A stretch of DNA of 64,000 bases from Bacteroidales bacterium. Lineage in GTDB: Bacteria > Bacteroidota > Bacteroidia > Bacteroidales > Muribaculaceae. A program made the position numbers and the translations under genes. The stretch is from NCBI GenBank assembly GCA_004557385.1, contig SFEA01000005.1:27465-91464 (forward strand), in the 5' to 3' direction. Each line of letters opens with the position of its first letter. Positions within the stretch are counted from its first letter, which is position 1. This document shows positions 1 through 64,000 of the stretch, piece after piece. Below the pieces are notes generated by a model, which saw only the letters and a program-made list of their open reading frames with translations, ran no database searches and was not told the origin of the DNA.

Positions 1-988
1 CGCCGGCGCGGGCTGCATATTCCCATTCGGCTTCGGTGGGCAGACGGTAAGGCTCAACGTATACGGCTTGCTTGCCCAGCGAGCGTTTGAGGAATTCGGT
101 GCGCCAAGCGCAGAAAGCATTGGCTTGTTCCCAGCTGACGCCCACCACAGGATAGTCGTTGTAGCCTGCGTTGGAGAAATACATGCGCACGTATGGTTCG
201 TTGTAGGCATTTTCAAAGTCGTTCACCCAGCAGGTGGTGTCGGGGTAGACGTTCACAATATAAGTGTTCACAAAGTCGAAGTCGCCGGTGAGCGCGCGCG
301 AGATGGTTTGGCGCACAATCTTTCCCTCGTCGTCGATGTAAGCGGTGTCTTTGCTAATCACTGGCATTGTGTAGTCAACCTCGTGGTCGGTGTTATAGTC
401 GCGGCGCTCGGCGTTGAGGCGATGCTTGCGCTTGGCAGCCTCGGTGAGGTTGTAGGTTTCGTAGCGATAGTTCATCTGCTCAGGGTCAAGCTCGCGCACG
501 CCGGTGATTACGTTGGTGCGATAAACGCTTTCAATGGCGCGTTGCTCATCTTCGTTGGCGTTTTTCCAAGGAATAGGGCGGCTCCAGTTGAGGCGTGGTG
601 TGATGGGGTTGCCTTCGCGGTCTTCTTCAATCTTGAAGGCTTCGTTTCCGCCGTAAGCCGGGTCGGCAAGGCGTTCGCGGATGATTGAGTCGCGCACCCA
701 GAAGAGGAATTGCTTATACTTCGAGTTGGTGATTTCGGTTTCGTCCATCCAAAAACCGTCCACCGAGATGCCACGCGCTTCGGCTTCGATGCCCCAAAGC
801 GAGTCGGCTTCGGCAGGACCCACCTTCATTGAACCGCGGTCGACGAGCACCATGCCGTATGGCGTTGGCTCTTGCCACGACGTGCCTCCCACGCCAGTGA
901 CTTCGCCGCCTCCGCTGTTAAGGCTGCGCGATGAGCTGCACGATGCTACCGCCAGACCTATTGCAACTGTAAATAGCAGTTTCTTCAT
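1..988 (-). CDS. porK: T9SS lipoprotein PorK/GldK, N-terminal 329 codons (3' end runs off the window)
   Basis: Absent from the ORF track because there is no stop in the window. My translation from ATG (988-986) gives [20 protein letters not shown] (lipoprotein signal with Cys), then [60 protein letters not shown] and [15 protein letters not shown]. This is the FGE/SUMF1-type signature of GldK/PorK. It sits directly downstream of a porP-like gene, as in porPKLMN. Confidence 0.8.
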
Positions 989-1080
989 ATCGTAATGTTA
1001 TGTTCGTTTTTTCGTTTATATATTTTGTAAACAGTAATTATTCTCTCTTTTCGGGGCACCGAGCCTTGTTTGCCGATGGC

Positions 1081-2055
1081 TTACATCAGGCGTATGCTGC
1101 GATGCTTGTTTTTGTTCACCTCTTTAAGGTTGAGCTTCACGTTATATCCCAGCCAAAGCTCATGGCTTCCGCTTGTGCCTTTCGAGATGTTGCTCAGCGG
1201 ATAGTCGAAGCTGTAGCCGAGGAACACGCCTTTCAGTTCGGCACCAATCATCACCGTCAACGCGTCTTTCCAGCGATAGCCCACGCCGCCCGACAGAAAT
1301 TTGTTGTAACGCACGCGGGCGGTAGCCTCGCCAACGAAGTATTTGGTGTCGGTCTTGACAAACACCGACGGTAATATCTCTAATAACGTATTTTTTAGGG
1401 CAATATTGCCTCCGCCCATAAAATAGTAGGTGCGTCCGGCTTTAAACTCGTAGAGGTCGTCGGTGGAATTTTCGGTTTTCAGCGATATGCTGGCTTCGTT
1501 GAGGTGGTTGGCGGCAAGCGCAAGCCAGAATTTGGGATGCCTATAAGCCACTCCGGCGCCAAGGTCGATGCTTCCGCCGGTGATGTCCTGTGTTGGAATT
1601 GCGTCGTCGGCAGTTTGATGATAGTCGTCGTCGCCGGGAATAAACACCTCCGAGCCTTTGAACGATTCGTTCAGGTATCCCACCTGCAAGCCAATGCTGA
1701 GCAAGCCTTTAGCCACCTTGCGCTTGTAGGCAATCTGAGCGGCGGCATTGAGCGAGCGATATAGGCCCATGCTTTGTTGTGAGATGTTCACGCCCACAGC
1801 CAGACGCTGGCGGCCTACCTTAAATGGCATGTCGGCAAGCGCGTTGAAGCTCTTGGGGGCGTTGTCGATGCCCACCCATTGCAGGCGGCTGCCCAGTGTG
1901 AGGTGAATGTTGTCGGTGTCGCCTATGGCTGCCGGGCAATAGTAGTTAGGCACAGCCCAATATTGCGTGAACTGGGCGTCGGTTTGTGCCGAGGCCAGCG
2001 CCGCACCCAATGCGAGTGCCACCGTCAATGCAATATTTCGCAGAAAGCTGTTCAT
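1081..2055 (-). CDS. porP: PorP/SprF-family type IX secretion membrane protein
   Basis: 324 aa with an ATG start and a signal peptide. The N-terminal motif AQTDAQFTQYWAVPNYYCPAAIG is typical of PorP/SprF. The rest looks like a beta-barrel, and the gene lies upstream of porK. Confidence 0.8.
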   Translation of the reverse strand: MNSFLRNIALTVALALGAALASAQTDAQFTQYWAVPNYYCPAAIGDTDNIHLTLGSRLQWVGIDNAPKSFNALADMPFKVGRQRLAVGVNISQQSMGLYRSLNAAAQIAYKRKVAKGLLSIGLQVGYLNESFKGSEVFIPGDDDYHQTADDAIPTQDITGGSIDLGAGVAYRHPKFWLALAANHLNEASISLKTENSTDDLYEFKAGRTYYFMGGGNIALKNTLLEILPSVFVKTDTKYFVGEATARVRYNKFLSGGVGYRWKDALTVMIGAELKGVFLGYSFDYPLSNISKGTSGSHELWLGYNVKLNLKEVNKNKHRSIRLM

Positions 2056-2073
2056 CTTTGCCGTGCCCGAGGG

Positions 2074-2796
2074 CTATTCGAAATAGAAAGTTATTATCAT
2101 CATATTGTTCTGCACCTTGTCGAGGCTGTGGGTGAACGCCTGCATTGCAGGGTCGTCCTCCAAGTCGGGGCGATTGCGCTTGAGAATGTTGCTCAGTCCG
2201 AAGCAGAATTTCACCTCGGGGCAGAACTTAAAGTATTGCATATAGAAGTCGCAACCGAAGCCAATGGTGAGCATGGCGTCGGTGTTGTTGAACTGCAGTT
2301 GCTCGCGGCGACGTTTGCTCACGTCGAGCACGCCCATCACGCCTCCCACCACATACGGACGCACATTGCGATAGCGCAGCGCACTCACCTTGAGGTCGAG
2401 CGGCAACACCACGAAAGTGGATTTTACATTTTGACTGCTTAGCGCAGCGTCGGGGTTCATTGCGTCGCGCCATTTCACGGTCTTACTGCCGAATTGCATG
2501 CCGGGGCTTAGGCGCAGGTTCAGGTGATTGCTCAGGCGCAGGTCGGCAAGCACACCCACGGTGAAGCCCGGCGACAGGCTTGGCACCTCGCCAAACCAGG
2601 CGTTGCCATCAGCCGAAACCGTGCCGTTGTTGGTGAGGCTGAGGTTGTGCATAGCCACACCCACCGAGAAGCCCAGATGCACGCGCTTTAGGTCGGCGTA
2701 TGGGCGATTCAGCACCTTGTCGTTGAGCTGTGCCGATGTGCACAGCGCCGTCAGCGCCATGGCAAATGCGGCAATATTTCGGAGCAATCGATTCAT
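2074..2796 (-). CDS. PorT-family / OMP_b-brl_2-type outer-membrane beta-barrel protein
   Basis: 240 aa with a signal peptide (MNRLLRNIAAFAMALTALCTSAQ), alternating beta-strand pattern and a C-terminal aromatic-rich ...ITFYFE. Same strand as porP and 18 nt upstream of it. Confidence 0.55.
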   Translation of the reverse strand: MNRLLRNIAAFAMALTALCTSAQLNDKVLNRPYADLKRVHLGFSVGVAMHNLSLTNNGTVSADGNAWFGEVPSLSPGFTVGVLADLRLSNHLNLRLSPGMQFGSKTVKWRDAMNPDAALSSQNVKSTFVVLPLDLKVSALRYRNVRPYVVGGVMGVLDVSKRRREQLQFNNTDAMLTIGFGCDFYMQYFKFCPEVKFCFGLSNILKRNRPDLEDDPAMQAFTHSLDKVQNNMMIITFYFE

Positions 2797-2910
2797 TTTG
2801 TTGTAGTACTATCTATCAATTATCAAAACGAACCTTTTGCCACATTATTGTGTGATAATGCCAACAAATCGTCCTTTTGCCCTATACCCGCGGTGTGGCG
2901 ACAGGGTGTG

Positions 2911-3205
2911 CAACCGCTCCACGGTTGTGGTTTTCTTGGGCGCTTTTAGGTCCCCACATAGTCGCCTACGGCGCCAATATGGGGTTATTCATAATGTAAC
3001 CGCTCGCGCGGTTAATATCGCTGGTAATCAGATGGCTACAATCATGATTGTAGTGGCGTATTGCCATACGCCCGGTAGGTCTCTCGCAGAAACCGCGGAA
3101 TCCGCAGAGGTGGGTGATAGGCTCACTCAGATTCATTGGATTTATAAGATTTTTCTGCGTAAATCAGCGATTTCTGCGAGAGGTTATCCCTGCCACCTAC
3201 CATGC
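2911..3205. repeat. Composite REP/MITE-like palindromic block: one ~105 bp unit plus extra hairpin modules
   Basis: Hairpins seen: CAACCGctccaCGGTTG (2911-2927); the imperfect palindrome ccccacatagtcgcctacggcgccaatatgggg (2952-2986); TAACCGCtcgcGCGGTTA (2997-3014); an 18-bp perfect palindrome ctacaatcatgattgtag; GGCGTATtgccATACGCC (3055-3072); and a long imperfect hairpin ggtaggtctctcgcagaaa...tttctgcgagagg...acctacc (about 3068-3205). Confidence 0.65.
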
Positions 3206-3281
3206 CATACACCCCTAAGGGTAGATGAGTTAGGCAGCTTCGGCGTTTTCTGCAAGATGACATTGTGGTGGAGCATCATTA

Positions 3282-5954
3282 TTATTTGGCGTCGAAGTCG
3301 TAGATTACGAAGAATTGCACGTAGTTGTGCAGATGATCTACCGTGGTGTCGGAACGTGATGTTGATGATTCGTTGGTCCTGAATATTCGTTTCTTATTGA
3401 AGATGTCGTCGGCTTTCACGCCCACGGTGAGTTTTTTCTTGAGCAGTTTGGCGTTAGCCCAAGCGTCGAGAGCAAAGATGTCGCGGTTGAATTTGCGATA
3501 GTGGTAGCCGCTTTGTCCGTTCAGATTCGGATTGATGGCGAATGTGAATATGCCAGTCTTGAATTCTGCGGTGATTTGGGCTGTATATTTAAATGTATTC
3601 AGGCTTTGCTCTTGCGCGTCGGAGTAGATGTTGTGGTTGAAAGTGAATGTGCCGTTGCCTGTGACTTTCAGTTTTTCAAGGGTGAGTGTGAACGAAGGGT
3701 CGTAGACCAGCTGTTGCAGGCGGCGGCTGGTGTAGGTGCGTTGCTTGGCATCGTCGACCATCGTGAGCACGCCATAGGTGCAGTTGTTGTTATATGTCAA
3801 TCGAGTGCCTACTTGCAGCACCTCAAACAGCGTGATAGAGTGGTCGACCATGGTGCCGAACGAGTTGCCTCCGCGCAGGTTCTCACTGTGCGAGCGGTAG
3901 ACGCCGGTGAGCGAGTTGTAGTGGTTCACTGAGCCCACGGGGTCGTATTCTTTGGTGAAAGTCAAGCTCAAGGTGAGCACTTGTTCGTGATTAGGAATCA
4001 CAGCAGCGTGATTGATGCCCGCCGACAGCATGCCCGAGCGGCGCAGATTGGGGTTGCCCTCGGTGATGAACAGCGGGTTGAGGTCGTCGACGTAAGCCAT
4101 AGTGCTGACAAACTGTGGCAGGGTTTGCGAATATGTGGCGTTGAGGCGACTGGTGTGGTTGCGCGTGGGTTTCCATTGCAATACGAGCATAGGAGTGGGC
4201 AACACGGCGTTGCGAGTGGCTGTGGTGTCGAGCACGCCGCGGCGATATTCGAGCCGTTGATGCTTGATGTCGATGCCCATTTCAGGGCTAATCGTAAGTT
4301 TGCCGGCGTTGATAGTCGACGATAATTTAAAGGTGTTGGTGGTTGTGTTGTCGTCGCTGCGCAGGCTGTTGGCAGCGTCGTAGGCGTCGTTGCGCGTCAC
4401 CGAGTTGTTGCTGTAGTTGTTCGTGAAGTTCAGCGAATAGCTGCTGTTCAGCAACACCGATTTGCTCAAAGCATTCGATGCCTTGGCAGCAATCGTGGCA
4501 TTGAGCGCATGGTTGGCGGAAGTGGTGAGTTGGTTGTCGGCCACGGTGCTGCCGTCGTTAAGATAGGTATATTGCGAGTTGCTCAGACTTTCGCTGTCGG
4601 AGTTACGATAGTTGATATTACCTGTGATTTTATAACGGTTTTTGCCGTGATAGTGGTCGTAGCTGACATTGGAACTTGCAGTAAAAGCATTGGTGAGCAT
4701 GTGCGACAGTGAGGTGCTTTGGTTCACATCTTCATCCGTATCGACAATCGATGTGGTCTGTTCGCTGTTTTGGCGACGTCGAGTTTTGTTGTAGTTAACT
4801 CGGGCTTTAGCTGACAGCACGTCGTTAGGCGTGAGATTGTAGTTAAACGCGAGGTCAAGCGGCACCTCAAGGTGGTGGTTGTAGACTTCGCTCTGGTTAA
4901 TCGATATGCTCGACGACTGATTGTCGAGGAAATTTTCTCTCATCGATTGTTGCCCTTGGCGTTCATCGTAGTGGTTGAGGTCGGCAATTGCCGAAAAATC
5001 GTTTTTCTCCTTCCATCCCTCAAATTTGGGTTGCCAGCGGTGTTGATAGCCGAAAGCGCCCATTTGCTGGCGAAGGTCGGCGCCCATATTCCCCGAAATG
5101 CCGTTGAAACCGTAAGGCACAAACATTGAGTTGAAGTCGCTCACTCGGGCAAACACCAGCAGCGGATTTGAGTCGCTGAGGCGGTTGGTGCGCAGGTGTG
5201 CGGTGTAGTTGCCTTTGGTGGTGGCTGAAGCGTTGAGCTGGCCATACCACTTGTCGAGCCAGCCCGGCTTTATTACTATGTCGAGCACCTGTTCCTCGTT
5301 GCCGTCGTTCACGCCGGTTCGGGCAGTGAATTCCGAGTCTTTGTCGTAACGCTTAATCTCCTTCACGGCTTCTACCGGCAGCTGCCCGATAAGTCCGCTG
5401 TCCATTGCCTTGTTGCCGTTCATGCGCAGCTTGATTGGTTTGCCGTTCCAGCTCAGGCTACCGTCGTTTTCCAACCTCACGCCCGGCAGTTTTTTGATGA
5501 GGGCGTCAAGGCGGTCGCCTTCTTCGAGCTTAAAGGCTTGCGGATTGAACACAATGGTGTCGCCGCGCATGGTGAAGCGCTTGGCATTGCCTTTCACTTG
5601 AAGCTCCTTGAGCATCAGCTCCGACGGGCGTAGGGCAATGTCGCCAATGTCGATGGTGTCGTTGCCCTCAAAGCAGGCACGTCGCACCTTTTTGTCGTAG
5701 TATCCTAAGGCTTGAATTTCGAGCGTGGTTTCCAGATAGTTGGCATACCCCACAAACGTGCCGAGCGAGTCGGTTGAGTGCCCGTTGCTGTGAGTTGTGT
5801 TGCCGTTTCGTGATATGATGTAAACGCTGGCGCCCTCGATGGGTTGCTTCGATTCGGAATCTACAATGCGGCCGCGCAGCACGTCGGCTGAAGCGCCCAC
5901 CCAAGCGATGAGCAGTGTTGCAAGCAATGCTATAAGCGAATGGTTTCTTGTCAT
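3282..5954 (-). CDS. Outer-membrane beta-barrel protein, TonB-dependent-receptor-like, with a CarboxypepD_reg-like N-domain
   Basis: 890 aa with an ATG start and a signal peptide. It has the LRGRIVDSESKQPIEGASVYI carboxypeptidase-regulatory-like fold and a plug-like region (TIVFNPQAFK...LPGV). The C-terminal part is long and rich in Asn/Ser/Thr/Tyr, consistent with a barrel. Confidence 0.7.
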   Translation of the reverse strand: MTRNHSLIALLATLLIAWVGASADVLRGRIVDSESKQPIEGASVYIISRNGNTTHSNGHSTDSLGTFVGYANYLETTLEIQALGYYDKKVRRACFEGNDTIDIGDIALRPSELMLKELQVKGNAKRFTMRGDTIVFNPQAFKLEEGDRLDALIKKLPGVRLENDGSLSWNGKPIKLRMNGNKAMDSGLIGQLPVEAVKEIKRYDKDSEFTARTGVNDGNEEQVLDIVIKPGWLDKWYGQLNASATTKGNYTAHLRTNRLSDSNPLLVFARVSDFNSMFVPYGFNGISGNMGADLRQQMGAFGYQHRWQPKFEGWKEKNDFSAIADLNHYDERQGQQSMRENFLDNQSSSISINQSEVYNHHLEVPLDLAFNYNLTPNDVLSAKARVNYNKTRRRQNSEQTTSIVDTDEDVNQSTSLSHMLTNAFTASSNVSYDHYHGKNRYKITGNINYRNSDSESLSNSQYTYLNDGSTVADNQLTTSANHALNATIAAKASNALSKSVLLNSSYSLNFTNNYSNNSVTRNDAYDAANSLRSDDNTTTNTFKLSSTINAGKLTISPEMGIDIKHQRLEYRRGVLDTTATRNAVLPTPMLVLQWKPTRNHTSRLNATYSQTLPQFVSTMAYVDDLNPLFITEGNPNLRRSGMLSAGINHAAVIPNHEQVLTLSLTFTKEYDPVGSVNHYNSLTGVYRSHSENLRGGNSFGTMVDHSITLFEVLQVGTRLTYNNNCTYGVLTMVDDAKQRTYTSRRLQQLVYDPSFTLTLEKLKVTGNGTFTFNHNIYSDAQEQSLNTFKYTAQITAEFKTGIFTFAINPNLNGQSGYHYRKFNRDIFALDAWANAKLLKKKLTVGVKADDIFNKKRIFRTNESSTSRSDTTVDHLHNYVQFFVIYDFDAK

Positions 5955-6185
5955 CTTTATTATAATGTCAGTTTTTTGTCGTTTCTGAATAACTGACGAA
6001 GAGTGTGCTGTAAATGTTACAATCTTTTCGGTTAAAATATGTTAATATAATATTGATTTGCCTTTCAATATCTAAAAGTAACGATTAATTTATTAATTTT
6101 GGCATCAGGCACCTTATTAATTTTGTTATTAGCAAAAAAATGTAGTTTGGTAACCACTTTATGAGTGGAATAAACAAGGACAATA

Positions 6186-8630
6186 ATGTTGGGATACCAT
6201 AGAAATATAGCAAATTGCAAAGCGTTGCGGATGTTGGTGGCGATTACGCTGCTGCTATTGTCGTGCCATGCAACAATGGCGCATAAGTCTGTTCGCCAAG
6301 CCAAACATGGCTGCGATGCACTGGTGGTGTCGTGCTATTCGCCATTCTATCGCTGGGGTGCATGTGTCACACGAGAGGTGGAAAAGGCTATTGACGAGCA
6401 GGTTGGCGATGGGAAAGTGGAGCGCCTGTATCTGCCCATGGTGGCTGTGCGCAGCAAAGCCGAGTACGACTCGCTGTGCGTGATTCTTCATAATCGCCTC
6501 GAAAGAGCCAATCCCAAGATGGTGGTGCTTGTTGGCAGCAACTCGGCATTGTTTGCCCACGACGTTGACAGCGTGAAGCCCGGCATCTCGATGCTTTTGG
6601 TGGCAGGCGACGTGTATACAGGCACCGAAAACAGCGTGATACACGGCGACGTGTTGTGGCGTCGCAACCGCATCGCCGACATGGAATTGTGCAAGCGCTA
6701 CAACCTCACAATACAATGTATGCCCATACAGCTTGAAAAAGAGATGCAGCTGATTACGCGCCTCATCCCGCAAGTGCAAAACATCTACACCATTAGCGGC
6801 GAGGACACCTTCAGCCGCACCAAGAGCCATGAGTTGAGCAGGTTGGTGAAGCGCAAATACTCGCATTTGAGCTATTATCACGTCGATGCAGGCGAGGTGA
6901 GCACCGACAGCTTGCTGCGCTTGGTGTCGCGACTCGACCCCAAGCACGATGCAGTGATTTTTTCATCGTGGATTAGCTACAACATGAGTTACGACGAAAC
7001 GGCGGTGATGAACTCAGCCATCTATCTGATGGAGGCATCGAATGCGCCGGTGTTTGTGATTCGCGACAACGGCTGGATTAGCGGCAATCGCGTGGTGGGT
7101 GGCTGCGTCACCGACGAAGATTTGTTCTACGAAGGCATGCGCAATGTGGTGAAGCAAATAGTGAGCGGCACGCCAGCCAACAGGATATGCTCGCAGACGT
7201 CAGCCACCAGCGTGGTGAAGCTCAACTATGCCCGCATGCACGACTTCGACATTCCGCTCAACCTGGTGCCGCGCGGCGCGGTGCTGGTTGACCAACCCAA
7301 CTCCACTTGGGACAAATACGGCTCGTTTGCCATAGCCACGATTGTGGGAGCAGCCATTGTGCTGTTGCTGCTCATAATCTTTTATATGCGTCAGTCAATC
7401 AAAATCAAGGAATTGCAGATTCGCGACCTGAACATGGCGCAGCAATTCCGCAATCTGGTGCAAAGCATACCAATAGTGTATTTCCGCGGGCAGATTGTGA
7501 AGAATCAGGTGGGCAAAATAGTTGACCTTAAACTGGTGTTTGGCAACAAGTATGTGGAAAAACTGTTCGAACATGGCACACTGGCTCACATCAAGGGCGC
7601 ATCGTTCTGCCATACAATGCCCGAATTGGCGCCTTCAATCATCGAAACCCTCAACCAAAATGTGGCAAAGCACAACTATGTGTTCGACATCATCATCAAC
7701 AGCAGCAACGAGCAGTATTATGCCATGTATTTTTCGGTTGATATGCCCGACGTCGACGTGTTTGCCGTGAACATCAGCGACACAATGCAGTATCAGGCGC
7801 GCCTCGAGCATGCCAACGTCCTGCTCAAGCAGGCTAAAGAAAAAGCCGAAAATAGCGAAAAGGTGAAGACTGAGTTTATTCAGAACATGAGCCATGAAAT
7901 TCGCACTCCGCTCAATGCCATCTGCGGGTTTGTCGACGTCATCACCTCGGAGGGCGCTACCTCGCTCACCCAAGCCGAGCGCGACGAGTATGCTGCAATC
8001 ATCTATAGCAACTCGCAAATGCTGATGACGCTGGTGAACGATGTGCTCGACCTCAGCGACCTTAATTCGGGCAAAACAGTGGTTGAAAACTCGTGGGTGC
8101 CGGCTAACGACATCTGCCAATGGGTGAAGCGCACCGTGGAAATGCGTTTGGCGCCCGGTGTGACCATGAGTGTGAAAAGCCAAGTTGATGAAAACTATTA
8201 TATCTTGAGCGACCCAAAGCGATTGCAACAGGTGCTAATGAATTTTGCCACTAATGCCATCAAGCACACCAAGCAAGGCTCAATCACCATTGAGTTTAAC
8301 CTCTGCACCGACGATGACGAACCCGGGTGGGTGGAATTTGCCTGCACCGACACCGGATGCGGCGTGCCGCCCGAAATGGCACAAGCCATATTTGAGCGTT
8401 TCGCCAAACTCGATTCGTTCACTCAAGGCACCGGCTTAGGCTTGGCTATTTGCCGCTCGGTGGCTACGCTGCTCGGCGGTAAGGTGATGCTCGACTCAAC
8501 ATATAAAGATGGTGCACGCTTTGTGTTCCGCCTGAAATGTGAGCAGGAGTCGCAAAAATTCCCCCCCCCCTTGCACATGAGCAAATCATCTGAAGATGAG
8601 CGGTTTGCTCAAAACAAACCACGCATCTGA
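6186..8630 (+). CDS. Sensor histidine kinase: periplasmic substrate-binding-like sensor, one TM helix, PAS-like region, HisKA and HATPase_c
   Basis: The H-box is FIQNMSHEIRTPLNAICGF. ATPase boxes are NFATNAIKHT, DTGCGVPPE and GTGLGLAICRSV. The TM helix is FAIATIVGAAIVLLLLIIFYM. The start is uncertain; an alternative Met is at about 6231 (MLVAITLLLLSC). There is no receiver domain and no adjacent response regulator. Confidence 0.85.
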   Translation: MLGYHRNIANCKALRMLVAITLLLLSCHATMAHKSVRQAKHGCDALVVSCYSPFYRWGACVTREVEKAIDEQVGDGKVERLYLPMVAVRSKAEYDSLCVILHNRLERANPKMVVLVGSNSALFAHDVDSVKPGISMLLVAGDVYTGTENSVIHGDVLWRRNRIADMELCKRYNLTIQCMPIQLEKEMQLITRLIPQVQNIYTISGEDTFSRTKSHELSRLVKRKYSHLSYYHVDAGEVSTDSLLRLVSRLDPKHDAVIFSSWISYNMSYDETAVMNSAIYLMEASNAPVFVIRDNGWISGNRVVGGCVTDEDLFYEGMRNVVKQIVSGTPANRICSQTSATSVVKLNYARMHDFDIPLNLVPRGAVLVDQPNSTWDKYGSFAIATIVGAAIVLLLLIIFYMRQSIKIKELQIRDLNMAQQFRNLVQSIPIVYFRGQIVKNQVGKIVDLKLVFGNKYVEKLFEHGTLAHIKGASFCHTMPELAPSIIETLNQNVAKHNYVFDIIINSSNEQYYAMYFSVDMPDVDVFAVNISDTMQYQARLEHANVLLKQAKEKAENSEKVKTEFIQNMSHEIRTPLNAICGFVDVITSEGATSLTQAERDEYAAIIYSNSQMLMTLVNDVLDLSDLNSGKTVVENSWVPANDICQWVKRTVEMRLAPGVTMSVKSQVDENYYILSDPKRLQQVLMNFATNAIKHTKQGSITIEFNLCTDDDEPGWVEFACTDTGCGVPPEMAQAIFERFAKLDSFTQGTGLGLAICRSVATLLGGKVMLDSTYKDGARFVFRLKCEQESQKFPPPLHMSKSSEDERFAQNKPRI
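8561..8570 (+). repeat. C10 homopolymer inside the 3' end of the histidine kinase gene
   Basis: Read directly from the sequence: aaaaatt-cccccccccc-ttgcac. Confidence 0.95.
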
Positions 8631-8722
8631 TGCAGCACATTCGGCAAAATCACCATGGGTTTGATGCCACACGTTAATTCGCTCGGTTTTGTGAAGTTTA
8701 TAGATTATAACATTCTGACTGT

Positions 8723-9553
8723 CAGCGATATTAACCGCTCGAGCGGTTGCAGACATCATGCCGCCATGTCGCCTGAAAGGCGTGACTCCGAAGGCGAAAG
8801 CCGAAGGGACTTAGCCGTGGGTGAGCGCAGCGTAACCCACGGACCACCGACGCCCCCGAACCCGGCGTCCGGACAGGACGCGAATTACTTTTATTGCTGA
8901 ATCTGCAACCGCTCCACGGTTGATGCGATCAAGGTACATCACACTATCCCCACGTAGCCGGCTGCACTACGTTTGCCGTCAACATGGGGTTATGCTAATT
9001 GCAACCGCTCGCGCGGTTGTGCATTAGGTGTCGTATAAGTGTAATGAATTGAAAACCAACGATATTAACCGCGCGAGCGGTTACAGCTTCTATAACCCCG
9101 CGTTGACGCCGTAGGCGGCTACGTGGGGACTGGCAGATGCTTCCCACCAAAACCAACTGTGGAGCGGTTGCACACCCAGCAAAGTGGGGCTTTCACCGAG
9201 AAAAAGAATTCGAGAGAAAATACTATGTGATAATACAACTTTGAATATACAGGGAAATCTCTCGCAGATGTTGGGATGCCGTGGCAAAGTAGCGCCATCG
9301 GAGATGGCAAACTATGCTTAACCGCTGGTGTAGCGCAGCGAAACCTGCGGAGAAGGAATCCCACACATATATCGGCGTCGAAGACGTCGAACAATGTTGT
9401 GCCACTTCGAGGCACATATTTATGGCAGCACTCTTTCCGCAGGCTGCGCCACATTGTGGCTTGCCAGCGGTTAAGCATAGTGAAGCACCTTCGGCGCTTT
9501 CATCTCAATTTATATAATCATTTGATTGCCAGCGATATTAACCGCTCGCGCGG
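8723..9553. repeat. Cluster of REP/MITE-like palindromic elements filling a gene-free ~1.1 kb interval
   Basis: Unit copies lie at 8905-9018 (inverted) and 9061-9172 (direct). Solo end-hairpins cagcgatattaaccgctcgRgcgg are at 8723-8748 and 9529-9553. A chain of GC-rich hairpins spans 8757-8880 (for example ccgtgggt-N12-acccacgg and gacgcc-N9-ggcgtc). A 16-bp perfect inverted repeat lies at 9314-9329 / 9464-9479. Confidence 0.75.
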
Positions 9554-9780
9554 ATGTGCATGCTGTTTGCCATTTTAAGTTTATGGATTTTTTAGTTACT
9601 ACTGTTTTTGATACCCAGTCTGCGAAGATAGGCGTTTTTTTAGTTATGTTATTTACATTTTGTGGTTGATGTGCCATTTTTATAATGATAATTAGCAAGT
9701 TTTATGGCGCTTTTTATGTAACTTTACACCCATAACACGAATTGACAGGCGATTACATTGCCTCCTTTGACGATTTTGAT

Positions 9781-10569
9781 ATGGCAGAATGCAAAAATCC
9801 ACTGATAACAATAGCCACGGTGACCTACAACGCCGAGGCTGTGATTGGTCGCACCATCGAGAGCATACGGCGCCAAACCAGCCGCGACTTTGAGTGGCTG
9901 GTGATTGACGGTGCATCGAGCGATGGCACCATGGCGGCTGTGTGCAGCAGCGGCATCGAACCTCTGCGGTGGGTGAGCGAGCGCGACGGCGGCTTGTATG
10001 ATGCTATGAACAAAGCCATCGATAAGGCTCAAGGCAAGTATATTGTGTTTTTGAATGCCGGCGACGCTTTTGCTGCGCCCGATGTGTTGGAGCGAATTGT
10101 GAAGGCGGCGCAAGACTCGCCCGACGTGATATACGGTCAAACGCGCCTGGTGGATGCCGAGCAGCACGAGCTGGGCAGCCGGCATCTCACTGCGCCACGG
10201 CACTTGACTATGCAGAGCTTTGCGCGTGGCATGGTGGTGTGCCATCAGGCTTTTGTGCCACGGCTTGCTATTGTGGGGCACTACGATTTGCAATATCGCT
10301 TGTCGGCAGACTATGAGTGGTGCTTGCGTTGCCTGAAGGCGTCGCAGGGTAATGCCTATTTGGGCGACGCGCCTATGGTCAACTATCTGGTCGACGGCTT
10401 GTCGGCAAAGCATCGAGCCAGTTCGCTTGGCGAGAGGTGGCACATAATGTGCCGATACTATGGCTTTGTGCCCACGCTGTTGCGGCATATTGGCTTTGTG
10501 CCTCGCTTTTTGGCGCACAGTGTGCGCATGGCGTTGACTAAGGCATTGGTGAAAAGAGAGAAAAACTAA
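9781..10569 (+). CDS. Family 2 glycosyltransferase
   Basis: Motifs ITIATVTYNAEAVIGRTIESIRRQTSRDFEWLVIDGASSDGT, and later DAMNKAI and VFLNAGD. The ORF-track start at 9742 is TTG; the first ATG is at 9781. Confidence 0.8.
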   Translation: MAECKNPLITIATVTYNAEAVIGRTIESIRRQTSRDFEWLVIDGASSDGTMAAVCSSGIEPLRWVSERDGGLYDAMNKAIDKAQGKYIVFLNAGDAFAAPDVLERIVKAAQDSPDVIYGQTRLVDAEQHELGSRHLTAPRHLTMQSFARGMVVCHQAFVPRLAIVGHYDLQYRLSADYEWCLRCLKASQGNAYLGDAPMVNYLVDGLSAKHRASSLGERWHIMCRYYGFVPTLLRHIGFVPRFLAHSVRMALTKALVKREKN

Positions 10570-10592
10570 CAGATAACACATACAAAAAAATA

Positions 10593-12377
10593 ATGAGCAA
10601 AGAAACAGCAAAACACATCGAGGCAGTGCGCCAACAGATGCGCAGCGTGGGCGTTGATGCCGTGATTATTCCGGGAACCGACCCGCATCAGAGCGAATAC
10701 ATAAGCGACTATTGGAAGGTGCGCGATTGGGTGAGCGGATTCACCGGCAGCAACGGTACGGCGGTGATTACGCTCAACGAGGCAGCGCTGTGGACCGATT
10801 CGCGCTATTTCCTTCAGGCAGCCGAGCAGCTTGAGGGCAGCGGCATGGTGATGCATCGCGAAAACGGACCGAACCCCGACACAAAAGAAGAATGGCTTGC
10901 CGACGTGCTTGCCGACGTTGAAGATGCGGTGATTGGCATCGACGGCCGATTGTTTTCGGCGCGCCAGGTGAACGAACTTGAGCAGTTCTGCTTCAGCAAC
11001 GGCTTCCGCCTTGCCACCGACTTTGCACCTGCCGACCGTGTGTGGACCGATCGCCCGGCTCGTCCTGCCGGAAAAGCCATGGTGCACGACATCAAGTATG
11101 CCGGCGAAACGGTGGAGAGCAAGCTCGAACGCATTGAGGCGTGCATCGAGATTCAGCAAGCCGACGCCATGCTTGTGGCTGCGCTCGACTGCATAGCTTG
11201 GGCTTTGAACTTGCGCGGAACCGATGTGGCTTTCACTCCGGTGGTGACTTCGTTCCTATATATCTCGGAACCCGAAACGGTGTTGTTTATCGACCCTGAT
11301 AAGGTCACCGACGAGGTGGCGCGTCATCTGAAGGCGTCGGGCGTGAAGGTGAAGGACTACGACGATGTGGAGAAGTATCTGTCGAAAATCAGCCAAAGCG
11401 TGAGCGTGCTCATCGACCCTGATGAGGTGAACGACCGCCTTGCCTCGTTAATTGCAAGCAAGACATACGCCAAGAATCCGATTGCTTTGCTCAAGGGAGT
11501 GAAGAACGAGGTGGAAATCGAGGGCTTCCGCCGTGCTATGGAGCGCGACGGCGCTGCGCTGGTGCGCACCTTTATGTGGGTTGAGGAAATGGCGCCTACA
11601 GGCACCATCACCGAAACCGACGTGGCACGCCGTGCCATTGAGGAACGCCGCAAGGAAGACCTTTACACCGACGAGAGTTTTGGCATGATTGCCGGATATG
11701 CAGCACACGGTGCGATAGTACACTACGAACCCGAGGACGCCACAGCGGCAACGCTGCAAGCCGACGGGCTGCTGCTTGTCGACACCGGTGGCCAGTATCT
11801 CGACGGCACCACCGACATCACTCGCACAATTTCGCTCGGCAATCCCACTGAGGCACAGCGTCACCACTATACGCTGGTGCTGAAAGGCCACTTGGCATTG
11901 GGCAATGCAGTGTTCCCCGAGCACACACGCGGTGTGCAGCTCGATGTGCTTGCTCGTCAATTCTTGTGGAAGGAGCATCTCACCTATTTCCACGGCACCG
12001 GTCACGGCGTGGGCCACTACCTCTCGGTGCACGAAGGTCCGCAAAGCATCCGCACCCAGGAGAACCCTGTTGAACTGGTTCCGGGAATGATAACGAGCAA
12101 CGAGCCGGGATTGTATATCACCGACCAATACGGAGTTCGCATCGAAAACTGCGTGCTCACGGTGAATGCTGGCGAGAATGCCGACTTTGGCGGATTCATG
12201 AAGTTTGAAGACCTCACGTTGTTCCCTTACGACCTCACGCTCATCGACAAAACGATGCTCACAAGCCTCGAGGTGGACCAAATAAATGCTTATCACCGCA
12301 TGGTGCGCGAGCGGTTGGCTTCGCACCTCAATGCCGAGGAACTTGCTTGGCTCGAAGCAAAAACAGCCGAACTCTAA
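10593..12377 (+). CDS. Xaa-Pro aminopeptidase (aminopeptidase P family: creatinase-N plus M24B)
   Basis: 594 aa. The M24 metal-ligand region is HGTGHGVGHYLSVHEGP, followed by SNEPGLY and VRIEN. Confidence 0.85.
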   Translation: MSKETAKHIEAVRQQMRSVGVDAVIIPGTDPHQSEYISDYWKVRDWVSGFTGSNGTAVITLNEAALWTDSRYFLQAAEQLEGSGMVMHRENGPNPDTKEEWLADVLADVEDAVIGIDGRLFSARQVNELEQFCFSNGFRLATDFAPADRVWTDRPARPAGKAMVHDIKYAGETVESKLERIEACIEIQQADAMLVAALDCIAWALNLRGTDVAFTPVVTSFLYISEPETVLFIDPDKVTDEVARHLKASGVKVKDYDDVEKYLSKISQSVSVLIDPDEVNDRLASLIASKTYAKNPIALLKGVKNEVEIEGFRRAMERDGAALVRTFMWVEEMAPTGTITETDVARRAIEERRKEDLYTDESFGMIAGYAAHGAIVHYEPEDATAATLQADGLLLVDTGGQYLDGTTDITRTISLGNPTEAQRHHYTLVLKGHLALGNAVFPEHTRGVQLDVLARQFLWKEHLTYFHGTGHGVGHYLSVHEGPQSIRTQENPVELVPGMITSNEPGLYITDQYGVRIENCVLTVNAGENADFGGFMKFEDLTLFPYDLTLIDKTMLTSLEVDQINAYHRMVRERLASHLNAEELAWLEAKTAEL

Positions 12378-12413
12378 ATTATTTCATACGATAGAATATA
12401 TAAGAATAGATAA

Positions 12414-12965
12414 ATGGCAATTTTCAGAACAATCAATCGAAACGGAGAAATACTCACTCCAAAATATGGCTCAGGCTGCTTTTTTGCCGATAACGCAGCT
12501 GTTGTGGGCGATGTGACTTTGGGCGACGATTGCACAGTGTGGTTTGGCACTGTGCTGCGTGGCGACGTGAACACCATCACCATAGGCAACCGCGTGAACA
12601 TTCAAGACGGCAGCGTGCTACACACCTTGTATCAGAAATCGACAATCGAAATTGGCGACGATGTTTCAATCGGTCACAATGTTACGGTTCACGGCGCCAA
12701 GATACGCAATTTTGCACTCATCGGCATGGGTGCAGTGTTGCTCGACGATGCCGAGGTGGGCGAGGGCGCCATTGTTGCAGCCGGCAGTGTGGTGAAAAAA
12801 GGCACTAAAATCGGTCCTCACGAACTGTGGGCAGGTGCTCCTGCCGAGTTCAAGAAAAAGGTTGACCCGGCTCAGGCTCAGGAGATGAACGTGAAGATAG
12901 CAAAGAACTATTTGATGTACTCTAAATGGTATGACTACGACGACGACGCCAACGTCACACCCTGA
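12414..12965 (+). CDS. Gamma-carbonic-anhydrase-family / hexapeptide-repeat protein (YrdA/PaaY-like)
   Basis: Left-handed beta-helix hexapeptide repeats: VVGDVTLGDDCTVWFGTVLRGDVNTITIGNRVNIQDGSVLH ... IGHNVTVHG. Confidence 0.8.
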   Translation: MAIFRTINRNGEILTPKYGSGCFFADNAAVVGDVTLGDDCTVWFGTVLRGDVNTITIGNRVNIQDGSVLHTLYQKSTIEIGDDVSIGHNVTVHGAKIRNFALIGMGAVLLDDAEVGEGAIVAAGSVVKKGTKIGPHELWAGAPAEFKKKVDPAQAQEMNVKIAKNYLMYSKWYDYDDDANVTP

Positions 12966-13008
12966 AACGAACAAGAAAGTAATAATAAACAAAAAAACTG
13001 ACTGATAA

Positions 13009-16000
13009 ATGAGAAAAAGAATCACTTTGATTGTAGCATTGGCGCTTGCCACGTTGACTGGCGCAGCTGCAACCCCACTCTGGTTACGTTCGGCAAAAAT
13101 CTCGCCGGACGGCAAGCAGATTGCATTTAGCTACAAAGGCGACATCTGGAAAGTGTCGTCGGCAGGTGGTACGGCAGTGCGCCTCACCACACAACCCAGT
13201 TACGAAAGCAACCCTATATGGAGCCCCGACGGCAAGCAGATTGCCTTCTCGAGCGACCGTCACGGCAATTTTGACGTGTTTGTGATGCCGTCGACCGGTG
13301 GTGCTGCAGTGCGTTTGACCACCAACTCGGCTAAAGAGCAACCTATGGCATTCTCGCCCGATGGCGCTTGGGTGTATTTCCAAGCAGGCATACAAGACCC
13401 GGCACAAAGTGCGCTGTTCCCTTCGGGTGCGTTGCGCGAAGTGTATAAGGTGCCGGCAACAGGCGGCCGCACACAGCAGGTGCTTGCCACGCCAGCCGAG
13501 GACATCTGCTTCACTGCCGATGGCTCGAAGATGCTTTATCACGACTGCAAAGGCGTGGAAGATGCTTTGCGCAAGCATCACACCTCGTCAATCACACGCG
13601 ACGTGTGGATTTACGACGCAGCCACTGGCAAGCACGCCAACCTCACTAATCGCGGCGGCGAGGACCGCAACCCGGTGCTGGCTGCCGACGGCAAGACGGT
13701 GTATTTCCTGAGCGAGCGCAATGGCGGTTCGTTTAACGTATATCGCTTTTCGCTCGATGCACCCAGCCAAGTGTCGGCTGTCACCAACCACGCCACTCAT
13801 CCAGTGCGCTCGCTCTCGATGGCTGCCAACGGCATGTTGTGCTACACCTACGACGGCGAAATTTGGGTGAAGCCTTCGGGCGCCGAACCTCGCAAGGTGG
13901 CTGTAGATATTGTGCTCGACGAGGATAATATGATTGACAATGTGCGTGTAAACGCCGGCCGTGGTGTGGTTTCGCCCGACGGCAAGCAGTTGGCGTTCAT
14001 TTCGCGCGGCGAAGTGTTTGTCACTTCGGTGGAATATAACACCACCAAGCAAATCACCAGCACTGCTTGCGAAGAACGTGGCTTGACGTGGAAGGACAAT
14101 CGCACCATTGCCTATGCCAGCGAACGCGATGGCAACTGGCAGCTGTTCACCGCCACCATCCATCGCAAAGAGGACCAAAACTTTGCAAATGCCACTCTCA
14201 TCGACGAAAAGCCTGTGCTTCCGTCGGCTGATGTTGAGCGCTATGCACCAAAGTTCTCGCCCGATGGCAAGGAATTGGCATTCATCGAGGACCGCTTGCG
14301 CCTGATGGTGCTCAACCTCGAAACTAACACCGTTCGCCAAGTGACCGACGGCAGCAAATGGTATGACAACAACGAGGAATTCTGGTTCGATTGGAGCCCC
14401 GACGGAAAGTGGTTTGCCATTACTTTCATCGACAAGAAGCACGACCCGTATTACGATTGCGGAATTGTGAGTGCTCAGGGTGGCGAAATTTATAACATCA
14501 CGCGCAGCGGCTACTTCAACATGAATGCCACTTGGGTGATGAATGGCAATGCAATAATGTTTGCCACCGACCGCTACGGCATGCGCTCGCATGCTTCGTG
14601 GGGCTCGCAAAACGATGTTATGCTGGCGTTTGTAAACAAAGATGCCTACGACCGCTTCCGCTTGAGCAAGGAGGACTACGAATTGCTCAAGGAAGTTGAA
14701 AAAGCACAAAAAGACGACAAAAAGAAGGCTGACGACAACGCCAAGGCTAAGAAGGGTAAAAAGAATGCCAAAAAGGCTGACGAAGCCAAACCCGACGACA
14801 AGAAGGAAGTGAAGATTGAGTTCGATGGCTTGTGCGACCGCATTATTCGCCTCACTCCTAACTCGTCGGACCTCGAGGCAGCTGCCCTGACACCCGATGG
14901 CGAAACACTCTACTACATCACTCGCTTTGAGGATAAACCCGACCTGTGGAAGCTTTCAACCCGCAAGAGAGAAACCAAGTTGGTGAGCAAGGGTGTAGGT
15001 CGCGGCGAATTGCAGATGATGGATGACGGCAAGGCAATGTTCCTTGTTGGTGCACAATCCAAGAAATTAGATTTACCGAGCGAAAAAGCCACTCCAATAA
15101 CAGCATCGGCAACAATGAAGCTCGACCACGCGGCAGAACGCGCCTATATGTTTGAGCACGTGGTTAAGCAAGAGGCAAAGTGCTTCTACAACACCAATAT
15201 GCACGGCGTCGACTGGCCTGCAATGGCTGAGGCTTATCGCAAGTTCTTGCCACATATCTCTAATAACTACGACTTTGCCGAGATGCTCAGCGAAATTCTT
15301 GGCGAGTTGAACGTGTCGCACACCGGCGGACGCTACTATCCATCGGGCGGCGGCGATGCCACCATGAACCTCGGCTTGCTATACGATTACACCTACACTG
15401 GCAACGGGTTGAAAGTCGACGAAGTGGTTGCCAAGGGTCCGTTCGACCGTGCTTCATCGCGCATGAAAGCAGGTTGCATTGTTGAGAAAATCAATGGCGT
15501 GGAATTGAACGCTGCCACCGATTACTCGGTTGTGTTCAACGAGATGGGCCGTAAAAAGACTCTGGTTTCGATTTACAATCCTGCCGACGGCAGCCGCTTC
15601 GACGAGGTGGTGTTGCCAATCACATCCGGTCAGTTCAATGCGTTGCTCTACGACCGCTGGGTGAAGGCTCGCGAAGCCGATGTTGAGCGTATGTCGGGCG
15701 GCAGACTTGGTTATGTGCACATTAAGCAGATGAACGATGCTTCGTTCCGCGATGTATATAGCCAGGTGCTTGGCAAGTTCAACGACAAGGAAGGCATTGT
15801 GATTGACACCCGCTTCAATGGCGGTGGCCGTCTGCACGAGGACCTCGAAGTGTTCTTCAGCGGCGAGAAATATCTCACTCAGGTGGTTCGCGGTCATGAG
15901 GCTTGCGACATGCCGAGCCGTCGTTGGAACAAACCTTCGATTATGTTGCAATGCGAATCGAACTACAGCAACGCTCACGGCAGCCCATGGGTGTATAAAT

Positions 16001-16266
16001 ACAAAAAAATGGGTAAACTTGTTGGTATGCCTGTGCCAGGCACAATGACCAGTGTGAACTGGGAAACCCTCATCGACGATTCGCTGGTGTTCGGCATCCC
16101 GGTTATTGGCTATCGCAAGGCCGACGGCGGTTATCTCGAGAACTGCCAGTTGGAGCCCGACGTGAAGGTTGCCAATTCGCCTGAAACAGTGGTTAAGGGC
16201 GAGGACACTCAATTGCGCGTGGCTGTCGACGAGTTGCTCAAGCAAATCGATTCGGCAAAGAAATAA
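13009..16266 (+). CDS. Tricorn-like S41 family peptidase with TolB/PD40 beta-propeller repeats
   Basis: 1085 aa with a signal peptide. The motifs SPDGKQIAF, SPDGKQLAF and SPDGKELAF recur as PD40 repeats. The C-terminal region is S41-like (GIVIDTRFNGGG ... SNAHGSPW). Confidence 0.8.
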   Translation: MRKRITLIVALALATLTGAAATPLWLRSAKISPDGKQIAFSYKGDIWKVSSAGGTAVRLTTQPSYESNPIWSPDGKQIAFSSDRHGNFDVFVMPSTGGAAVRLTTNSAKEQPMAFSPDGAWVYFQAGIQDPAQSALFPSGALREVYKVPATGGRTQQVLATPAEDICFTADGSKMLYHDCKGVEDALRKHHTSSITRDVWIYDAATGKHANLTNRGGEDRNPVLAADGKTVYFLSERNGGSFNVYRFSLDAPSQVSAVTNHATHPVRSLSMAANGMLCYTYDGEIWVKPSGAEPRKVAVDIVLDEDNMIDNVRVNAGRGVVSPDGKQLAFISRGEVFVTSVEYNTTKQITSTACEERGLTWKDNRTIAYASERDGNWQLFTATIHRKEDQNFANATLIDEKPVLPSADVERYAPKFSPDGKELAFIEDRLRLMVLNLETNTVRQVTDGSKWYDNNEEFWFDWSPDGKWFAITFIDKKHDPYYDCGIVSAQGGEIYNITRSGYFNMNATWVMNGNAIMFATDRYGMRSHASWGSQNDVMLAFVNKDAYDRFRLSKEDYELLKEVEKAQKDDKKKADDNAKAKKGKKNAKKADEAKPDDKKEVKIEFDGLCDRIIRLTPNSSDLEAAALTPDGETLYYITRFEDKPDLWKLSTRKRETKLVSKGVGRGELQMMDDGKAMFLVGAQSKKLDLPSEKATPITASATMKLDHAAERAYMFEHVVKQEAKCFYNTNMHGVDWPAMAEAYRKFLPHISNNYDFAEMLSEILGELNVSHTGGRYYPSGGGDATMNLGLLYDYTYTGNGLKVDEVVAKGPFDRASSRMKAGCIVEKINGVELNAATDYSVVFNEMGRKKTLVSIYNPADGSRFDEVVLPITSGQFNALLYDRWVKAREADVERMSGGRLGYVHIKQMNDASFRDVYSQVLGKFNDKEGIVIDTRFNGGGRLHEDLEVFFSGEKYLTQVVRGHEACDMPSRRWNKPSIMLQCESNYSNAHGSPWVYKYKKMGKLVGMPVPGTMTSVNWETLIDDSLVFGIPVIGYRKADGGYLENCQLEPDVKVANSPETVVKGEDTQLRVAVDELLKQIDSAKK

Positions 16267-16292
16267 GTCGTACTGACTCAAAAACACTTCAC

Positions 16293-16328
16293 AAGAGGCA
16301 GCTGTCGAGGCATCGGCATCTGCCTCTT
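16293..16328 (+). terminator. Hairpin downstream of the S41 peptidase gene
   Basis: A 9-bp stem, aagaggcag (16293-16301) pairing with ctgcctctt (16320-16328). The T-tract that follows is weak. Confidence 0.4.
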
Positions 16329-16478
16329 GGCTTATATTTAAGCATCAGTCAATCAAGCCGTATCCTCTCAAATGTTATTTCGGGTGGTTATGCATGATTT
16401 TTGCTTTAAGTGAGGATGTGTTTTCTTTGAAAAGGCTCGGGAAATTCATATATTTGTGGTGAAAAAATTGTTTTGGCT

Positions 16479-17201
16479 ATGAAGACTATTGTAAATTTTA
16501 TGCTTTCGGGGTTGTTGGCTTTTGGATGCATTTATTCAGGCAAAGCCCAGGGAGTGTTGAAAGAAGTGAACACCTCGTCGGCAAAGGAGATAATGAATCG
16601 AATGCCGGCAAATGCAGCATACGTTTATCCCGAGTTCCGTCAGGGTGTGGCTTATTTGCGAAACGGTGAGGTTTCGCGTGCGTGGTTCAACTACAGTCCC
16701 ATGTTGGACGAAATGCACTATAAGCTGTCGGGCGATGGCGAAGTTCAGGCGTTGAGCAACGGCGCTGACGTCGGTTTTATTAAGATAGGCAACGATGCAT
16801 TCTACTATGCCGGGAAAATGTCGTTTGCGCAGCTGGTTGTCTACGACGATGATGCCGTTTTGTGCTATCGCCGTCACACCAGAATCTCGCAGGACGATGG
16901 CAATTTTGGCGCTTACGGCACCTCCACCGAAACCGTTTCGGCTTCGCGTATTCAAAGCGTGGCTTTCACGCCCGGCATCAAGGACCTCGACAATTATCGC
17001 GACTTGAAATATGAAGTAGAAAACGACTATATTATGCTTGTCGATGGCAAGCCTATTGTCATTCGGTCGGCAAAGGCTTTCGAGAAGGCTTTCCCGAAAC
17101 TGAAGAAGAAAATCAAGGAATACCTGTCGACCAACAAGGTCAATTTCAAGAAAGGCGACGACATTGTTGCCTTGATGGAGTTTTGCATCAGCAATAAGTG
17201 A
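16479..17201 (+). CDS. Secreted hypothetical protein
   Basis: ATG at 16479 (the ORF-track start at 16473 is TTG). Signal peptide MKTIVNFMLSGLLAFGCIYSGKAQG. I recognise no motif. A TAtaTTTG box lies at 16449-16456. Confidence 0.6.
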   Translation: MKTIVNFMLSGLLAFGCIYSGKAQGVLKEVNTSSAKEIMNRMPANAAYVYPEFRQGVAYLRNGEVSRAWFNYSPMLDEMHYKLSGDGEVQALSNGADVGFIKIGNDAFYYAGKMSFAQLVVYDDDAVLCYRRHTRISQDDGNFGAYGTSTETVSASRIQSVAFTPGIKDLDNYRDLKYEVENDYIMLVDGKPIVIRSAKAFEKAFPKLKKKIKEYLSTNKVNFKKGDDIVALMEFCISNK

Positions 17202-17275
17202 TGTCGTTGCATTCTATGCACGGACGCTTTGAGCAGGTTGCGCGATAGAGTGCATTGCTGCAATTGGCAAGTGCA

Positions 17276-20071
17276 TTATTTTTGCCCGAGCTTTTCGGCG
17301 AGGAACTTGCCGGTGTAGCTTTCGGGGCATTGGGCAATTTGCTCAGGAGTGCCGGTGCACACCACGTTTCCGCCGGCATCGCCGCCTTCAGGACCCATGT
17401 CGATGATGTGGTCGGCGCACTTTATCACGTCGATGTTATGCTCGATGATGATGATTGAATGTCCGTGCTCAATTAGTTGGTTGAACGACTTCATGAGTGT
17501 GCTGATGTCGTGGAAATGCAATCCGGTGGTAGGTTCGTCGAAGATGAACAGCGTGTGCTGTTTGACCTCGTCGCAGAGGTAGTAAGCCAGTTTCACGCGC
17601 TGGTTTTCGCCGCCGGAGAGCGACGACGACGATTGCCCGAGCTTAACGTAACCCAGTCCGACGTCCTGCAGCGGTTTCAGGCGGCGCACAATGCGTCGCT
17701 CGGTAGCTCCGGCTGTTTGGCTGAAGAATTCAATGGCTTGATTCACAGTCATGTTGAGCACGTCGTAGATGTTCTTGCCGCGATATTCCACTTCAAGCGC
17801 GTTGGCGCTGTAGCGTTTGCCATGGCACGATTCACATTCCAGCGTGATGTCAGCCATGAATTGCATCTCAATGGTGATTGTGCCTTCGCCTTTGCAGTCC
17901 TCGCAGCGTCCGCCGGGGGCGTTGAACGAAAAATAGCCGGCGTTGTAGCCCATTTGCTTCGACAGTTGCTGCTCGGCAAAGAGGTGGCGAATTTCGTCGA
18001 ATGCTTTCAGATAGGTTGCAGGGTTGCTGCGCGACGATTTGCCTATCGGGTTTTGGTCGACGTATTCAATTGCGCTAACCATATTCACGTCGCCCTCAAT
18101 GCCGAGGTGAGCGCCCGGAGCATCGACGTTGATGTCGAGCCGGCGGGCAAGTGCGCGATATAGAATCTGGTTCACCAGCGTTGATTTTCCTGAGCCGCTC
18201 ACGCCGGTCACAACAGTGATTATGCCAAGCGGAAATGTAACGTCGATGCCTTTTAGGTTATTCTCCGAAGCGCCTTTCACGGTGATTGAGTTGTTCCAGC
18301 GGCGGCGTATTGTGGGCACGGCAATCTGCATCGTGCCGTTGAGATATTTCAGTGTGTAGCTTTGCTCGGCGTTTGCCTCGGGCGTGAGCTGTCCGGCAAA
18401 CACCACGTTGCCGCCACGGCGCCCGGCTTCGGGACCGATGTCGATGAGATAGTCGGCAGCGCGTATGATGTCCTCGTCGTGTTCCACCACCACCACCGTA
18501 TTGCCCAAGTCGCGCAGCATCTTCAGCACGCTAATCAGTCGCGCTGTGTCGCGCGAGTGCAGACCGATGCTTGGCTCGTCGAGGATATACACCGAACCCA
18601 CGAGCGAGCTGCCCAGTGATGTGGTGAGGCTGATGCGTTGGCTTTCGCCGCCCGACAAGGTCGACGACACGCGGTCGAGGGTGAGGTAGCCCAGTCCTAC
18701 CTCGTTGAGGAAACGCAGTCGGTTGGTGATTTCCACCGTCAGCCTCTTGGCAACGAGGGCGTCGGTGGCATCGAGTTGCAAATTCTCGAACCATTGCAGC
18801 AGCTGCGACACTGGCATCTTCACGAGGTCGGCAATTGTGCAGCCGCCAATGCGAACATATTGCGCGCCTTTTTTTAGCCGCGAGCCGTTGCACTCAGGGC
18901 AAACGGTTTTCCCGCGGTAGCGCGCCAGCATCACGCGATATTGTATTGAATAAGATTTCGATTGAACGAAGCGGAAAAACTCGTCGATGCCTGTGACGTG
19001 GCTGTTGCCATGCCACAGCAGTTGGCGTTGCTCGTCGGTGAGCTTGTTGTATGGCGTGTGTATGGGAAAATGCAATGGCACAGCCTGACGGATGAACTGG
19101 TCCTTCCATTCGCCAATTATTTTGCCGCGCCAGCAAGCCACAGCGTCGTCGTAGACCGATAGCGCCTTGTTTGGAACAACTAAGTTTTCGTCGATGCCCG
19201 TAACTTTTCCAAACCCTTCGCACACAGGGCAAGCGCCCACAGGGTTGTTGAAATTGAACATCAGGTCGCTTGGCTCTTCGAATGTCATGCCATCGGCTTC
19301 GAAACGCTTCGAGAAGTTAAGCGTCTGCACCGTGCCGTTGGTTTGCCACACCATAACCACACATTCGTCCTGACCCTCGAAAAACGCAGTGGAGAGCGAG
19401 TCGAGCAAGCGCATATCGTCCTCCTTGGTGCGAGTCACCGCCAAACGGTCGATGAGCAAGCGATATTCGGCAGGGTTAAGGTTGTTGGCATCAGGCAGGA
19501 TGTCGGTAATGTTCACAAAACGGGTGTCGTGTTCGAGTCGCGAATAGCCGCCTTTGAGCAGTATGGAGAGGTGTGTTGCAAAGTCGCGGTCGGCAGGAAT
19601 GTGCAGTTGACTGAGCAGCGCGATGCGAGTGCCGATGGGGTAGCTGTTGATGGCTGAAAGCACATCGTTTGAGGTGTGCTTCTTCACCTGATTGCCCGAT
19701 ATGGGCGAAAAGGTCTTGCCAACGCGCGCAAACAGCATGCGCAAATAGTCGTAAATCTCGGTTGAGGTGCCCACGGTGCTTCGCGAGTTGCGAGTGGTTA
19801 CTTTTTGCTCGATGGCGATGGCAGGTGGCAACCCCTTGATGAAATCACATTCGGGCTTAGCCATCTTGCCGAGGAACTGGCGGGCGTACGACGAGAGGCT
19901 TTCCACGTAGCGGCGTTGCCCTTCGGCGTAGAGAGTGTCGAACGCCAGCGACGATTTGCCGCTGCCCGATAAGCCTGTGATAACCACCAGCTTGCCGCGC
20001 GGAATTTCCACGTCGATGCTTTTGAGGTTGTTCACTCTTGCTCCTTTTATGATTATATTGCCCGAATTCAT
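17276..20071 (-). CDS. uvrA: Excinuclease ABC subunit A
   Basis: 931 aa. Two Walker A motifs ([18 protein letters not shown]), two ABC signatures ([16 protein letters not shown]), and Zn modules [16 protein letters not shown] and CEDCKGEG. Confidence 0.95.
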
Positions 20072-20307
20072 CGCCTATTGTGATTTGTTGTGATAAAAAT
20101 TTATTCTTGCAAAATTACTAAAATTTGTGCAAATCGAGTGCCGGGCGCTGTAGTTTATTTTTGGTGTAGATGTTATTAAACAAAAATTGATGGGTAAACA
20201 ATGCTTTATGTGATGCATTCTGCCGATTGATGTGAGTGTTTGAGGGACGTATATTTGCATATAATTGCAAAAACTGCTAATTTTGCATATCGAATTCAAG
20301 CATATTG

Positions 20308-21486
20308 ATGATGAGTTATAAAATATACCTTCTTATATTGCTCGGTGCGTTGTCGGCATTCGGGCCGTTTGTCACAGATATGTATTTACCCAGCTTGCCG
20401 TCGATGGTCGATGACTACAACACCAGCGTTTCGATGGTGCAGATGGGATTGTCGTTCAGTATGTTAGGTCTTGCTTTGGGACAATTGCTTTTCGGTCCGC
20501 TGAGCGACAAATACGGTCGCAGAATGCCTGTGATTGTTGCCATGGTGGTGTTTTGCATAAGCACTTTGGCTTGCGTGTTTGCGCCCACCATCGAGGTTTT
20601 TGTTGGGTTGCGGTTTGTGCAAGGCGTTTCGGGCGCAGGAGGCATAGTGATTTCGCGTTCGGTGGCAACCGACACCTTCGATGGACATCAGCTGCTGAAG
20701 ATGCTTGCCATTATTGGTGCCATCAACGGCATCGCGCCAATCACGGCGCCGGTGGCGGGTGGCATGATTGTGAGCAGCATAGGGTGGCGCGGCATCTTTG
20801 TGGTGCTGCTGGTGATTGGCGTGCTGCTGGCTGTGGGCAGCTGCATAATGAAGGAGTCGCTGCCTGTTGAGCGGCGCAAATCCACCGGTGTTTTTGCCAC
20901 GTTCAAGTTGTTTGGCGTGGTGTTGCGCAACCGCACGTTCATGTGCTATGTTTTGCAGCAAGCCACCGCGCAAGCCATTCTGTTTGGCAACATTGCCTCG
21001 TCGCCGTTTATCGTTCAGACTCATTTTGGCGTTTCAGCCACCACCTTCGGATTGCTGTTTGCCGTCAACGGCGTGTTCATTGGCGTTGGTGCGGCATTGT
21101 CGGCACGGTTCCGCAAGCCCGAAACGTGCGTCAAGGTTAGTTGCATAGGCATGCTTGTGCTGAGTGCCCTGATGGCAGTGCTGCTGTTTGGCGGCTGCAA
21201 TGTGTTGTGGTATGAGGTGGTGCTCAATCCGTTGCTCGGCTTTATGGGCTTGACGTTCACGGCATCTACCACTCTTGCGCTCAACAGCGAGCGTGAAAAC
21301 GCGGGTACGGCGTCGGCAGTGTTTGGCGCCATAGGCTTCATGAGCGGCGGCATAGTCACACCGCTTGTTGGGCAGGGCAATATGCTTCACACCACGGCAA
21401 TAGTGTTTGTTGTTGGCGCGATACTGTCGTTCATGTTTGCTGCTATGGCAAGGGTGGCACAGCGCAGCACGAGTGTCAGTGCATGA
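20308..21486 (+). CDS. MFS transporter, Bcr/CflA drug-resistance subfamily
   Basis: 12-TM pattern with the motif GPLSDKYGRR. The first ATG is at 20308 (the ORF-track start at 20305 is TTG). TAnnTTTG boxes lie at 20250-20257 and 20278-20285. Confidence 0.8.
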   Translation: MMSYKIYLLILLGALSAFGPFVTDMYLPSLPSMVDDYNTSVSMVQMGLSFSMLGLALGQLLFGPLSDKYGRRMPVIVAMVVFCISTLACVFAPTIEVFVGLRFVQGVSGAGGIVISRSVATDTFDGHQLLKMLAIIGAINGIAPITAPVAGGMIVSSIGWRGIFVVLLVIGVLLAVGSCIMKESLPVERRKSTGVFATFKLFGVVLRNRTFMCYVLQQATAQAILFGNIASSPFIVQTHFGVSATTFGLLFAVNGVFIGVGAALSARFRKPETCVKVSCIGMLVLSALMAVLLFGGCNVLWYEVVLNPLLGFMGLTFTASTTLALNSERENAGTASAVFGAIGFMSGGIVTPLVGQGNMLHTTAIVFVVGAILSFMFAAMARVAQRSTSVSA

Positions 21487-21883
21487 GCATGGCATGCATA
21501 CGCTGGCTCAACAGCGCCAACGGACGAGCCTGATATTCAATGTGAAAAGAGCGGTTGAATAGCTGACCGCTGTGCCTGCCGGCGCAGCGCAGTTTGGCGC
21601 GGTTGCCGCGATGGCGATTGATGTAGGCTTGCAGCTCGTCGCCGTCAAGAAAAGGTGCGTCGAGCACAATCTTCACCGCACGTCCGGCACGCTGGCAATA
21701 GTCGAGCGCCAAATACATTTCGCGTTTAGGTATCAGCCGGTCGTAGAAATTCAGTTCGCAAGCCTCGATGATACTGCTCACATAAGTGCGTTCACACGCA
21801 TTGAAAAAGTCGTTTTCGTAATACTTGCGCCGGTATTCGGCGTAGATGTTTTTTCCGTTGTTCAGTTTCTCGTCGGTGTTCAT
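21476..21883 (-). CDS. Hypothetical protein
   Basis: 135-aa ORF with an ATG start. Its composition looks like the core genome. The 3' end overlaps the MFS gene by 11 nt, convergently. I recognise no motif. Confidence 0.45.
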   Translation of the reverse strand: MNTDEKLNNGKNIYAEYRRKYYENDFFNACERTYVSSIIEACELNFYDRLIPKREMYLALDYCQRAGRAVKIVLDAPFLDGDELQAYINRHRGNRAKLRCAGRHSGQLFNRSFHIEYQARPLALLSQRMHAMLMH

Positions 21884-22060
21884 AAAAAATGTGTGCTTTT
21901 TCGTTTTTCAATTCATACAAGCTGCTTCCTTAGGGCATCCGATGTGCAAAGGTGCAAACTATCTGGGCAAATTTCAAGCGCACCTTGCCCAATATGCGTT
22001 AAATTGAGTAATTTTTATCGTGATGACGAAATATTACAGCGTACTGAATGAACTGGATAA

Positions 22061-22079
22061 TTGTTAAATTATTTAACAA
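22061..22079. promoter_or_regulatory. Perfect 19-bp palindrome TTGTTAAattatTTAACAA upstream of the island operon (candidate operator)
   Basis: Read directly. The same heptamer recurs at 22099-22105 (TTGTTAA) and 22203-22209 (TTAACAA). The latter lies inside a second inverted repeat, atttttgtt (22186-22194) / aacaaaaat (22205-22213). Confidence 0.35.
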
Positions 22080-22340
22080 AATCGCGCTAAAATAGGAATT
22101 GTTAATAAGTGTAAAAGTTAAATATTCTTAATGGATATTTTGCTGTAAATTAATTGAATAGCAAATTTTATAGTATGAATAATGGATTTTTGTTGCTGAT
22201 TTTTAACAAAAATATACAAATGCCAAAATTTTCGATCGTATAATATATATAGAGACTAATTTTTTTTGAAGTATGAAAATAGCTATTTTGGAACACTTAA
22301 AGTAATCGAGAAATTATCACAATCAAAACACATAAGCGAT

Positions 22341-22667
22341 ATGAAAGAAAAACAAGAAGTACAACGCGAAGAACTTATCACACTTGAAGAAGAATTGGAG
22401 CTTATTAAGCAGATTCGACAATCGCCAGACGACTGCGAGGCTGCAAAGCAAAAACTATTATTTGCAAATCAAAGATTTGTACGTGTGATAGCAGAGAGAT
22501 ATGCCACCGACGAGCAGCAGACGAAAATACTTGTTGCTGAGGGCAATAAGGGGCTACTCTACGCCGTTGAAAAATATGATGAGACAAAAGGGTATAAATT
22601 CATAAGTTATGCTCTGTACTGGATTAAAGAATCAATTAAACAATATATCATGAATAACTCTAATTGA
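22341..22667 (+). CDS. Stand-alone sigma-70 region 1.2-2.4 protein; regions 3 and 4 are absent
   Basis: EEELELIKQIRQ ... AKQKLLFANQRFVRVIAERY ... LVAEGNKGLLYAVEKYDETKGYKFISYALYWIKESIKQYI aligns with primary-sigma regions 1.2, 2.1, 2.2, 2.3 and 2.4. For comparison, Bacteroidetes RpoD has [23 protein letters not shown]. A stop follows immediately after region 2.4. The first ATG is at 22341 (the ORF-track start at 22266 is TTG). Confidence 0.75.
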   Translation: MKEKQEVQREELITLEEELELIKQIRQSPDDCEAAKQKLLFANQRFVRVIAERYATDEQQTKILVAEGNKGLLYAVEKYDETKGYKFISYALYWIKESIKQYIMNNSN

Positions 22668-22670
22668 AGT

Positions 22671-23600
22671 ATGGCAACAAAAAGAAAAATCTCAGATGAT
22701 GAATTTTGGAAGAAACTGACTGAAGGCGAATACAAAGAAATTATAGCCTTTGCGTCGAAACGTGAAAATGAGTTGGATGTTCAAGTTAGAGATAACTATT
22801 TGAATATCTACTATCGAGGGGGAAACTTGTTAAAAATCAGTCCTCAAGACCTTTATTTCGATGAGTTCTATTTTCATCGTGGAGCCAAAGATATGCGTAA
22901 AACTCGCTTGAAAGAAAAAGCTAACGACATGGACAAAGAGTGTACTGAGCGTTGGGAATCTTACAAAGAACAACGAAAGGAAATGTTGGACATCCTTAAA
23001 AACGGTGGAGGTATGCCAATTTATAGTGCAAAGATGAAGAACATTATGGATGGGTGGGAAAAAGATCTTAACACGATAGGTCTCAACCATGATGAAAAGA
23101 ATGCCCAACAGCAAATATCAATGAATAACAGAGGTGCCACCGACTACACTGTTGTGGATTTGGAATATGCTGTAAGCAGGACATCGTCGTTCTGCTACAA
23201 TGGTAAATTAAACAAGAAGGTGCCGCGTTTTGATATTATCGCTGTTGATAAATCCGGCCAGTTGTATGTGATAGAATTAAAAACCGGATTTGATGCAATT
23301 GATGGATGTTCGGGCATTCGCGCCCACATGGATTGCTTTGTTCACTCTATTGGACGTGACTCCAAAAACGATTTCGTAAATGAAATGTACGAGTTATTGG
23401 GGCAGAAACAGGAATTAAACCTGATAGACAAAAATGTATTTATTGACAAGACTAAGAAACCTAAATTCATTTTCGCCTTCTCTGAGAAGGTGAAAGGAAA
23501 GCGCTGTTACGATGAATTTGTCGAAGAATGCAAAAAGATAAGGTACAATGACGAAATAATATATGTAGGTAATGATTATCAATTAAAAATAAAAAAATAA
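22671..23600 (+). CDS. PD-(D/E)xK nuclease-fold protein with an unassigned helical N-terminal half
   Basis: 309 aa. The ATG lies 3 nt after the stop of the sigma-fragment gene. The candidate catalytic core PRFDIIAVDKSGQLYVIELKTG has the D ... E-x-K pattern seen in NucS- and Shedu-type nucleases. Confidence 0.6.
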   Translation: MATKRKISDDEFWKKLTEGEYKEIIAFASKRENELDVQVRDNYLNIYYRGGNLLKISPQDLYFDEFYFHRGAKDMRKTRLKEKANDMDKECTERWESYKEQRKEMLDILKNGGGMPIYSAKMKNIMDGWEKDLNTIGLNHDEKNAQQQISMNNRGATDYTVVDLEYAVSRTSSFCYNGKLNKKVPRFDIIAVDKSGQLYVIELKTGFDAIDGCSGIRAHMDCFVHSIGRDSKNDFVNEMYELLGQKQELNLIDKNVFIDKTKKPKFIFAFSEKVKGKRCYDEFVEECKKIRYNDEIIYVGNDYQLKIKK

Positions 23601-23607
23601 AAGATGT

Positions 23608-25458
23608 ATGAAGATAACAATCCATCGTGGCACTGACCAGATAGGCGGTTGCGTAACAGAGTATGAGCATGAAGGTTGGAAGTTGTTCGTCGATTATGGT
23701 GAACAATTACCAGGGTCGCCAAAGTCAAGTCCTTTAGATATTGAGGGCTTAACAAAAGGCGACCTGACAAAGAGTGCGCTACTCATCACGCACTATCATG
23801 GCGACCATATCGGTTGCATCAAGGATTTGCCCAAGGAGCTTCCTATGTATATGGGTGGACTTGGAAGAGATATACAATTGGCTTATTCGGAACACATGTC
23901 GTATGTGGTTGAGGAGCAGAATTTGGTAATTGAGAGGCTGAAGGCGGCAGAAGCATTTCGTCCCGGACACCCGTTTTCAATAGGTCCATTCAAAGTTATG
24001 CCTTTGACAGTTGACCATTCTGCATTTGATGCCTACTCATTCAGAATTGAGGCAGATGGTGTAAGCGTATTTCATACGGGCGATTTCCGCACCCATGGTT
24101 TTAGGAGTGGAAAGTTAGAAAAAATGCTTGAACAATATGTCGGTAAGGTTGATTATGTTGTTTGCGAGGGAACCAATGTGTCACGCCCTGATTCGACATC
24201 ACGCACTGAAGCAGAAGTTCAAAAGGATTTTGAAATAGCACTTGGTCAGAAGATAGGTCATATTGTATATGTTTCATCAACCAATATCGACCGCTTGTTT
24301 TCGCTATATCACGCAGCTTTAAGAGCTGGCATGTTTTTCATTGTGGATGACTATCAGAAGCAGGTGATGGACATCGTGGCAAAAAGCGATTCGTTGTGGA
24401 GTAAAGCCACACTGTATCAATATGGAAAATTCGAGCCAATGGCTCTGTACAGAAATGGCGATGAATTTACCGTCAACGACAAGTTCATAAAGACAATACA
24501 GGAAAAAGGATATATACTGATTGCACGCGCTAATCCCAGATTTGACAAACTCATCCAGGAACTTCCAGGCGAGAAGAAAAAATACCTTTCGATGTGGGAC
24601 GGTTATATCAACAAGGATAAAGAGGCATACAATGAGGCATTGGCAAAGTCGGTGGGTAATGATTACGAGTATCTGCATACCAGCGGACACTGCGACATGA
24701 AGAGCATGCGTGAACTCTTCAGACGACTTCAGCCTAAAGCAATTATTCCTGTCCACACCAACAACCCCGATAAGTTTGCAGAGCAGTTCTGCGATGAGTG
24801 GCCAGTCATCAGACTGCATGATGGACAGTCTGTTGAGCCAATATCAACATCGATAGCAGATGCATGCAAATTAAGGGCGTTCTGTGCCAAGGAACTCGAA
24901 GGTGTAACCTATGATAGCATCAAGGATGGGGAACACGCATCTGGGCTTGATGAAAAATTCGTTGGTGCTTTCAAGTGCATGGATGCTGCCAAGTTCGTAA
25001 TGGAGCATACGCTTTTTGGGCAGGATAAAGTTGTTGGCTATGAGATTGATGACGATGAAGATTTATCAGCATCAAAGAGGTTGACATTTGATGCTGACAA
25101 GAATCTTTTAGCTACATATACTCGTGGCGGTCATCAACCCGGCGGCGCCAAGTATCGGGAAGCATGCCGTTTTGCTCCGGGAGAGAAGGCGTTGGCGGTA
25201 TTTCAGGCGCCTTATTATGCAGTTGTGCCTGTAAAGGTCGTCGGACCAATCACGCCTGAGTCTGAACGAGAAAGTTGGGAAATGAATGACCCTAAGGACT
25301 ATTATGATTCTTATGAAGACTACGTGAATGACTGGGATGACTGGCATTGGGATTCTGTGGCTGTTCATCCATTGGTGAAGTTGAAGTCATGCTTTGAGCA
25401 AATGACCGATACGGAAGTTGTACCAAGAGTTTACCTCTTCCCATACCATAAACTATAA
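23608..25458 (+). CDS. RNase J-like MBL-fold/beta-CASP nuclease with a ~215-aa C-terminal domain of unknown function
   Basis: 616 aa. Motifs in RNase J order: ITHYHGDHIG (HxHxDH), VDHSAFDAYSF, FHTGDFR, CEGTNV, SSTNIDRL (beta-CASP A-like), HTSGHCD and IPVHTN. The C-terminal part is acidic and Trp-rich (YYDSYEDYVNDWDDWHWDS), and I recognise no motif in it. Confidence 0.75.
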   Translation: MKITIHRGTDQIGGCVTEYEHEGWKLFVDYGEQLPGSPKSSPLDIEGLTKGDLTKSALLITHYHGDHIGCIKDLPKELPMYMGGLGRDIQLAYSEHMSYVVEEQNLVIERLKAAEAFRPGHPFSIGPFKVMPLTVDHSAFDAYSFRIEADGVSVFHTGDFRTHGFRSGKLEKMLEQYVGKVDYVVCEGTNVSRPDSTSRTEAEVQKDFEIALGQKIGHIVYVSSTNIDRLFSLYHAALRAGMFFIVDDYQKQVMDIVAKSDSLWSKATLYQYGKFEPMALYRNGDEFTVNDKFIKTIQEKGYILIARANPRFDKLIQELPGEKKKYLSMWDGYINKDKEAYNEALAKSVGNDYEYLHTSGHCDMKSMRELFRRLQPKAIIPVHTNNPDKFAEQFCDEWPVIRLHDGQSVEPISTSIADACKLRAFCAKELEGVTYDSIKDGEHASGLDEKFVGAFKCMDAAKFVMEHTLFGQDKVVGYEIDDDEDLSASKRLTFDADKNLLATYTRGGHQPGGAKYREACRFAPGEKALAVFQAPYYAVVPVKVVGPITPESERESWEMNDPKDYYDSYEDYVNDWDDWHWDSVAVHPLVKLKSCFEQMTDTEVVPRVYLFPYHKL

Positions 25459-25595
25459 GATAATAGGGATTTCTAACCGGCGACTAAAGAATACCGATGA
25501 CGTTCATGCTGTAAGTGTCACGATATGGGAATTTCTTGTGGCGGGTGAGATGGTCACTGGCGAGGCAAGATATTGCACAAGCCAAACATTTGAGT

Positions 25596-25603
25596 TATCT
25601 TTG
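25596..25603 (+). promoter_or_regulatory. Bacteroidetes -7 box TAtcTTTG upstream of the DUF5606 gene
   Basis: Matches the TAnnTTTG consensus, 70 nt upstream of the ATG at 25673. Confidence 0.3.
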
Positions 25604-25672
25604 CAGCTGCGTTGCCGAACGATGTGGCGGCGGAAATTTTATTAACGAACAATAGAAAACAATAGAAGAACT

Positions 25673-26098
25673 ATGTTGAAGAAAATACTGTCGATATCAG
25701 GCAAGCCAGGTCTCTACAAACTGGTTTCGTATGGCAAGAATATGATTATTGTTGAAAACCTCAGCGAAAAGAAGCGCATTCCGGCTTACACCCGCGACAA
25801 GATTGTGTCGCTTGGCGATATTGCCATCTACACTTATGGCGAGGAAGTGCCTTTGGCAAAAGTGTTCACCACCGTTTACGAGAAGCACGAAGGCAAGGCA
25901 ATTGATGCTAAGCAATACACCACACCTGAGAGCCTTCAGGCATTTATGACCGAGGCGTTGCCCGACTACGACCAAGAACGTGTGTATAACAACGACATCA
26001 AGAAAATCATCTCGTGGTATAACTTGCTGCTTGCTGCCGGCTACACCAAGTTTGAAGAAGAAGCTGAAGAAGCTGCTGAAGGCGAAGAAGCAAAATAA
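25673..26098 (+). CDS. DUF5606-like conserved Bacteroidetes protein
   Basis: 141 aa. The N-terminus MLKKILSISGKPGLYKLVSYGKNMIIVE and the acidic tail EEEAEEAAEGEEAK match my recollection of the family. No database check was run. Confidence 0.55.
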   Translation: MLKKILSISGKPGLYKLVSYGKNMIIVENLSEKKRIPAYTRDKIVSLGDIAIYTYGEEVPLAKVFTTVYEKHEGKAIDAKQYTTPESLQAFMTEALPDYDQERVYNNDIKKIISWYNLLLAAGYTKFEEEAEEAAEGEEAK

Positions 26099-26253
26099 GA
26101 GAGATAACGATTAAAGCAGCCTTCACCTCGTGTTGGGTGATGGCAACATTGATAAAGCGAAGGAGCCAAGAGTCTTGCGACGATTGCCAAGGGCTGATGA
26201 GTTTGCCCGTGCACAATCGGTTGGACTTTCGGCTCTTTTTTATGATTGGAAAA

Positions 26254-26826
26254 ATGCAGCGCAGAGAAATGATGGCTAAAAGAAACAGGGCATTACGGCA
26301 AATGAGCCTGATGGCGTGGGTGCTGGCTATGGCATTGGCAATGGCATCGTGCCACTCGTCGCGCAAGGTTGTCACCGACGATGTGTATCAGCCTGGCACC
26401 GAGCAAACCGGCGGTAAGCGTTGGCATGCCGGAATTGTGCTCGAACCGTCGGACAACGAGCGCCTCTACGATGAGGTGGAGAAATGGTTGGGTGTGCCTT
26501 ATCGCTACGGCGGCACCACTCGCAGCGGTGTGGACTGCTCGGGATTGGTGTGTGAGATTTACAAGCAGGTGTATGGCATGGGACTGCAGCGCAATTCTGC
26601 CAAGATACTGCAAATCAACTGCAAAGAGATTTCGAAAAACGACCTTCGTGAGGGCGACTTGGTGTTTTTCTCATCGCAAAAGTCGAAAGCGAAAATCAAC
26701 CATGTGGGCATCTATCTCAAGAGCAACAAGTTTGTGCACGCCGGCTCGAAAGGGGTGGTCGTCGACTCGCTCGGCATGGCATATTATCAGCGCCATTATG
26801 TGGCGTCGGGCAGGGTGAAGCGCTGA
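26254..26826 (+). CDS. NlpC/P60 (C40) peptidoglycan hydrolase lipoprotein
   Basis: Catalytic motifs DCSGLVCEIY and INHVGIYL. Lipobox LAMALAMASC. The start is uncertain: the ORF-track start at 26137 is GTG, and Met codons lie at 26254, 26269 and 26272. Confidence 0.8.
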   Translation: MQRREMMAKRNRALRQMSLMAWVLAMALAMASCHSSRKVVTDDVYQPGTEQTGGKRWHAGIVLEPSDNERLYDEVEKWLGVPYRYGGTTRSGVDCSGLVCEIYKQVYGMGLQRNSAKILQINCKEISKNDLREGDLVFFSSQKSKAKINHVGIYLKSNKFVHAGSKGVVVDSLGMAYYQRHYVASGRVKR

Positions 26827-26933
26827 GGCTTTTTGCCTTTCGGCTCGTGCGATGTTCCAAAAAGACCAATTTTGTTGCAAAAATGCCAATAAAGCACTAT
26901 TTTTGCGTGTAACTTTAAAAAGATAATAATCAT

Positions 26934-27686
26934 ATGGCGCACCCAGAAAAACTCTACGGACTGCTTGGCTATCCGTTGGTACATTCGTTTTCGCAAAACT
27001 ATTTTAACCAGAAATTTGAGTCGGAGAATATTGATGCAGAATACATCAATTTTGAGATTCCCGACGTTGGTATGCTCATGGAGGTAGTTGCCGAGAACGA
27101 GAACCTCAATGGCTTGAACGTAACCATTCCGTATAAGGAGCAAGTGATTCCGTTCCTCGACGAAATCGACCAGGCAGCGAGCGAGGTGGGTGCAGTGAAT
27201 GTGATTAAGTTCATCCGTGGCAAGGACGGATTGCGCCTGAAGGGCTATAATTCCGACATCATCGGGTTCACCGATTCCATCAAGTCGTTGCTGAAGCCTC
27301 ATCATCAGTCGGCGCTTGTGCTGGGCACCGGTGGCGCAGCCAAGGCGGTGAGCTACTCGCTGCGCAAGTTGGGGCTCGAGGTGCAGCTGGTGTCGCGCCG
27401 CAAGTCGGCTAACACACTTGTCTATGAGGAGCTTACGAAGAACGACCTTAAGACACACAAGGTGATTGTGAACACCACCCCGTTGGGCATGTACCCTAAT
27501 GTGGACACTTGCCCCGACATTCCATATCGCTATCTCACATCGCAGCATCTGTGCTACGACCTGATATATAACCCCGACGAAACGCTGTTCCTGAAGAATT
27601 CGCGCCTCGCAGGTGCGCAGGTTAAGAATGGGTTGGAAATGCTTCTTCTTCAAGCATTTGCGTCGTACAGCATCTGGAATCAGTGA
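26934..27686 (+). CDS. aroE: Shikimate dehydrogenase
   Basis: YGLLGYPLVHSFSQNYFN plus the NADP-binding motif GTGGAAKAV. A TAttTTTG box lies at 26898-26905. Confidence 0.85.
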   Translation: MAHPEKLYGLLGYPLVHSFSQNYFNQKFESENIDAEYINFEIPDVGMLMEVVAENENLNGLNVTIPYKEQVIPFLDEIDQAASEVGAVNVIKFIRGKDGLRLKGYNSDIIGFTDSIKSLLKPHHQSALVLGTGGAAKAVSYSLRKLGLEVQLVSRRKSANTLVYEELTKNDLKTHKVIVNTTPLGMYPNVDTCPDIPYRYLTSQHLCYDLIYNPDETLFLKNSRLAGAQVKNGLEMLLLQAFASYSIWNQ

Positions 27687-27794
27687 TTCGTGCCCTGTGC
27701 GCAGCGTAATGGCGTGCGATTAAGTGGTGCGCGGTGTGATGGCACGATGCCATTCGTGTGAAAAAATCAATAAAAAAATTAGATTCTCGTAGTA

Positions 27795-29840
27795 ATGTCG
27801 ATATATCGTTCTGCATTGTCGCGAGTGCCGTTGCTGAGGTTGCTCTTGCCGTTTGTGGCAGGGGTGATGGCTTGCGGCGCTTTAGGGCAATCGGCAGTGT
27901 GGATGTCGGCATTGGTTGGCATTGCTTCGATGGAGTTGGCTGCGTGGCTTCGTTGGCGGTGCAGTGCCATGGCAAGGCATCGCTATTCAATTGCGGCGAT
28001 AGCAGGATTGGCATTTGCGCTTGGCATTGCTGACGCGTGGCTCAATCAGCCGCCGCAGTTGGGCGAACGGTTCTCAGCCGATGAACCCGTCGTCGGAGTT
28101 GTCACGAAGATAAGGCAGAACGAACTTTCGACGTCGCTGCTTGTGCGCACATCGCAGGTGGGCGTGGTGTCGGTGCTCGTCAGGGGCAATCAATATGGCT
28201 ACGCCGAAGGCGATTTGATTGCGTTTAAGCCGCGCCTTGAGCGCATACGCAATATGGGCAACCCATGGGAATTTGATTATGCACAATATATGCTCAGGCA
28301 GTCGGTGGCATACACTCAGCATGTGGCTGAAGCCTCCGAGATGGTGGTGACGGGCAAGTCGAAATCGCCGTATTATGCCTTGCAGAGCGTGCGTCGCGCG
28401 GCGAGGGCGATGATTTATAATTCTTGTTTGAGCAGCGAGTCAAAACCGCTGCTGGCTGCATTGCTGCTTGGCTACGGCAGCGACATCACGCCCGAGATGC
28501 GGCAAGCGATGTCGGCGGCAGGCTTGTCGCACGTGGTGGCTTTGAGCGGATTGCATGTGGGCATGGTGGCAATGCTGGTGGCGTGGCTGCTGATGCCGCT
28601 GCTGCGAGGCGGGCGGCTGCGCACACGCGTGGCTTGCTGCGCCGCCGGAGTGATGTTGTTTGCGCTGTTCACCGGGCTTGCGCCATCGGTGTGCCGAGCC
28701 GCTGTGATGATGGTGTTTGCCTCGTTGGCGGTGCTCGCCAACCGCCGAGCCTTGAGCGCCAATGCCGTGGCTGGTGCCGCGCTGTGCATTGTTGTGCTGT
28801 CGCCTGCGGCTATTTACGATGGCGGTTTTCTGCTCAGCTTCGTGTCGGTGACGGCAATGATTGTTGTTCTGCCCCGATTCGCGGCAGCCATGAGCGAATG
28901 GCACCCGGCATTGCGTTATGCAGTGGCATGCATGGCGGTTTCGGTTGTGGCTGCAGCGGCTACGTCGGCGCTTACGGCATATCTTTTCCATACAGTTTCG
29001 ATGGCTTCGGTGTTTACCAACCTTTTGGTGCTGCCACTGCTGCCGGTGTATATGGCATTGTCGGCGCTGTATGTGTTGCTGCTTATGGCAGGAATTGATT
29101 TTTCGGCACTTGCGGCGATAATAGGTGCGTTGTCGCACGCCTTTGTGTGGCTGTGCCGAGTGGTGGGCAGTTGTGATTTTCTTCACATCGAAAACGTGTG
29201 GATAAGCACAAGTGAGGTGGTGCTGTGCTACGGCGCCATGGCATCGGCAACGCTGCTGTATTTTCAACGCCGATTGGCGTGTACAGTGGCAACATGCGCC
29301 CTGCTGACGGCGTGCGCCGGCATACATATATATAATGTGTATAGCACACCTCGCGAGGGTGTGATAGTGCTTAATGCCTACGACAGCACTCCGGTGTTTT
29401 ATTTCGCCGATGGCGAGGCGCGTGTGTGGTGCCCCGACTATGAAATCGACCTTGAAGAATTTGCCCGAAGGCACCGGTCGATGCTCAGCCGCCTGGGCAT
29501 TGAGCACGTAGCCATGGCAGCACCCGGCAGCGATATGGGCGGCAGTTGCTTCGGTGACAATTTCGCGTGCATTGCCGGATGGAAATTCGTGTCGATTGGT
29601 AGCCGCAGCGACATCAGGCGAGGCGGGTTGGCGGCTGCCGGACCCGATTATGTGATTCTTCCGAAGAATTGCCGCCGTGATGTGGCGCTGAAGGCGGCGT
29701 CGCTGCCCGAAGCCGATGTGGTGGTGTCGGGGGCAATGTGGCAGGACGAGCGCGAAGCACTCGAGGGCGAGTTGCGCAAAGCCGGAGTGCGCTTGCATTC
29801 GCTCGCCAATGAAGGCGCCATTGTGCTCGACCCCAAATGA
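27795..29840 (+). CDS. comEC: ComEC/Rec2 family competence membrane protein
   Basis: 681 aa and polytopic, with the Competence-domain motif GLSHVVALSGLHVGMVA. The C-terminal domain is MBL-like but degenerate. Confidence 0.8.
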   Translation: MSIYRSALSRVPLLRLLLPFVAGVMACGALGQSAVWMSALVGIASMELAAWLRWRCSAMARHRYSIAAIAGLAFALGIADAWLNQPPQLGERFSADEPVVGVVTKIRQNELSTSLLVRTSQVGVVSVLVRGNQYGYAEGDLIAFKPRLERIRNMGNPWEFDYAQYMLRQSVAYTQHVAEASEMVVTGKSKSPYYALQSVRRAARAMIYNSCLSSESKPLLAALLLGYGSDITPEMRQAMSAAGLSHVVALSGLHVGMVAMLVAWLLMPLLRGGRLRTRVACCAAGVMLFALFTGLAPSVCRAAVMMVFASLAVLANRRALSANAVAGAALCIVVLSPAAIYDGGFLLSFVSVTAMIVVLPRFAAAMSEWHPALRYAVACMAVSVVAAAATSALTAYLFHTVSMASVFTNLLVLPLLPVYMALSALYVLLLMAGIDFSALAAIIGALSHAFVWLCRVVGSCDFLHIENVWISTSEVVLCYGAMASATLLYFQRRLACTVATCALLTACAGIHIYNVYSTPREGVIVLNAYDSTPVFYFADGEARVWCPDYEIDLEEFARRHRSMLSRLGIEHVAMAAPGSDMGGSCFGDNFACIAGWKFVSIGSRSDIRRGGLAAAGPDYVILPKNCRRDVALKAASLPEADVVVSGAMWQDEREALEGELRKAGVRLHSLANEGAIVLDPK

Positions 29841-29948
29841 TATAACGCAATGATTGCCGCGCCATTGTGTGACTTTCGGCGACAAATAAAAATTGAAGAA
29901 ATTGCACCGTAACTTGCCAAAACTCTTGTAGATATGGAATAAAAAACG

Positions 29949-29956
29949 TAAATTTG
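29949..29956 (+). promoter_or_regulatory. -7 box TAaaTTTG about 240 nt upstream of rpsU
   Basis: Matches TAnnTTTG. It implies a long leader that contains the hairpin ctgccga-tgg-tcggcag (29967-29983). Confidence 0.3.
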
Positions 29957-30193
29957 CGTCCGATTTCTGCCGATGGTCGGCAGCAACGCCCTAAACATAG
30001 AGAGGAGGTTGTGTATAAATCAACACGATAAATAGTTAAGAAACAGTTATTTACATATTGATTAAACGAAATCCGACGCGGTGCTGCATCGCGGCAAGCC
30101 ATTGTGGGCAGATTGCGTTCAATGGCATGCAAAAGCAGCAAACAATTAATTAAACAGAATTAAATAACAAACAAAAAATAAATTTTTAATACA

Positions 30194-30385
30194 ATGATTA
30201 TCGTACAAGTTAAGGAAGGCGAAAACATCGAAAAAGCCCTTAAGAAGTTTAAGAGAAAATATGAAAAGACAGGCATCGTGAAGGAATTGCGTTCACGTCA
30301 AGCCTTTGAAAAGCCATCGGTTACCAACCGCAAGAAGATGATGAAGGCTGTATATGTTCAAAAACTTCGTCAAGGCGAAGAATAA
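30194..30385 (+). CDS. rpsU: 30S ribosomal protein S21
   Basis: 63 aa: MIIVQVKEGENIEKALKKFKRKYEKTGIVKELRSRQAFEKPS... Confidence 0.95.
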   Translation: MIIVQVKEGENIEKALKKFKRKYEKTGIVKELRSRQAFEKPSVTNRKKMMKAVYVQKLRQGEE

Positions 30386-30463
30386 AAAAACCTACGAAAG
30401 AATTTGTAAAACTCAAATAATAATTGTATATTCGCTTGTGATAACATAAATCACTTCGGATAT

Positions 30464-31375
30464 ATGATGATTGAGGGATTCTTAAAATATTTACGGTATG
30501 AGCTGAATTATTCGGTTCATACCGTTTTGTCTTATGGAAACGACCTCCGTCAGTTTGCCGAATTTCTCACCCGTGGTGATAGCGAGCAACTTAGGCTCGA
30601 CGATGTGAGCGTTAACGACATACGCGAGTGGATGATGAGTCTCAGCAACGCGGGCGATTGCCAGCGCACCATACGTCGCAAGGTGCAGTCGGTGCGTGCT
30701 TTGTATAAATATATGCAGCGCCGCGCACTGATTGACCGCAACCCCGCCACGATGGTTGAGCTTGCCAAATTGCCCAAACGGCTGCCTACCTATGTGCGAA
30801 GCGAAAACATCAACGCCTTGCTTGACCAGGATATTGACCTTGCCGACTTCACGGCAGTGCGCAACAAACTGATGCTGATGATGTTCTATGAAACCGGCAT
30901 ACGACGGGCAGAGCTGATAGGGCTCAGCGATGTCAACGTCGATGCTTCGGCAATGCAGATAAAGGTGCACGGCAAGCGCAACAAGGACCGCATTGTGCCA
31001 TTCGGCAGCGAGCTGCTGGTCTGGATTGAGCGTTATCGCCACTTGCGCTCGCAGCAGGTGACTTGCGAGTGCGATGAGTTCTTTGTTAGAGAAAACGGCA
31101 AGCCGCTCTATCCGTCGCTTGTATATAAGGTGGTGCACGACGCCCTGCAAGCCGCCGGGGGCACCGACAAATTCTCGCCGCATGTGCTGCGCCACTCGTT
31201 TGCCTCGGCGATGCTCAACAACGGCGCTCAATTGAACAACGTGAAAGAACTGCTGGGCCACGAGTCGTTGGCTGCAACGCAGGTCTACACACATATAACT
31301 TTTAGTGAACTTAAAGATAATTACCAATCGGCCCACCCAAGGGCCCTTAAAAAAGGAGGACATTATGGAAATTAA
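30464..31375 (+). CDS. Tyrosine recombinase, XerC/XerD family
   Basis: The N-terminal SAM-like domain is FLKYLRYELNYSVHTVLSYGNDLRQF. Catalytic motifs are HVLRHSFA and LLGHESLAATQVYTH. The gene sits in the conserved rpsU-xer-hpf context. Confidence 0.85.
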   Translation: MMIEGFLKYLRYELNYSVHTVLSYGNDLRQFAEFLTRGDSEQLRLDDVSVNDIREWMMSLSNAGDCQRTIRRKVQSVRALYKYMQRRALIDRNPATMVELAKLPKRLPTYVRSENINALLDQDIDLADFTAVRNKLMLMMFYETGIRRAELIGLSDVNVDASAMQIKVHGKRNKDRIVPFGSELLVWIERYRHLRSQQVTCECDEFFVRENGKPLYPSLVYKVVHDALQAAGGTDKFSPHVLRHSFASAMLNNGAQLNNVKELLGHESLAATQVYTHITFSELKDNYQSAHPRALKKGGHYGN

Positions 31376-31658
31376 AATCAAAGCCATCCATTTTGACGCA
31401 TCTGCAAAGTTGGAAAGTTTCATTAACCGCAAGATTGAACGTCTTGCTCGTCGCAACGAAGAGATTACAAAGGTCGACGTGACCCTAAAAGTGATAAAGC
31501 CGGAATCGGCAATGAACAAAGAGGCAGGAATCAAACTCGTGATTCCGCAAACCGGCGAGGTGTTTGCCTCGAAAGTGGCTGACACGTTTGAAGAAGCCAT
31601 CGATGTGGCAATCGACGCACTCGAACATCAACTCGACAAGACTAAGAAAAGCAAATGA
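31365..31658 (+). CDS. hpf: Ribosome hibernation factor HPF/RaiA
   Basis: MEIKIKAIHFDASAKLESFINRKIERL ... FEEAIDVAIDALEHQLDK. The internal ATG is at 31365, and the gene overlaps the xer stop by 11 nt. Confidence 0.85.
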   Translation: MEIKIKAIHFDASAKLESFINRKIERLARRNEEITKVDVTLKVIKPESAMNKEAGIKLVIPQTGEVFASKVADTFEEAIDVAIDALEHQLDKTKKSK

Positions 31659-31735
31659 TAACCGGCATGGCGGACCGGGGCCTGTGGCTGAAGCCGGCAC
31701 CGCCACCCGATAATCCGACTTGAAAATCAAAAAAA

Positions 31736-31795
31736 GCCTCTGCAAAGCCGTTGCTGCAATGCACATGCAAAACAGGCAAATGGGCGTGCAGAGGC
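31736..31795 (+). terminator. Long hairpin plus T4 downstream of hpf
   Basis: gcctctgca (31736-31744) pairs with tgcagaggc (31787-31795) and is followed by gctttt. Confidence 0.45.
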
Positions 31796-31921
31796 GCTTT
31801 TGCGAGTGAATGAGTGGCGAAATGATGCATTTTGGGTATGCTCAGGACGAAAAAACAGCAATAAATCGAAATTATTTTCAAAAAAAGTGGAGGTAATATT
31901 TGCTGTTTTGAAAATTATGCG

Positions 31922-31929
31922 TAACTTTG
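31922..31929 (+). promoter_or_regulatory. -7 box TAacTTTG upstream of the tRNA cluster
   Basis: Matches TAnnTTTG, 46 nt upstream of the tRNA-Thr 5' end. Confidence 0.35.
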
Positions 31930-31974
31930 CACTCGCTTATGCACGACTATGTTTGCAAAAGTGCTAAAAACGAT

Positions 31975-32048
31975 GCCTCTTTAGCTCAGTTGGCCAGAGC
32001 ACGTGATTTGTAATCTCGGGGTCGTTGGTTCGAATCCGACAAGAGGCT
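31975..32048 (+). tRNA. tRNA-Thr (anticodon TGT)
   Basis: Hand-folded cloverleaf. Acceptor gcctctt/aagaggc, anticodon loop tt-TGT-aa, T-loop ttcgaat. There is a U29-U41 mismatch in the anticodon stem. CCA is not encoded. Confidence 0.9.
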
Positions 32049-32107
32049 CAAGAAAAACAAACCGGATGCGCAAGCGAGCGCACCACCCGGAGAGATTTTT
32101 GAAATTT

Positions 32108-32190
32108 GGGTAGTTTCCAGAGCGGCCAAATGGGGCAGACTGTAAATCTGCTGTCTTTCGACTTCGGTGGTTCGAATCCATCACTACCCA
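32108..32190 (+). tRNA. tRNA-Tyr (anticodon GTA)
   Basis: Acceptor gggtagt/actaccc, anticodon stem-loop gcaga-ctGTAaa-tctgc, a long variable arm, and T-loop ttcgaat. Confidence 0.9.
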
Positions 32191-32210
32191 CACCCGTAAA
32201 ACGGTGGTTT

Positions 32211-32282
32211 GCCTATGTAGCTCAGGGGTAGAGCGCTTCCTTGGTAAGGAAGAGGTCGCGGGTTCAATTCCCGCCATCGGCT
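32211..32282 (+). tRNA. tRNA-Thr (anticodon GGT)
   Basis: Acceptor gcctatg/catcggc with a U4-C69 mismatch, anticodon stem-loop cttcc-ttGGTaa-ggaag, and T-arm gcggg-ttcaatt-cccgc. Confidence 0.85.
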
Positions 32283-32437
32283 CAAAGTAAAGAAGGCTGA
32301 ATTTGGCTGCCAAATAGAGGTTGAATCTAATGCCAATCCTCTCATGAACAAGCAGCGCATGAATTACCGCTTCTGCTTAACAAGAATAACGACGAATATT
32401 ACGTTAATCATTTAATCAAAAAAATAACAAAAAAGTT

Positions 32438-33625
32438 ATGGCAAAAGAGAAATTTGAAAGAACCAAGCCACACGTTAACATTGGTACTATCGGCCACGTT
32501 GACCACGGTAAAACCACTTTGACTGCAGCCATCTCTAAGGTGCTCCACGAAAAGGGCTTCGGGTCAGAAGAAGTTAAGTCTTTCGACCAGATTGACAACG
32601 CTCCGGAAGAAAAGGAACGCGGTATCACTATCAACACTGCTCACATCGAGTATGAAACTGCAACTCGTCACTATGCACACGTAGACTGCCCGGGACACGC
32701 CGACTACGTTAAGAACATGGTAACTGGTGCTGCTCAGATGGACGGTGCAATCGTTGTAGTTGCTGCTACTGACGGTCCAATGCCTCAAACTCGTGAACAC
32801 ATCCTTTTGGCTCGCCAAGTAAACGTTCCACGTCTTGTTGTATTCTTGAACAAGTGTGACATGGTTGACGACCCAGAACTTCTCGAACTCGTTGAAATGG
32901 ACATGCAAGACCTTCTCGGCCAATACGAATTCGAAGAAGATACTCCAATCATCCGCGGCTCGGCACTCGGTGCTTTGAACGGCGAACCTGAATGGGTAGA
33001 AAAGGTTATGGACCTCATGAACGCTGTTGACGAATGGATTCAACTTCCTCCGCGTGCAACTGACAAGCCATTCCTGATGCCTGTTGAAGACGTATTCTCA
33101 ATCACTGGTCGTGGTACTGTTGCAACAGGTCGTATCGAGACCGGTATCGTTAAGGTTGGTGACGAAGTTCAAATCATGGGTCTTGGCGCTACATTGAAGT
33201 CGGTTGTTACCGGTGTTGAAATGTTCCGTAAGCTCCTCGATCAAGGTGAAGCTGGCGATAACGTAGGTCTTCTCCTCCGTGGTATCGACAAGAAGGAAAT
33301 CAAGCGTGGTATGGTTGTTTGCCACCCGGGTTGTGTTAAGCCACACGACGAATTCAAGGCTCAAGTTTACGTCTTGACTGAAAAGGAAGGTGGTCGTCAC
33401 ACTCCATTCCGCAACCACTATCGTCCACAATTCTACGTACGTACCCTCGACGTAACTGGTGAAATCACTCTTCCAGAAGGCGTTGAAATGGTAATGCCTG
33501 GTGACCACGTAACTATCCAAGTTAAGCTCATCACTCCAGTTGCTTGCGACCTTGGTTTGCGTTTCGCTATCCGCGAAGGTGGCCGTACAGTAGGTTCTGG
33601 TCAGATTATCGAAATCATCGACTAA
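32438..33625 (+). CDS. tuf: Elongation factor Tu
   Basis: [18 protein letters not shown] and NKCD; 395 aa. Confidence 0.98.
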
Positions 33626-33711
33626 TACCACTCTTGGTATAAGTTTCGAGATAAAGAATCACGATTCCGGTTGATGAACCGCATATAACGTAAGTCAACC
33701 GGAATTTTCCT

Positions 33712-33784
33712 ACGGGAATAGCTCAGTCGGTAGAGCACTGGTCTCCAAAACCAGGTGTCGGGAGTTCGAGTCTCTCTTCCCGTG
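33712..33784 (+). tRNA. tRNA-Trp (anticodon CCA)
   Basis: Acceptor acgggaa/ttcccgt and anticodon stem-loop ctggt-ctCCAaa-accag. Canonical position between tuf and secE. An 8-bp hairpin, ccggttga/tcaaccgg (33667-33702), precedes it. Confidence 0.9.
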
Positions 33785-33800
33785 CTAATAAAGTGAATTT

Positions 33801-33995
33801 ATGAAGAAATTAAAGTTATTTACGGATATTGAGGAATCTTATAGAGAATTGGTCTATAAGGTTTCTTGGCCAACAAAGAGTCAGCTTGCATCGAGCACCA
33901 TCTTGGTTATGATTGCTTCCATCGTAATAGCCTTGGTGATTTTGTGCATGGATCAAGTTATCGACACAATTATGCACTTCATCTACAGCATCTGA
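33801..33995 (+). CDS. secE: Preprotein translocase subunit SecE
   Basis: 64 aa with a single C-terminal TM helix (ILVMIASIVIALVILCM). Canonical position upstream of nusG. Confidence 0.9.
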   Translation: MKKLKLFTDIEESYRELVYKVSWPTKSQLASSTILVMIASIVIALVILCMDQVIDTIMHFIYSI

Positions 33996-34063
33996 TGCCT
34001 GAGTGGATGATTTGAAAAAAAAGGATAGTTTAAGGGTAAAAATCTTGTTAATTCAATTAGGAA

Positions 34064-34630
34064 ATGGCTGAAGAAAACAACATTGTGAAGAGATGGTATG
34101 CATTGCGTACTATTTCAGGCAAAGAACAGAAGGTGAAGGAACTGCTTGAAGCAGAAATCAAGAATTCTGATCTTGGCTTGCATGTTTATCAAGTGCTGCT
34201 TCCTACTGAAAAGATTGTATCTACATCCCGCGCCGGCAAGAAGGTTGTGAAAGAAAAACCCAGAATGTCGGGCTACATTTTTGTGGAGGCTACTATGACC
34301 GGCGAGATTGAGTATGAGCTCCGTAACACTACCAACATCATCGACTTTGTTCGTAACCGCGAAAATCCGCCGAAACCCGAACCTGTTCGTGAGGCTGAAA
34401 TCAACCGTATGCTTGGCGCTGCCGACAGCGACGCCATGAATGAGGTTGACAACGGCGTTAACGACTACATGGTGGGTGAGTCGGTAAAGGTGATTAGCGG
34501 ACCATTCAACGGATTCATTGGCGAGATTGAGGAAGTTAACCGCGAAAAGCGCACTCTCAAGGTCATGGTGAAGGTGTTTGGCAGAAAGACACCTCTCGAG
34601 TTGGAAAATTCGCAAGTAGAGCGTGAATAA
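34064..34630 (+). CDS. nusG: Transcription termination/antitermination factor NusG
   Basis: NGN domain (WYALRTISGKEQKV) and KOW motif (GESVKVISGPFNGFIGEIEEV). Confidence 0.95.
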   Translation: MAEENNIVKRWYALRTISGKEQKVKELLEAEIKNSDLGLHVYQVLLPTEKIVSTSRAGKKVVKEKPRMSGYIFVEATMTGEIEYELRNTTNIIDFVRNRENPPKPEPVREAEINRMLGAADSDAMNEVDNGVNDYMVGESVKVISGPFNGFIGEIEEVNREKRTLKVMVKVFGRKTPLELENSQVERE

Positions 34631-34704
34631 TTTGCGAGAAGGTTACGCTCTTGCAAATGTTTGTGCAACTTTATGTTTTAAATTTTAATTATTAAGATTG
34701 AACA

Positions 34705-35145
34705 ATGGCTAAAGAAATTGCTGGACAGATCAAATTACAGATTAAGGGTGGAGCAGCAAATCCTTCACCACCAGTAGGACCTGCACTCGGTTCTAAAGGT
34801 ATCAACATCATGGAATTTTGTAAGCAATTCAATGCTCGCACTCAAGACAAGGCAGGAAAGGTTCTTCCGGTTGTAATCACTTACTACACCGACAAGAGCT
34901 TTGACTTCGTGGTTAAGACTCCACCGGCAGCTGTACAATTGATGGAAGCTGCAAAGGTAAAGGGTGGTTCGGCTGAACCAAACCGCAAGAAGATTGCCGA
35001 AGTAACTTGGGAGCAAGTAAAGGCAATTGCTGAAGACAAAATGCCTGATTTGAACTGTTTTACTTTAGACTCGGCTATGAAGATGGTCGCAGGTACAGCC
35101 AGAAGTATGGGTATCACTGTAAAGGGTTCATTCCCTGAAAATTAA
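34705..35145 (+). CDS. rplK: 50S ribosomal protein L11
   Basis: [35 protein letters not shown]. Confidence 0.97.
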
Positions 35146-35162
35146 TTAAACTTCAATTCGAA

Positions 35163-35858
35163 ATGAGCAAACTTACAAAAAATCAAAAGTTAGTCAGCGA
35201 GAAGATTGAAGCAGGGAAGGCTTACACTCTTAAGGAAGCTGCAGAATTGGTGAAGGAAGTAACTTTCACTAAGTTTGATGCTTCAGTTGATATTGATGTA
35301 CGTCTCGGCGTAGACCCTCGCAAGGCTAATCAGATGGTTCGTGGTACAGTGTCGTTGCCAAACGGTACAGGTAAGCAAGTTCGCGTGCTTGTGCTTTGTA
35401 CAGCCGACGCTGAAGCTGCAGCCAAAGAAGCAGGTGCCGACTATGTTGGTTTGGACGAATATATCGAAAAGATTAAAGGCGGCTGGACTGACATTGATGT
35501 AATTATAACTCAGCCTGCCATCATGGGTAAGATTGGTGCTCTCGGTCGTGTGTTAGGTCCTCGTGGCTTGATGCCAAACCCAAAGAGCGGCACTGTTACT
35601 CCAGATGTAGCAAAGGCAGTTAAAGAAGTGAAACAAGGTAAGATCGACTTTAAGGTTGACAAGGGTGGTATTGTACACACCTCGATTGGTAAGGTTTCGT
35701 TCACTCCTGAGCAAATCCGCGAAAACGCTAAGGCTTTCGTTGATATGATTCTGAAGTTGAAGCCTGCAACTGCAAAGGGTACTTATCTGAAGAGTGTTTA
35801 TCTTTCAAGTACTATGAGTCCTGGTATCAAGGTTGATACTAAATCGATTAGTGAATAA
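35163..35858 (+). CDS. rplA: 50S ribosomal protein L1
   Basis: 231 aa, with [24 protein letters not shown]. Canonical position. Confidence 0.97.
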
Positions 35859-35879
35859 CTTTAAATGAACTAAGACAAG

Positions 35880-36407
35880 ATGAAGAAAGAAGATAAGCAA
35901 ATAGTTATAGAGAAGATAGCAGGTGTTCTTAAGGAATACAGCGCTATATACTTGGTTCAAACCACCGGCATGGATGCCGAGATGACAAGCGCGCTTCGCC
36001 GTGCTTCGTTCAAGGCCGACGTTAAGTTGATGGTGGTTAAGAACACCTTGGTGAAGAAGGCTATGGAACAGTCGGATGTCGACTATTCGGGTCTTTATCC
36101 AGCACTGGCAGGCTCAACATCGTTGATGCTCAGCAACACCGGTAACGCTCCTGCTAAACTTATTAAGGATTTCTTGAAGAAGAACAAGAACTCGCAACTT
36201 CCATTGCTCAAGGCTGCTTACGTAGAAGAGAGCGTGTATATGGGAGTAGAACAGCTCGACGCTCTGTGCAGCATCAAGAGCAAGAACGAACTTATCGCAG
36301 ATGTTGTTGCATTGCTGCAATCGCCTGCTAAGAACGTTGTAAGCGCTTTGCAATCGGGCGGTAACAAGCTTCATGGCATCCTTGAAACTCTATCAAACAA
36401 AGAATAA
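35880..36407 (+). CDS. rplJ: 50S ribosomal protein L10
   Basis: 175 aa. Canonical position between rplA and rplL. Confidence 0.93.
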   Translation: MKKEDKQIVIEKIAGVLKEYSAIYLVQTTGMDAEMTSALRRASFKADVKLMVVKNTLVKKAMEQSDVDYSGLYPALAGSTSLMLSNTGNAPAKLIKDFLKKNKNSQLPLLKAAYVEESVYMGVEQLDALCSIKSKNELIADVVALLQSPAKNVVSALQSGGNKLHGILETLSNKE

Positions 36408-36443
36408 ATAAAAAAATAATAAACTATTAAATCATACACAACA

Positions 36444-36821
36444 ATGGCAGATTTGAAAGCTTTTGCAGAACAATTAGTTAACCTTACAGTTAAGGAAGTT
36501 AACGAACTTGCTCAAATTTTGAAAGACGAATATGGTATCGAACCAGCAGCTGCAGCAGTAGCAGTAGCAGCAGGTCCAGCAGCAGGTGGTGAAGCTGCAG
36601 CTGAAGAAAAGGATTCGTTCGACGTTATCCTGAAGTCGGCTGGCGCAGCTAAGCTCGCTGTAGTAAAGGCAGTTAAGGAACAAACTGGTCTTGGCCTTAA
36701 GGAAGCTAAGGAAGTTGTAGACAACGCACCTTCGAAGATTAAGGAAGGCGTTGCTAAGGCTGAAGCTGAAGCCTTGAAGAAGGCTCTTGAGGAAGCTGGA
36801 GCTGAAATTGAACTTAAATAA
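36444..36821 (+). CDS. rplL: 50S ribosomal protein L7/L12
   Basis: Ala-rich hinge [21 protein letters not shown] and a C-terminal domain with [12 protein letters not shown]. Confidence 0.97.
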
Positions 36822-36845
36822 TATTACCTGATTATTCAGGTTGTG

Positions 36846-36885
36846 GGTTAAGAATCCTCTGTAATGTCGATTCTTAACCTTTTTG
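36846..36885 (+). terminator. Strong hairpin plus T5 between rplL and rpoB (attenuator/partial terminator)
   Basis: An 11-bp perfect stem, ggttaagaatc (36846-36856) pairing with gattcttaacc (36869-36879), followed by ttttt. Confidence 0.6.
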
Positions 36886-36923
36886 TGCTATAAAAATTTT
36901 GAGTTCACCCTAATTTAATTTTC

Positions 36924-39900
36924 ATGTCAGTTTCAACAAAAAACAAACGTGTTAATTTCGCCTCTGTAAAGAATCCATATCCGTTTCCGGATTTCCTGGA
37001 GGTGCAATTACAATCTTTCAGAGATTTTCTGCAGTTAGACACTCCAACTGAAAAGAGAAAAAATGAGGGACTCTACAAGGTGTTTGCCGAGAATTTTCCT
37101 ATTGCCGACACTCGCAACAACTTTGTACTTGAATTCCTGGATTATTATATCGATTCGCCACGCTACTCGCTTGATGAATGCTTGCAGCGCGGTGCAACAT
37201 ATTGTGTGCCTTTGAAGGCAAAATTAAAGTTGTATTGTACCGACCCTGAGCACGAAGATTTTGCCACTACAGTGCAAGACGTATTCTTGGGTCAGATACC
37301 GTATATGACTGATAAGGGTACATTCGTAATCAATGGCGCTGAACGTGTGGTTGTTTCGCAGCTTCACCGTTCGCCTGGCGTTTTCTTTGGTCAGAGCCAG
37401 CACGCCAACGGTACGAAACTCTATTCGGCACGTATCATTCCGTTCCGCGGCTCGTGGATTGAGTTTGCTACGGACATCAACAACGTGATGTGGGCTTACA
37501 TCGACCGCAAGAAGAAATTGCCGGTGACCACTCTGTTGCGTGCCATTGGTTTGGAAACTGATAAGGATATTATCGAAATATTCGGTTTAGCGGAAGAACT
37601 TAAAGTTAACAAAACCACTCTTAAGAAAGTTATTGGCCGCCGCTTGGCTGCTCGTGTTGTGAAATCGTGGAACGAGGACTTCGTTGACGAGGACACTGGT
37701 GAAGTTGTAAGCATCGAGCGCAACGAGGTGATTGTGGAGCGTGACACCGAAATCACTCAGGATAACATCGCTGAGATTCTTGAATCGGGCGCTGCCACCA
37801 TCTTGGTGCACAAGGAAGATGTGAACACCAACGATTATCAAATCATCTTCAACACCCTTCAGAAGGACCCGAGCAACTCTGAGAAGGAGGCTATCACATA
37901 TATCTATCGTCAATTGCGCAACGCCGAGCCACCGGATGATGCAAGTGCCCGTGAAGTTATCACCAACTTGTTCTTCTCCGACAAGCGTTACGACCTTGGT
38001 GATGTGGGCCGTTTCCGCATCAACAAGAAGCTGGGCTTGACCATCAGCGACGAAATTCGCGTGCTCACTCGCGAAGATATCATCGAGATTATCAAATATC
38101 TCATCGGTTTGATTAACAGCAAGACCGACGTTGACGATATCGACCACTTGAGCAACCGTCGCGTGCGCACCGTTGGCGAACAACTCTACAATCAGTTTGG
38201 CGTGGGCTTGGCTCGTATGGCTCGCACTATTCGCGAACGCATGAATGTGCGCGACAACGAAGTGTTCACTCCTGCCGACCTGATTAATGCCAAGACAATT
38301 TCGTCGGTTATCAACACCTTCTTTGGCACAAATGCTCTGTCGCAATTCATGGACCAAACCAACCCGCTTGCCGAAATCACTCACAAGCGCCGTTTGAGTG
38401 CCCTTGGTCCTGGCGGTTTGTCGCGCGACCGTGCCGGTTTCGAGGTGCGCGACGTTCACTACACTCACTACGGACGTCTTTGCCCTATTGAAACTCCTGA
38501 AGGTCCTAACATCGGCTTGATTTCGTCGCTTTGCGTTTATGCAAAGATTAATAAGCTTGGCTTTATCGAAACTCCTTACCGTCAGGTGGCAAACGGCGTT
38601 GTCGACCTCAAGAACGACGATGTTGTTTATCTCACTGCCGAGGCTGAGGAAGGCAAGATTATTGCTCAAGGTAATGCACCGCTCAACGACGACGGCTCGT
38701 TTATCCGCACCAAGGTTAAGTCGCGTCTCGACGCCGACTTCCCAGTTGTAGCGCCCGACCAAGTTGAGCTTATGGACGTTTCGCCTATGCAGATTGCGTC
38801 GATTGCAGCAAGCTTGATTCCGTTCCTCGAACACGACGACGCTAACCGTGCGTTGATGGGTTCGAACATGATGCGTCAGGCAGTGCCATTGCTTCGCACC
38901 GAGGCTCCTATTGTGGGCACCGGCATCGAGGCTCAGTTGGCTTACGACTCGCGTTCGCAAATTCAGGCTGAAGGTCCGGGCGTTGTTGAATACGTCGACG
39001 CTGCTACAATCAAGATTCGTTACGACCGCACCGAAGAAGAAGAGTTCATCTCGTTTGAAGATGCTGTCAAGACATATAATTTGCCTAAGTTCCGCAAGAC
39101 CAACCAAAGCACCACCATCGACTTGCGTCCGATGTGCGAAAAGGGTCAACGCGTCAACAAGGGCGACATCCTCACCGAAGGCTATTCTACTGCAGGTGGC
39201 GAGCTTGCCATCGGTCGCAACCTCAAGGTTGCCTACATGCCTTGGAAGGGATATAACTACGAGGATGCTATTGTGCTCAACGAACGTATGGTTCGTGAGG
39301 ACATCCTCACCTCGGTTCACGTCGACGAGTACACCCTCGACGTTCGCGAAACCAAGCGCGGTATGGAAGAGCTCACCAGCGATATTCCTAACGTAAGCGA
39401 AGATGCAACCAAGGACCTCGACGAACGCGGCATTGTGCGCATAGGTGCTCATGTTGGTCCTGGCGACATCCTCATCGGTAAAATCACTCCTAAGGGCGAA
39501 AGCGACCCAACTCCTGAAGAGAAGTTGCTTCGTGCCATCTTCGGTGACAAGGCTGGTGATGTGAAAGACGCTTCGCTCAAGGCCACTCCGTCGCTCAAGG
39601 GTGTTATTATCGGCACCGAGCTCTATCAGCGTGCCGCTAAGCGCAAACGCGGAACCAAGGACACCACTCTGCAAGATATCGACAACGAATATCAAGCCAT
39701 TCAGGACGAGTTGAAGAAGAAGCTCGTTGAAAAGCTGCTTGTTCTCACCGAGGGCAAGACTTCGAATGGCGTGAAGGACTATCTGGGCATCGACGTTGTG
39801 CCTAAGGGCGCACCATTCACAGCTCAGGTGCTCATCAATATCGATTTCGCCACTGTCAACCTCGTGAAGTGGACAGCCGACGCTCACAAGAACGAACTCA

Positions 39901-40730
39901 TCCACCAGTGTGTGATGAATTATCTGCGCAAGTCGAAGGAATACGAGGCTGAAAAGCGTCGTAAGAAGGACGACTATCAGATTGGCGACGACCTTCCATC
40001 GGGCGTAATGCAAATGGGTAAGGTTTACATTGCCAAGAAGCGCAAGATTGGCGTGGGCGATAAGATGGCAGGTCGTCACGGTAACAAGGGTATCGTGTCG
40101 CGCGTGGTTCGTCAGGAAGATATGCCGTTCCTTGCCGATGGCACTCCGGTTGACATCGTGCTCAACCCTCTGGGTGTGCCTTCGCGTATGAACATCGGTC
40201 AGATTTTCGAAGCCGTTCTTGGCTGGGCAGGCCGCGAATGTGGCGTGAAGTTTGCAACGCCAATCTTCGACGGTGCAAGCCTCGAAGACTTGAACTATTG
40301 GACCGACAAGGCAGGACTCCCTCGCTATGGCAAGACCTATCTTTACGATGGTGGCACCGGCGAGCGTTTCGACCAGCCAGCCACAGTGGGTGTGACCTAC
40401 ATGCTTAAGCTGGGTCACATGGTAGAAGATAAGATGCACGCCCGCAGCATTGGCCCGTACTCGCTTATAACTCAGCAACCTCTTGGTGGTAAGGCTCAGT
40501 TTGGTGGTCAGCGCTTCGGTGAAATGGAAGTTTGGGCAATCGAGGCATTCGGTGCTTCGCATGTGCTCCAGGAAATTCTCACCGTCAAGAGTGACGACGT
40601 TGTTGGTCGCAGCAAGGCTTATGAAGCCATTGTCAAGGGCGACGCAATGCCAACTCCGGGCATCCCTGAATCGCTCAATGTATTGCTCCACGAACTTCGC
40701 GGTTTGGGCTTGAGCATCAACATGGAATAA
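36924..40730 (+). CDS. rpoB: DNA-directed RNA polymerase subunit beta
   Basis: 1268 aa, with [15 protein letters not shown] and [10 protein letters not shown]. Confidence 0.98.
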
Positions 40731-40831
40731 TACTTACAACGAGAGCTGCATGCTTGTGAGTGACACATCTCGCAGGCATGCAAACCCCGTGAAAAAGATA
40801 AAATTAACTCTTTTAAGAAAGAATTAAACAA

Positions 40832-43800
40832 ATGGCTTTTAGAAAAGATAATAAGATTAAGAACACTTTTTCAAAGATTTCAATTAGTTTGGCTTCGCCC
40901 GATTCTATTCTTGAAAATTCTTATGGAGAAGTACTCAAGCCAGAAACTATCAACTACCGTACCTATAAGCCTGAGCGCGACGGTTTGTTCTGCGAACGCA
41001 TTTTCGGTCCTGTAAAGGACTACGAATGCCATTGCGGAAAGTATAAGAGAATCCGTTACAAGGGCATCGTGTGCGACCGTTGCGGTGTGGAAGTTACCGA
41101 AAAGAAGGTTCGCCGCGAACGTTCGGGCCACATCCAGCTTGTTGTGCCTGTTGCTCACATCTGGTATTTCCGTTCGCTGCCTAACAAAATCGGGTATCTG
41201 CTTGGCTTACCTTCGAAGAAGCTCGATTCGGTTATCTACTACGAACGCTATATCATTCTCAACCCGGGTCCAACAGCCACCGAAGGCTTCTTTGCCAACG
41301 ACGAATCGAAAGTGTATGAGAAACTCGACCTCTTGAGCGAGGACGAATATCTCGACATCCTCGACCGTCTGCCAAAGGACAACCATCTGTTGCCCGACGA
41401 CGACCCTAACAAGTTCGTTGCCAAGATGGGTGCCGAAGCCATCTACGATTTGCTTTGCGGTCTCGACCTTGACAAGTTGTCGTACGAATTGCGCGACACT
41501 GCCGGTAAGGAAGGTTCGCAACAACGCAAAACCGAGGCTTTGAAGCGTCTGCAAGTGGTGGAATCGTTCCGCGCTTCGCGCAAGATTAACCGCCCAGAAT
41601 GGATGATTCTGCAGGTTATTCCTGTAATTCCGCCCGAATTGCGTCCTTTGGTGCCACTCGATGGCGGACGTTTTGCCACCAGCGACCTTAACGACCTCTA
41701 TCGTCGTGTGATTATCCGCAACAACCGTCTGAAACGACTCATCGAAATCAAGGCTCCTGAAGTGATTTTGCGCAACGAAAAGCGTATGCTTCAAGAAGCT
41801 GTCGACTCGCTGCTTGACAACTCACGCAAGAGCTCGGCAGTGAAGAGCGACGTTAACCGTCCGTTGAAGTCGCTTTCTGATAGCCTCAAGGGTAAGCAAG
41901 GTCGTTTCCGTCAGAACTTGCTCGGTAAGCGTGTTGACTACTCGGCTCGTTCGGTAATCGTTGTAGGTCCGGAACTTAAGATGCACGAATGCGGTATCCC
42001 TAAACTGATGGCCGCTGAACTATACAAGCCATTCATCATTCGCAAGCTTATTGAACGCGGCATTGTGAAGACAGTGAAGAGCGCTAAGAAGATTGTCGAC
42101 CGCAAGGAACCTGTGGTATGGGACATCCTTGAATATGTTATGAAAGGTCACCCAGTGCTGCTCAACCGTGCCCCGACACTTCACCGTCTGGGTATCCAGG
42201 CATTCCAACCTCGCATGATTGAAGGCAAGGCCATTCAGCTTCACCCGCTGGCATGTACGGCATTCAATGCCGACTTCGACGGCGACCAGATGGCTGTTCA
42301 CTTGCCTCTTGGCAACGAGGCTGTGCTCGAAGCTCAATTGCTCATGCTTGGCTCGCACAACATCCTCAACCCTGCCAACGGCGAACCTATCACTGTGCCT
42401 TCGCAGGACATGGTGCTCGGTCTTTACTACATCACCAAGCTCCGTCCGGGTCAAAAGGGCGAAGGCTTGAAGTTCTACGGACCGGAAGAAGCCGAAATTG
42501 CTTACAACGAAGGCAAAGTGACTTTGCAGTCGATTGTGTCGGTTGTTGTTGATGACATCGACGAAAACGGCAGACCGGTGAAGGTGCTCAAAGAAGACAC
42601 CTCGGTGGGTCGTGTGCTCTTCAACAAGCTTGTGCCAAAGGAAATCGGTTATATCAACGAAATCATATCAAAGAAATCGTTGCGTGGCATCATCAGCCGC
42701 GTAATCAAGTCGTGCGGTGTGCCTCGCAGTGCCAAGTTCCTCGACGACATAAAGAACATGGGTTACTATATGGCATTCAAGGGCGGTTTGTCGTTCAACC
42801 TCGGCGACATCATCGTGCCTGAAGAAAAGGCTGCACTGGTGGCTGAAGGCGATGCTCAGGTTGAAGAAGTTACCAACAGCTTCAATATGGGTTTCATCAC
42901 CAACAACGAACGTTACAATAGGGTTATCGACATCTGGACACACGTCAACAACGAGCTTACAAGCATCGTGATGAAGAAACTTTCGAGCGACCAACAGGGC
43001 TTCAACTCAGTGTATATGATGCTCGACTCGGGTGCTCGTGGTTCGAAGGACCAGATTCGTCAGCTCTCCGGTATGCGTGGTCTTATGGCTAAGCCTCAAA
43101 AGAGTGGTTCGGAAGGTGGTCAAACCATTGAAAACCCAATTTTGGCTAACTTTAAGGAAGGTCTGAGCGTGCTCGAGTACTTCATCTCAACTCACGGTGC
43201 TCGTAAGGGTCTTGCCGACACCGCCTTGAAGACTGCCGATGCCGGTTATCTGACTCGTCGTCTGGTTGACGTGGCACACGACGTGATTATCACCGAAGAA
43301 GACTGTGGCACTCTGCGCGGACTTGTCTGCACCGAAATCAAGAAAGACGACGAAGTGGTGGCTTCGCTTGGCGACCGCATCCTGGGCCGTGTTTCGGTTC
43401 ACGACGTGGTAGACCCAATCACTGGCGAAGTGATTGTTGCCAGCGGTGAAGAAATCACCGACGCAATTGCCAAGCGCATCAACGAAAGCCCAATCGAATC
43501 GGTTGAAATCCGTTCGGTGCTCACTTGCGAAGCCAAGAAGGGTGTTTGTGCCAAGTGCTATGGCCGCAACCTTGCCACCAACCGCATGGTTCAACGCGGC
43601 GAGGCTGTGGGCGTGATTGCCGCACAGGCTATCGGCGAGCCGGGTACTCAGCTTACCCTCCGTACATTCCACGTCGGTGGTGTGGCTCACAACGTGGCAG
43701 CCGTATCAAATATGAAGTCGAACTACGACGGTATCATCGAAATCGATGAACTCCGCACAGTTAAAGATAAGGAGAACGAAGATGTAGTAATCGGCCGTAT

Positions 43801-45142
43801 GGCAGAAATGCGCATCATCGAGCCTAACACTAAGATGGTGCTCACAAGTGGTAACATCGTTTACGGTTCGAAGTTGTTCGTAACTCCGGGTTCGGCAGTG
43901 AAGAAGGGCGACCTGATTTGCGAATGGGACCCATTCAACGCCGTAATCGTTTCGGAATACACCGGTAAGATTAACTATGTGAACTTCGTGGAAGGCGTAA
44001 CATTCCAGGAAGATTACGAAGAAGCAACAGGTAACAGCGAACAGATTATTATCGAATCGAAGGACCGCACAATGGTTCCGGAAGTTCAAATCATCGACGA
44101 AAACGGCGAAGTAATCAAGTCGTACACCTTGCCAGTGGGTGCACACCTGCTGTTCAAGCAAGGCGACGAAATCTTTGCGGGCGATGTATTTGTTAAGATT
44201 CCGCGTTCGGCAAGCGGTGGCGCTGGTGACATCACCGGTGGTCTGCCTCGTGTTACCGAGTTGTTCGAAGCACGCAACCCGTCGAACCCAGCCGTTGTCA
44301 GCGAAATCGATGGCGAGGTTACTTACGGACGCCTCAAGCGTGGTAATCGCGAAATCATCGTCACATCAAAGTTGGGCGAAGTTCGCAAATACCTCGTTCC
44401 ACTGTCGAAGCAGATTCTTGTTCAGGAAAACGACTACGTTCGTGCCGGTACAGCACTGTCGGATGGCGCAATCACACCAAACGACATCCTCAACATCATG
44501 GGTCCGACAGCCGTTCAAGATTACATCGTGAACGAAGTGCAAGGCGTTTACCGTATGCAAGGTGTTAAGATTAACGATAAGCACTTCGAGGTGATTGTTC
44601 GCCAGATGATGCGTAAGGTTAACATCATCGATCCGGGCGACACTCGCTTCCTTGAGCAACAGGTGGTTGACAAGCGCGAGTTTATGGACGAAAACGATCG
44701 CATCTGGGGCCGCAAGGTGGTTGTCGACAAGGGCGATTCTACCGAGCTCGAAAACGGTCAGATTGTAACCGCTCGCAAGCTGCGCGACGAAAACTCGGCA
44801 CTCAAGCGCCGCGACCTTCGTTTGGTTGTTGTCCGCGATGCTGTTCCTGCCACATCTGAGCAGATTCTTCAAGGTATCACTCGCGCTGCATTGCAGACTT
44901 CAAGCTTCATGTCGGCTGCATCGTTCCAGGAAACCACCAAGGTGCTCAACGAAGCTGCTATCAATGGCAAGGTTGACTATCTGGAGGGCATGAAGGAGAA
45001 CGTGATTTGCGGTCACTTGATTCCTGCCGGTACCGGTTTGCGCGACTACGACCGCCTGGTGGTTGGCAGCAAAGAAGATTTCGACCGCTTGGACGCTGAA
45101 GAAAACGAAGTTGCTGAAGCTGTCGAAGCAGAACAAGTGTAA
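40832..45142 (+). CDS. rpoC: DNA-directed RNA polymerase subunit beta-prime
   Basis: 1436 aa. Zn-finger [20 protein letters not shown] and catalytic motif [12 protein letters not shown]. Confidence 0.98.
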
Positions 45143-45182
45143 GCGCTACATCGAGCCTTCGGGCTTGAATGAATAAATAGAA

Positions 45183-45220
45183 AAATGGCATTGCAATCGA
45201 GCAGTGCCATTTCTTTTTTT
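45183..45220 (+). terminator. Intrinsic terminator after rpoC
   Basis: aaatggca (45183-45190) pairs with tgccattt (45205-45212) and is followed by cttttttt. Confidence 0.7.
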
Positions 45221-45390
45221 CACTTTATTGGTGATGCGTTGTACTTTTCTACTATCCGTTTATATTTTTTTGACACACTGCTGTGAGCCAATTATCTATG
45301 ATGCCTATAGCTGTGATAGGAAAATCCCTTAATCATTGTTTGAGCTTTTGGAGGATAAGCCCGACTTTTGCACAGAATTTTTAATAGTAA

Positions 45391-45630
45391 ATGATTATGA
45401 ACTATCCAATGATTACGTGGTGCATTGTAGCGGCATTGCTATTGAGTGCATTTATCTTCCGAGCTGTTAAATACTATTGTAGCAAACGCAGTGGGCGTGG
45501 TTGTAACCACAAGGCAACACCATTATTTGAATTTGGCAGAGAATCTGATATGTTCTTCATACCCGGGGACGATAAAATACCCGGAATTGCCGACAACGAC
45601 GATGACAGTGATGACCAATATTATGAATAA
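45391..45630 (+). CDS. Possible small single-TM membrane protein with an acidic tail
   Basis: 79-aa ORF with an ATG start, the TM helix ITWCIVAALLLSAFIF and the tail DNDDDSDDQYYE. Its TAA (45628-45630) overlaps the thrE-like ATG (45623) as ATGAATAA. Confidence 0.35.
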   Translation: MIMNYPMITWCIVAALLLSAFIFRAVKYYCSKRSGRGCNHKATPLFEFGRESDMFFIPGDDKIPGIADNDDDSDDQYYE

Positions 45631-46405
45631 GTTGAGTGATAGCACCGTTTTGCAAGGGATAGCTGCATTCCTTGCCGAATATGCCGCTTTGCTGTTGGGA
45701 TGCGGTTCAACATGCATCCGTATAGAAAAAAACACCAAGCGCATGGCGCAGGCCTTTGGGGTAAACCTCGACATATTCATAATGCCGGCTAACGTATCGG
45801 TATCTGTGTGGAATACTGATAGAGGGAGTGCGGTGATGGCACAACGCAAGACTGCAAATTGTGGCATAAGTTTCAATCTTAACACCCGATTGAGCCAGCT
45901 AAGCTGGGAAGTGGCAGACAATAATCTGGATTTGCCGACTGCTGTTGCGCACTTTGAACGCATAAAGGCGACAAAGCCGACGGGGAAATGGGAGGTGCTG
46001 ATTCTAACGAGTCTTGCCAACTCTGCTTTTTGCAGGCTTTTCGGTGGTGACTGGTTTGCCATGCTGATAGTGCTGGTGTCGACAATGGCAGGGTATAGGC
46101 TCAAGCAAATAATGCTCGAAGATGGGTGCGACATACGCCTTACGTTTCTTTGTGCCTCATTCTTTTCGGCGTCGATTAGTGCCGGAGGGCATATTTTCAA
46201 TATTGGCTCAACTCCGGAATTGGCAATTGGCACAAGTGTTTTGTACTTGATTCCCGGAGTGCCATATATAAATTCTGTCAGTGATATGATATATCGACAT
46301 TACTTATGCGCGTTCAGCCGTTTTTTAGATGCTGCCGTGCTTACCGCCTGTCTGTCAGCCGGGCTATGTGTTGGAATGCTAATATTTGGATTAAGATGGT
46401 TTTAA
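45623..46405 (+). CDS. Threonine/serine exporter family protein (ThrE/DUF1212 part)
   Basis: From the internal ATG at 45623: MNKLSDSTVLQGIAAFLAEYAALLLGCGSTCIRIEKNTKRMAQAFG. It is paired with the downstream ThrE_2 gene. Confidence 0.75.
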   Translation: MNKLSDSTVLQGIAAFLAEYAALLLGCGSTCIRIEKNTKRMAQAFGVNLDIFIMPANVSVSVWNTDRGSAVMAQRKTANCGISFNLNTRLSQLSWEVADNNLDLPTAVAHFERIKATKPTGKWEVLILTSLANSAFCRLFGGDWFAMLIVLVSTMAGYRLKQIMLEDGCDIRLTFLCASFFSASISAGGHIFNIGSTPELAIGTSVLYLIPGVPYINSVSDMIYRHYLCAFSRFLDAAVLTACLSAGLCVGMLIFGLRWF

Positions 46406-46412
46406 AGGTATT

Positions 46413-46907
46413 ATGTGGAATGATATTTTTGTGAATATTTTTGAGGATGGTTTCTTTGCTGCGATAGCTGCAATTGGTTTTTCCAGTATAAGTAACACTC
46501 CCAGGCGAGCATATTTAACGTGCGCTTTAATTGCAGCTGTCGGACATGCCATACGTTATGTGTTGACTCTGCCGGAATTGGGTGGCGCTCACATCATCGT
46601 TGCCGGCACGGTGGCTTCATTTGCCATCGGAATGTTAGCGGTGCTGTTTACATCAAGCATAAAATGTCCGGCAGAGGTTTGTTTTTTTCCGGCGTTGTTG
46701 CCTATGATACCCGGGATGTATGCCTACCGTACTATCGAGGCGTTGTTATCATGTCTGTATTATACCCGAGAAGAAGTATTCGGTCATTATTTTTATTTGT
46801 TTGCATACAATGGCCTTACCTGTATGTTCATTATCTTGGGTATGGTAGTTGGGGCTACGATTCCGGTTTTTCTTTTAAAAAAGCTGTCATTTACAGCAAC
46901 GAGATAG
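46413..46907 (+). CDS. Threonine/serine exporter family protein (ThrE_2/DUF3815 part)
   Basis: 164 aa with 4-5 TM helices: FFAAIAAIGFSSISNTPRRAY...PMIPGMYAYRT. Confidence 0.75.
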   Translation: MWNDIFVNIFEDGFFAAIAAIGFSSISNTPRRAYLTCALIAAVGHAIRYVLTLPELGGAHIIVAGTVASFAIGMLAVLFTSSIKCPAEVCFFPALLPMIPGMYAYRTIEALLSCLYYTREEVFGHYFYLFAYNGLTCMFIILGMVVGATIPVFLLKKLSFTATR

Positions 46908-47041
46908 CCTAACTCAGGCCATTAGCGCATTATTGCATTTATATTATAGTTTTCAATAACTATATTTCTTTGATTTTCTACTAAAAAGGTGTACATTTAT
47001 ATACTAAATTTATAAGTTTCTGATTGTAATTTTGTAATCCT

Positions 47042-47941
47042 ATGGAATTAAGACAGTTAAGATATTTTGCAAAGGCTGCAGAGACTCGTAATTTTTCTCA
47101 TGCTGCCTCTTGCCTAAACATCGCACAAAGCTCGCTTTCTCAGCAGATTAAGCATTTGGAAGATGAACTTGGGACACAGCTTTTCATTCGCGATAGCCAT
47201 TCGTTACAGTTGACAGAGGCGGGAGAAGTGATTCTTCCGTATGCTCTGCGCACTATACAAGATGCTGAAGCATGTGTGGATAGGATTACTGATTTACGGA
47301 AATTGCTCACGGGCACGCTAAATATAGGGGTGACACATTCTTTTAGCCCCATTCTCACAGAATCGGTGATATCGTTTATAAAAATGTATCCGAAGATAAA
47401 GGTGAATATCGTATACAAGCAAATGAATGAGTTGATGGAGTTGCTTTCCAATCACGAACTTGATTTTGTTCTTGCGTTCAAGCCTATTCAGACCTTTCCT
47501 AATGTAGAGTCGCATATCTTGTTTCAGAACAAGCTGTCGGCTATAGTAGGGAAGAACCATCCCCTTGCTTCGAAAGAAAAAGTTTCAATATCCGAGCTTG
47601 AAAAATACGATTTGGTTCTTCCTTCAAAAGGTATGCAGGCCCGTAATGCTTTTAACAATATAGTGTCAGATTGCGATGTGTTCAAGATTCGTATTGAACT
47701 GAATGATGTAAACACTTTGTTGAAACTTGTGCGTCAAACAAACCTCGTTACCGTGTTGGCTGAAGATTCAATATACGATTTCAGTGATGTGAAGGCTGTT
47801 CCTATTGCGGTTCACGACAACCAAATGTCGGGTTGCGTTCATATACTGAAAGAAACATATCGCAAGCAATCGATGCAAGAATTTATACGTATTCTTTCTG
47901 AATCAATCGCCGTAAAGCGCTTGCAAAATAATTGGATATAG
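47042..47941 (+). CDS. LysR-family transcriptional regulator
   Basis: HTH motif MELRQLRYFAKAAETRNFSHAASCLNIAQSSLSQQIKHLEDELGTQLF plus a LysR substrate-binding domain. Confidence 0.9.
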   Translation: MELRQLRYFAKAAETRNFSHAASCLNIAQSSLSQQIKHLEDELGTQLFIRDSHSLQLTEAGEVILPYALRTIQDAEACVDRITDLRKLLTGTLNIGVTHSFSPILTESVISFIKMYPKIKVNIVYKQMNELMELLSNHELDFVLAFKPIQTFPNVESHILFQNKLSAIVGKNHPLASKEKVSISELEKYDLVLPSKGMQARNAFNNIVSDCDVFKIRIELNDVNTLLKLVRQTNLVTVLAEDSIYDFSDVKAVPIAVHDNQMSGCVHILKETYRKQSMQEFIRILSESIAVKRLQNNWI

Positions 47942-48067
47942 ATAAGGGTATTTATTGTTTCTCGTTGTTTTAATGATTCTGGTTATCTCATAACGGTTTT
48001 CTTATTTAACCTTTTTGTTGGGTGACGATGCTTTTAGTAAGAGATTCATCAATTGCTTGACGTTGCG

Positions 48068-48229
48068 GACGCAGGATGGTGGGGTGACGGATACCCGGGG
48101 TTGCGCTTCGCTTACCCCGGGCTATAAGCCTCGCCTGCGTCTCGGCCTCACATGCTTCGCATGTCATCGCAGCCACATTGGGCGTATTCGATACGCCCCT
48201 ACACCACGACACCCTTACGCCCCTGTAGG
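48068..48229. repeat. GC-rich chain of palindromic hairpins (REP-like module block)
   Basis: Nested stems gacgcagg (48068-75) / cctgcgtc (48134-41) and cccgggg (48094-100) / ccccggg (48115-21). Further stems are acatgc-ttc-gcatgt (48150-64), GGCGTAT-tcg-ATACGCC (48181-97) and cctaca/tgtagg (48198-203 / 48224-29). The GGCGTAT...ATACGCC module also occurs at 3055-3072. Confidence 0.5.
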
Positions 48230-48529
48230 AGTTTTAGACCATCACATATCGGAATATCAAAGTTTGCTTACCCAAAAGCCGGATTATTTTAGATGCTTAT
48301 GGGATAGGGGTGGTATATAAACAAAAATACGGCCGATTCACATCGCCCGTATCCTTGCATTACTAAAAAATAATGTTACTTTACTAATACTTTATATCAA
48401 TCATTGTTAGATATTGCAAAGATACAATATTTATATTAAAGTTTATGCTAATTTTTATTGAAAAGTGCGATTTAATCGGCATTTTCAATATTTTTGTATG
48501 AAGGTCGTAACATTTAAATGTTATTTTTA

Positions 48530-49810
48530 TTAATAAGCAAACATTGGATAGTTGCTCATTGTTGAATTTACCTTTTCGCGCACTGCTTTAATAACGGCTT
48601 CGCTTTCGGGATTTGAGAGCACGGTGTCAATCATTTCAACAATTTCGCCCATCAATTCTTCCTTGGCGCCGCGAGTGGTGATGGCAGGAGTGCCGAGTCG
48701 GATGCCCGAGGTTTGGAATGGCGAGCGAGAGTCGAATGGCACCATGTTTTTGTTTGCCGTGATGTCGGCTTCAACAAGTGCTTTTTCAGCCACCTTGCCG
48801 GTGAGGTCGGGGAACTTGGTGCGCAGGTCAACGAGGATGCAGTGGTTGTCGGTGCCGCCCGATGCAATCTTATATCCCTTGTCGATGAGCGCTTGAGCCA
48901 TAACTTGTGCGTTCTTTCGCACTTGTGTTTGATATTCCTTAAACGAAGGGGTGAGGGCTTCGCCGAAAGCAACAGCCTTGGCAGCGATTACGTGCTCGAG
49001 CGGACCGCCTTGTACGCCTGGGAAAACGGCAGAGTCGAGCAGCGACGACATTTTGCGAATCACGCCCTTAGGAGTGGTTTTGCCCCAAGGATTGTCGAAG
49101 TCCTTACCGAGCAAGATGATGCCGCCACGCGGGCCGCGCAGTGTCTTGTGGGTTGTTGATGTGACGATGTGGGCATATTTCAGAGGGTTGTCGAGCAGCC
49201 CGGCAGCGATGAGTCCGGCAGGGTGAGCCATGTCAATCATGAGCAGGGCGCCTACTTCGTCGGCAATGCGACGCATACGGGCGTAGTCCCATTCGCGCGA
49301 ATAGGCGCTGGCGCCGCCCACAATCAGCTTTGGATGCACGCGACGAGCTGTTTCTTCCATTTGGTCGTAGTCAACAAGCCCGGTGTCCTCTTTCACGTTG
49401 TATTCCACTTGGTTGAACACCAGTCCCGAGAAGTTTACTGGGCTGCCGTGCGACAGGTGACCGCCGTGAGCGAGGTTCAAGCCCATGAATGTGTCGCCCG
49501 GTTTCATCACAGCCATGAACACAGCCATGTTGGCTTGGGCACCAGAGTGAGGTTGCACGTTGGCATATTCGGCGCCAAAGAGTTGTTTGAGGCGTTCGAT
49601 GGCAAGCGTTTCAGCTTCGTCCACCACTTGACAGCCGCCGTAGTAGCGGTGTCCGGGGTATCCTTCGGCATATTTGTTTGTAAGGCAAGAACCCATGGCT
49701 TTCATAACCTGGTCGCTAACAAAGTTTTCAGATGCGATGAGTTCGATGCCTTTTTTTTGGCGTTGGTGTTCGCGTTCGATGATGTCGAAAATTAAAGAGT
49801 CTCGTTCCAT
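48530..49810 (-). CDS. glyA: Serine hydroxymethyltransferase
   Basis: From the ATG at 49810: [35 protein letters not shown] site [12 protein letters not shown]. The upstream extension to 49873 in the ORF track is unlikely to be real. Confidence 0.95.
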
Positions 49811-49838
49811 GTTGGTTATATAAAGTTGAAAAATATAT

Positions 49839-50414
49839 TTATTTCTTTTTAACTGACCATCCAAAGTTACCAATTTTTTCGCCTAATTTAAAATATTCGC
49901 CGTGCGAATAGGCAATCAGGTTGGCTTTTTTGAGGTCGAATTCGCCGGTTTGCGGGTCGATGAATCGTTTGTCGGCAAGCACATTCATCACGTCGGCAAT
50001 GAACATGTCGTGAGTGCCGAGGTGAATTATTTGCTTCACGCGGCATTCGATACTCATCGGCGCCTCGTTGATGTAAGGGGCGTCAACCTTGATGCCTTTC
50101 ACCGGAGTGAGGTTCATTTCGGCGAATTTGTTGTAGTCGCGACCGGAGCGCACGCCGCACCAGTCGGTGGCACGGGCGAGGTCTTCATTGGTGAGGTTGA
50201 GCGTAAATGCCATGTTTCGCTTCACAATCTCGTAGCTGTGGCGCGACTGGCGAATGCTCACGAAGCACATTGCGGGGTCGGAGCAAATGGTGCCCACCCA
50301 CGATGCGGTGAACACGTTGTATTCGTCGGGCGTTGCGCCGCAGCTCACCATCATGGCGGGCAGGGGATAAATCATGTTGCCCGGGCGCCAGATTTCTTTG
50401 TTGTCGGTTGTCAT
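49839..50414 (-). CDS. Flavin reductase-like FMN-binding protein
   Basis: 191 aa with a Flavin_Reduct-type pattern: [10 protein letters not shown]...[23 protein letters not shown]. Its start overlaps the pyrI stop as ATGA. Confidence 0.75.
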
Positions 50415-50875
50415 TTCAGTGTCAGTTCGTTTTGTTGCACCTTGTGTTCGCAGTAGTGGCAGCAGAGAGTCACAGGATTGCGGTCAACCACATGGAACAC
50501 AGTTGGCATGGGTTCGTTGTTTGTGATGCATTTGGGGTTGTTGCACTTCACAATGTCCACAATGGTGTCGGGTAGCGAAACGTGGTGCTTCTCGGTCACT
50601 TCATAGTTGCGAATGATGTTGATTTTGGCTTGAGGCGAGATGAGCGCGATGCGGTTGAGCGTTTCCTGAGTGAAATAGGTGTCGGCAACTTTAATGATGC
50701 CTTTCTTGCCCATTTTTTTGCTGTCGAGGTTCACGCCGATTGTAACGCTTGTTTTAATGGCTTTGATGTCGAGCAAGTCGGCAACTTTAAACAGCACTTC
50801 GGGGTTTATTCGATCGATAACCGTGCCGTTTTTCAGCGCTGCAACGGCGAGCGAGTCGTTATTTATCTTAGTCAT
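50411..50875 (-). CDS. pyrI: Aspartate carbamoyltransferase regulatory subunit
   Basis: 154 aa with the Zn cluster CNNPKCITN ... CCHYCEH. Confidence 0.9.
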   Translation of the reverse strand: MTKINNDSLAVAALKNGTVIDRINPEVLFKVADLLDIKAIKTSVTIGVNLDSKKMGKKGIIKVADTYFTQETLNRIALISPQAKINIIRNYEVTEKHHVSLPDTIVDIVKCNNPKCITNNEPMPTVFHVVDRNPVTLCCHYCEHKVQQNELTLK

Positions 50876-50920
50876 GATATGCTTAGTTATTATGATGTTG
50901 GGTGAGATGTGTTAGGTTGA

Positions 50921-51835
50921 TTAGCAGTCGATGCCGAGCGAGCGGCAGATGATGGCTTGTCGGGCATACAGACCGTTTTGCGCCTGTTGGAAATAGTAAG
51001 CTTTTGGGTTGCTGTCGACGTCGTAGCTGATTTCGTTGACGCGAGGCAGCGGGTGCAGCACGCGCAGGTTAGGCTTGCTGCCGTCGAGCATGGCGTTGTG
51101 CAGGTTGTAGAGGTTCTTCACGCGCTCATATTCGAGCAGGTCGGTGAATCGTTCGCGTTGCACGCGCGTCATATACAATATGTCGGTTTCGTTAATCACC
51201 TCTTGCGAGAAATCCTTGTATTCGTGATATTCAATGCCGTTGGCTTGGCAGAACTCTTTGTATTCGATGGGCATTTGCAGCTCGTTGCACGCCACAAAGT
51301 TGAAGCGGGGGTTGAAATAACGCATAGCCATGAGCAGCGAGTGCACGGTGCGACCGTATTTCAGGTCGCCCACCATGGTTATGGTGAGGTTGTTGAGAGT
51401 GCCTTGGGTTTTGCGAATGGAGTAGAGGTCGAGCATCGTTTGGCTTGGGTGCTGGTTGGCACCGTCGCCGGCATTGATGATGGGCACAGGCGCGAACTCG
51501 CTTGCATAGCGTGCAGCGCCTTCGATGTGGTGACGCATCACAATCAGGTCGGCATAGTTGCTCACCATCATGATGGTGTCCTTGAGCGTTTCACCTTTGC
51601 TGCTGCTGGTGGTGTTGGCGTCGGAGAAGCCGATGACGCGTCCGCCAAGGCGGTTGACAGCGGTTTCAAAACTCAGTCGGGTGCGGGTCGACGGTTCGAA
51701 AAACAGCGTCGCTACCACTTTCCCGGCGAGGATGTTGCGATTAGGGTTCGCTTCGAAATGGCTTGCTTTCTCAATCAGTTCAAGGATTTCGTCCTTGGTG
51801 AGGTCGTTGATTGAAACCAGACTTTTGTTGCTCAT
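50921..51835 (-). CDS. pyrB: Aspartate carbamoyltransferase catalytic subunit
   Basis: [17 protein letters not shown] and HPLPRV. Confidence 0.95.
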
Positions 51836-51917
51836 ATTTTCTGTTGAATGTATTGGTTGTGATTATTTAATGTTTATTTCAATGGTTCTACGGAACAGAT
51901 TTCTGTGCCGAGTGATG

Positions 51918-51963
51918 AAAAAAATGAGCCAATCAAGTATCCCCAATAGGATGACTGACTGGC
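51918..51963 (-). promoter_or_regulatory. Candidate intrinsic terminator/attenuator in the pyrBI leader
   Basis: On the minus strand, gccagucag (plus-strand 51955-51963) pairs with uugauuggc (51928-51936). That gives 7 Watson-Crick and 2 G-U pairs with an 18-nt loop, followed by uca and U7 (51918-51924). Confidence 0.3.
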
Positions 51964-52080
51964 TGCAAATGCTTTAGGCGAGAGAAAACGATATCATGCA
52001 CCGACTGATGCCATTCGTTACGAAATGAATTGTAAGTCGGCTGCAACACGGCATTATGTGAAAATGCACATATCATATTG

Positions 52081-52088
52081 CAAAGATA
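52081..52088 (-). promoter_or_regulatory. -7 box TAtcTTTG (minus strand) about 245 nt upstream of pyrB
   Basis: The plus-strand sequence is caaagata, which is the reverse complement of TATCTTTG. Confidence 0.3.
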
Positions 52089-52282
52089 AAGAATTTTTTT
52101 GCCTTTTGTTGTGTAGGTGTGTCAAAAAAATGCAAGATAATTCGCAGATGAAATTTTTAATGCGGCATGATGGATAAGTGATGCTCATTTTTATTATATT
52201 TGCATTTTATTAGGTAAATTGCCGCAGTGCGGCGCACTGACAACGCAATATTTAACTATAGGATAACGACAAAACAATAATC

Positions 52283-54685
52283 ATGGCAATAAAGAATATA
52301 ATGAAAACTGCATCGGGCAACAGCGCATTCACCCAAAAGGTGGTGAAATGGATGTGGCTGGGCTTTGGTGGCATTGTGGCATTCTGCATAGTAATGTTCA
52401 TATTGATATATAACGGCATAGTTGGCTATATGCCGCCCATAGAGGAGCTGAAGAATCCGTCGGACCGCTTTGCCTCGATGATTTACAGCAGCGACGGCAT
52501 GGAAATGGGCCGCTTCTATCAGAGCAAAGGCAACCGCGTGTATGTGGATTTCGACGAGATGTCGCCATATCTCACTCAGGCGCTCATTGCCACCGAAGAC
52601 GTGCGTTTCGACTGCCATTCGGGCATCGACGCACGAGCCATGGTGCGTGCGCTGGTGATGCGTGGCATTTTGCAGCGCAAGAATGCCGGTGGCGGTAGCA
52701 CCATCACCCAGCAGCTTGCCAAGTTGCTATATTCGCCGCAGTCGAGCAACATCGTTTCGCGTGCTATGCAAAAGCCGGTGGAGTGGGTGATTGCCCTTAA
52801 GCTTGAACGCTACTACACCAAGGACGAAATCATTAAGATGTATTTCAATCAGTTCGACTTCCTCTATAATGCCGTTGGCATAAAGTCGGCTGCGTTTGTA
52901 TATTTCGGCAAGGAGCCTAAAGACCTCACTGTGGAGGAGGCTGCAACGCTGGTGGGTATGCTCAAAAACCCGTCGTACTTCAATCCGGTGCGCAACCCCG
53001 AGCGTTGTCAGAATCGCCGCAACGTGGTGTTCGAGCAGATGCTCAAAGCCGACTTTATCACCGAAGCCGAGGCTGCCGAACTCAAGGCAAAGCCGTTGAC
53101 GCTCAATTTCCACCGCATCGACCACAAGGACGGCATTGCCCCATATTTCCGCGAGGAGTTGCGCCGAATAATGACGGCTAAGGAGCCGGTGCTGAGCGAC
53201 TATCCCACGTGGAACTATCAGGCCTACGTCGACGACTCGATTGCTTGGGAAACCAATCCGCTTTATGGATGGTGTGAGAAGAACCGAAAGCCCGATGGCA
53301 AGAAATATAACATCTACACCGATGGCTTGAAAATTTACACCACCATCGACTCGCGCATGCAGCGTTATGCCGAGAAAGCCGTGCTCGACCATCTTGGCAA
53401 AGACCTTCAGCGCCGGTTTGTGCGTGAGCGTGGCGGCATGAACAACCCATACAGCAACAATGTGGAGGAATTGCCCCGCAACCTAAAGGCACAGTTGGTG
53501 AAAAACGCCATCAGCCAAAGCGAACGCTATAGGGTGCTGAAGATTGCCGGACTCAACGAAGAGGAAATCAAGCAGAATTTCAATACCAAGACTGAGATGC
53601 GCGTGTTCTCTTACGATGGCGGTATCGACACCGTGATGACGCCTCTCGACTCGATTATGTACATCAAATCGTTTTTGCGCACAGGTATGATGTCGATGGA
53701 ACCGACTACGGGCTATGTGAAAGCCTATGTGGGCGGTCCCGACTTCCGCTTCTTCCAGTACGACATGGCAGGGCGCGGCCGACGTCAGATTGGTTCAACC
53801 TGCAAGCCGTTCCTCTACACGCTTGCCATGGAAGAGGACTACACACCTTGCGACGAATTCCTCAACGAGATGCCCACTATTGAGGTGCCGGGCGGCGTAT
53901 GGCAGCCACGCAACTCGGGCAGCTCACGCATTGGCGAGATGGTGTCGCTGCGATGGGCGCTCACCAATTCAAACAACTGGATTTCGGCACGTCTCATCAC
54001 TGCCGACCGTATGTCGCCGCAGCAGCTGGTGCGCAAAATGCACTCGTTTGGCATCACCAATCATCTCGATGCCGTGCCGTCGCTGTGCCTCGGACCGTGC
54101 GACGTGTCGGTGAAGGAGATGGTGGCAGCCTACACTGCATTTGCCAACAAGGGCATGCGTGTCGACCCGATATACGTAACCCGCATCACCGACAATCAGG
54201 GCAACGTGATTTCGGAATTCACGCCTAAGTTCAGCGAGGTGATTAGCGAGCAAGGCTATTATAAGATTCTCTCGATATTGCTAAATGTGGTGGACTCGGG
54301 CACCGGTGCCCGCTTGCGCCGCGCTCCGTTCAACCTCACTGCACAGATTGGCGGCAAAACCGGTACTACAAACTATAATGCCGACGGTTGGTTTATGGGC
54401 TTCACACCCGACCTGGTGACCGGCGTGTGGGTAGGCGGCGAGGAACGATACATACACTTCAACAATATGGCAAGCGGACAGGGCGCCGCTATGGCGTTGC
54501 CTATCTTCGGGTTGTATATGCGAAGCGTGTTTGCCGACAAGTCGTTGCCGTATTCGCAGGACCGCAAGTTTGAATTCCCAGCCGACCTCGACCTCTGTCA
54601 GAAAGAATATCTTGGCGGCGTGCCAATCGACCAAGCCGGCGAGCCGCTCGAAGCCGAGGAATCGATTGTGGGCGTGTTTGATTAA
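52283..54685 (+). CDS. mrcA: Penicillin-binding protein 1A (bifunctional GT51 transglycosylase / transpeptidase)
   Basis: GT51 motifs ATEDVRFDCHSGID and GGSTITQQLAK. Transpeptidase motifs STCKPF and KTGTT. Confidence 0.9.
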   Translation: MAIKNIMKTASGNSAFTQKVVKWMWLGFGGIVAFCIVMFILIYNGIVGYMPPIEELKNPSDRFASMIYSSDGMEMGRFYQSKGNRVYVDFDEMSPYLTQALIATEDVRFDCHSGIDARAMVRALVMRGILQRKNAGGGSTITQQLAKLLYSPQSSNIVSRAMQKPVEWVIALKLERYYTKDEIIKMYFNQFDFLYNAVGIKSAAFVYFGKEPKDLTVEEAATLVGMLKNPSYFNPVRNPERCQNRRNVVFEQMLKADFITEAEAAELKAKPLTLNFHRIDHKDGIAPYFREELRRIMTAKEPVLSDYPTWNYQAYVDDSIAWETNPLYGWCEKNRKPDGKKYNIYTDGLKIYTTIDSRMQRYAEKAVLDHLGKDLQRRFVRERGGMNNPYSNNVEELPRNLKAQLVKNAISQSERYRVLKIAGLNEEEIKQNFNTKTEMRVFSYDGGIDTVMTPLDSIMYIKSFLRTGMMSMEPTTGYVKAYVGGPDFRFFQYDMAGRGRRQIGSTCKPFLYTLAMEEDYTPCDEFLNEMPTIEVPGGVWQPRNSGSSRIGEMVSLRWALTNSNNWISARLITADRMSPQQLVRKMHSFGITNHLDAVPSLCLGPCDVSVKEMVAAYTAFANKGMRVDPIYVTRITDNQGNVISEFTPKFSEVISEQGYYKILSILLNVVDSGTGARLRRAPFNLTAQIGGKTGTTNYNADGWFMGFTPDLVTGVWVGGEERYIHFNNMASGQGAAMALPIFGLYMRSVFADKSLPYSQDRKFEFPADLDLCQKEYLGGVPIDQAGEPLEAEESIVGVFD

Positions 54686-54770
54686 CGCCCACGCATCTAT
54701 GGGCTGATGCCGGCTCCATCCGCGCAGCCCGGCGGAATACCCACCAACCGGGTTATAACCATTTGTTTGC

Positions 54771-54879
54771 GACATTAACCGCGGAGCGGTTACAGCCTCA
54801 ATAACCCTATGTTGACGGCGTTAGCCGGCTACATAGGGAAGGTAGTCTCCCAATATAACCAACCGTGGAGCGGTTGCAG
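54771..54879. repeat. REP/MITE-like composite unit, direct orientation
   Basis: gacattaaccgcggagcggttacagc, then ataaccctatgttgacggcgttagccggctacataggg, then aaccaaccgtggagcggttgcag. It aligns along its whole length with 9061-9172, and with the reverse complements of 8905-9018 and 2911-3014. Confidence 0.7.
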
Positions 54880-54914
54880 ATTCAGTACGGGGTAAATCGC
54901 GTCTGCCTCTAAGC

Positions 54915-56090
54915 CTAAATCAAAACATTCCAACTGATGCAATGTAAAGCTCCGCCTTCGAATGCGATTTCTGTCGAATCAATTTTGAAAATATTGCATT
55001 CGGGAAAAGCCTCTTGAATGTATTGCTGGGCAATAGAATCTTCTTCAATGTTGAATGTAGGCATAATGATGTTTTTGCCAACTTGAAGGAAATTGATATA
55101 TGCCCAATTAAGGTCGGTGCATGGCGATGCCGAAACCTTGTCGTTGAAACTCATTTCGGTAACTACGAATTCGTAACTTTCAAGAATCTCACGAATGGCT
55201 TTAGCCTCTTTGGGATAGCAATCGCCGTGATTACCCATTAAAATGCGATTGTTCCCACACCACCGAATAAAACCGTCGGAATGTCCGTATTTATCAGTGT
55301 CGTCAGCATAGAAATCGCCGTGCATAGTCCAAGGTATAATAATTACAGGATGCTTAAGTTCTGTTTCAAGCATAGTTTTAAAACTTTCATTGCCTTTTTC
55401 ATATCCGTTCTCGGTGAATACTTTGTCGGTCATCACTATGTATGGGCCACAAGTAATCATATTCCCTCCGTCGATTATTAGTTTTGTTGAATGGCAGTTA
55501 ATTCCCATCCCTCTCAAAACCTTTGCAGAATCGGTTATTGAGTTTATGTCATCTTTTTTCTTGCTTTTTACAAGATAATCGGGATAATAGCGGTATTTCA
55601 AGAATTCATTCTTGCCTTGTGGTTCAACTCCTATTTCATTAAGTAGATTCAACAACCTACGGTAATACTCATGATGGCTTTCCTTTAACAATGGTGATAA
55701 AAACACAGTGTTGGTGTCTTTGTCATGTATGAGATTGTCGCACCGAATATATCTATATCGTTTTTCGATGAACGAAGAAAAGTCGCTGTAAAGACCTTCT
55801 TTCTTAGGCGTTTCGTGATAATTGCCAACTATGTAGTCCACCTTGCTCTCTGCGGTTTGATTCTTTGTCAGAATATTTATTCGAGGCATTGCCACGTATG
55901 AAACCATCCCGCTATCATGTTCCACAAGAACTGGTGTGTCTTTGAGGGTGCCAGTAGCAGTGAAGCATCTGAACAAGTCGGCGCATGCCCATGGTCCGTT
56001 TAATACTTTCAATCTGTCTTCACTTACCAACTGACGGATGAGTATGCCTCCAAAGTAGGCTTCATCGTATAATATATATTTTTTGGTCAA
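54915..56090 (-). CDS. Agmatine deiminase / Porphyromonas-type peptidylarginine deiminase fold protein (guanidino-group-modifying enzyme superfamily)
   Basis: C-terminal motifs appear in family order: LIIDGGNMI, DKYGHSDGFIRW, WAYINFLQVGKNIIMPTF and FEGGALHCISW (catalytic Cys). The only available start is TTG. The frame is continuous with ORF 56178-56396 across one TAA; see the findings. Confidence 0.65.
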   Translation of the reverse strand: MTKKYILYDEAYFGGILIRQLVSEDRLKVLNGPWACADLFRCFTATGTLKDTPVLVEHDSGMVSYVAMPRINILTKNQTAESKVDYIVGNYHETPKKEGLYSDFSSFIEKRYRYIRCDNLIHDKDTNTVFLSPLLKESHHEYYRRLLNLLNEIGVEPQGKNEFLKYRYYPDYLVKSKKKDDINSITDSAKVLRGMGINCHSTKLIIDGGNMITCGPYIVMTDKVFTENGYEKGNESFKTMLETELKHPVIIIPWTMHGDFYADDTDKYGHSDGFIRWCGNNRILMGNHGDCYPKEAKAIREILESYEFVVTEMSFNDKVSASPCTDLNWAYINFLQVGKNIIMPTFNIEEDSIAQQYIQEAFPECNIFKIDSTEIAFEGGALHCISWNVLI

Positions 56091-56177
56091 TTTCTCCCTT
56101 TTATCAGGTTTGATACAAGATGAAATGTTGCTTGCAAAGTTGAGGTCGATTCCTCCGAAATCGTTAACATACCAGCA

Positions 56178-56396
56178 TTATGCTTCCGATGTGCGAGGGT
56201 GTGTTATAATATCGCGATGCTTCTTGTTGTAGAAGAAAAATTCAATTTCTTTAAAGAGATATTTCCTGTTATTTGTTTGGATGGCAAATTTGCTAAATAA
56301 CAATTGGGCAATTTGCTCAAAACGCTTTTGGATGTCGTGCGTGTTTGTTTCGGCATCAAAAGTCATTAGCTTCCGAAGATGTTCTGTATTAAGCAT
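56178..56396 (-). CDS. 72-codon ORF, probably the N-terminal fragment of the downstream deiminase-fold gene
   Basis: ATG start. It is in the same reading frame as 54915-56090, with both end coordinates equal to 2 mod 3. The two are separated by TAA (56178-56180) and 29 sense codons. Confidence 0.4.
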   Translation of the reverse strand: MLNTEHLRKLMTFDAETNTHDIQKRFEQIAQLLFSKFAIQTNNRKYLFKEIEFFFYNKKHRDIITHPRTSEA

Positions 56397-56573
56397 GGTT
56401 TATTAATTGGGTAATTACATGTTATGACGGTTGAAATGTGTTTATACTGTAGAGACAAAGTTAAGCACAATCTCGCAAAAATAGGCAAGGCAAGAGGCGA
56501 AAATTTATGCATTCAATGATAAAAGCGAAGTTTAGTAGGCAAGGTAATAATGCATATTTTTGTACAATATAAT

Positions 56574-56618
56574 AAAAAATAATAGGAGATAGACCGTCTG
56601 GGCTACCTCCTATTTTTG
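56574..56618 (-). terminator. Bidirectional hairpin terminator downstream of the outer-membrane beta-barrel gene
   Basis: aataggag (56581-88) pairs with ctcctatt (56607-14). It is flanked by an A-run upstream and a T-run downstream. Confidence 0.55.
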
Positions 56619-56644
56619 GTTAGGTTAAGTTTGAATTGTTGTGT

Positions 56645-57274
56645 TCAAAAGAAATAGGTTGCTCTGATTTTCCAGGCGTGAATTTTGTGGGCGTTGTCCT
56701 CGAGCAGTTTGGTTTTGAACGACTGACTGATTCCCCATTCGTGCAGAGCTGACACTTGGAAGCGGCGCATCACTTCTATGCCGAAGCCCACGTGCAGCCC
56801 CAATGCGGTGGAAGTATATTTCATGGCGCCGCCGTCGCTGTTGCCCAGCATGATGTTGATGCTTGGTCCGGCAAACAGGAATGGATAGAGTTTGTTTTCA
56901 AAGCCGTCCATCTTGATGTAGCGCCACTTGAGGTTCAAAGGAATTTCGAGAATGTGCATGGTTGCCTTTTCAACGTCGATGCCTTGCGATGCCCACACCT
57001 CTTGTTGCCCAAGGTGCAGTTTTGCTTGGGTGTAATTGTAGATAAGCGAGCCGTCGACGCCCATGCCTATGCCGGGGAAGAAGATTTCGCCGTTCACACC
57101 CAGCGAGCCACCAACGGTGTTGTTGGCATCGTAGAGTTTATAGATGCCTTTTTGGTAGGCAGGGAAGCGGTTGATGTTGGCACCTGCCACGATGCCCCAT
57201 CGCGATTCTGCCGATGCGTTGACACTCGTGATTGCCATCATCAGCAACATCAGTATTGAAATGTATTTTTTCAT
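56645..57274 (-). CDS. Small outer-membrane beta-barrel (porin-family / OMP_b-brl_2) protein
   Basis: From the ATG at 57274: MKKYISILMLLMMAITSVNASA signal peptide, alternating beta-strand pattern and a C-terminal ...IRATYFF. The ORF-track extension to 57400 is unlikely to be real. Confidence 0.7.
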   Translation of the reverse strand: MKKYISILMLLMMAITSVNASAESRWGIVAGANINRFPAYQKGIYKLYDANNTVGGSLGVNGEIFFPGIGMGVDGSLIYNYTQAKLHLGQQEVWASQGIDVEKATMHILEIPLNLKWRYIKMDGFENKLYPFLFAGPSINIMLGNSDGGAMKYTSTALGLHVGFGIEVMRRFQVSALHEWGISQSFKTKLLEDNAHKIHAWKIRATYFF

Positions 57275-57601
57275 ATTCTTCTTTGTCTTGGACAATGGTC
57301 CAAATTGTTTGTTTCTGAAAATATTTGCAAATCTACAATATTTCATTGTTATGGGCAAAAATTTTTTGCTCGTTTTGCCACCAATGCCATTACTATGCAC
57401 GGTTTTTGTGTTGTTTTAAGTTTTATTATGAACATAACGGCGCCTTAGCGGCGGGCAAATTTTTACTTTGACCTTTCTCCGGAAGTTCGGCAATGCTTGT
57501 GTGATAACGTCGTTACGTCCGCTATGGCTTGCTAAATATAATATGTGGTGAACAATTAAAAGATATTGCCGTTGTATTTTGTCGGTTTGCAAAAATATTC
57601 G

Positions 57602-57639
57602 TATCTTTGAAGTCGGAAAAATTTGCAATTATTCCGACT
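57602..57639 (+). promoter_or_regulatory. -7 box TAtcTTTG (57602-57609) followed by the inverted repeat agtcgga-N15-tccgact (57611-57639) upstream of abiEi
   Basis: Read directly. The inverted repeat lies between the putative promoter and the ATG at 57660. Confidence 0.35.
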
Positions 57640-57659
57640 GAAATAAGCAAATAATCGAT

Positions 57660-58274
57660 ATGAAAAACTCAGTGGAACATAAAGTTAGAAGAATAATAAC
57701 TCGCGCAAAATATGGCACGGTATTATTCACTTCTTCGTTCCCTCAATTTGATGTGGAATATGTAACCAAACTTCTTGCTCAGTTTGAGAAAGAAGGATTG
57801 ATTACAAGAATAGCCAAAGGCGTGTATGTAAAGGCTAAAAAAACGCGATTTGGAGTGGTTTATCCCTCTGCATTTGAACTTGTGAAAGAAATTGCCAAGA
57901 GGGACAAGGCTGAAATTTTCCCTACAGGTGATACTGCTGCGAACAGGCTTGGTTTCTCCACACAAGTGCCATTGCAAGCATCATTCCTTACGTCGGGTTC
58001 TTCAAGGAAACTTAAATTGGGGAATCGAACGGTTGCCTTAACACATGGCTCACCTAAGAATTTCGCCTACAAAGGAAAGTTGATGCCTGAATTGGTGCAG
58101 GCAATTCGTAGCATTGGCAAGGCTAATATAACAGAAATGGTGGAAAATAGAGTTGCCCAATTATTATCTGCAACGCCCGAAACAGCTACAATCGAACATG
58201 ATTTGCTATTGGCGCCGGTATGGGTAAGGGAAATAATTAAACGAAATATCAAAACAGACAACGGCAATGAGTAA
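57660..58274 (+). CDS. abiEi: AbiEi-family antitoxin / transcriptional regulator (DUF6088-like)
   Basis: 204 aa with a winged-helix-like N-terminus (FTSSFPQFDVEYVTKLLAQFEKEGLITRIAKGVY). It overlaps the downstream AbiEii gene by 8 nt (ATGAGTAA). Confidence 0.7.
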   Translation: MKNSVEHKVRRIITRAKYGTVLFTSSFPQFDVEYVTKLLAQFEKEGLITRIAKGVYVKAKKTRFGVVYPSAFELVKEIAKRDKAEIFPTGDTAANRLGFSTQVPLQASFLTSGSSRKLKLGNRTVALTHGSPKNFAYKGKLMPELVQAIRSIGKANITEMVENRVAQLLSATPETATIEHDLLLAPVWVREIIKRNIKTDNGNE

Positions 58275-59337
58275 ATGGATAGACTTTTCGATAGATGAAC
58301 GTAAGGCGATGATACAAGGCGTTGTGTCAGCGAAAAATATTGATGAAGCTGCTGCGGAAAAAGATTGGTGGGTAACAGCCATATTGTATGCCTTGTTTCA
58401 CACAAGAGTTGCCGAGTATTTGCTTTTCAAAGGCGGTACGAGTTTGAGTAAAGGCTGGAATATCATTGACCGTTTCAGTGAGGATATCGATTTGGCTCTT
58501 GGTCGTGAATTTTTCTTGAATGAAAGGAATTTATCGTGTGCCCGATGCACAAGCAACACTCAAATCCACAATTTTAGAGAAAAGGCACAAGACTACATCT
58601 TTAGCGAGTTTAAGCAAGACTTAAAAGAGCAATTGTCCAAATTAGGATTAGTCGTGAGGGTGCTGGATGAAAATGAAGAAGCAGATGAAGCTGGCGAAGC
58701 GAGAAAGGTTGCTCACGATAAAGACCCATCTGTCATTTTTGTCCACTATCCATCACTTTACAATAGCTATGCTCCGTATGCAAAACCGACGGTGAAAATT
58801 GAAATCAGCGTCCTTTCTATGGACGAACCTTACGAACTTAAACGAATATCTTCACTGGTTGAAAAAGTTTATAAAGATGAAGATGTGGATTCCGACATAG
58901 TTCAGACTATCAAGACCGTAAGCCCGGCAAGAACATTCCTGGAGAAAGCATTCTTGCTTTGTGAGGAGTACCAGAAGCAAGACCCACGCACATATCGTAT
59001 GTCGCGCCACTTCTATGATTTGGAGAAGCTATCGCACACTAATTATTTGGAGATGGCATTAAATGACCCGAATCTATACTACGGCATTGTGGAACACCGC
59101 AAGAAATTCTATCATGTGGGATATGTGGATTACGATAATGAACTGCCATCGGCAATTACTATTGTTCCAAGAGCAGAGTTAGTCCCAAAGTATGAGGCGG
59201 ATTATAACGATATGCGTTCCAACTTCATTTATGGAGAGTCTTTGGAATTTACAGATTTGCTGAGATTCTTGGAGATATTGCAAGAAAGATTTCGAAAAGT
59301 TGCTCCAAGAAAAGAGAAAGATTGGGAGAAAAGATGA
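58267..59337 (+). CDS. abiEii: Nucleotidyltransferase AbiEii/AbiGii toxin family protein
   Basis: 356 aa with the family motifs LLFKGGTSLSKGW and IDRFSEDIDLAL. Confidence 0.85.
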   Translation: MSKWIDFSIDERKAMIQGVVSAKNIDEAAAEKDWWVTAILYALFHTRVAEYLLFKGGTSLSKGWNIIDRFSEDIDLALGREFFLNERNLSCARCTSNTQIHNFREKAQDYIFSEFKQDLKEQLSKLGLVVRVLDENEEADEAGEARKVAHDKDPSVIFVHYPSLYNSYAPYAKPTVKIEISVLSMDEPYELKRISSLVEKVYKDEDVDSDIVQTIKTVSPARTFLEKAFLLCEEYQKQDPRTYRMSRHFYDLEKLSHTNYLEMALNDPNLYYGIVEHRKKFYHVGYVDYDNELPSAITIVPRAELVPKYEADYNDMRSNFIYGESLEFTDLLRFLEILQERFRKVAPRKEKDWEKR

Positions 59338-59454
59338 CAAGGTGTTGTGTCTGTCGGCTCGTTAGTTGTAATCAAACAGCCTTTGCCGCAGGTGGATGCA
59401 ATGTGCGTGACGAAGATTTTGTTTCTGCGCTTTATTTTCATTATCTTTGCAATT

Positions 59455-59775
59455 ATGAATGAACAAGAAAGACAAAGAATAGAAGAAGACATCGTGAAGA
59501 TGCTTAAGACGGTGTATGACCCGGAGATACCGGTTGACGTGTATAATCTTGGGTTGATTTATAAAATCGATGTTGCCGACGATGGCGTTGTGCACATCGA
59601 CATGACGCTTACTGCGCCTACGTGCCCGGCAAGCGATTTCCTGTTTGAGGACATCAACATGAAGGTGGGCAGCATCGATGGCGTGAAGGCTGTTGAAACC
59701 AATCTGGTGTTTGAGCCGGAGTGGGACAAGGACATGATGAGCGAGGAGGCTAAACTTGAATTAGGATTCCTATAA
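59455..59775 (+). CDS. DUF59 / SufT-like Fe-S cluster assembly protein
   Basis: From the ATG at 59455: MNEQERQRIEEDIVKMLKTVYDPEIPVDVYNLGLIY...MTLTAPTCPA. A TAtcTTTG box at 59442-59449 ends only 5 nt before the ATG. Confidence 0.8.
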   Translation: MNEQERQRIEEDIVKMLKTVYDPEIPVDVYNLGLIYKIDVADDGVVHIDMTLTAPTCPASDFLFEDINMKVGSIDGVKAVETNLVFEPEWDKDMMSEEAKLELGFL

Positions 59776-59788
59776 CCTTATATATATT

Positions 59789-60541
59789 ATGCCGGGCACG
59801 CTTACATATTTCCTTTCGGATTTGCATCTTGGGGCACGCTACATAGCTGAGCCTCGCGAGCATGAGATGCGTGTGGTGCGTTGGCTCGACAGCATCAAGC
59901 ATAATGCCAAGCGCATTTTCTTGCTTGGCGACATATTGGATTATTGGTATGAATATCGCTATGTGGTGCCGCGTGGGCATGTGCGTTTTCTCGGCAAGCT
60001 TGCCGAGCTGGCTGACAGCGGCGTGGAAATCACTTGGATGACCGGAAATCACGATATCTGGCTTTTCGATTATTTGTCGAGCGAGTTGGGCATAAAGGTG
60101 GTTGATGGTCCGGTGAAGTTTACTCTCGACGGAAAAACATTCCTGCTTGACCATGGCGATGGGGTGGGGCGCCAAAAACGTTCGTTTGCCTTTATGCGCC
60201 AGCTGTTTCGCAATCGCTTTTGCCAGATGCTTTATGCCGGTATTCATCCTCGATGGACGGTTCCGCTTGCCAACGGATGGTCGAAAGAAAATCGCGTGAA
60301 GCGCAGCGCTGCCGACATTGAGCGCTGCATAGCGCACGGACTGAAGGCGCTCACCGATTTTTCGGAGGAATATTCGAAGTGCAATCCCGAGGTTGACTAT
60401 TTTGTCTACGGCCACCTGCATACGCTCATCGACGACACTCTCAGCACCGGCAAGCGAATGCTTGTGCTTGGCGAGTGGATAGGCATGTGCACCTATGCCG
60501 TGTTCGACGGCAATGAACTTATGTTGAAATCAGCTCTGTAA
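59789..60541 (+). CDS. lpxH: UDP-2,3-diacylglucosamine diphosphatase (LpxH-type metallophosphoesterase)
   Basis: Metallophosphoesterase motifs SDLHLG, LLGDILDYW, GNHD and DHGDG. Confidence 0.8.
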   Translation: MPGTLTYFLSDLHLGARYIAEPREHEMRVVRWLDSIKHNAKRIFLLGDILDYWYEYRYVVPRGHVRFLGKLAELADSGVEITWMTGNHDIWLFDYLSSELGIKVVDGPVKFTLDGKTFLLDHGDGVGRQKRSFAFMRQLFRNRFCQMLYAGIHPRWTVPLANGWSKENRVKRSAADIERCIAHGLKALTDFSEEYSKCNPEVDYFVYGHLHTLIDDTLSTGKRMLVLGEWIGMCTYAVFDGNELMLKSAL

Positions 60542-60694
60542 ATGTTGGTTCTCAGCCATTTGCTTAAGCGCAATGCTGCTGATGGGTTACTTTGTATAAA
60601 TTGCTTGATGATGATTTGTAAGTCTTAAAAAATGTTTATTAGGCAAGCGTGGAAAATTGTTTGGCAATTTGTCGGATTTTCAGTAATTATTTAT

Positions 60695-60702
60695 TATATT
60701 TG
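60695..60702 (+). promoter_or_regulatory. -7 box TAtaTTTG, with TTTG at 60668-60671, inside a 617-bp gene-free AT-rich gap
   Basis: Matches TAnnTTTG plus a -33-like TTTG. No ORF of 60 aa or more lies downstream before the terminator at 61021. Confidence 0.3.
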
Positions 60703-61020
60703 TACTGAAATATACATACTTACACAGTTGATTCTGGCAAATTTCTATTTGTGGTTGTGTTATAATTAGGTTGCAGATGCAATTTAAATTCTTCAAATAA
60801 CATTATTTAACAAATTTAATCAAGTTAATTGTTGGTTTTGCATGTTGTTGATAATTAGTGTGTTAACCTAAATTTAGATGCAAATAGAAGCAATGATGTT
60901 AAGAAAGTATGTTATAAAGCATATTTTTTTATTTGCTGAATCAGAAATAAGGATGCATATTTGCACCATAAACCTAAAACAATCTTTTTTACCTTAAAAA
61001 ATTATACCTATTGAAGACCT

Positions 61021-61051
61021 AAAAAGGGACTTTGTTGAAAAGTCCCTTTTT
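61021..61051 (+). terminator. Hairpin terminator with flanking A and T runs
   Basis: aaaaaGGGACTttgttgaaaAGTCCCttttt, followed by aattttttt. Confidence 0.6.
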
Positions 61052-61158
61052 AATTTTTTTGTATAGTGGTGATGAGGCGATGCGATGGAAAATTTTTTGT
61101 AAATTTGTAGGGAAGAAAAAAACAGATTTCGCTAACCACGAAACAAAATAAAGTAATC

Positions 61159-61833
61159 ATGAAGCGATATGCAATAATAGTAGCCGGAGGCAGCGGCAGC
61201 CGATTCGGCTCAAATATGCCAAAGCAGTTTTTGCCTTTGAGCGGCAAGCCGGTGCTTATGCACACCATCGACAAGTTTGCTGCGCTCGGCGGCGTGGAAA
61301 TAATAGTGGTGCTACCGGCTGCGTTTGAGGGCTGGTGGCGCGAGCTGTGTGCCGAACATGGTTTTGCCACCGAGCACCGAGTGGTGACGGGCGGTGCAAA
61401 TCGCTTTTGCTCGGTGAGGAATGCCATAATCACCATCGATGTTCAACCGGGCGATGCCATTGCCGTGCACGACGGGGTGCGACCGCTGGCAAGCACGTCG
61501 CTCATTGCTGCCGCATTTGATTGCGCCGAGGCAAAGGGGAGTGCCATACCGGTGGTGGCTGTCACCGACAGCATACGCCGCGTGGTGGACAGCGAAGGCG
61601 CTTCCGAGCCGTTGAGCCGCGATATGCTGCGTGCGGTGCAAACTCCGCAGGTGTTCGACGCCATTGCCTTGCGCAGCGCCTACGATGCCGAGTATTCGCC
61701 GTTTTACACCGACGATGCTTCGGTGTTTGAGCACAATGGCGGAGTGATACACATGATTGACGGCGAAGTGACTAATATAAAAATCACTCATCCCAACGAT
61801 TTGACCATTGCAGAAATGCTGATGAATAGATGA
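61159..61833 (+). CDS. ispD: 2-C-methyl-D-erythritol 4-phosphate cytidylyltransferase
   Basis: AIIVAGGSGSRFGSNMPKQF and VHDGVRP. Confidence 0.9.
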   Translation: MKRYAIIVAGGSGSRFGSNMPKQFLPLSGKPVLMHTIDKFAALGGVEIIVVLPAAFEGWWRELCAEHGFATEHRVVTGGANRFCSVRNAIITIDVQPGDAIAVHDGVRPLASTSLIAAAFDCAEAKGSAIPVVAVTDSIRRVVDSEGASEPLSRDMLRAVQTPQVFDAIALRSAYDAEYSPFYTDDASVFEHNGGVIHMIDGEVTNIKITHPNDLTIAEMLMNR

Positions 61834-63926
61834 ACGAATTGCAGAATATGGACATAAAATACCTGCACGGAGTGGGTCCGAAACGCGCAGAGCTGCTTGC
61901 CAAGCAGCTTGACATTCGTTCCTACTACGATTTGCTGTATTATTTTCCATTTCGATATATCGACCGCAGCACCATTCATCGCATTTGCGACCTCGATGGC
62001 GAATTGCCATACATTCAGTTGCGTGGCAAGTTTGTGGTGTTCACTCCGCAAGGGCAGGGTGCCAAGCGACGCATCAACGCGCTGTTCAGCGACGGCACCG
62101 GCACCATCGAGTGCGTGTGGTTCAACCGTGTTAAGCAAATTCAAGACGCCTATCACACTGGTGTGGAGTATGTGATTTTCGGCAAACCTACATTATTTAA
62201 AGGCGTTTACAGCATAGCTCACCCTGAGGTTGACGTGTACAACCCGCAAAAGATGACTGCTGGTGTGCGCGGAATGTATAACCTCACCGAGACGCTTCGT
62301 AACCGCGCATTCAGTCAGCGCACCATGCAGCAGCTCATCGACAACCTGCTCAGCGCCAACGTGGTGCAGCGCCTTGCCGACCCTTTGCCCGAGAAATTGA
62401 TGCTACGCCACAGGCTTATGCCGCTGCACGAGGCTCTTGTGAACATCCATCAGCCGGCAAGCATCGATGCTTTGCAGAGGGCGCAGTTCAGGCTGAAATA
62501 CGACGAACTGTTTATGCTGCAACTCAACATACTCAAATATGCAAGCACGCGTAACGCCAAGTTCAAGGGGCTGGTGTTCAACAAGGTGGGCAACTATTTC
62601 AATCGCTTCTACAGCGAATGCCTTCCGTTTCCGCTCACCGGGGCGCAAAAACGCGTGATAAAGGAAATCCGCAAGGATATGGGCAGCGGCAGACAGATGA
62701 ACCGCTTGCTGCAGGGCGACGTGGGCAGCGGAAAAACTTTGGTGGCGCTGATGTGCATGTTGCTTGCCCTCGACAATGACTATCAGGCGGCAATAATGGC
62801 GCCAACCGAGATTCTTGCCACGCAGCATTTCGAAACCATCAGCAGCATGGTTGAACCATTGGGCATAAAATGTGCCTTGCTCACCGGCTCCACGCGCAAA
62901 AAACTGCGCGAAACCATACACGAACAACTACTCAGCGGCGAGCTGCAGATAATTGTGGGCACGCATGCGTTGCTCGAAGATGTGGTGCAGTTCTACAACC
63001 TCGGACTGGTGATTATCGACGAGCAGCACCGTTTTGGCGTGGCTCAACGGGCACGATTGTGGACCAAGAACTCAACACCGCCGCATGTTCTGGTGATGAC
63101 GGCTACGCCCATTCCGCGCACGCTGGCAATGACCGTTTACGGCGACCTTGACGTGAGTGTGATTGACGAACTGCCGCCGGGCAGAAAACCTGTCGAAACG
63201 GTGTTGCGCACCGACCAGTCGCGTGAGGCGATGTATCGCTTTGTGGGCAGCCAGCTTGCCCAGGGCCGTCAGGCTTATTTCGTTTATCCGCTGATTCAGG
63301 AAAATGAGAAACTCGATTTGCACGACCTCGAGCAGGGCTATCAAACCATTTGTGAGACATTCCCGAGCTATAAGGTGTGTTTTGTTCACGGCAAGATGAA
63401 GCCTGCCGAAAAGGACTGGCAGATGCAGCTGTTTGTGAGCAATCAGGCTCAGATTATGGTGGCAACCACGGTGATTGAGGTGGGCGTGAATGTGCCAAAC
63501 GCGTCGATTATGGTGATTGAAAATGCCGAGCGGTTTGGGCTGAGCCAGCTGCATCAGTTGCGTGGCCGCGTGGGACGTGGCGCCTCGCAGTCGTTTTGCA
63601 TTCTCATGTCGAAGCATCAGCTCGCCAAGGAAACCAAACACCGCCTGATGGTGATGACCGAAACCAACGACGGGTTTGTGGTGGCTGAGGAGGACATGAA
63701 GCTGCGTGGACCGGGCGATATGGAAGGCACGCAGCAGAGCGGAATAGCTTTCGACCTACATATTGCCAACCTTGCCAAAGATGGCCAGATTGTGCAACTT
63801 GCCCGCGACGATGCCCGCGAAATAATCGACGCCGACCCGTCGCTTGCGCTACCCGAACACCTGATGCTTAACGAGCGTCTGCACGACCTGTTCGACCGAA
63901 AAATCGACTGGAGTTTCATAAGCTGA
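61830..63926 (+). CDS. recG: ATP-dependent DNA helicase RecG
   Basis: 698 aa. Walker A GDVGSGKT, DEQH box IIDEQHRFG, and QLRGRVGRG. The start overlaps the ispD stop as ATGA. Confidence 0.95.
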   Translation: MNELQNMDIKYLHGVGPKRAELLAKQLDIRSYYDLLYYFPFRYIDRSTIHRICDLDGELPYIQLRGKFVVFTPQGQGAKRRINALFSDGTGTIECVWFNRVKQIQDAYHTGVEYVIFGKPTLFKGVYSIAHPEVDVYNPQKMTAGVRGMYNLTETLRNRAFSQRTMQQLIDNLLSANVVQRLADPLPEKLMLRHRLMPLHEALVNIHQPASIDALQRAQFRLKYDELFMLQLNILKYASTRNAKFKGLVFNKVGNYFNRFYSECLPFPLTGAQKRVIKEIRKDMGSGRQMNRLLQGDVGSGKTLVALMCMLLALDNDYQAAIMAPTEILATQHFETISSMVEPLGIKCALLTGSTRKKLRETIHEQLLSGELQIIVGTHALLEDVVQFYNLGLVIIDEQHRFGVAQRARLWTKNSTPPHVLVMTATPIPRTLAMTVYGDLDVSVIDELPPGRKPVETVLRTDQSREAMYRFVGSQLAQGRQAYFVYPLIQENEKLDLHDLEQGYQTICETFPSYKVCFVHGKMKPAEKDWQMQLFVSNQAQIMVATTVIEVGVNVPNASIMVIENAERFGLSQLHQLRGRVGRGASQSFCILMSKHQLAKETKHRLMVMTETNDGFVVAEEDMKLRGPGDMEGTQQSGIAFDLHIANLAKDGQIVQLARDDAREIIDADPSLALPEHLMLNERLHDLFDRKIDWSFIS

Positions 63927-64000
63927 TGCGGCACGAATTGTGAATTTGCTTAAAATCACGCGATTAGATTGCCAAAATAAATAAAATTACATAGATTTTT

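Follow-up and report, generated by a model that had tools for sequence, protein, structure and literature searches.

MZA is a five-gene system. Its sigma-70-family component, MzaA (NCBIfam NF041931; PADLOC PDLC02203), places a sigma-70-derived domain in a nuclease- or ATPase-bearing defence operon. The controller (C) proteins of type II restriction-modification (RM) systems are Xre-type helix-turn-helix (HTH) dimers, encoded by a small co-oriented gene immediately upstream of the endonuclease gene, a conserved promoter, together with sites that are repeated or palindromic, lying ahead of it. A sigma-domain-2-only protein is represented by T4 gp55, which reprogrammes RNA polymerase (RNAP). In B. 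subtilis, archaea and eukaryotes, beta-CASP RNases work at RNAP on the nascent transcript.

The cassette analysed here consists of three genes on the + strand, g1 (22266/22341-22667), g2 (22671-23600) and g3 (23608-25458), in a window of 64,000 nucleotides, this being the whole stretch of DNA that was analysed. As the initial annotation had supposed, PADLOC 2.0, Pfam, NCBIfam and PHROGs assign it to no named system; none of its proteins reaches the cut-off of a defence-system model, and PADLOC 2.0 returns nothing for g2 and g3. The features of the locus are the following.

21884-22340, + strand: AT-rich leader, predicted regulatory region, GC 0.28
22061-22079, no strand: perfect 19-bp palindrome (9+1+9), TTGTTAAAT-t-ATTTAACAA, candidate operator
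22200-22272, + strand: conserved promoter-like block of ~76 nt, with Box A, Box B and a T8-G run
22204-22221, + strand: Box A of the promoter-like block, TAACAAAAATATACAAAT
22235-22251, + strand: Box B, ATCGTATAATATATATA, including TATAAT at 22239-22244
22260-22268, + strand: T8-G run, 3' of Box B
22341-22667, + strand: g1, stand-alone sigma-70 domain 2 protein, 108 aa; reading frame open from TTG 22266
22671-23600, + strand: g2, 309 aa, unnamed family; N-terminal domain, helical middle and PD-(D/E)xK-type core
23608-24819, + strand: catalytic part of g3, RNase J-like metallo-beta-lactamase (MBL)/beta-CASP, motifs complete
24820-25458, + strand: C-terminal domain of g3, ~212 aa, beta-rich, AF2 model pLDDT 90
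25462-25469, no strand: breakpoint relative to the sister allele (L124), which has an additional 1186 bp here
25610-25632, + strand: terminator-like hairpin and, after it, a T-rich tail in the interval from g3 to DUF5606; weak call

The genes are tightly packed, with TGA-agt-ATG at the g1/g2 junction and a 7-nt gap between g2 and g3, and they occupy an AT-rich insert of ~3.8 kb in a Prevotella-like core chromosome. The block had been described as compositionally foreign, and GC indeed drops to 0.28-0.39 at 21750-23750 and 0.41-0.48 at 23500-25750, against 0.50-0.60 on both sides. Pfam labels on an identical contig place MFS and a 135-aa hypothetical gene on the left and DUF5606, NlpC/P60, AroE and ComEC on the right, in agreement with the earlier calls. 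UvrA lies 2 kb and rpoBC 11 kb from the cassette, which stands alone in the core chromosome within the window. An integrase, a tRNA and a flanking direct repeat, already reported as missing, were looked for at the borders and not found, nor was an excisionase or replication gene. The cassette is fixed, being present in every contig of the species seen, and dN/dS values of 0.12-0.31 across the three genes (0.12-0.26 for g1, 0.12-0.31 for g2) indicate purifying selection on all of them; the window copy is therefore not a decaying remnant. In our judgement there is about an even chance that the block was acquired horizontally and is a restriction-like nuclease cassette built from two independent modules. 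Terminator-like hairpins in the region are no more numerous than in shuffles.

The product of g1 matches Sigma70_r2 at 1e-9, and its alignment to RpoD/SigA covers E. coli residues 343-444, which upholds its assignment to regions 1.2-2.4 only. Its homologues fall into 23 clusters with a common C-terminal end point and, but for one called at 185 aa and one 60-aa fragment, a length of 101-122 aa, so that ATG 22341, rather than the upstream TTG, is most likely the true start. By alignment mapping, g1 retains what we take to be the counterparts of N383, Y425, F427, Y430, W434, E407 and N409 in E. coli numbering, and the presumed counterparts, on the same scale, of the region 2.2 core-binding residues L402, D403 and Q406 are not conserved in the sigma fragments. 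MzaA models align to g1 through their region-2 part, PADLOC 2.0 reporting a partial MzaA-domain match only, at model positions 447-545 and with 67.5 bits against a cut-off of 800; MzaA, however, spans ~726 aa in the NCBIfam model and reaches well beyond the segment matched by g1 (108 aa), and no other Mza protein accompanies the cassette. With T4 gp55 and split sigma factors g1 shares its reduction essentially to sigma region 2 and a TATAAT-type element conserved at its own promoter, but it is not phage-borne, and the likeness is one of domain content. Housekeeping promoters in this phylum use TAnnTTTG. No gp33-like or sigma region-4 partner was found.

No Rfam family or tRNA was found in the leader. 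Position 22061 was rejected as a gene start, since it belongs to the palindrome, further half-sites of which occur at 22099-22105 and 22203-22209. The repeats noticed earlier in the leader are confirmed: four of the 13 TTGTTAA/TTAACAA sites of the window fall in a 150-bp stretch of it, where a composition-based estimate gives about 0.3. TTAACAA sites are also repeated upstream of the sigma-fragment gene at L035 and L030. We know of no binding of palindromic duplex DNA by sigma domain 2 alone, so it may be another regulator that uses the TTGTTAA repeats. The promoter-like block is common to four contexts (the window, L033, L035 and L117) at 72-78% identity, while the synonymous sites of their sigma genes are near saturation (dS at least 1.1); the block is thus conserved beyond the synonymous-site divergence of these genes. 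Among the loci fetched, the combination of Box A and Box B was found only upstream of sigma-fragment genes. The layout of the cassette, with a small co-oriented gene directly before an endonuclease-type gene and a palindrome, repeats and conserved promoter further upstream, recalls the C proteins, and one sigma-fragment locus truly has a DpnII RM system as cargo; g1, however, is a sigma domain 2 without HTH, and its sites are candidates only. The sigma fragment looks like an expression controller at least as much as a sensor.

No profile library searched (PADLOC 2.0, Pfam, NCBIfam, PHROGs) holds a family for g2. Its relatives comprise 762 representatives of 50%-identity clusters in which the catalytic-type residues are invariant, and the nuclease-type core that had been read from the sequence is borne out as E...D...D...ExK (E142, D163, D188 and E202-x-K204), with H219 as a further core residue. 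The N-terminal domain is alpha-alpha-beta3, with invariant R40, Y47, Y48 and Y67. A PD-(D/E)xK fold is predicted from these motifs and from a non-significant Foldseek list (best E 0.066), headed by Shedu (SduA), HamA and NucS-like structures. Two family members touch SduA_C and two touch NERD, but g2 itself matches no SduA, NERD or PADLOC model and differs from Shedu-type nucleases in its distinct N-terminal domain and its MBL partner.

The 616-aa g3 protein contains Lactamase_B_2 and RMMBL, with RNase J as best PDB sequence matches, and its motif series is complete (D29, H62xH64xD66H67, H137, D159, E187, H361, H383), in line with the RNase J-type assignment first made. It shares MBL motifs I-IV and beta-CASP motifs A-C with RNase J, CPSF73 and SNM1/Artemis. 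Unlike RNase J, it falls far below the equivalog thresholds (48.7 vs 400 bits), is paired with a PD-(D/E)xK-type gene and carries another C-terminal domain without assigned fold. For the AF2 model of that domain, previously noted as unassigned, no PDB or BFVD structure is matched at E < 0.05; it is missing or replaced in many homologues, those of 416-427 aa ending without it and those of 794 aa having LRR_5.

The initial annotation had treated the three genes as one co-conserved system, a view contradicted by synteny, as the triad occurs only in the same or sister species and at this one site. The units conserved elsewhere are g2 with MBL and no sigma gene, and a sigma fragment with another nuclease and no MBL. 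In 50 of 57 informative metagenome loci, whose identity ranges from 74% to 25%, the MBL gene is a same-strand neighbour of g2, and the two genes abut or overlap; 2 of 64 family members are g2-MBL fusions, L017 has an MBL-g2 fusion, and two of the seven exceptions to adjacency are fusions of g2 to REase-ARP (Pfam PF22558). Where a sigma gene accompanies g2 and MBL in other genomes, it lies downstream, beside a DNA polymerase III alpha fragment. The sigma fragment (105-122 aa) heads nuclease cargo in all eight distinct contexts found, namely REase-ARP in six, DpnII RM in one and g2 with MBL in one (this window), and the DpnII RM system occupies the same site at which L035 has REase-ARP. The sister strain (L124) has an insertion at the cassette site with a gene for a 319-aa REase-ARP nuclease and an ORF of 60 aa, so that its cargo is g2, MBL and REase-ARP; the window allele is without this fourth gene. 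REase-ARP is a recurrent partner, following sigma fragments and fused to g2 relatives, yet hhalign finds no relation between it and g2. A phosphoesterase (Metallophos) that matches the PADLOC candidate PDC-S10 at 3e-66 frequently follows g2-MBL pairs. Neither partner is in the window.

Conflict- or defence-type surroundings were found among relatives. AbiE, GmrSD, type I RM (HsdMS), Fic and HigBA adjoin a cassette relative inside an integrase/DUF3987 element, and WYL/WCX regulators, PDC-S10, the DpnII RM system and another GmrSD occur at further loci. WYL/WCX genes are present at 7-8 of 22 long loci, and regulators of the WYL-WCX type have been documented alongside defence systems (PMC9122601, PMC9122588). 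Counting against a defence role, defence genes are only moderately common around distant g2-MBL loci, where housekeeping genes make up most of the neighbourhood.

On this evidence the cassette is a credible candidate for a novel type of defence against foreign DNA, because it joins recurrent uncharacterised modules, a sigma fragment placed before restriction-type nucleases and a widespread nuclease pair. Defence is the best reading of its function, although we would give it only about an even chance; the allelic indel at the cassette site and the low GC were counted in its favour. In the working model, the pair would act on a target that is most likely invading DNA: g2, a predicted PD-(D/E)xK-type endonuclease with its own nucleic-acid-binding-like N-terminal domain, would make the first cut, and g3, a beta-CASP nuclease of RNase J/SNM1 type, would then degrade from the new 5' ends and/or cut endonucleolytically, its variable C-terminal domain possibly recognising the target or a partner. 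The other module, g1 with its conserved promoter, heads operons with nuclease cargo in Bacteroidales; g1 may bind the RNAP core and/or the -10-like TATAAT of its own promoter, and would thereby control how strongly or when the toxic cargo is expressed, as C proteins do for restriction enzymes. Points counted against this reading include the position of the cassette alone in the core chromosome, its fixation in the species and the lack of a methyltransferase or other self/non-self device in the window.

A role in DNA-damage repair or tolerance is unlikely. Here a WYL-type damage-sensing regulator would govern an SNM1/Artemis-like beta-CASP enzyme for end or cross-link processing, the PD-(D/E)xK protein, an Mre11-like phosphoesterase and DnaE-like parts, and the window would hold a reduced version. 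WYL/WCX is the commonest neighbour, Metallophos is often the third gene, whole or fragmentary genes for DNA polymerase III alpha turn up repeatedly next to the module, UvrA is close by in the window, and WYL regulators also control DNA-damage responses (PMC12392091, PMC13010146, PMC11662680). However, the polymerase fragments are without the catalytic palm segment (DnaE positions ~412-618 are missing), the window has no WYL, Metallophos or polymerase gene, and the sigma-fragment modules carry restriction enzymes; the distribution is patchy and island-like, with low GC, and the free swapping of partner genes and of the g3 C-terminal domain is atypical of repair pathways.

Improbable to the same degree is a role in take-over or maintenance for a mobile element, whereby sigma and polymerase III alpha fragments would redirect or disturb host transcription and replication in favour of an integrative element or satellite, the nucleases would help to replicate the element, to degrade host DNA or in post-segregational killing, and the window copy would be a stranded remnant. 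Cassettes of g2-like, MBL and Metallophos genes do lie within elements with tyrosine integrase, HTH_17 and DUF3987, IS elements and transposases adjoin sigma-nuclease pairs, g1 partially matches the phage sigma factor family phrog_351, and T4 gp55 offers a precedent. These points are countered by the bare borders of the window copy and the purifying selection on its genes, by the same cassette lying between housekeeping genes in other genomes, and by the IMG/VR scans, in which g1 had no relative and g2 only two weak ones.

Still less probable than either is RNA degradation, processing or repair, with g3 as a true RNase J-type 5'-3' exo- and endoribonuclease, the phosphoesterase healing RNA ends and g1 tethering the enzymes to transcribing RNAP. 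The RNase J structures are the closest solved relatives of g3, its RMMBL is an 'RNA specificity' motif, a few loci have the RNA-repair HAD domain HAD_SAK_2 in fusion with g2 relatives or next to them, and beta-CASP RNases at RNAP provide a precedent; against this, g3 scores far under the RNase J cut-offs and has no RNase J C-terminal domain, and the partners of g3 and g1 are restriction-endonuclease-fold proteins, including the DpnII DNA restriction system. That the three ORFs adjoin by chance, or that g1 is merely the pseudogene remnant of a sigma factor, would suit a triad limited to one species-level lineage and a protein that is only part of a sigma factor, but is very improbable given that length and stop position are preserved among g1 homologues at dN/dS 0.12-0.26, that both the sigma-nuclease and the g2-MBL pairing are found many times over, independently of each other, and that gaps of 3 and 7 nt are compatible with co-transcription.

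Two new recurrent modules, nested at a single site, describe the cassette better than one three-gene system does. The initial annotation had treated the three genes as a single system; instead, the pairing of g2 with an MBL/beta-CASP gene and that of a sigma fragment with a nuclease recur separately in other loci. Within the window, the ORF coordinates bear out the described arrangement of three same-strand genes with gaps of 3 and 7 nt, spanning 3.4 kb:

22266-22667, same strand as g2 and g3: open frame of g1, the sigma-70 fragment (ORF listing)
22671-23600, same strand as g1 and g3: g2, the putative PD-(D/E)xK nuclease of 309 aa (ORF listing)
23608-25458, same strand as g1 and g2: g3, the MBL/beta-CASP protein of 616 aa (ORF listing)

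Windowed GC confirmed that the block is richer in AT than its surroundings, with values of 0.28-0.39 over 21750-23750 and 0.41-0.48 further on, as far as 25750, the flanks having 0.50-0.60. Both flanks consist of core genes, namely UvrA, an MFS transporter and a 135-aa hypothetical gene on the left, and DUF5606, NlpC/P60, shikimate dehydrogenase and ComEC on the right. As previously noted, no integrase, tRNA or flanking direct repeat of at least 10 nt was found at the block borders, which thus bear none of the marks of prophage or ICE cargo (integrase, attachment repeats, tRNA target); homologous cassettes in other genomes do sit inside integrase-bearing elements. No empty-site allele was found, every upstream-extending contig with an identical DUF5606 protein carrying cassette genes.

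The product of g1 is the N-terminal half of a sigma-70 factor, comprising regions 1.2-2.4 only, as had been proposed: it matched Sigma70_r2, and the RpoD, RpoS, RpoH and MzaA models were matched over the same span. Aligned with solved sigma factors, it covers E. coli residues 343-444 and then stops, the end of the protein lying near residue 447. Since regions 3 and 4 are absent, g1 is not a canonical group 1-3 sigma-70 initiation factor; a full-length sigma available for comparison, at L017 (11283-12155, 290 aa), has r1.2, r2, r3 and r4. Homologues of g1 formed 23 clusters, nearly all of 101-122 aa (the exceptions being a 185-aa call and a 60-aa fragment), and share one C-terminal end position when aligned; these lengths and the common end indicate that the real start is most likely the ATG at 22341, giving 108 aa. 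The dN/dS ratio was 0.12-0.20 against five homologues and 0.12-0.26 over all pairs, and g1 is therefore a maintained protein and not a pseudogene. Residues were mapped by reading the homologue alignment against presumed E. coli numbering. On this numbering, g1 keeps the counterparts of N383, E407, N409, Y425, F427, Y430 and W434, and is altered at what we take to be L402, D403, Q406, W433 (to Y), Q437 (to E) and T440 (to K).

No match to g2 was obtained at E < 0.01 in Pfam, NCBIfam, PHROGs, PADLOC or PDB sequences, the best PADLOC score being PDC-S11 (a PADLOC candidate) at E 0.014 only, and a PDB search with the family profile returned coiled-coil noise only. Across 64 diverse members of the family, R40, Y47, Y48, Y67, E142, D163, D188, E202, K204 and H219 are invariant. 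The last six map onto a helix-strand-strand-strand-helix core in the AlphaFold model of g2 (pLDDT 80), where E142, D163, D188, E202 and K204 lie on the elements H141-152, E159-167, E186-193 and E198-205. The PD-(D/E)xK signature, (E)...D...(D/E)xK on an alpha-beta-beta-beta-alpha-beta core, was thus recognised in g2 from the alignment and the model together. Foldseek gave a best E of 0.066 and nothing at E <= 0.001; the top 30 of this non-significant list were mostly PD-(D/E)xK nucleases, including SduA, N.BspD6I, AdnA, NucS, HamA, Card1, Exo5, TnsA and McrC, and weak SduA_C or NERD matches occurred in 4 of the 64 members. The earlier PD-(D/E)xK assignment therefore stands on the invariant E...D...D...ExK residues and the matching model core, and g2 is likely a PD-(D/E)xK-type nuclease of an unnamed family.

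The RNase J-like MBL/beta-CASP character of g3 was likewise upheld by Lactamase_B_2 and RMMBL matches above Pfam thresholds and by best PDB matches to RNase J. MBL motifs I-IV and beta-CASP motifs A, B and C are all present, with the residues D29, H62/H64/D66/H67, H137, D159, E187, H361 and H383. Membership of the RNase J family proper was rejected, with 48.7 vs 400 bits for TIGR00649 and 45.7 vs 820 bits for NF047419. Residues 405-616 form a beta-rich domain that is confidently folded in the model (pLDDT 90) and has no Foldseek match at E <= 0.001 in PDB or BFVD, RNase J included; a Tudor/Sgf29-like identity was discarded as too weak (E 0.06, TM 0.25). Within the family this domain is dispensable, many members ending at 416-427 aa. 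Other homologues, of up to 794 aa, carry an LRR_5 domain, and this subgroup indicates that the C-terminal region is a variable module of g3-type nucleases, possibly ligand-binding. An additional BspA-type LRR_5 region was seen in the g3 homologues P0159, P0162, P0164-P0168, P0171 and P0172, of 734-797 aa (L005 8001-10385).

An exhaustive HMMER search placed 762 representatives of 50%-identity clusters in the g2 family, relatives being named only "hypothetical protein" in their source records; with a beta-CASP nuclease almost always adjacent, the g2-MBL pairing is very widespread. A trimmed g2 alignment was used to scan metagenomes, as the 64-member alignment was too diverse, and yielded 80 loci sharing 74-25% identity. 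Narrow search patterns limited the genome scan to 7 loci. An MBL/beta-CASP gene lay adjacent on the same strand at 50 of the 57 loci with enough flanking DNA (44 downstream, 6 upstream), the two genes usually overlapping or abutting. They are fused in 2 of the 64 sampled members and in L017, and g2 is fused to a REase-ARP (Pfam PF22558) nuclease domain in 2 of the 7 loci without an adjacent MBL gene. In pairwise BLAST against the 173-, 293- and 369-aa proteins that accompany g3 homologues, the matches of g1 and g2 were near or below significance, the strongest being that of g2 with the 293-aa protein (E 0.002, 27 residues aligned); only by HMM is the 293-aa type brought into the g2 family (1e-11), and the 369-aa type falls outside it.

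The sigma fragment is missing from nearly all metagenome g2 loci. At L008, L017 and L062, where it does occur, its place is downstream of the MBL gene, and a truncated DNA polymerase III alpha gene comes next. Such truncated genes, of 197-480 aa, were observed beside several g2-MBL cassettes, three times directly after a sigma fragment, and comprise palm-N and/or fingers segments:

L008, 10868-11767: truncated Pol III alpha
L017, 10056-10898: truncated Pol III alpha
L062, 4892-5776: truncated Pol III alpha
L001, 5481-6074: truncated Pol III alpha
L072, 3447-4889: truncated Pol III alpha

DnaE positions ~412-618 are lacking (seen in L008), a span expected to include part of the catalytic palm. 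The fragments of L008 and L017 share 52% identity, and this conservation between loci implies that they are probably functional. Other recurrent neighbours of g2-MBL are WYL/WCX regulators (7-8 of 22 long loci), a 188-aa Metallophos (phosphoesterase) protein matching the PADLOC candidate PDC-S10 at 3e-66, and a 173-aa and 67-aa protein pair of no assigned function. None of the WYL, Metallophos, Pol III fragment or 173-aa genes was found anywhere in the 64-kb window. L017 (4841-12155) holds a tandem expansion: g2, a 720-aa MBL-g2 fusion, a second MBL, a 94-aa sigma fragment, the Pol III alpha fragment and the 290-aa full-length sigma.

The second module is defined by the sigma fragment itself, directly downstream of which nuclease cargo was found in all eight distinct contexts recovered. 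The cargo types were as follows:

This window: sigma fragment, then g2 and MBL
L124-129, same site in a sister strain: sigma fragment, then g2, MBL, a 319-aa REase-ARP and a 60-aa ORF
L030-32, L033, L120/121, L130-132: sigma fragment, then 331-347-aa proteins of one family
L035: sigma fragment, then a 305-aa REase-ARP
L117-119, chromosomal site of L035: sigma fragment, then two small ORFs and a complete DpnII set (Dam-type MTase, DpnII endonuclease, N6/N4 MTase)

Among the 331-347-aa proteins, the L030, L120 and L130 types match REase-ARP; that of L033 does not, yet it is 56-63% identical to them. A reading of g2 as a divergent REase-ARP was rejected, hhalign of the two families giving a probability of 0.2; the two are not detectably homologous, so that the sigma fragment has nuclease partners from unrelated families. 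L117 (2136-5801) and L035 (7001-8331) represent one site, having the same HTH_3/182-aa and ACT/formyltransferase flanks and different cargo. At this site the sigma "head" is constant and the cargo behind it has been exchanged. The window and the sister-strain allele L124 differ by a clean 1186-bp indel at 25462-25469, the window being without the REase-ARP gene and the 60-aa ORF. Between them, g3 (window 23608-25458, L124 6268-8118) is 100% identical in its N-terminal part and 99.8% in its C-terminal part, at identities of 96.9% for g1, 94.5% for g2, 91.4% for the leader and 94.7% for the flanking MFS gene. The alleles are mosaic, a pattern suggesting that the g3 segment has recombined recently or been spread by a sweep.

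A conserved upstream sequence accompanies several of the sigma heads:

22200-22272, upstream of g1: conserved block of ~76 nt, pattern TTTTAACAAAA-N2-ATACAAAT ... ATCGTATWATATATAGAG-N6-T7-8-GA

Identity over this block is 72-78% among the window, L033, L035 and L117, at a dS of at least 1.1 in the sigma coding regions. Its second part, Box B (22235-22251), also occurs without the rest of the block upstream of the L030 sigma operon and the L062 sigma gene. The block contains a canonical TATAAT/TATTAT hexamer, which is unusual for Bacteroidetes because housekeeping promoters there are of the form TAnnTTTG. From its conservation and position, we read it as the putative promoter/operator of the sigma-headed operon. 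Generic sigma-70 promoter and terminator scans gave counts not above shuffled expectation, and no Rfam family matched the leader. The TTGTTAA/TTAACAA repeats reported there are real, forming a perfect 19-bp palindrome (22061-22079) and two further half-sites. On the other side of the leader, the 135-aa ORF (21476-21883, minus strand) is divergent to the cassette, has normal GC and overlaps the MFS gene end by 11 nt; it matched no Pfam family, is 99% identical to its sister-strain copy, and the leader may serve both it and the cassette as a divergent promoter region.

Comparison with described systems sustained the view that no named system has this content: g2 and g3 had no meaningful PADLOC match, and g1 had only a partial MzaA domain match (428-500 of 683). 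MZA was rejected, g1 scoring 67.5 vs 800 bits over positions 447-545 only of the ~726-aa NCBIfam MzaA model; MzaB-E genes are absent from the block, which holds three genes only. Shedu was rejected as g2 has no SduA match in Pfam or PADLOC and has an obligate MBL partner, Shedu being a single-gene system. A type II RM system was also rejected: no methyltransferase ORF lies within 21884-25672, whereas the related sigma-headed L117 has its DpnII M-R-M set. The closest functional analogy would be to a restriction cassette equipped with a controller gene. RM controller (C) proteins are of Xre type, with an HTH that binds C-boxes upstream of their own gene; g1 has no HTH domain and does not belong among them, the likeness being one of analogy and not of membership. 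Neither of the two gene pairings, nor a system of such content, is described in PADLOC 2.0 or the literature searched.

The observations of the initial annotation were thus confirmed, and its interpretation was supported in part. We regard as an even proposition, on comparative sequence grounds, that the cassette is a candidate restriction-like defence cassette in which g1 would act as expression controller or specificity subunit. In its favour, the genomic context is suggestive: a g2-like/MBL/Metallophos cassette lies inside an integrase/HTH_17/DUF3987 element in Prevotella communis and metagenome contigs. The slot beside that cassette is variable, holding HsdMS (type I RM) with Fic and HigBA, or AbiE with a PHP-AAA_21 protein, or two GmrSD. 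GmrSD also lies near L130, and an IS element and a YafQ toxin near L030. Partners, like the C-terminal domain of g3, are freely swapped, as is typical of conflict systems. WYL-WCX regulators are known to accompany defence systems (PMC9122601, PMC9122588, PMC11662680). The element itself (L001, Prevotella communis CP091792, L005 and L006, ~1-17000) comprises a tyrosine integrase, HTH_17, DUF3987 and a 445-aa protein, with a conserved 173aa-67aa-(293/369aa)-MBL-Metallophos cassette, and resembles a defence hotspot carried on a mobile element of the Bacteroidales.

Against the defence reading, the genes around distant g2-MBL pairs are for the most part ordinary, with only scattered defence matches, Pol III alpha genes recur near the module, and WYL regulators also control DNA-damage responses (PMC12392091, PMC13010146). 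A role in DNA repair or damage tolerance is unlikely. Take-over or maintenance by a mobile element is rather improbable too; homologues do occupy integrase-bearing elements, and scans of viral contigs argue against a phage origin of the cassette. An RNA-directed function, despite the RNase J-like g3, appears very unlikely, and a non-functional cassette, with g1 maintained as a protein, is hardly credible. These readings do not exhaust the possibilities, and the remainder is left for something outside those considered.

Phages encode inhibitors of host transcription and replication machinery. Within the defence reading, it is a doubtful but conceivable variant that the sigma fragment, together with the catalytically dead Pol III alpha fragments of sister loci, would serve as bait mimicking phage-targeted host proteins, with nucleases attached. 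Capture of a phage inhibitor by the bait would then license the attached nucleases (g2/MBL or REase-ARP), amounting to a bacterial "integrated decoy" immunity built from RNAP sigma and DnaE fragments.

Should the defence reading hold, the catalogue of bacterial immunity would gain two pairings, and restriction enzymes in gut Bacteroidales would have a portable front end made from a piece of the primary sigma factor. Such a front end would be a sigma-based analogue of controller proteins and a cellular counterpart of minimal sigma factors of the phage T4 gp55 type. The sigma-headed pairing also bears on the silencing and timing of toxic nuclease genes after horizontal transfer. Given the small size of the cassette, its clear catalytic residues and its defined 76-nt promoter block, these hypotheses are directly testable.

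Two further observations concern the rest of the window. A near-copy of Box B, ATCGTATAATATATATT (56064-56080), lies within the 5' end of the minus-strand ORF 54915-56090 and was set aside as probably a chance match. Downstream of the cassette, the following features were recorded:

31975-45142: tRNA-Thr/Tyr/Thr and tRNA-Trp (tRNA scan), a 395-aa ORF read as tuf and, after tRNA-Trp, a run of smaller ORFs read as ribosomal-protein genes, by size and order
36924-40730 and 40832-45142: large ORFs, probably rpoB and rpoC by size and order

The sigma-fragment cassette thus lies ~11 kb upstream of the probable RNA polymerase core genes, a closeness that is most likely coincidental.
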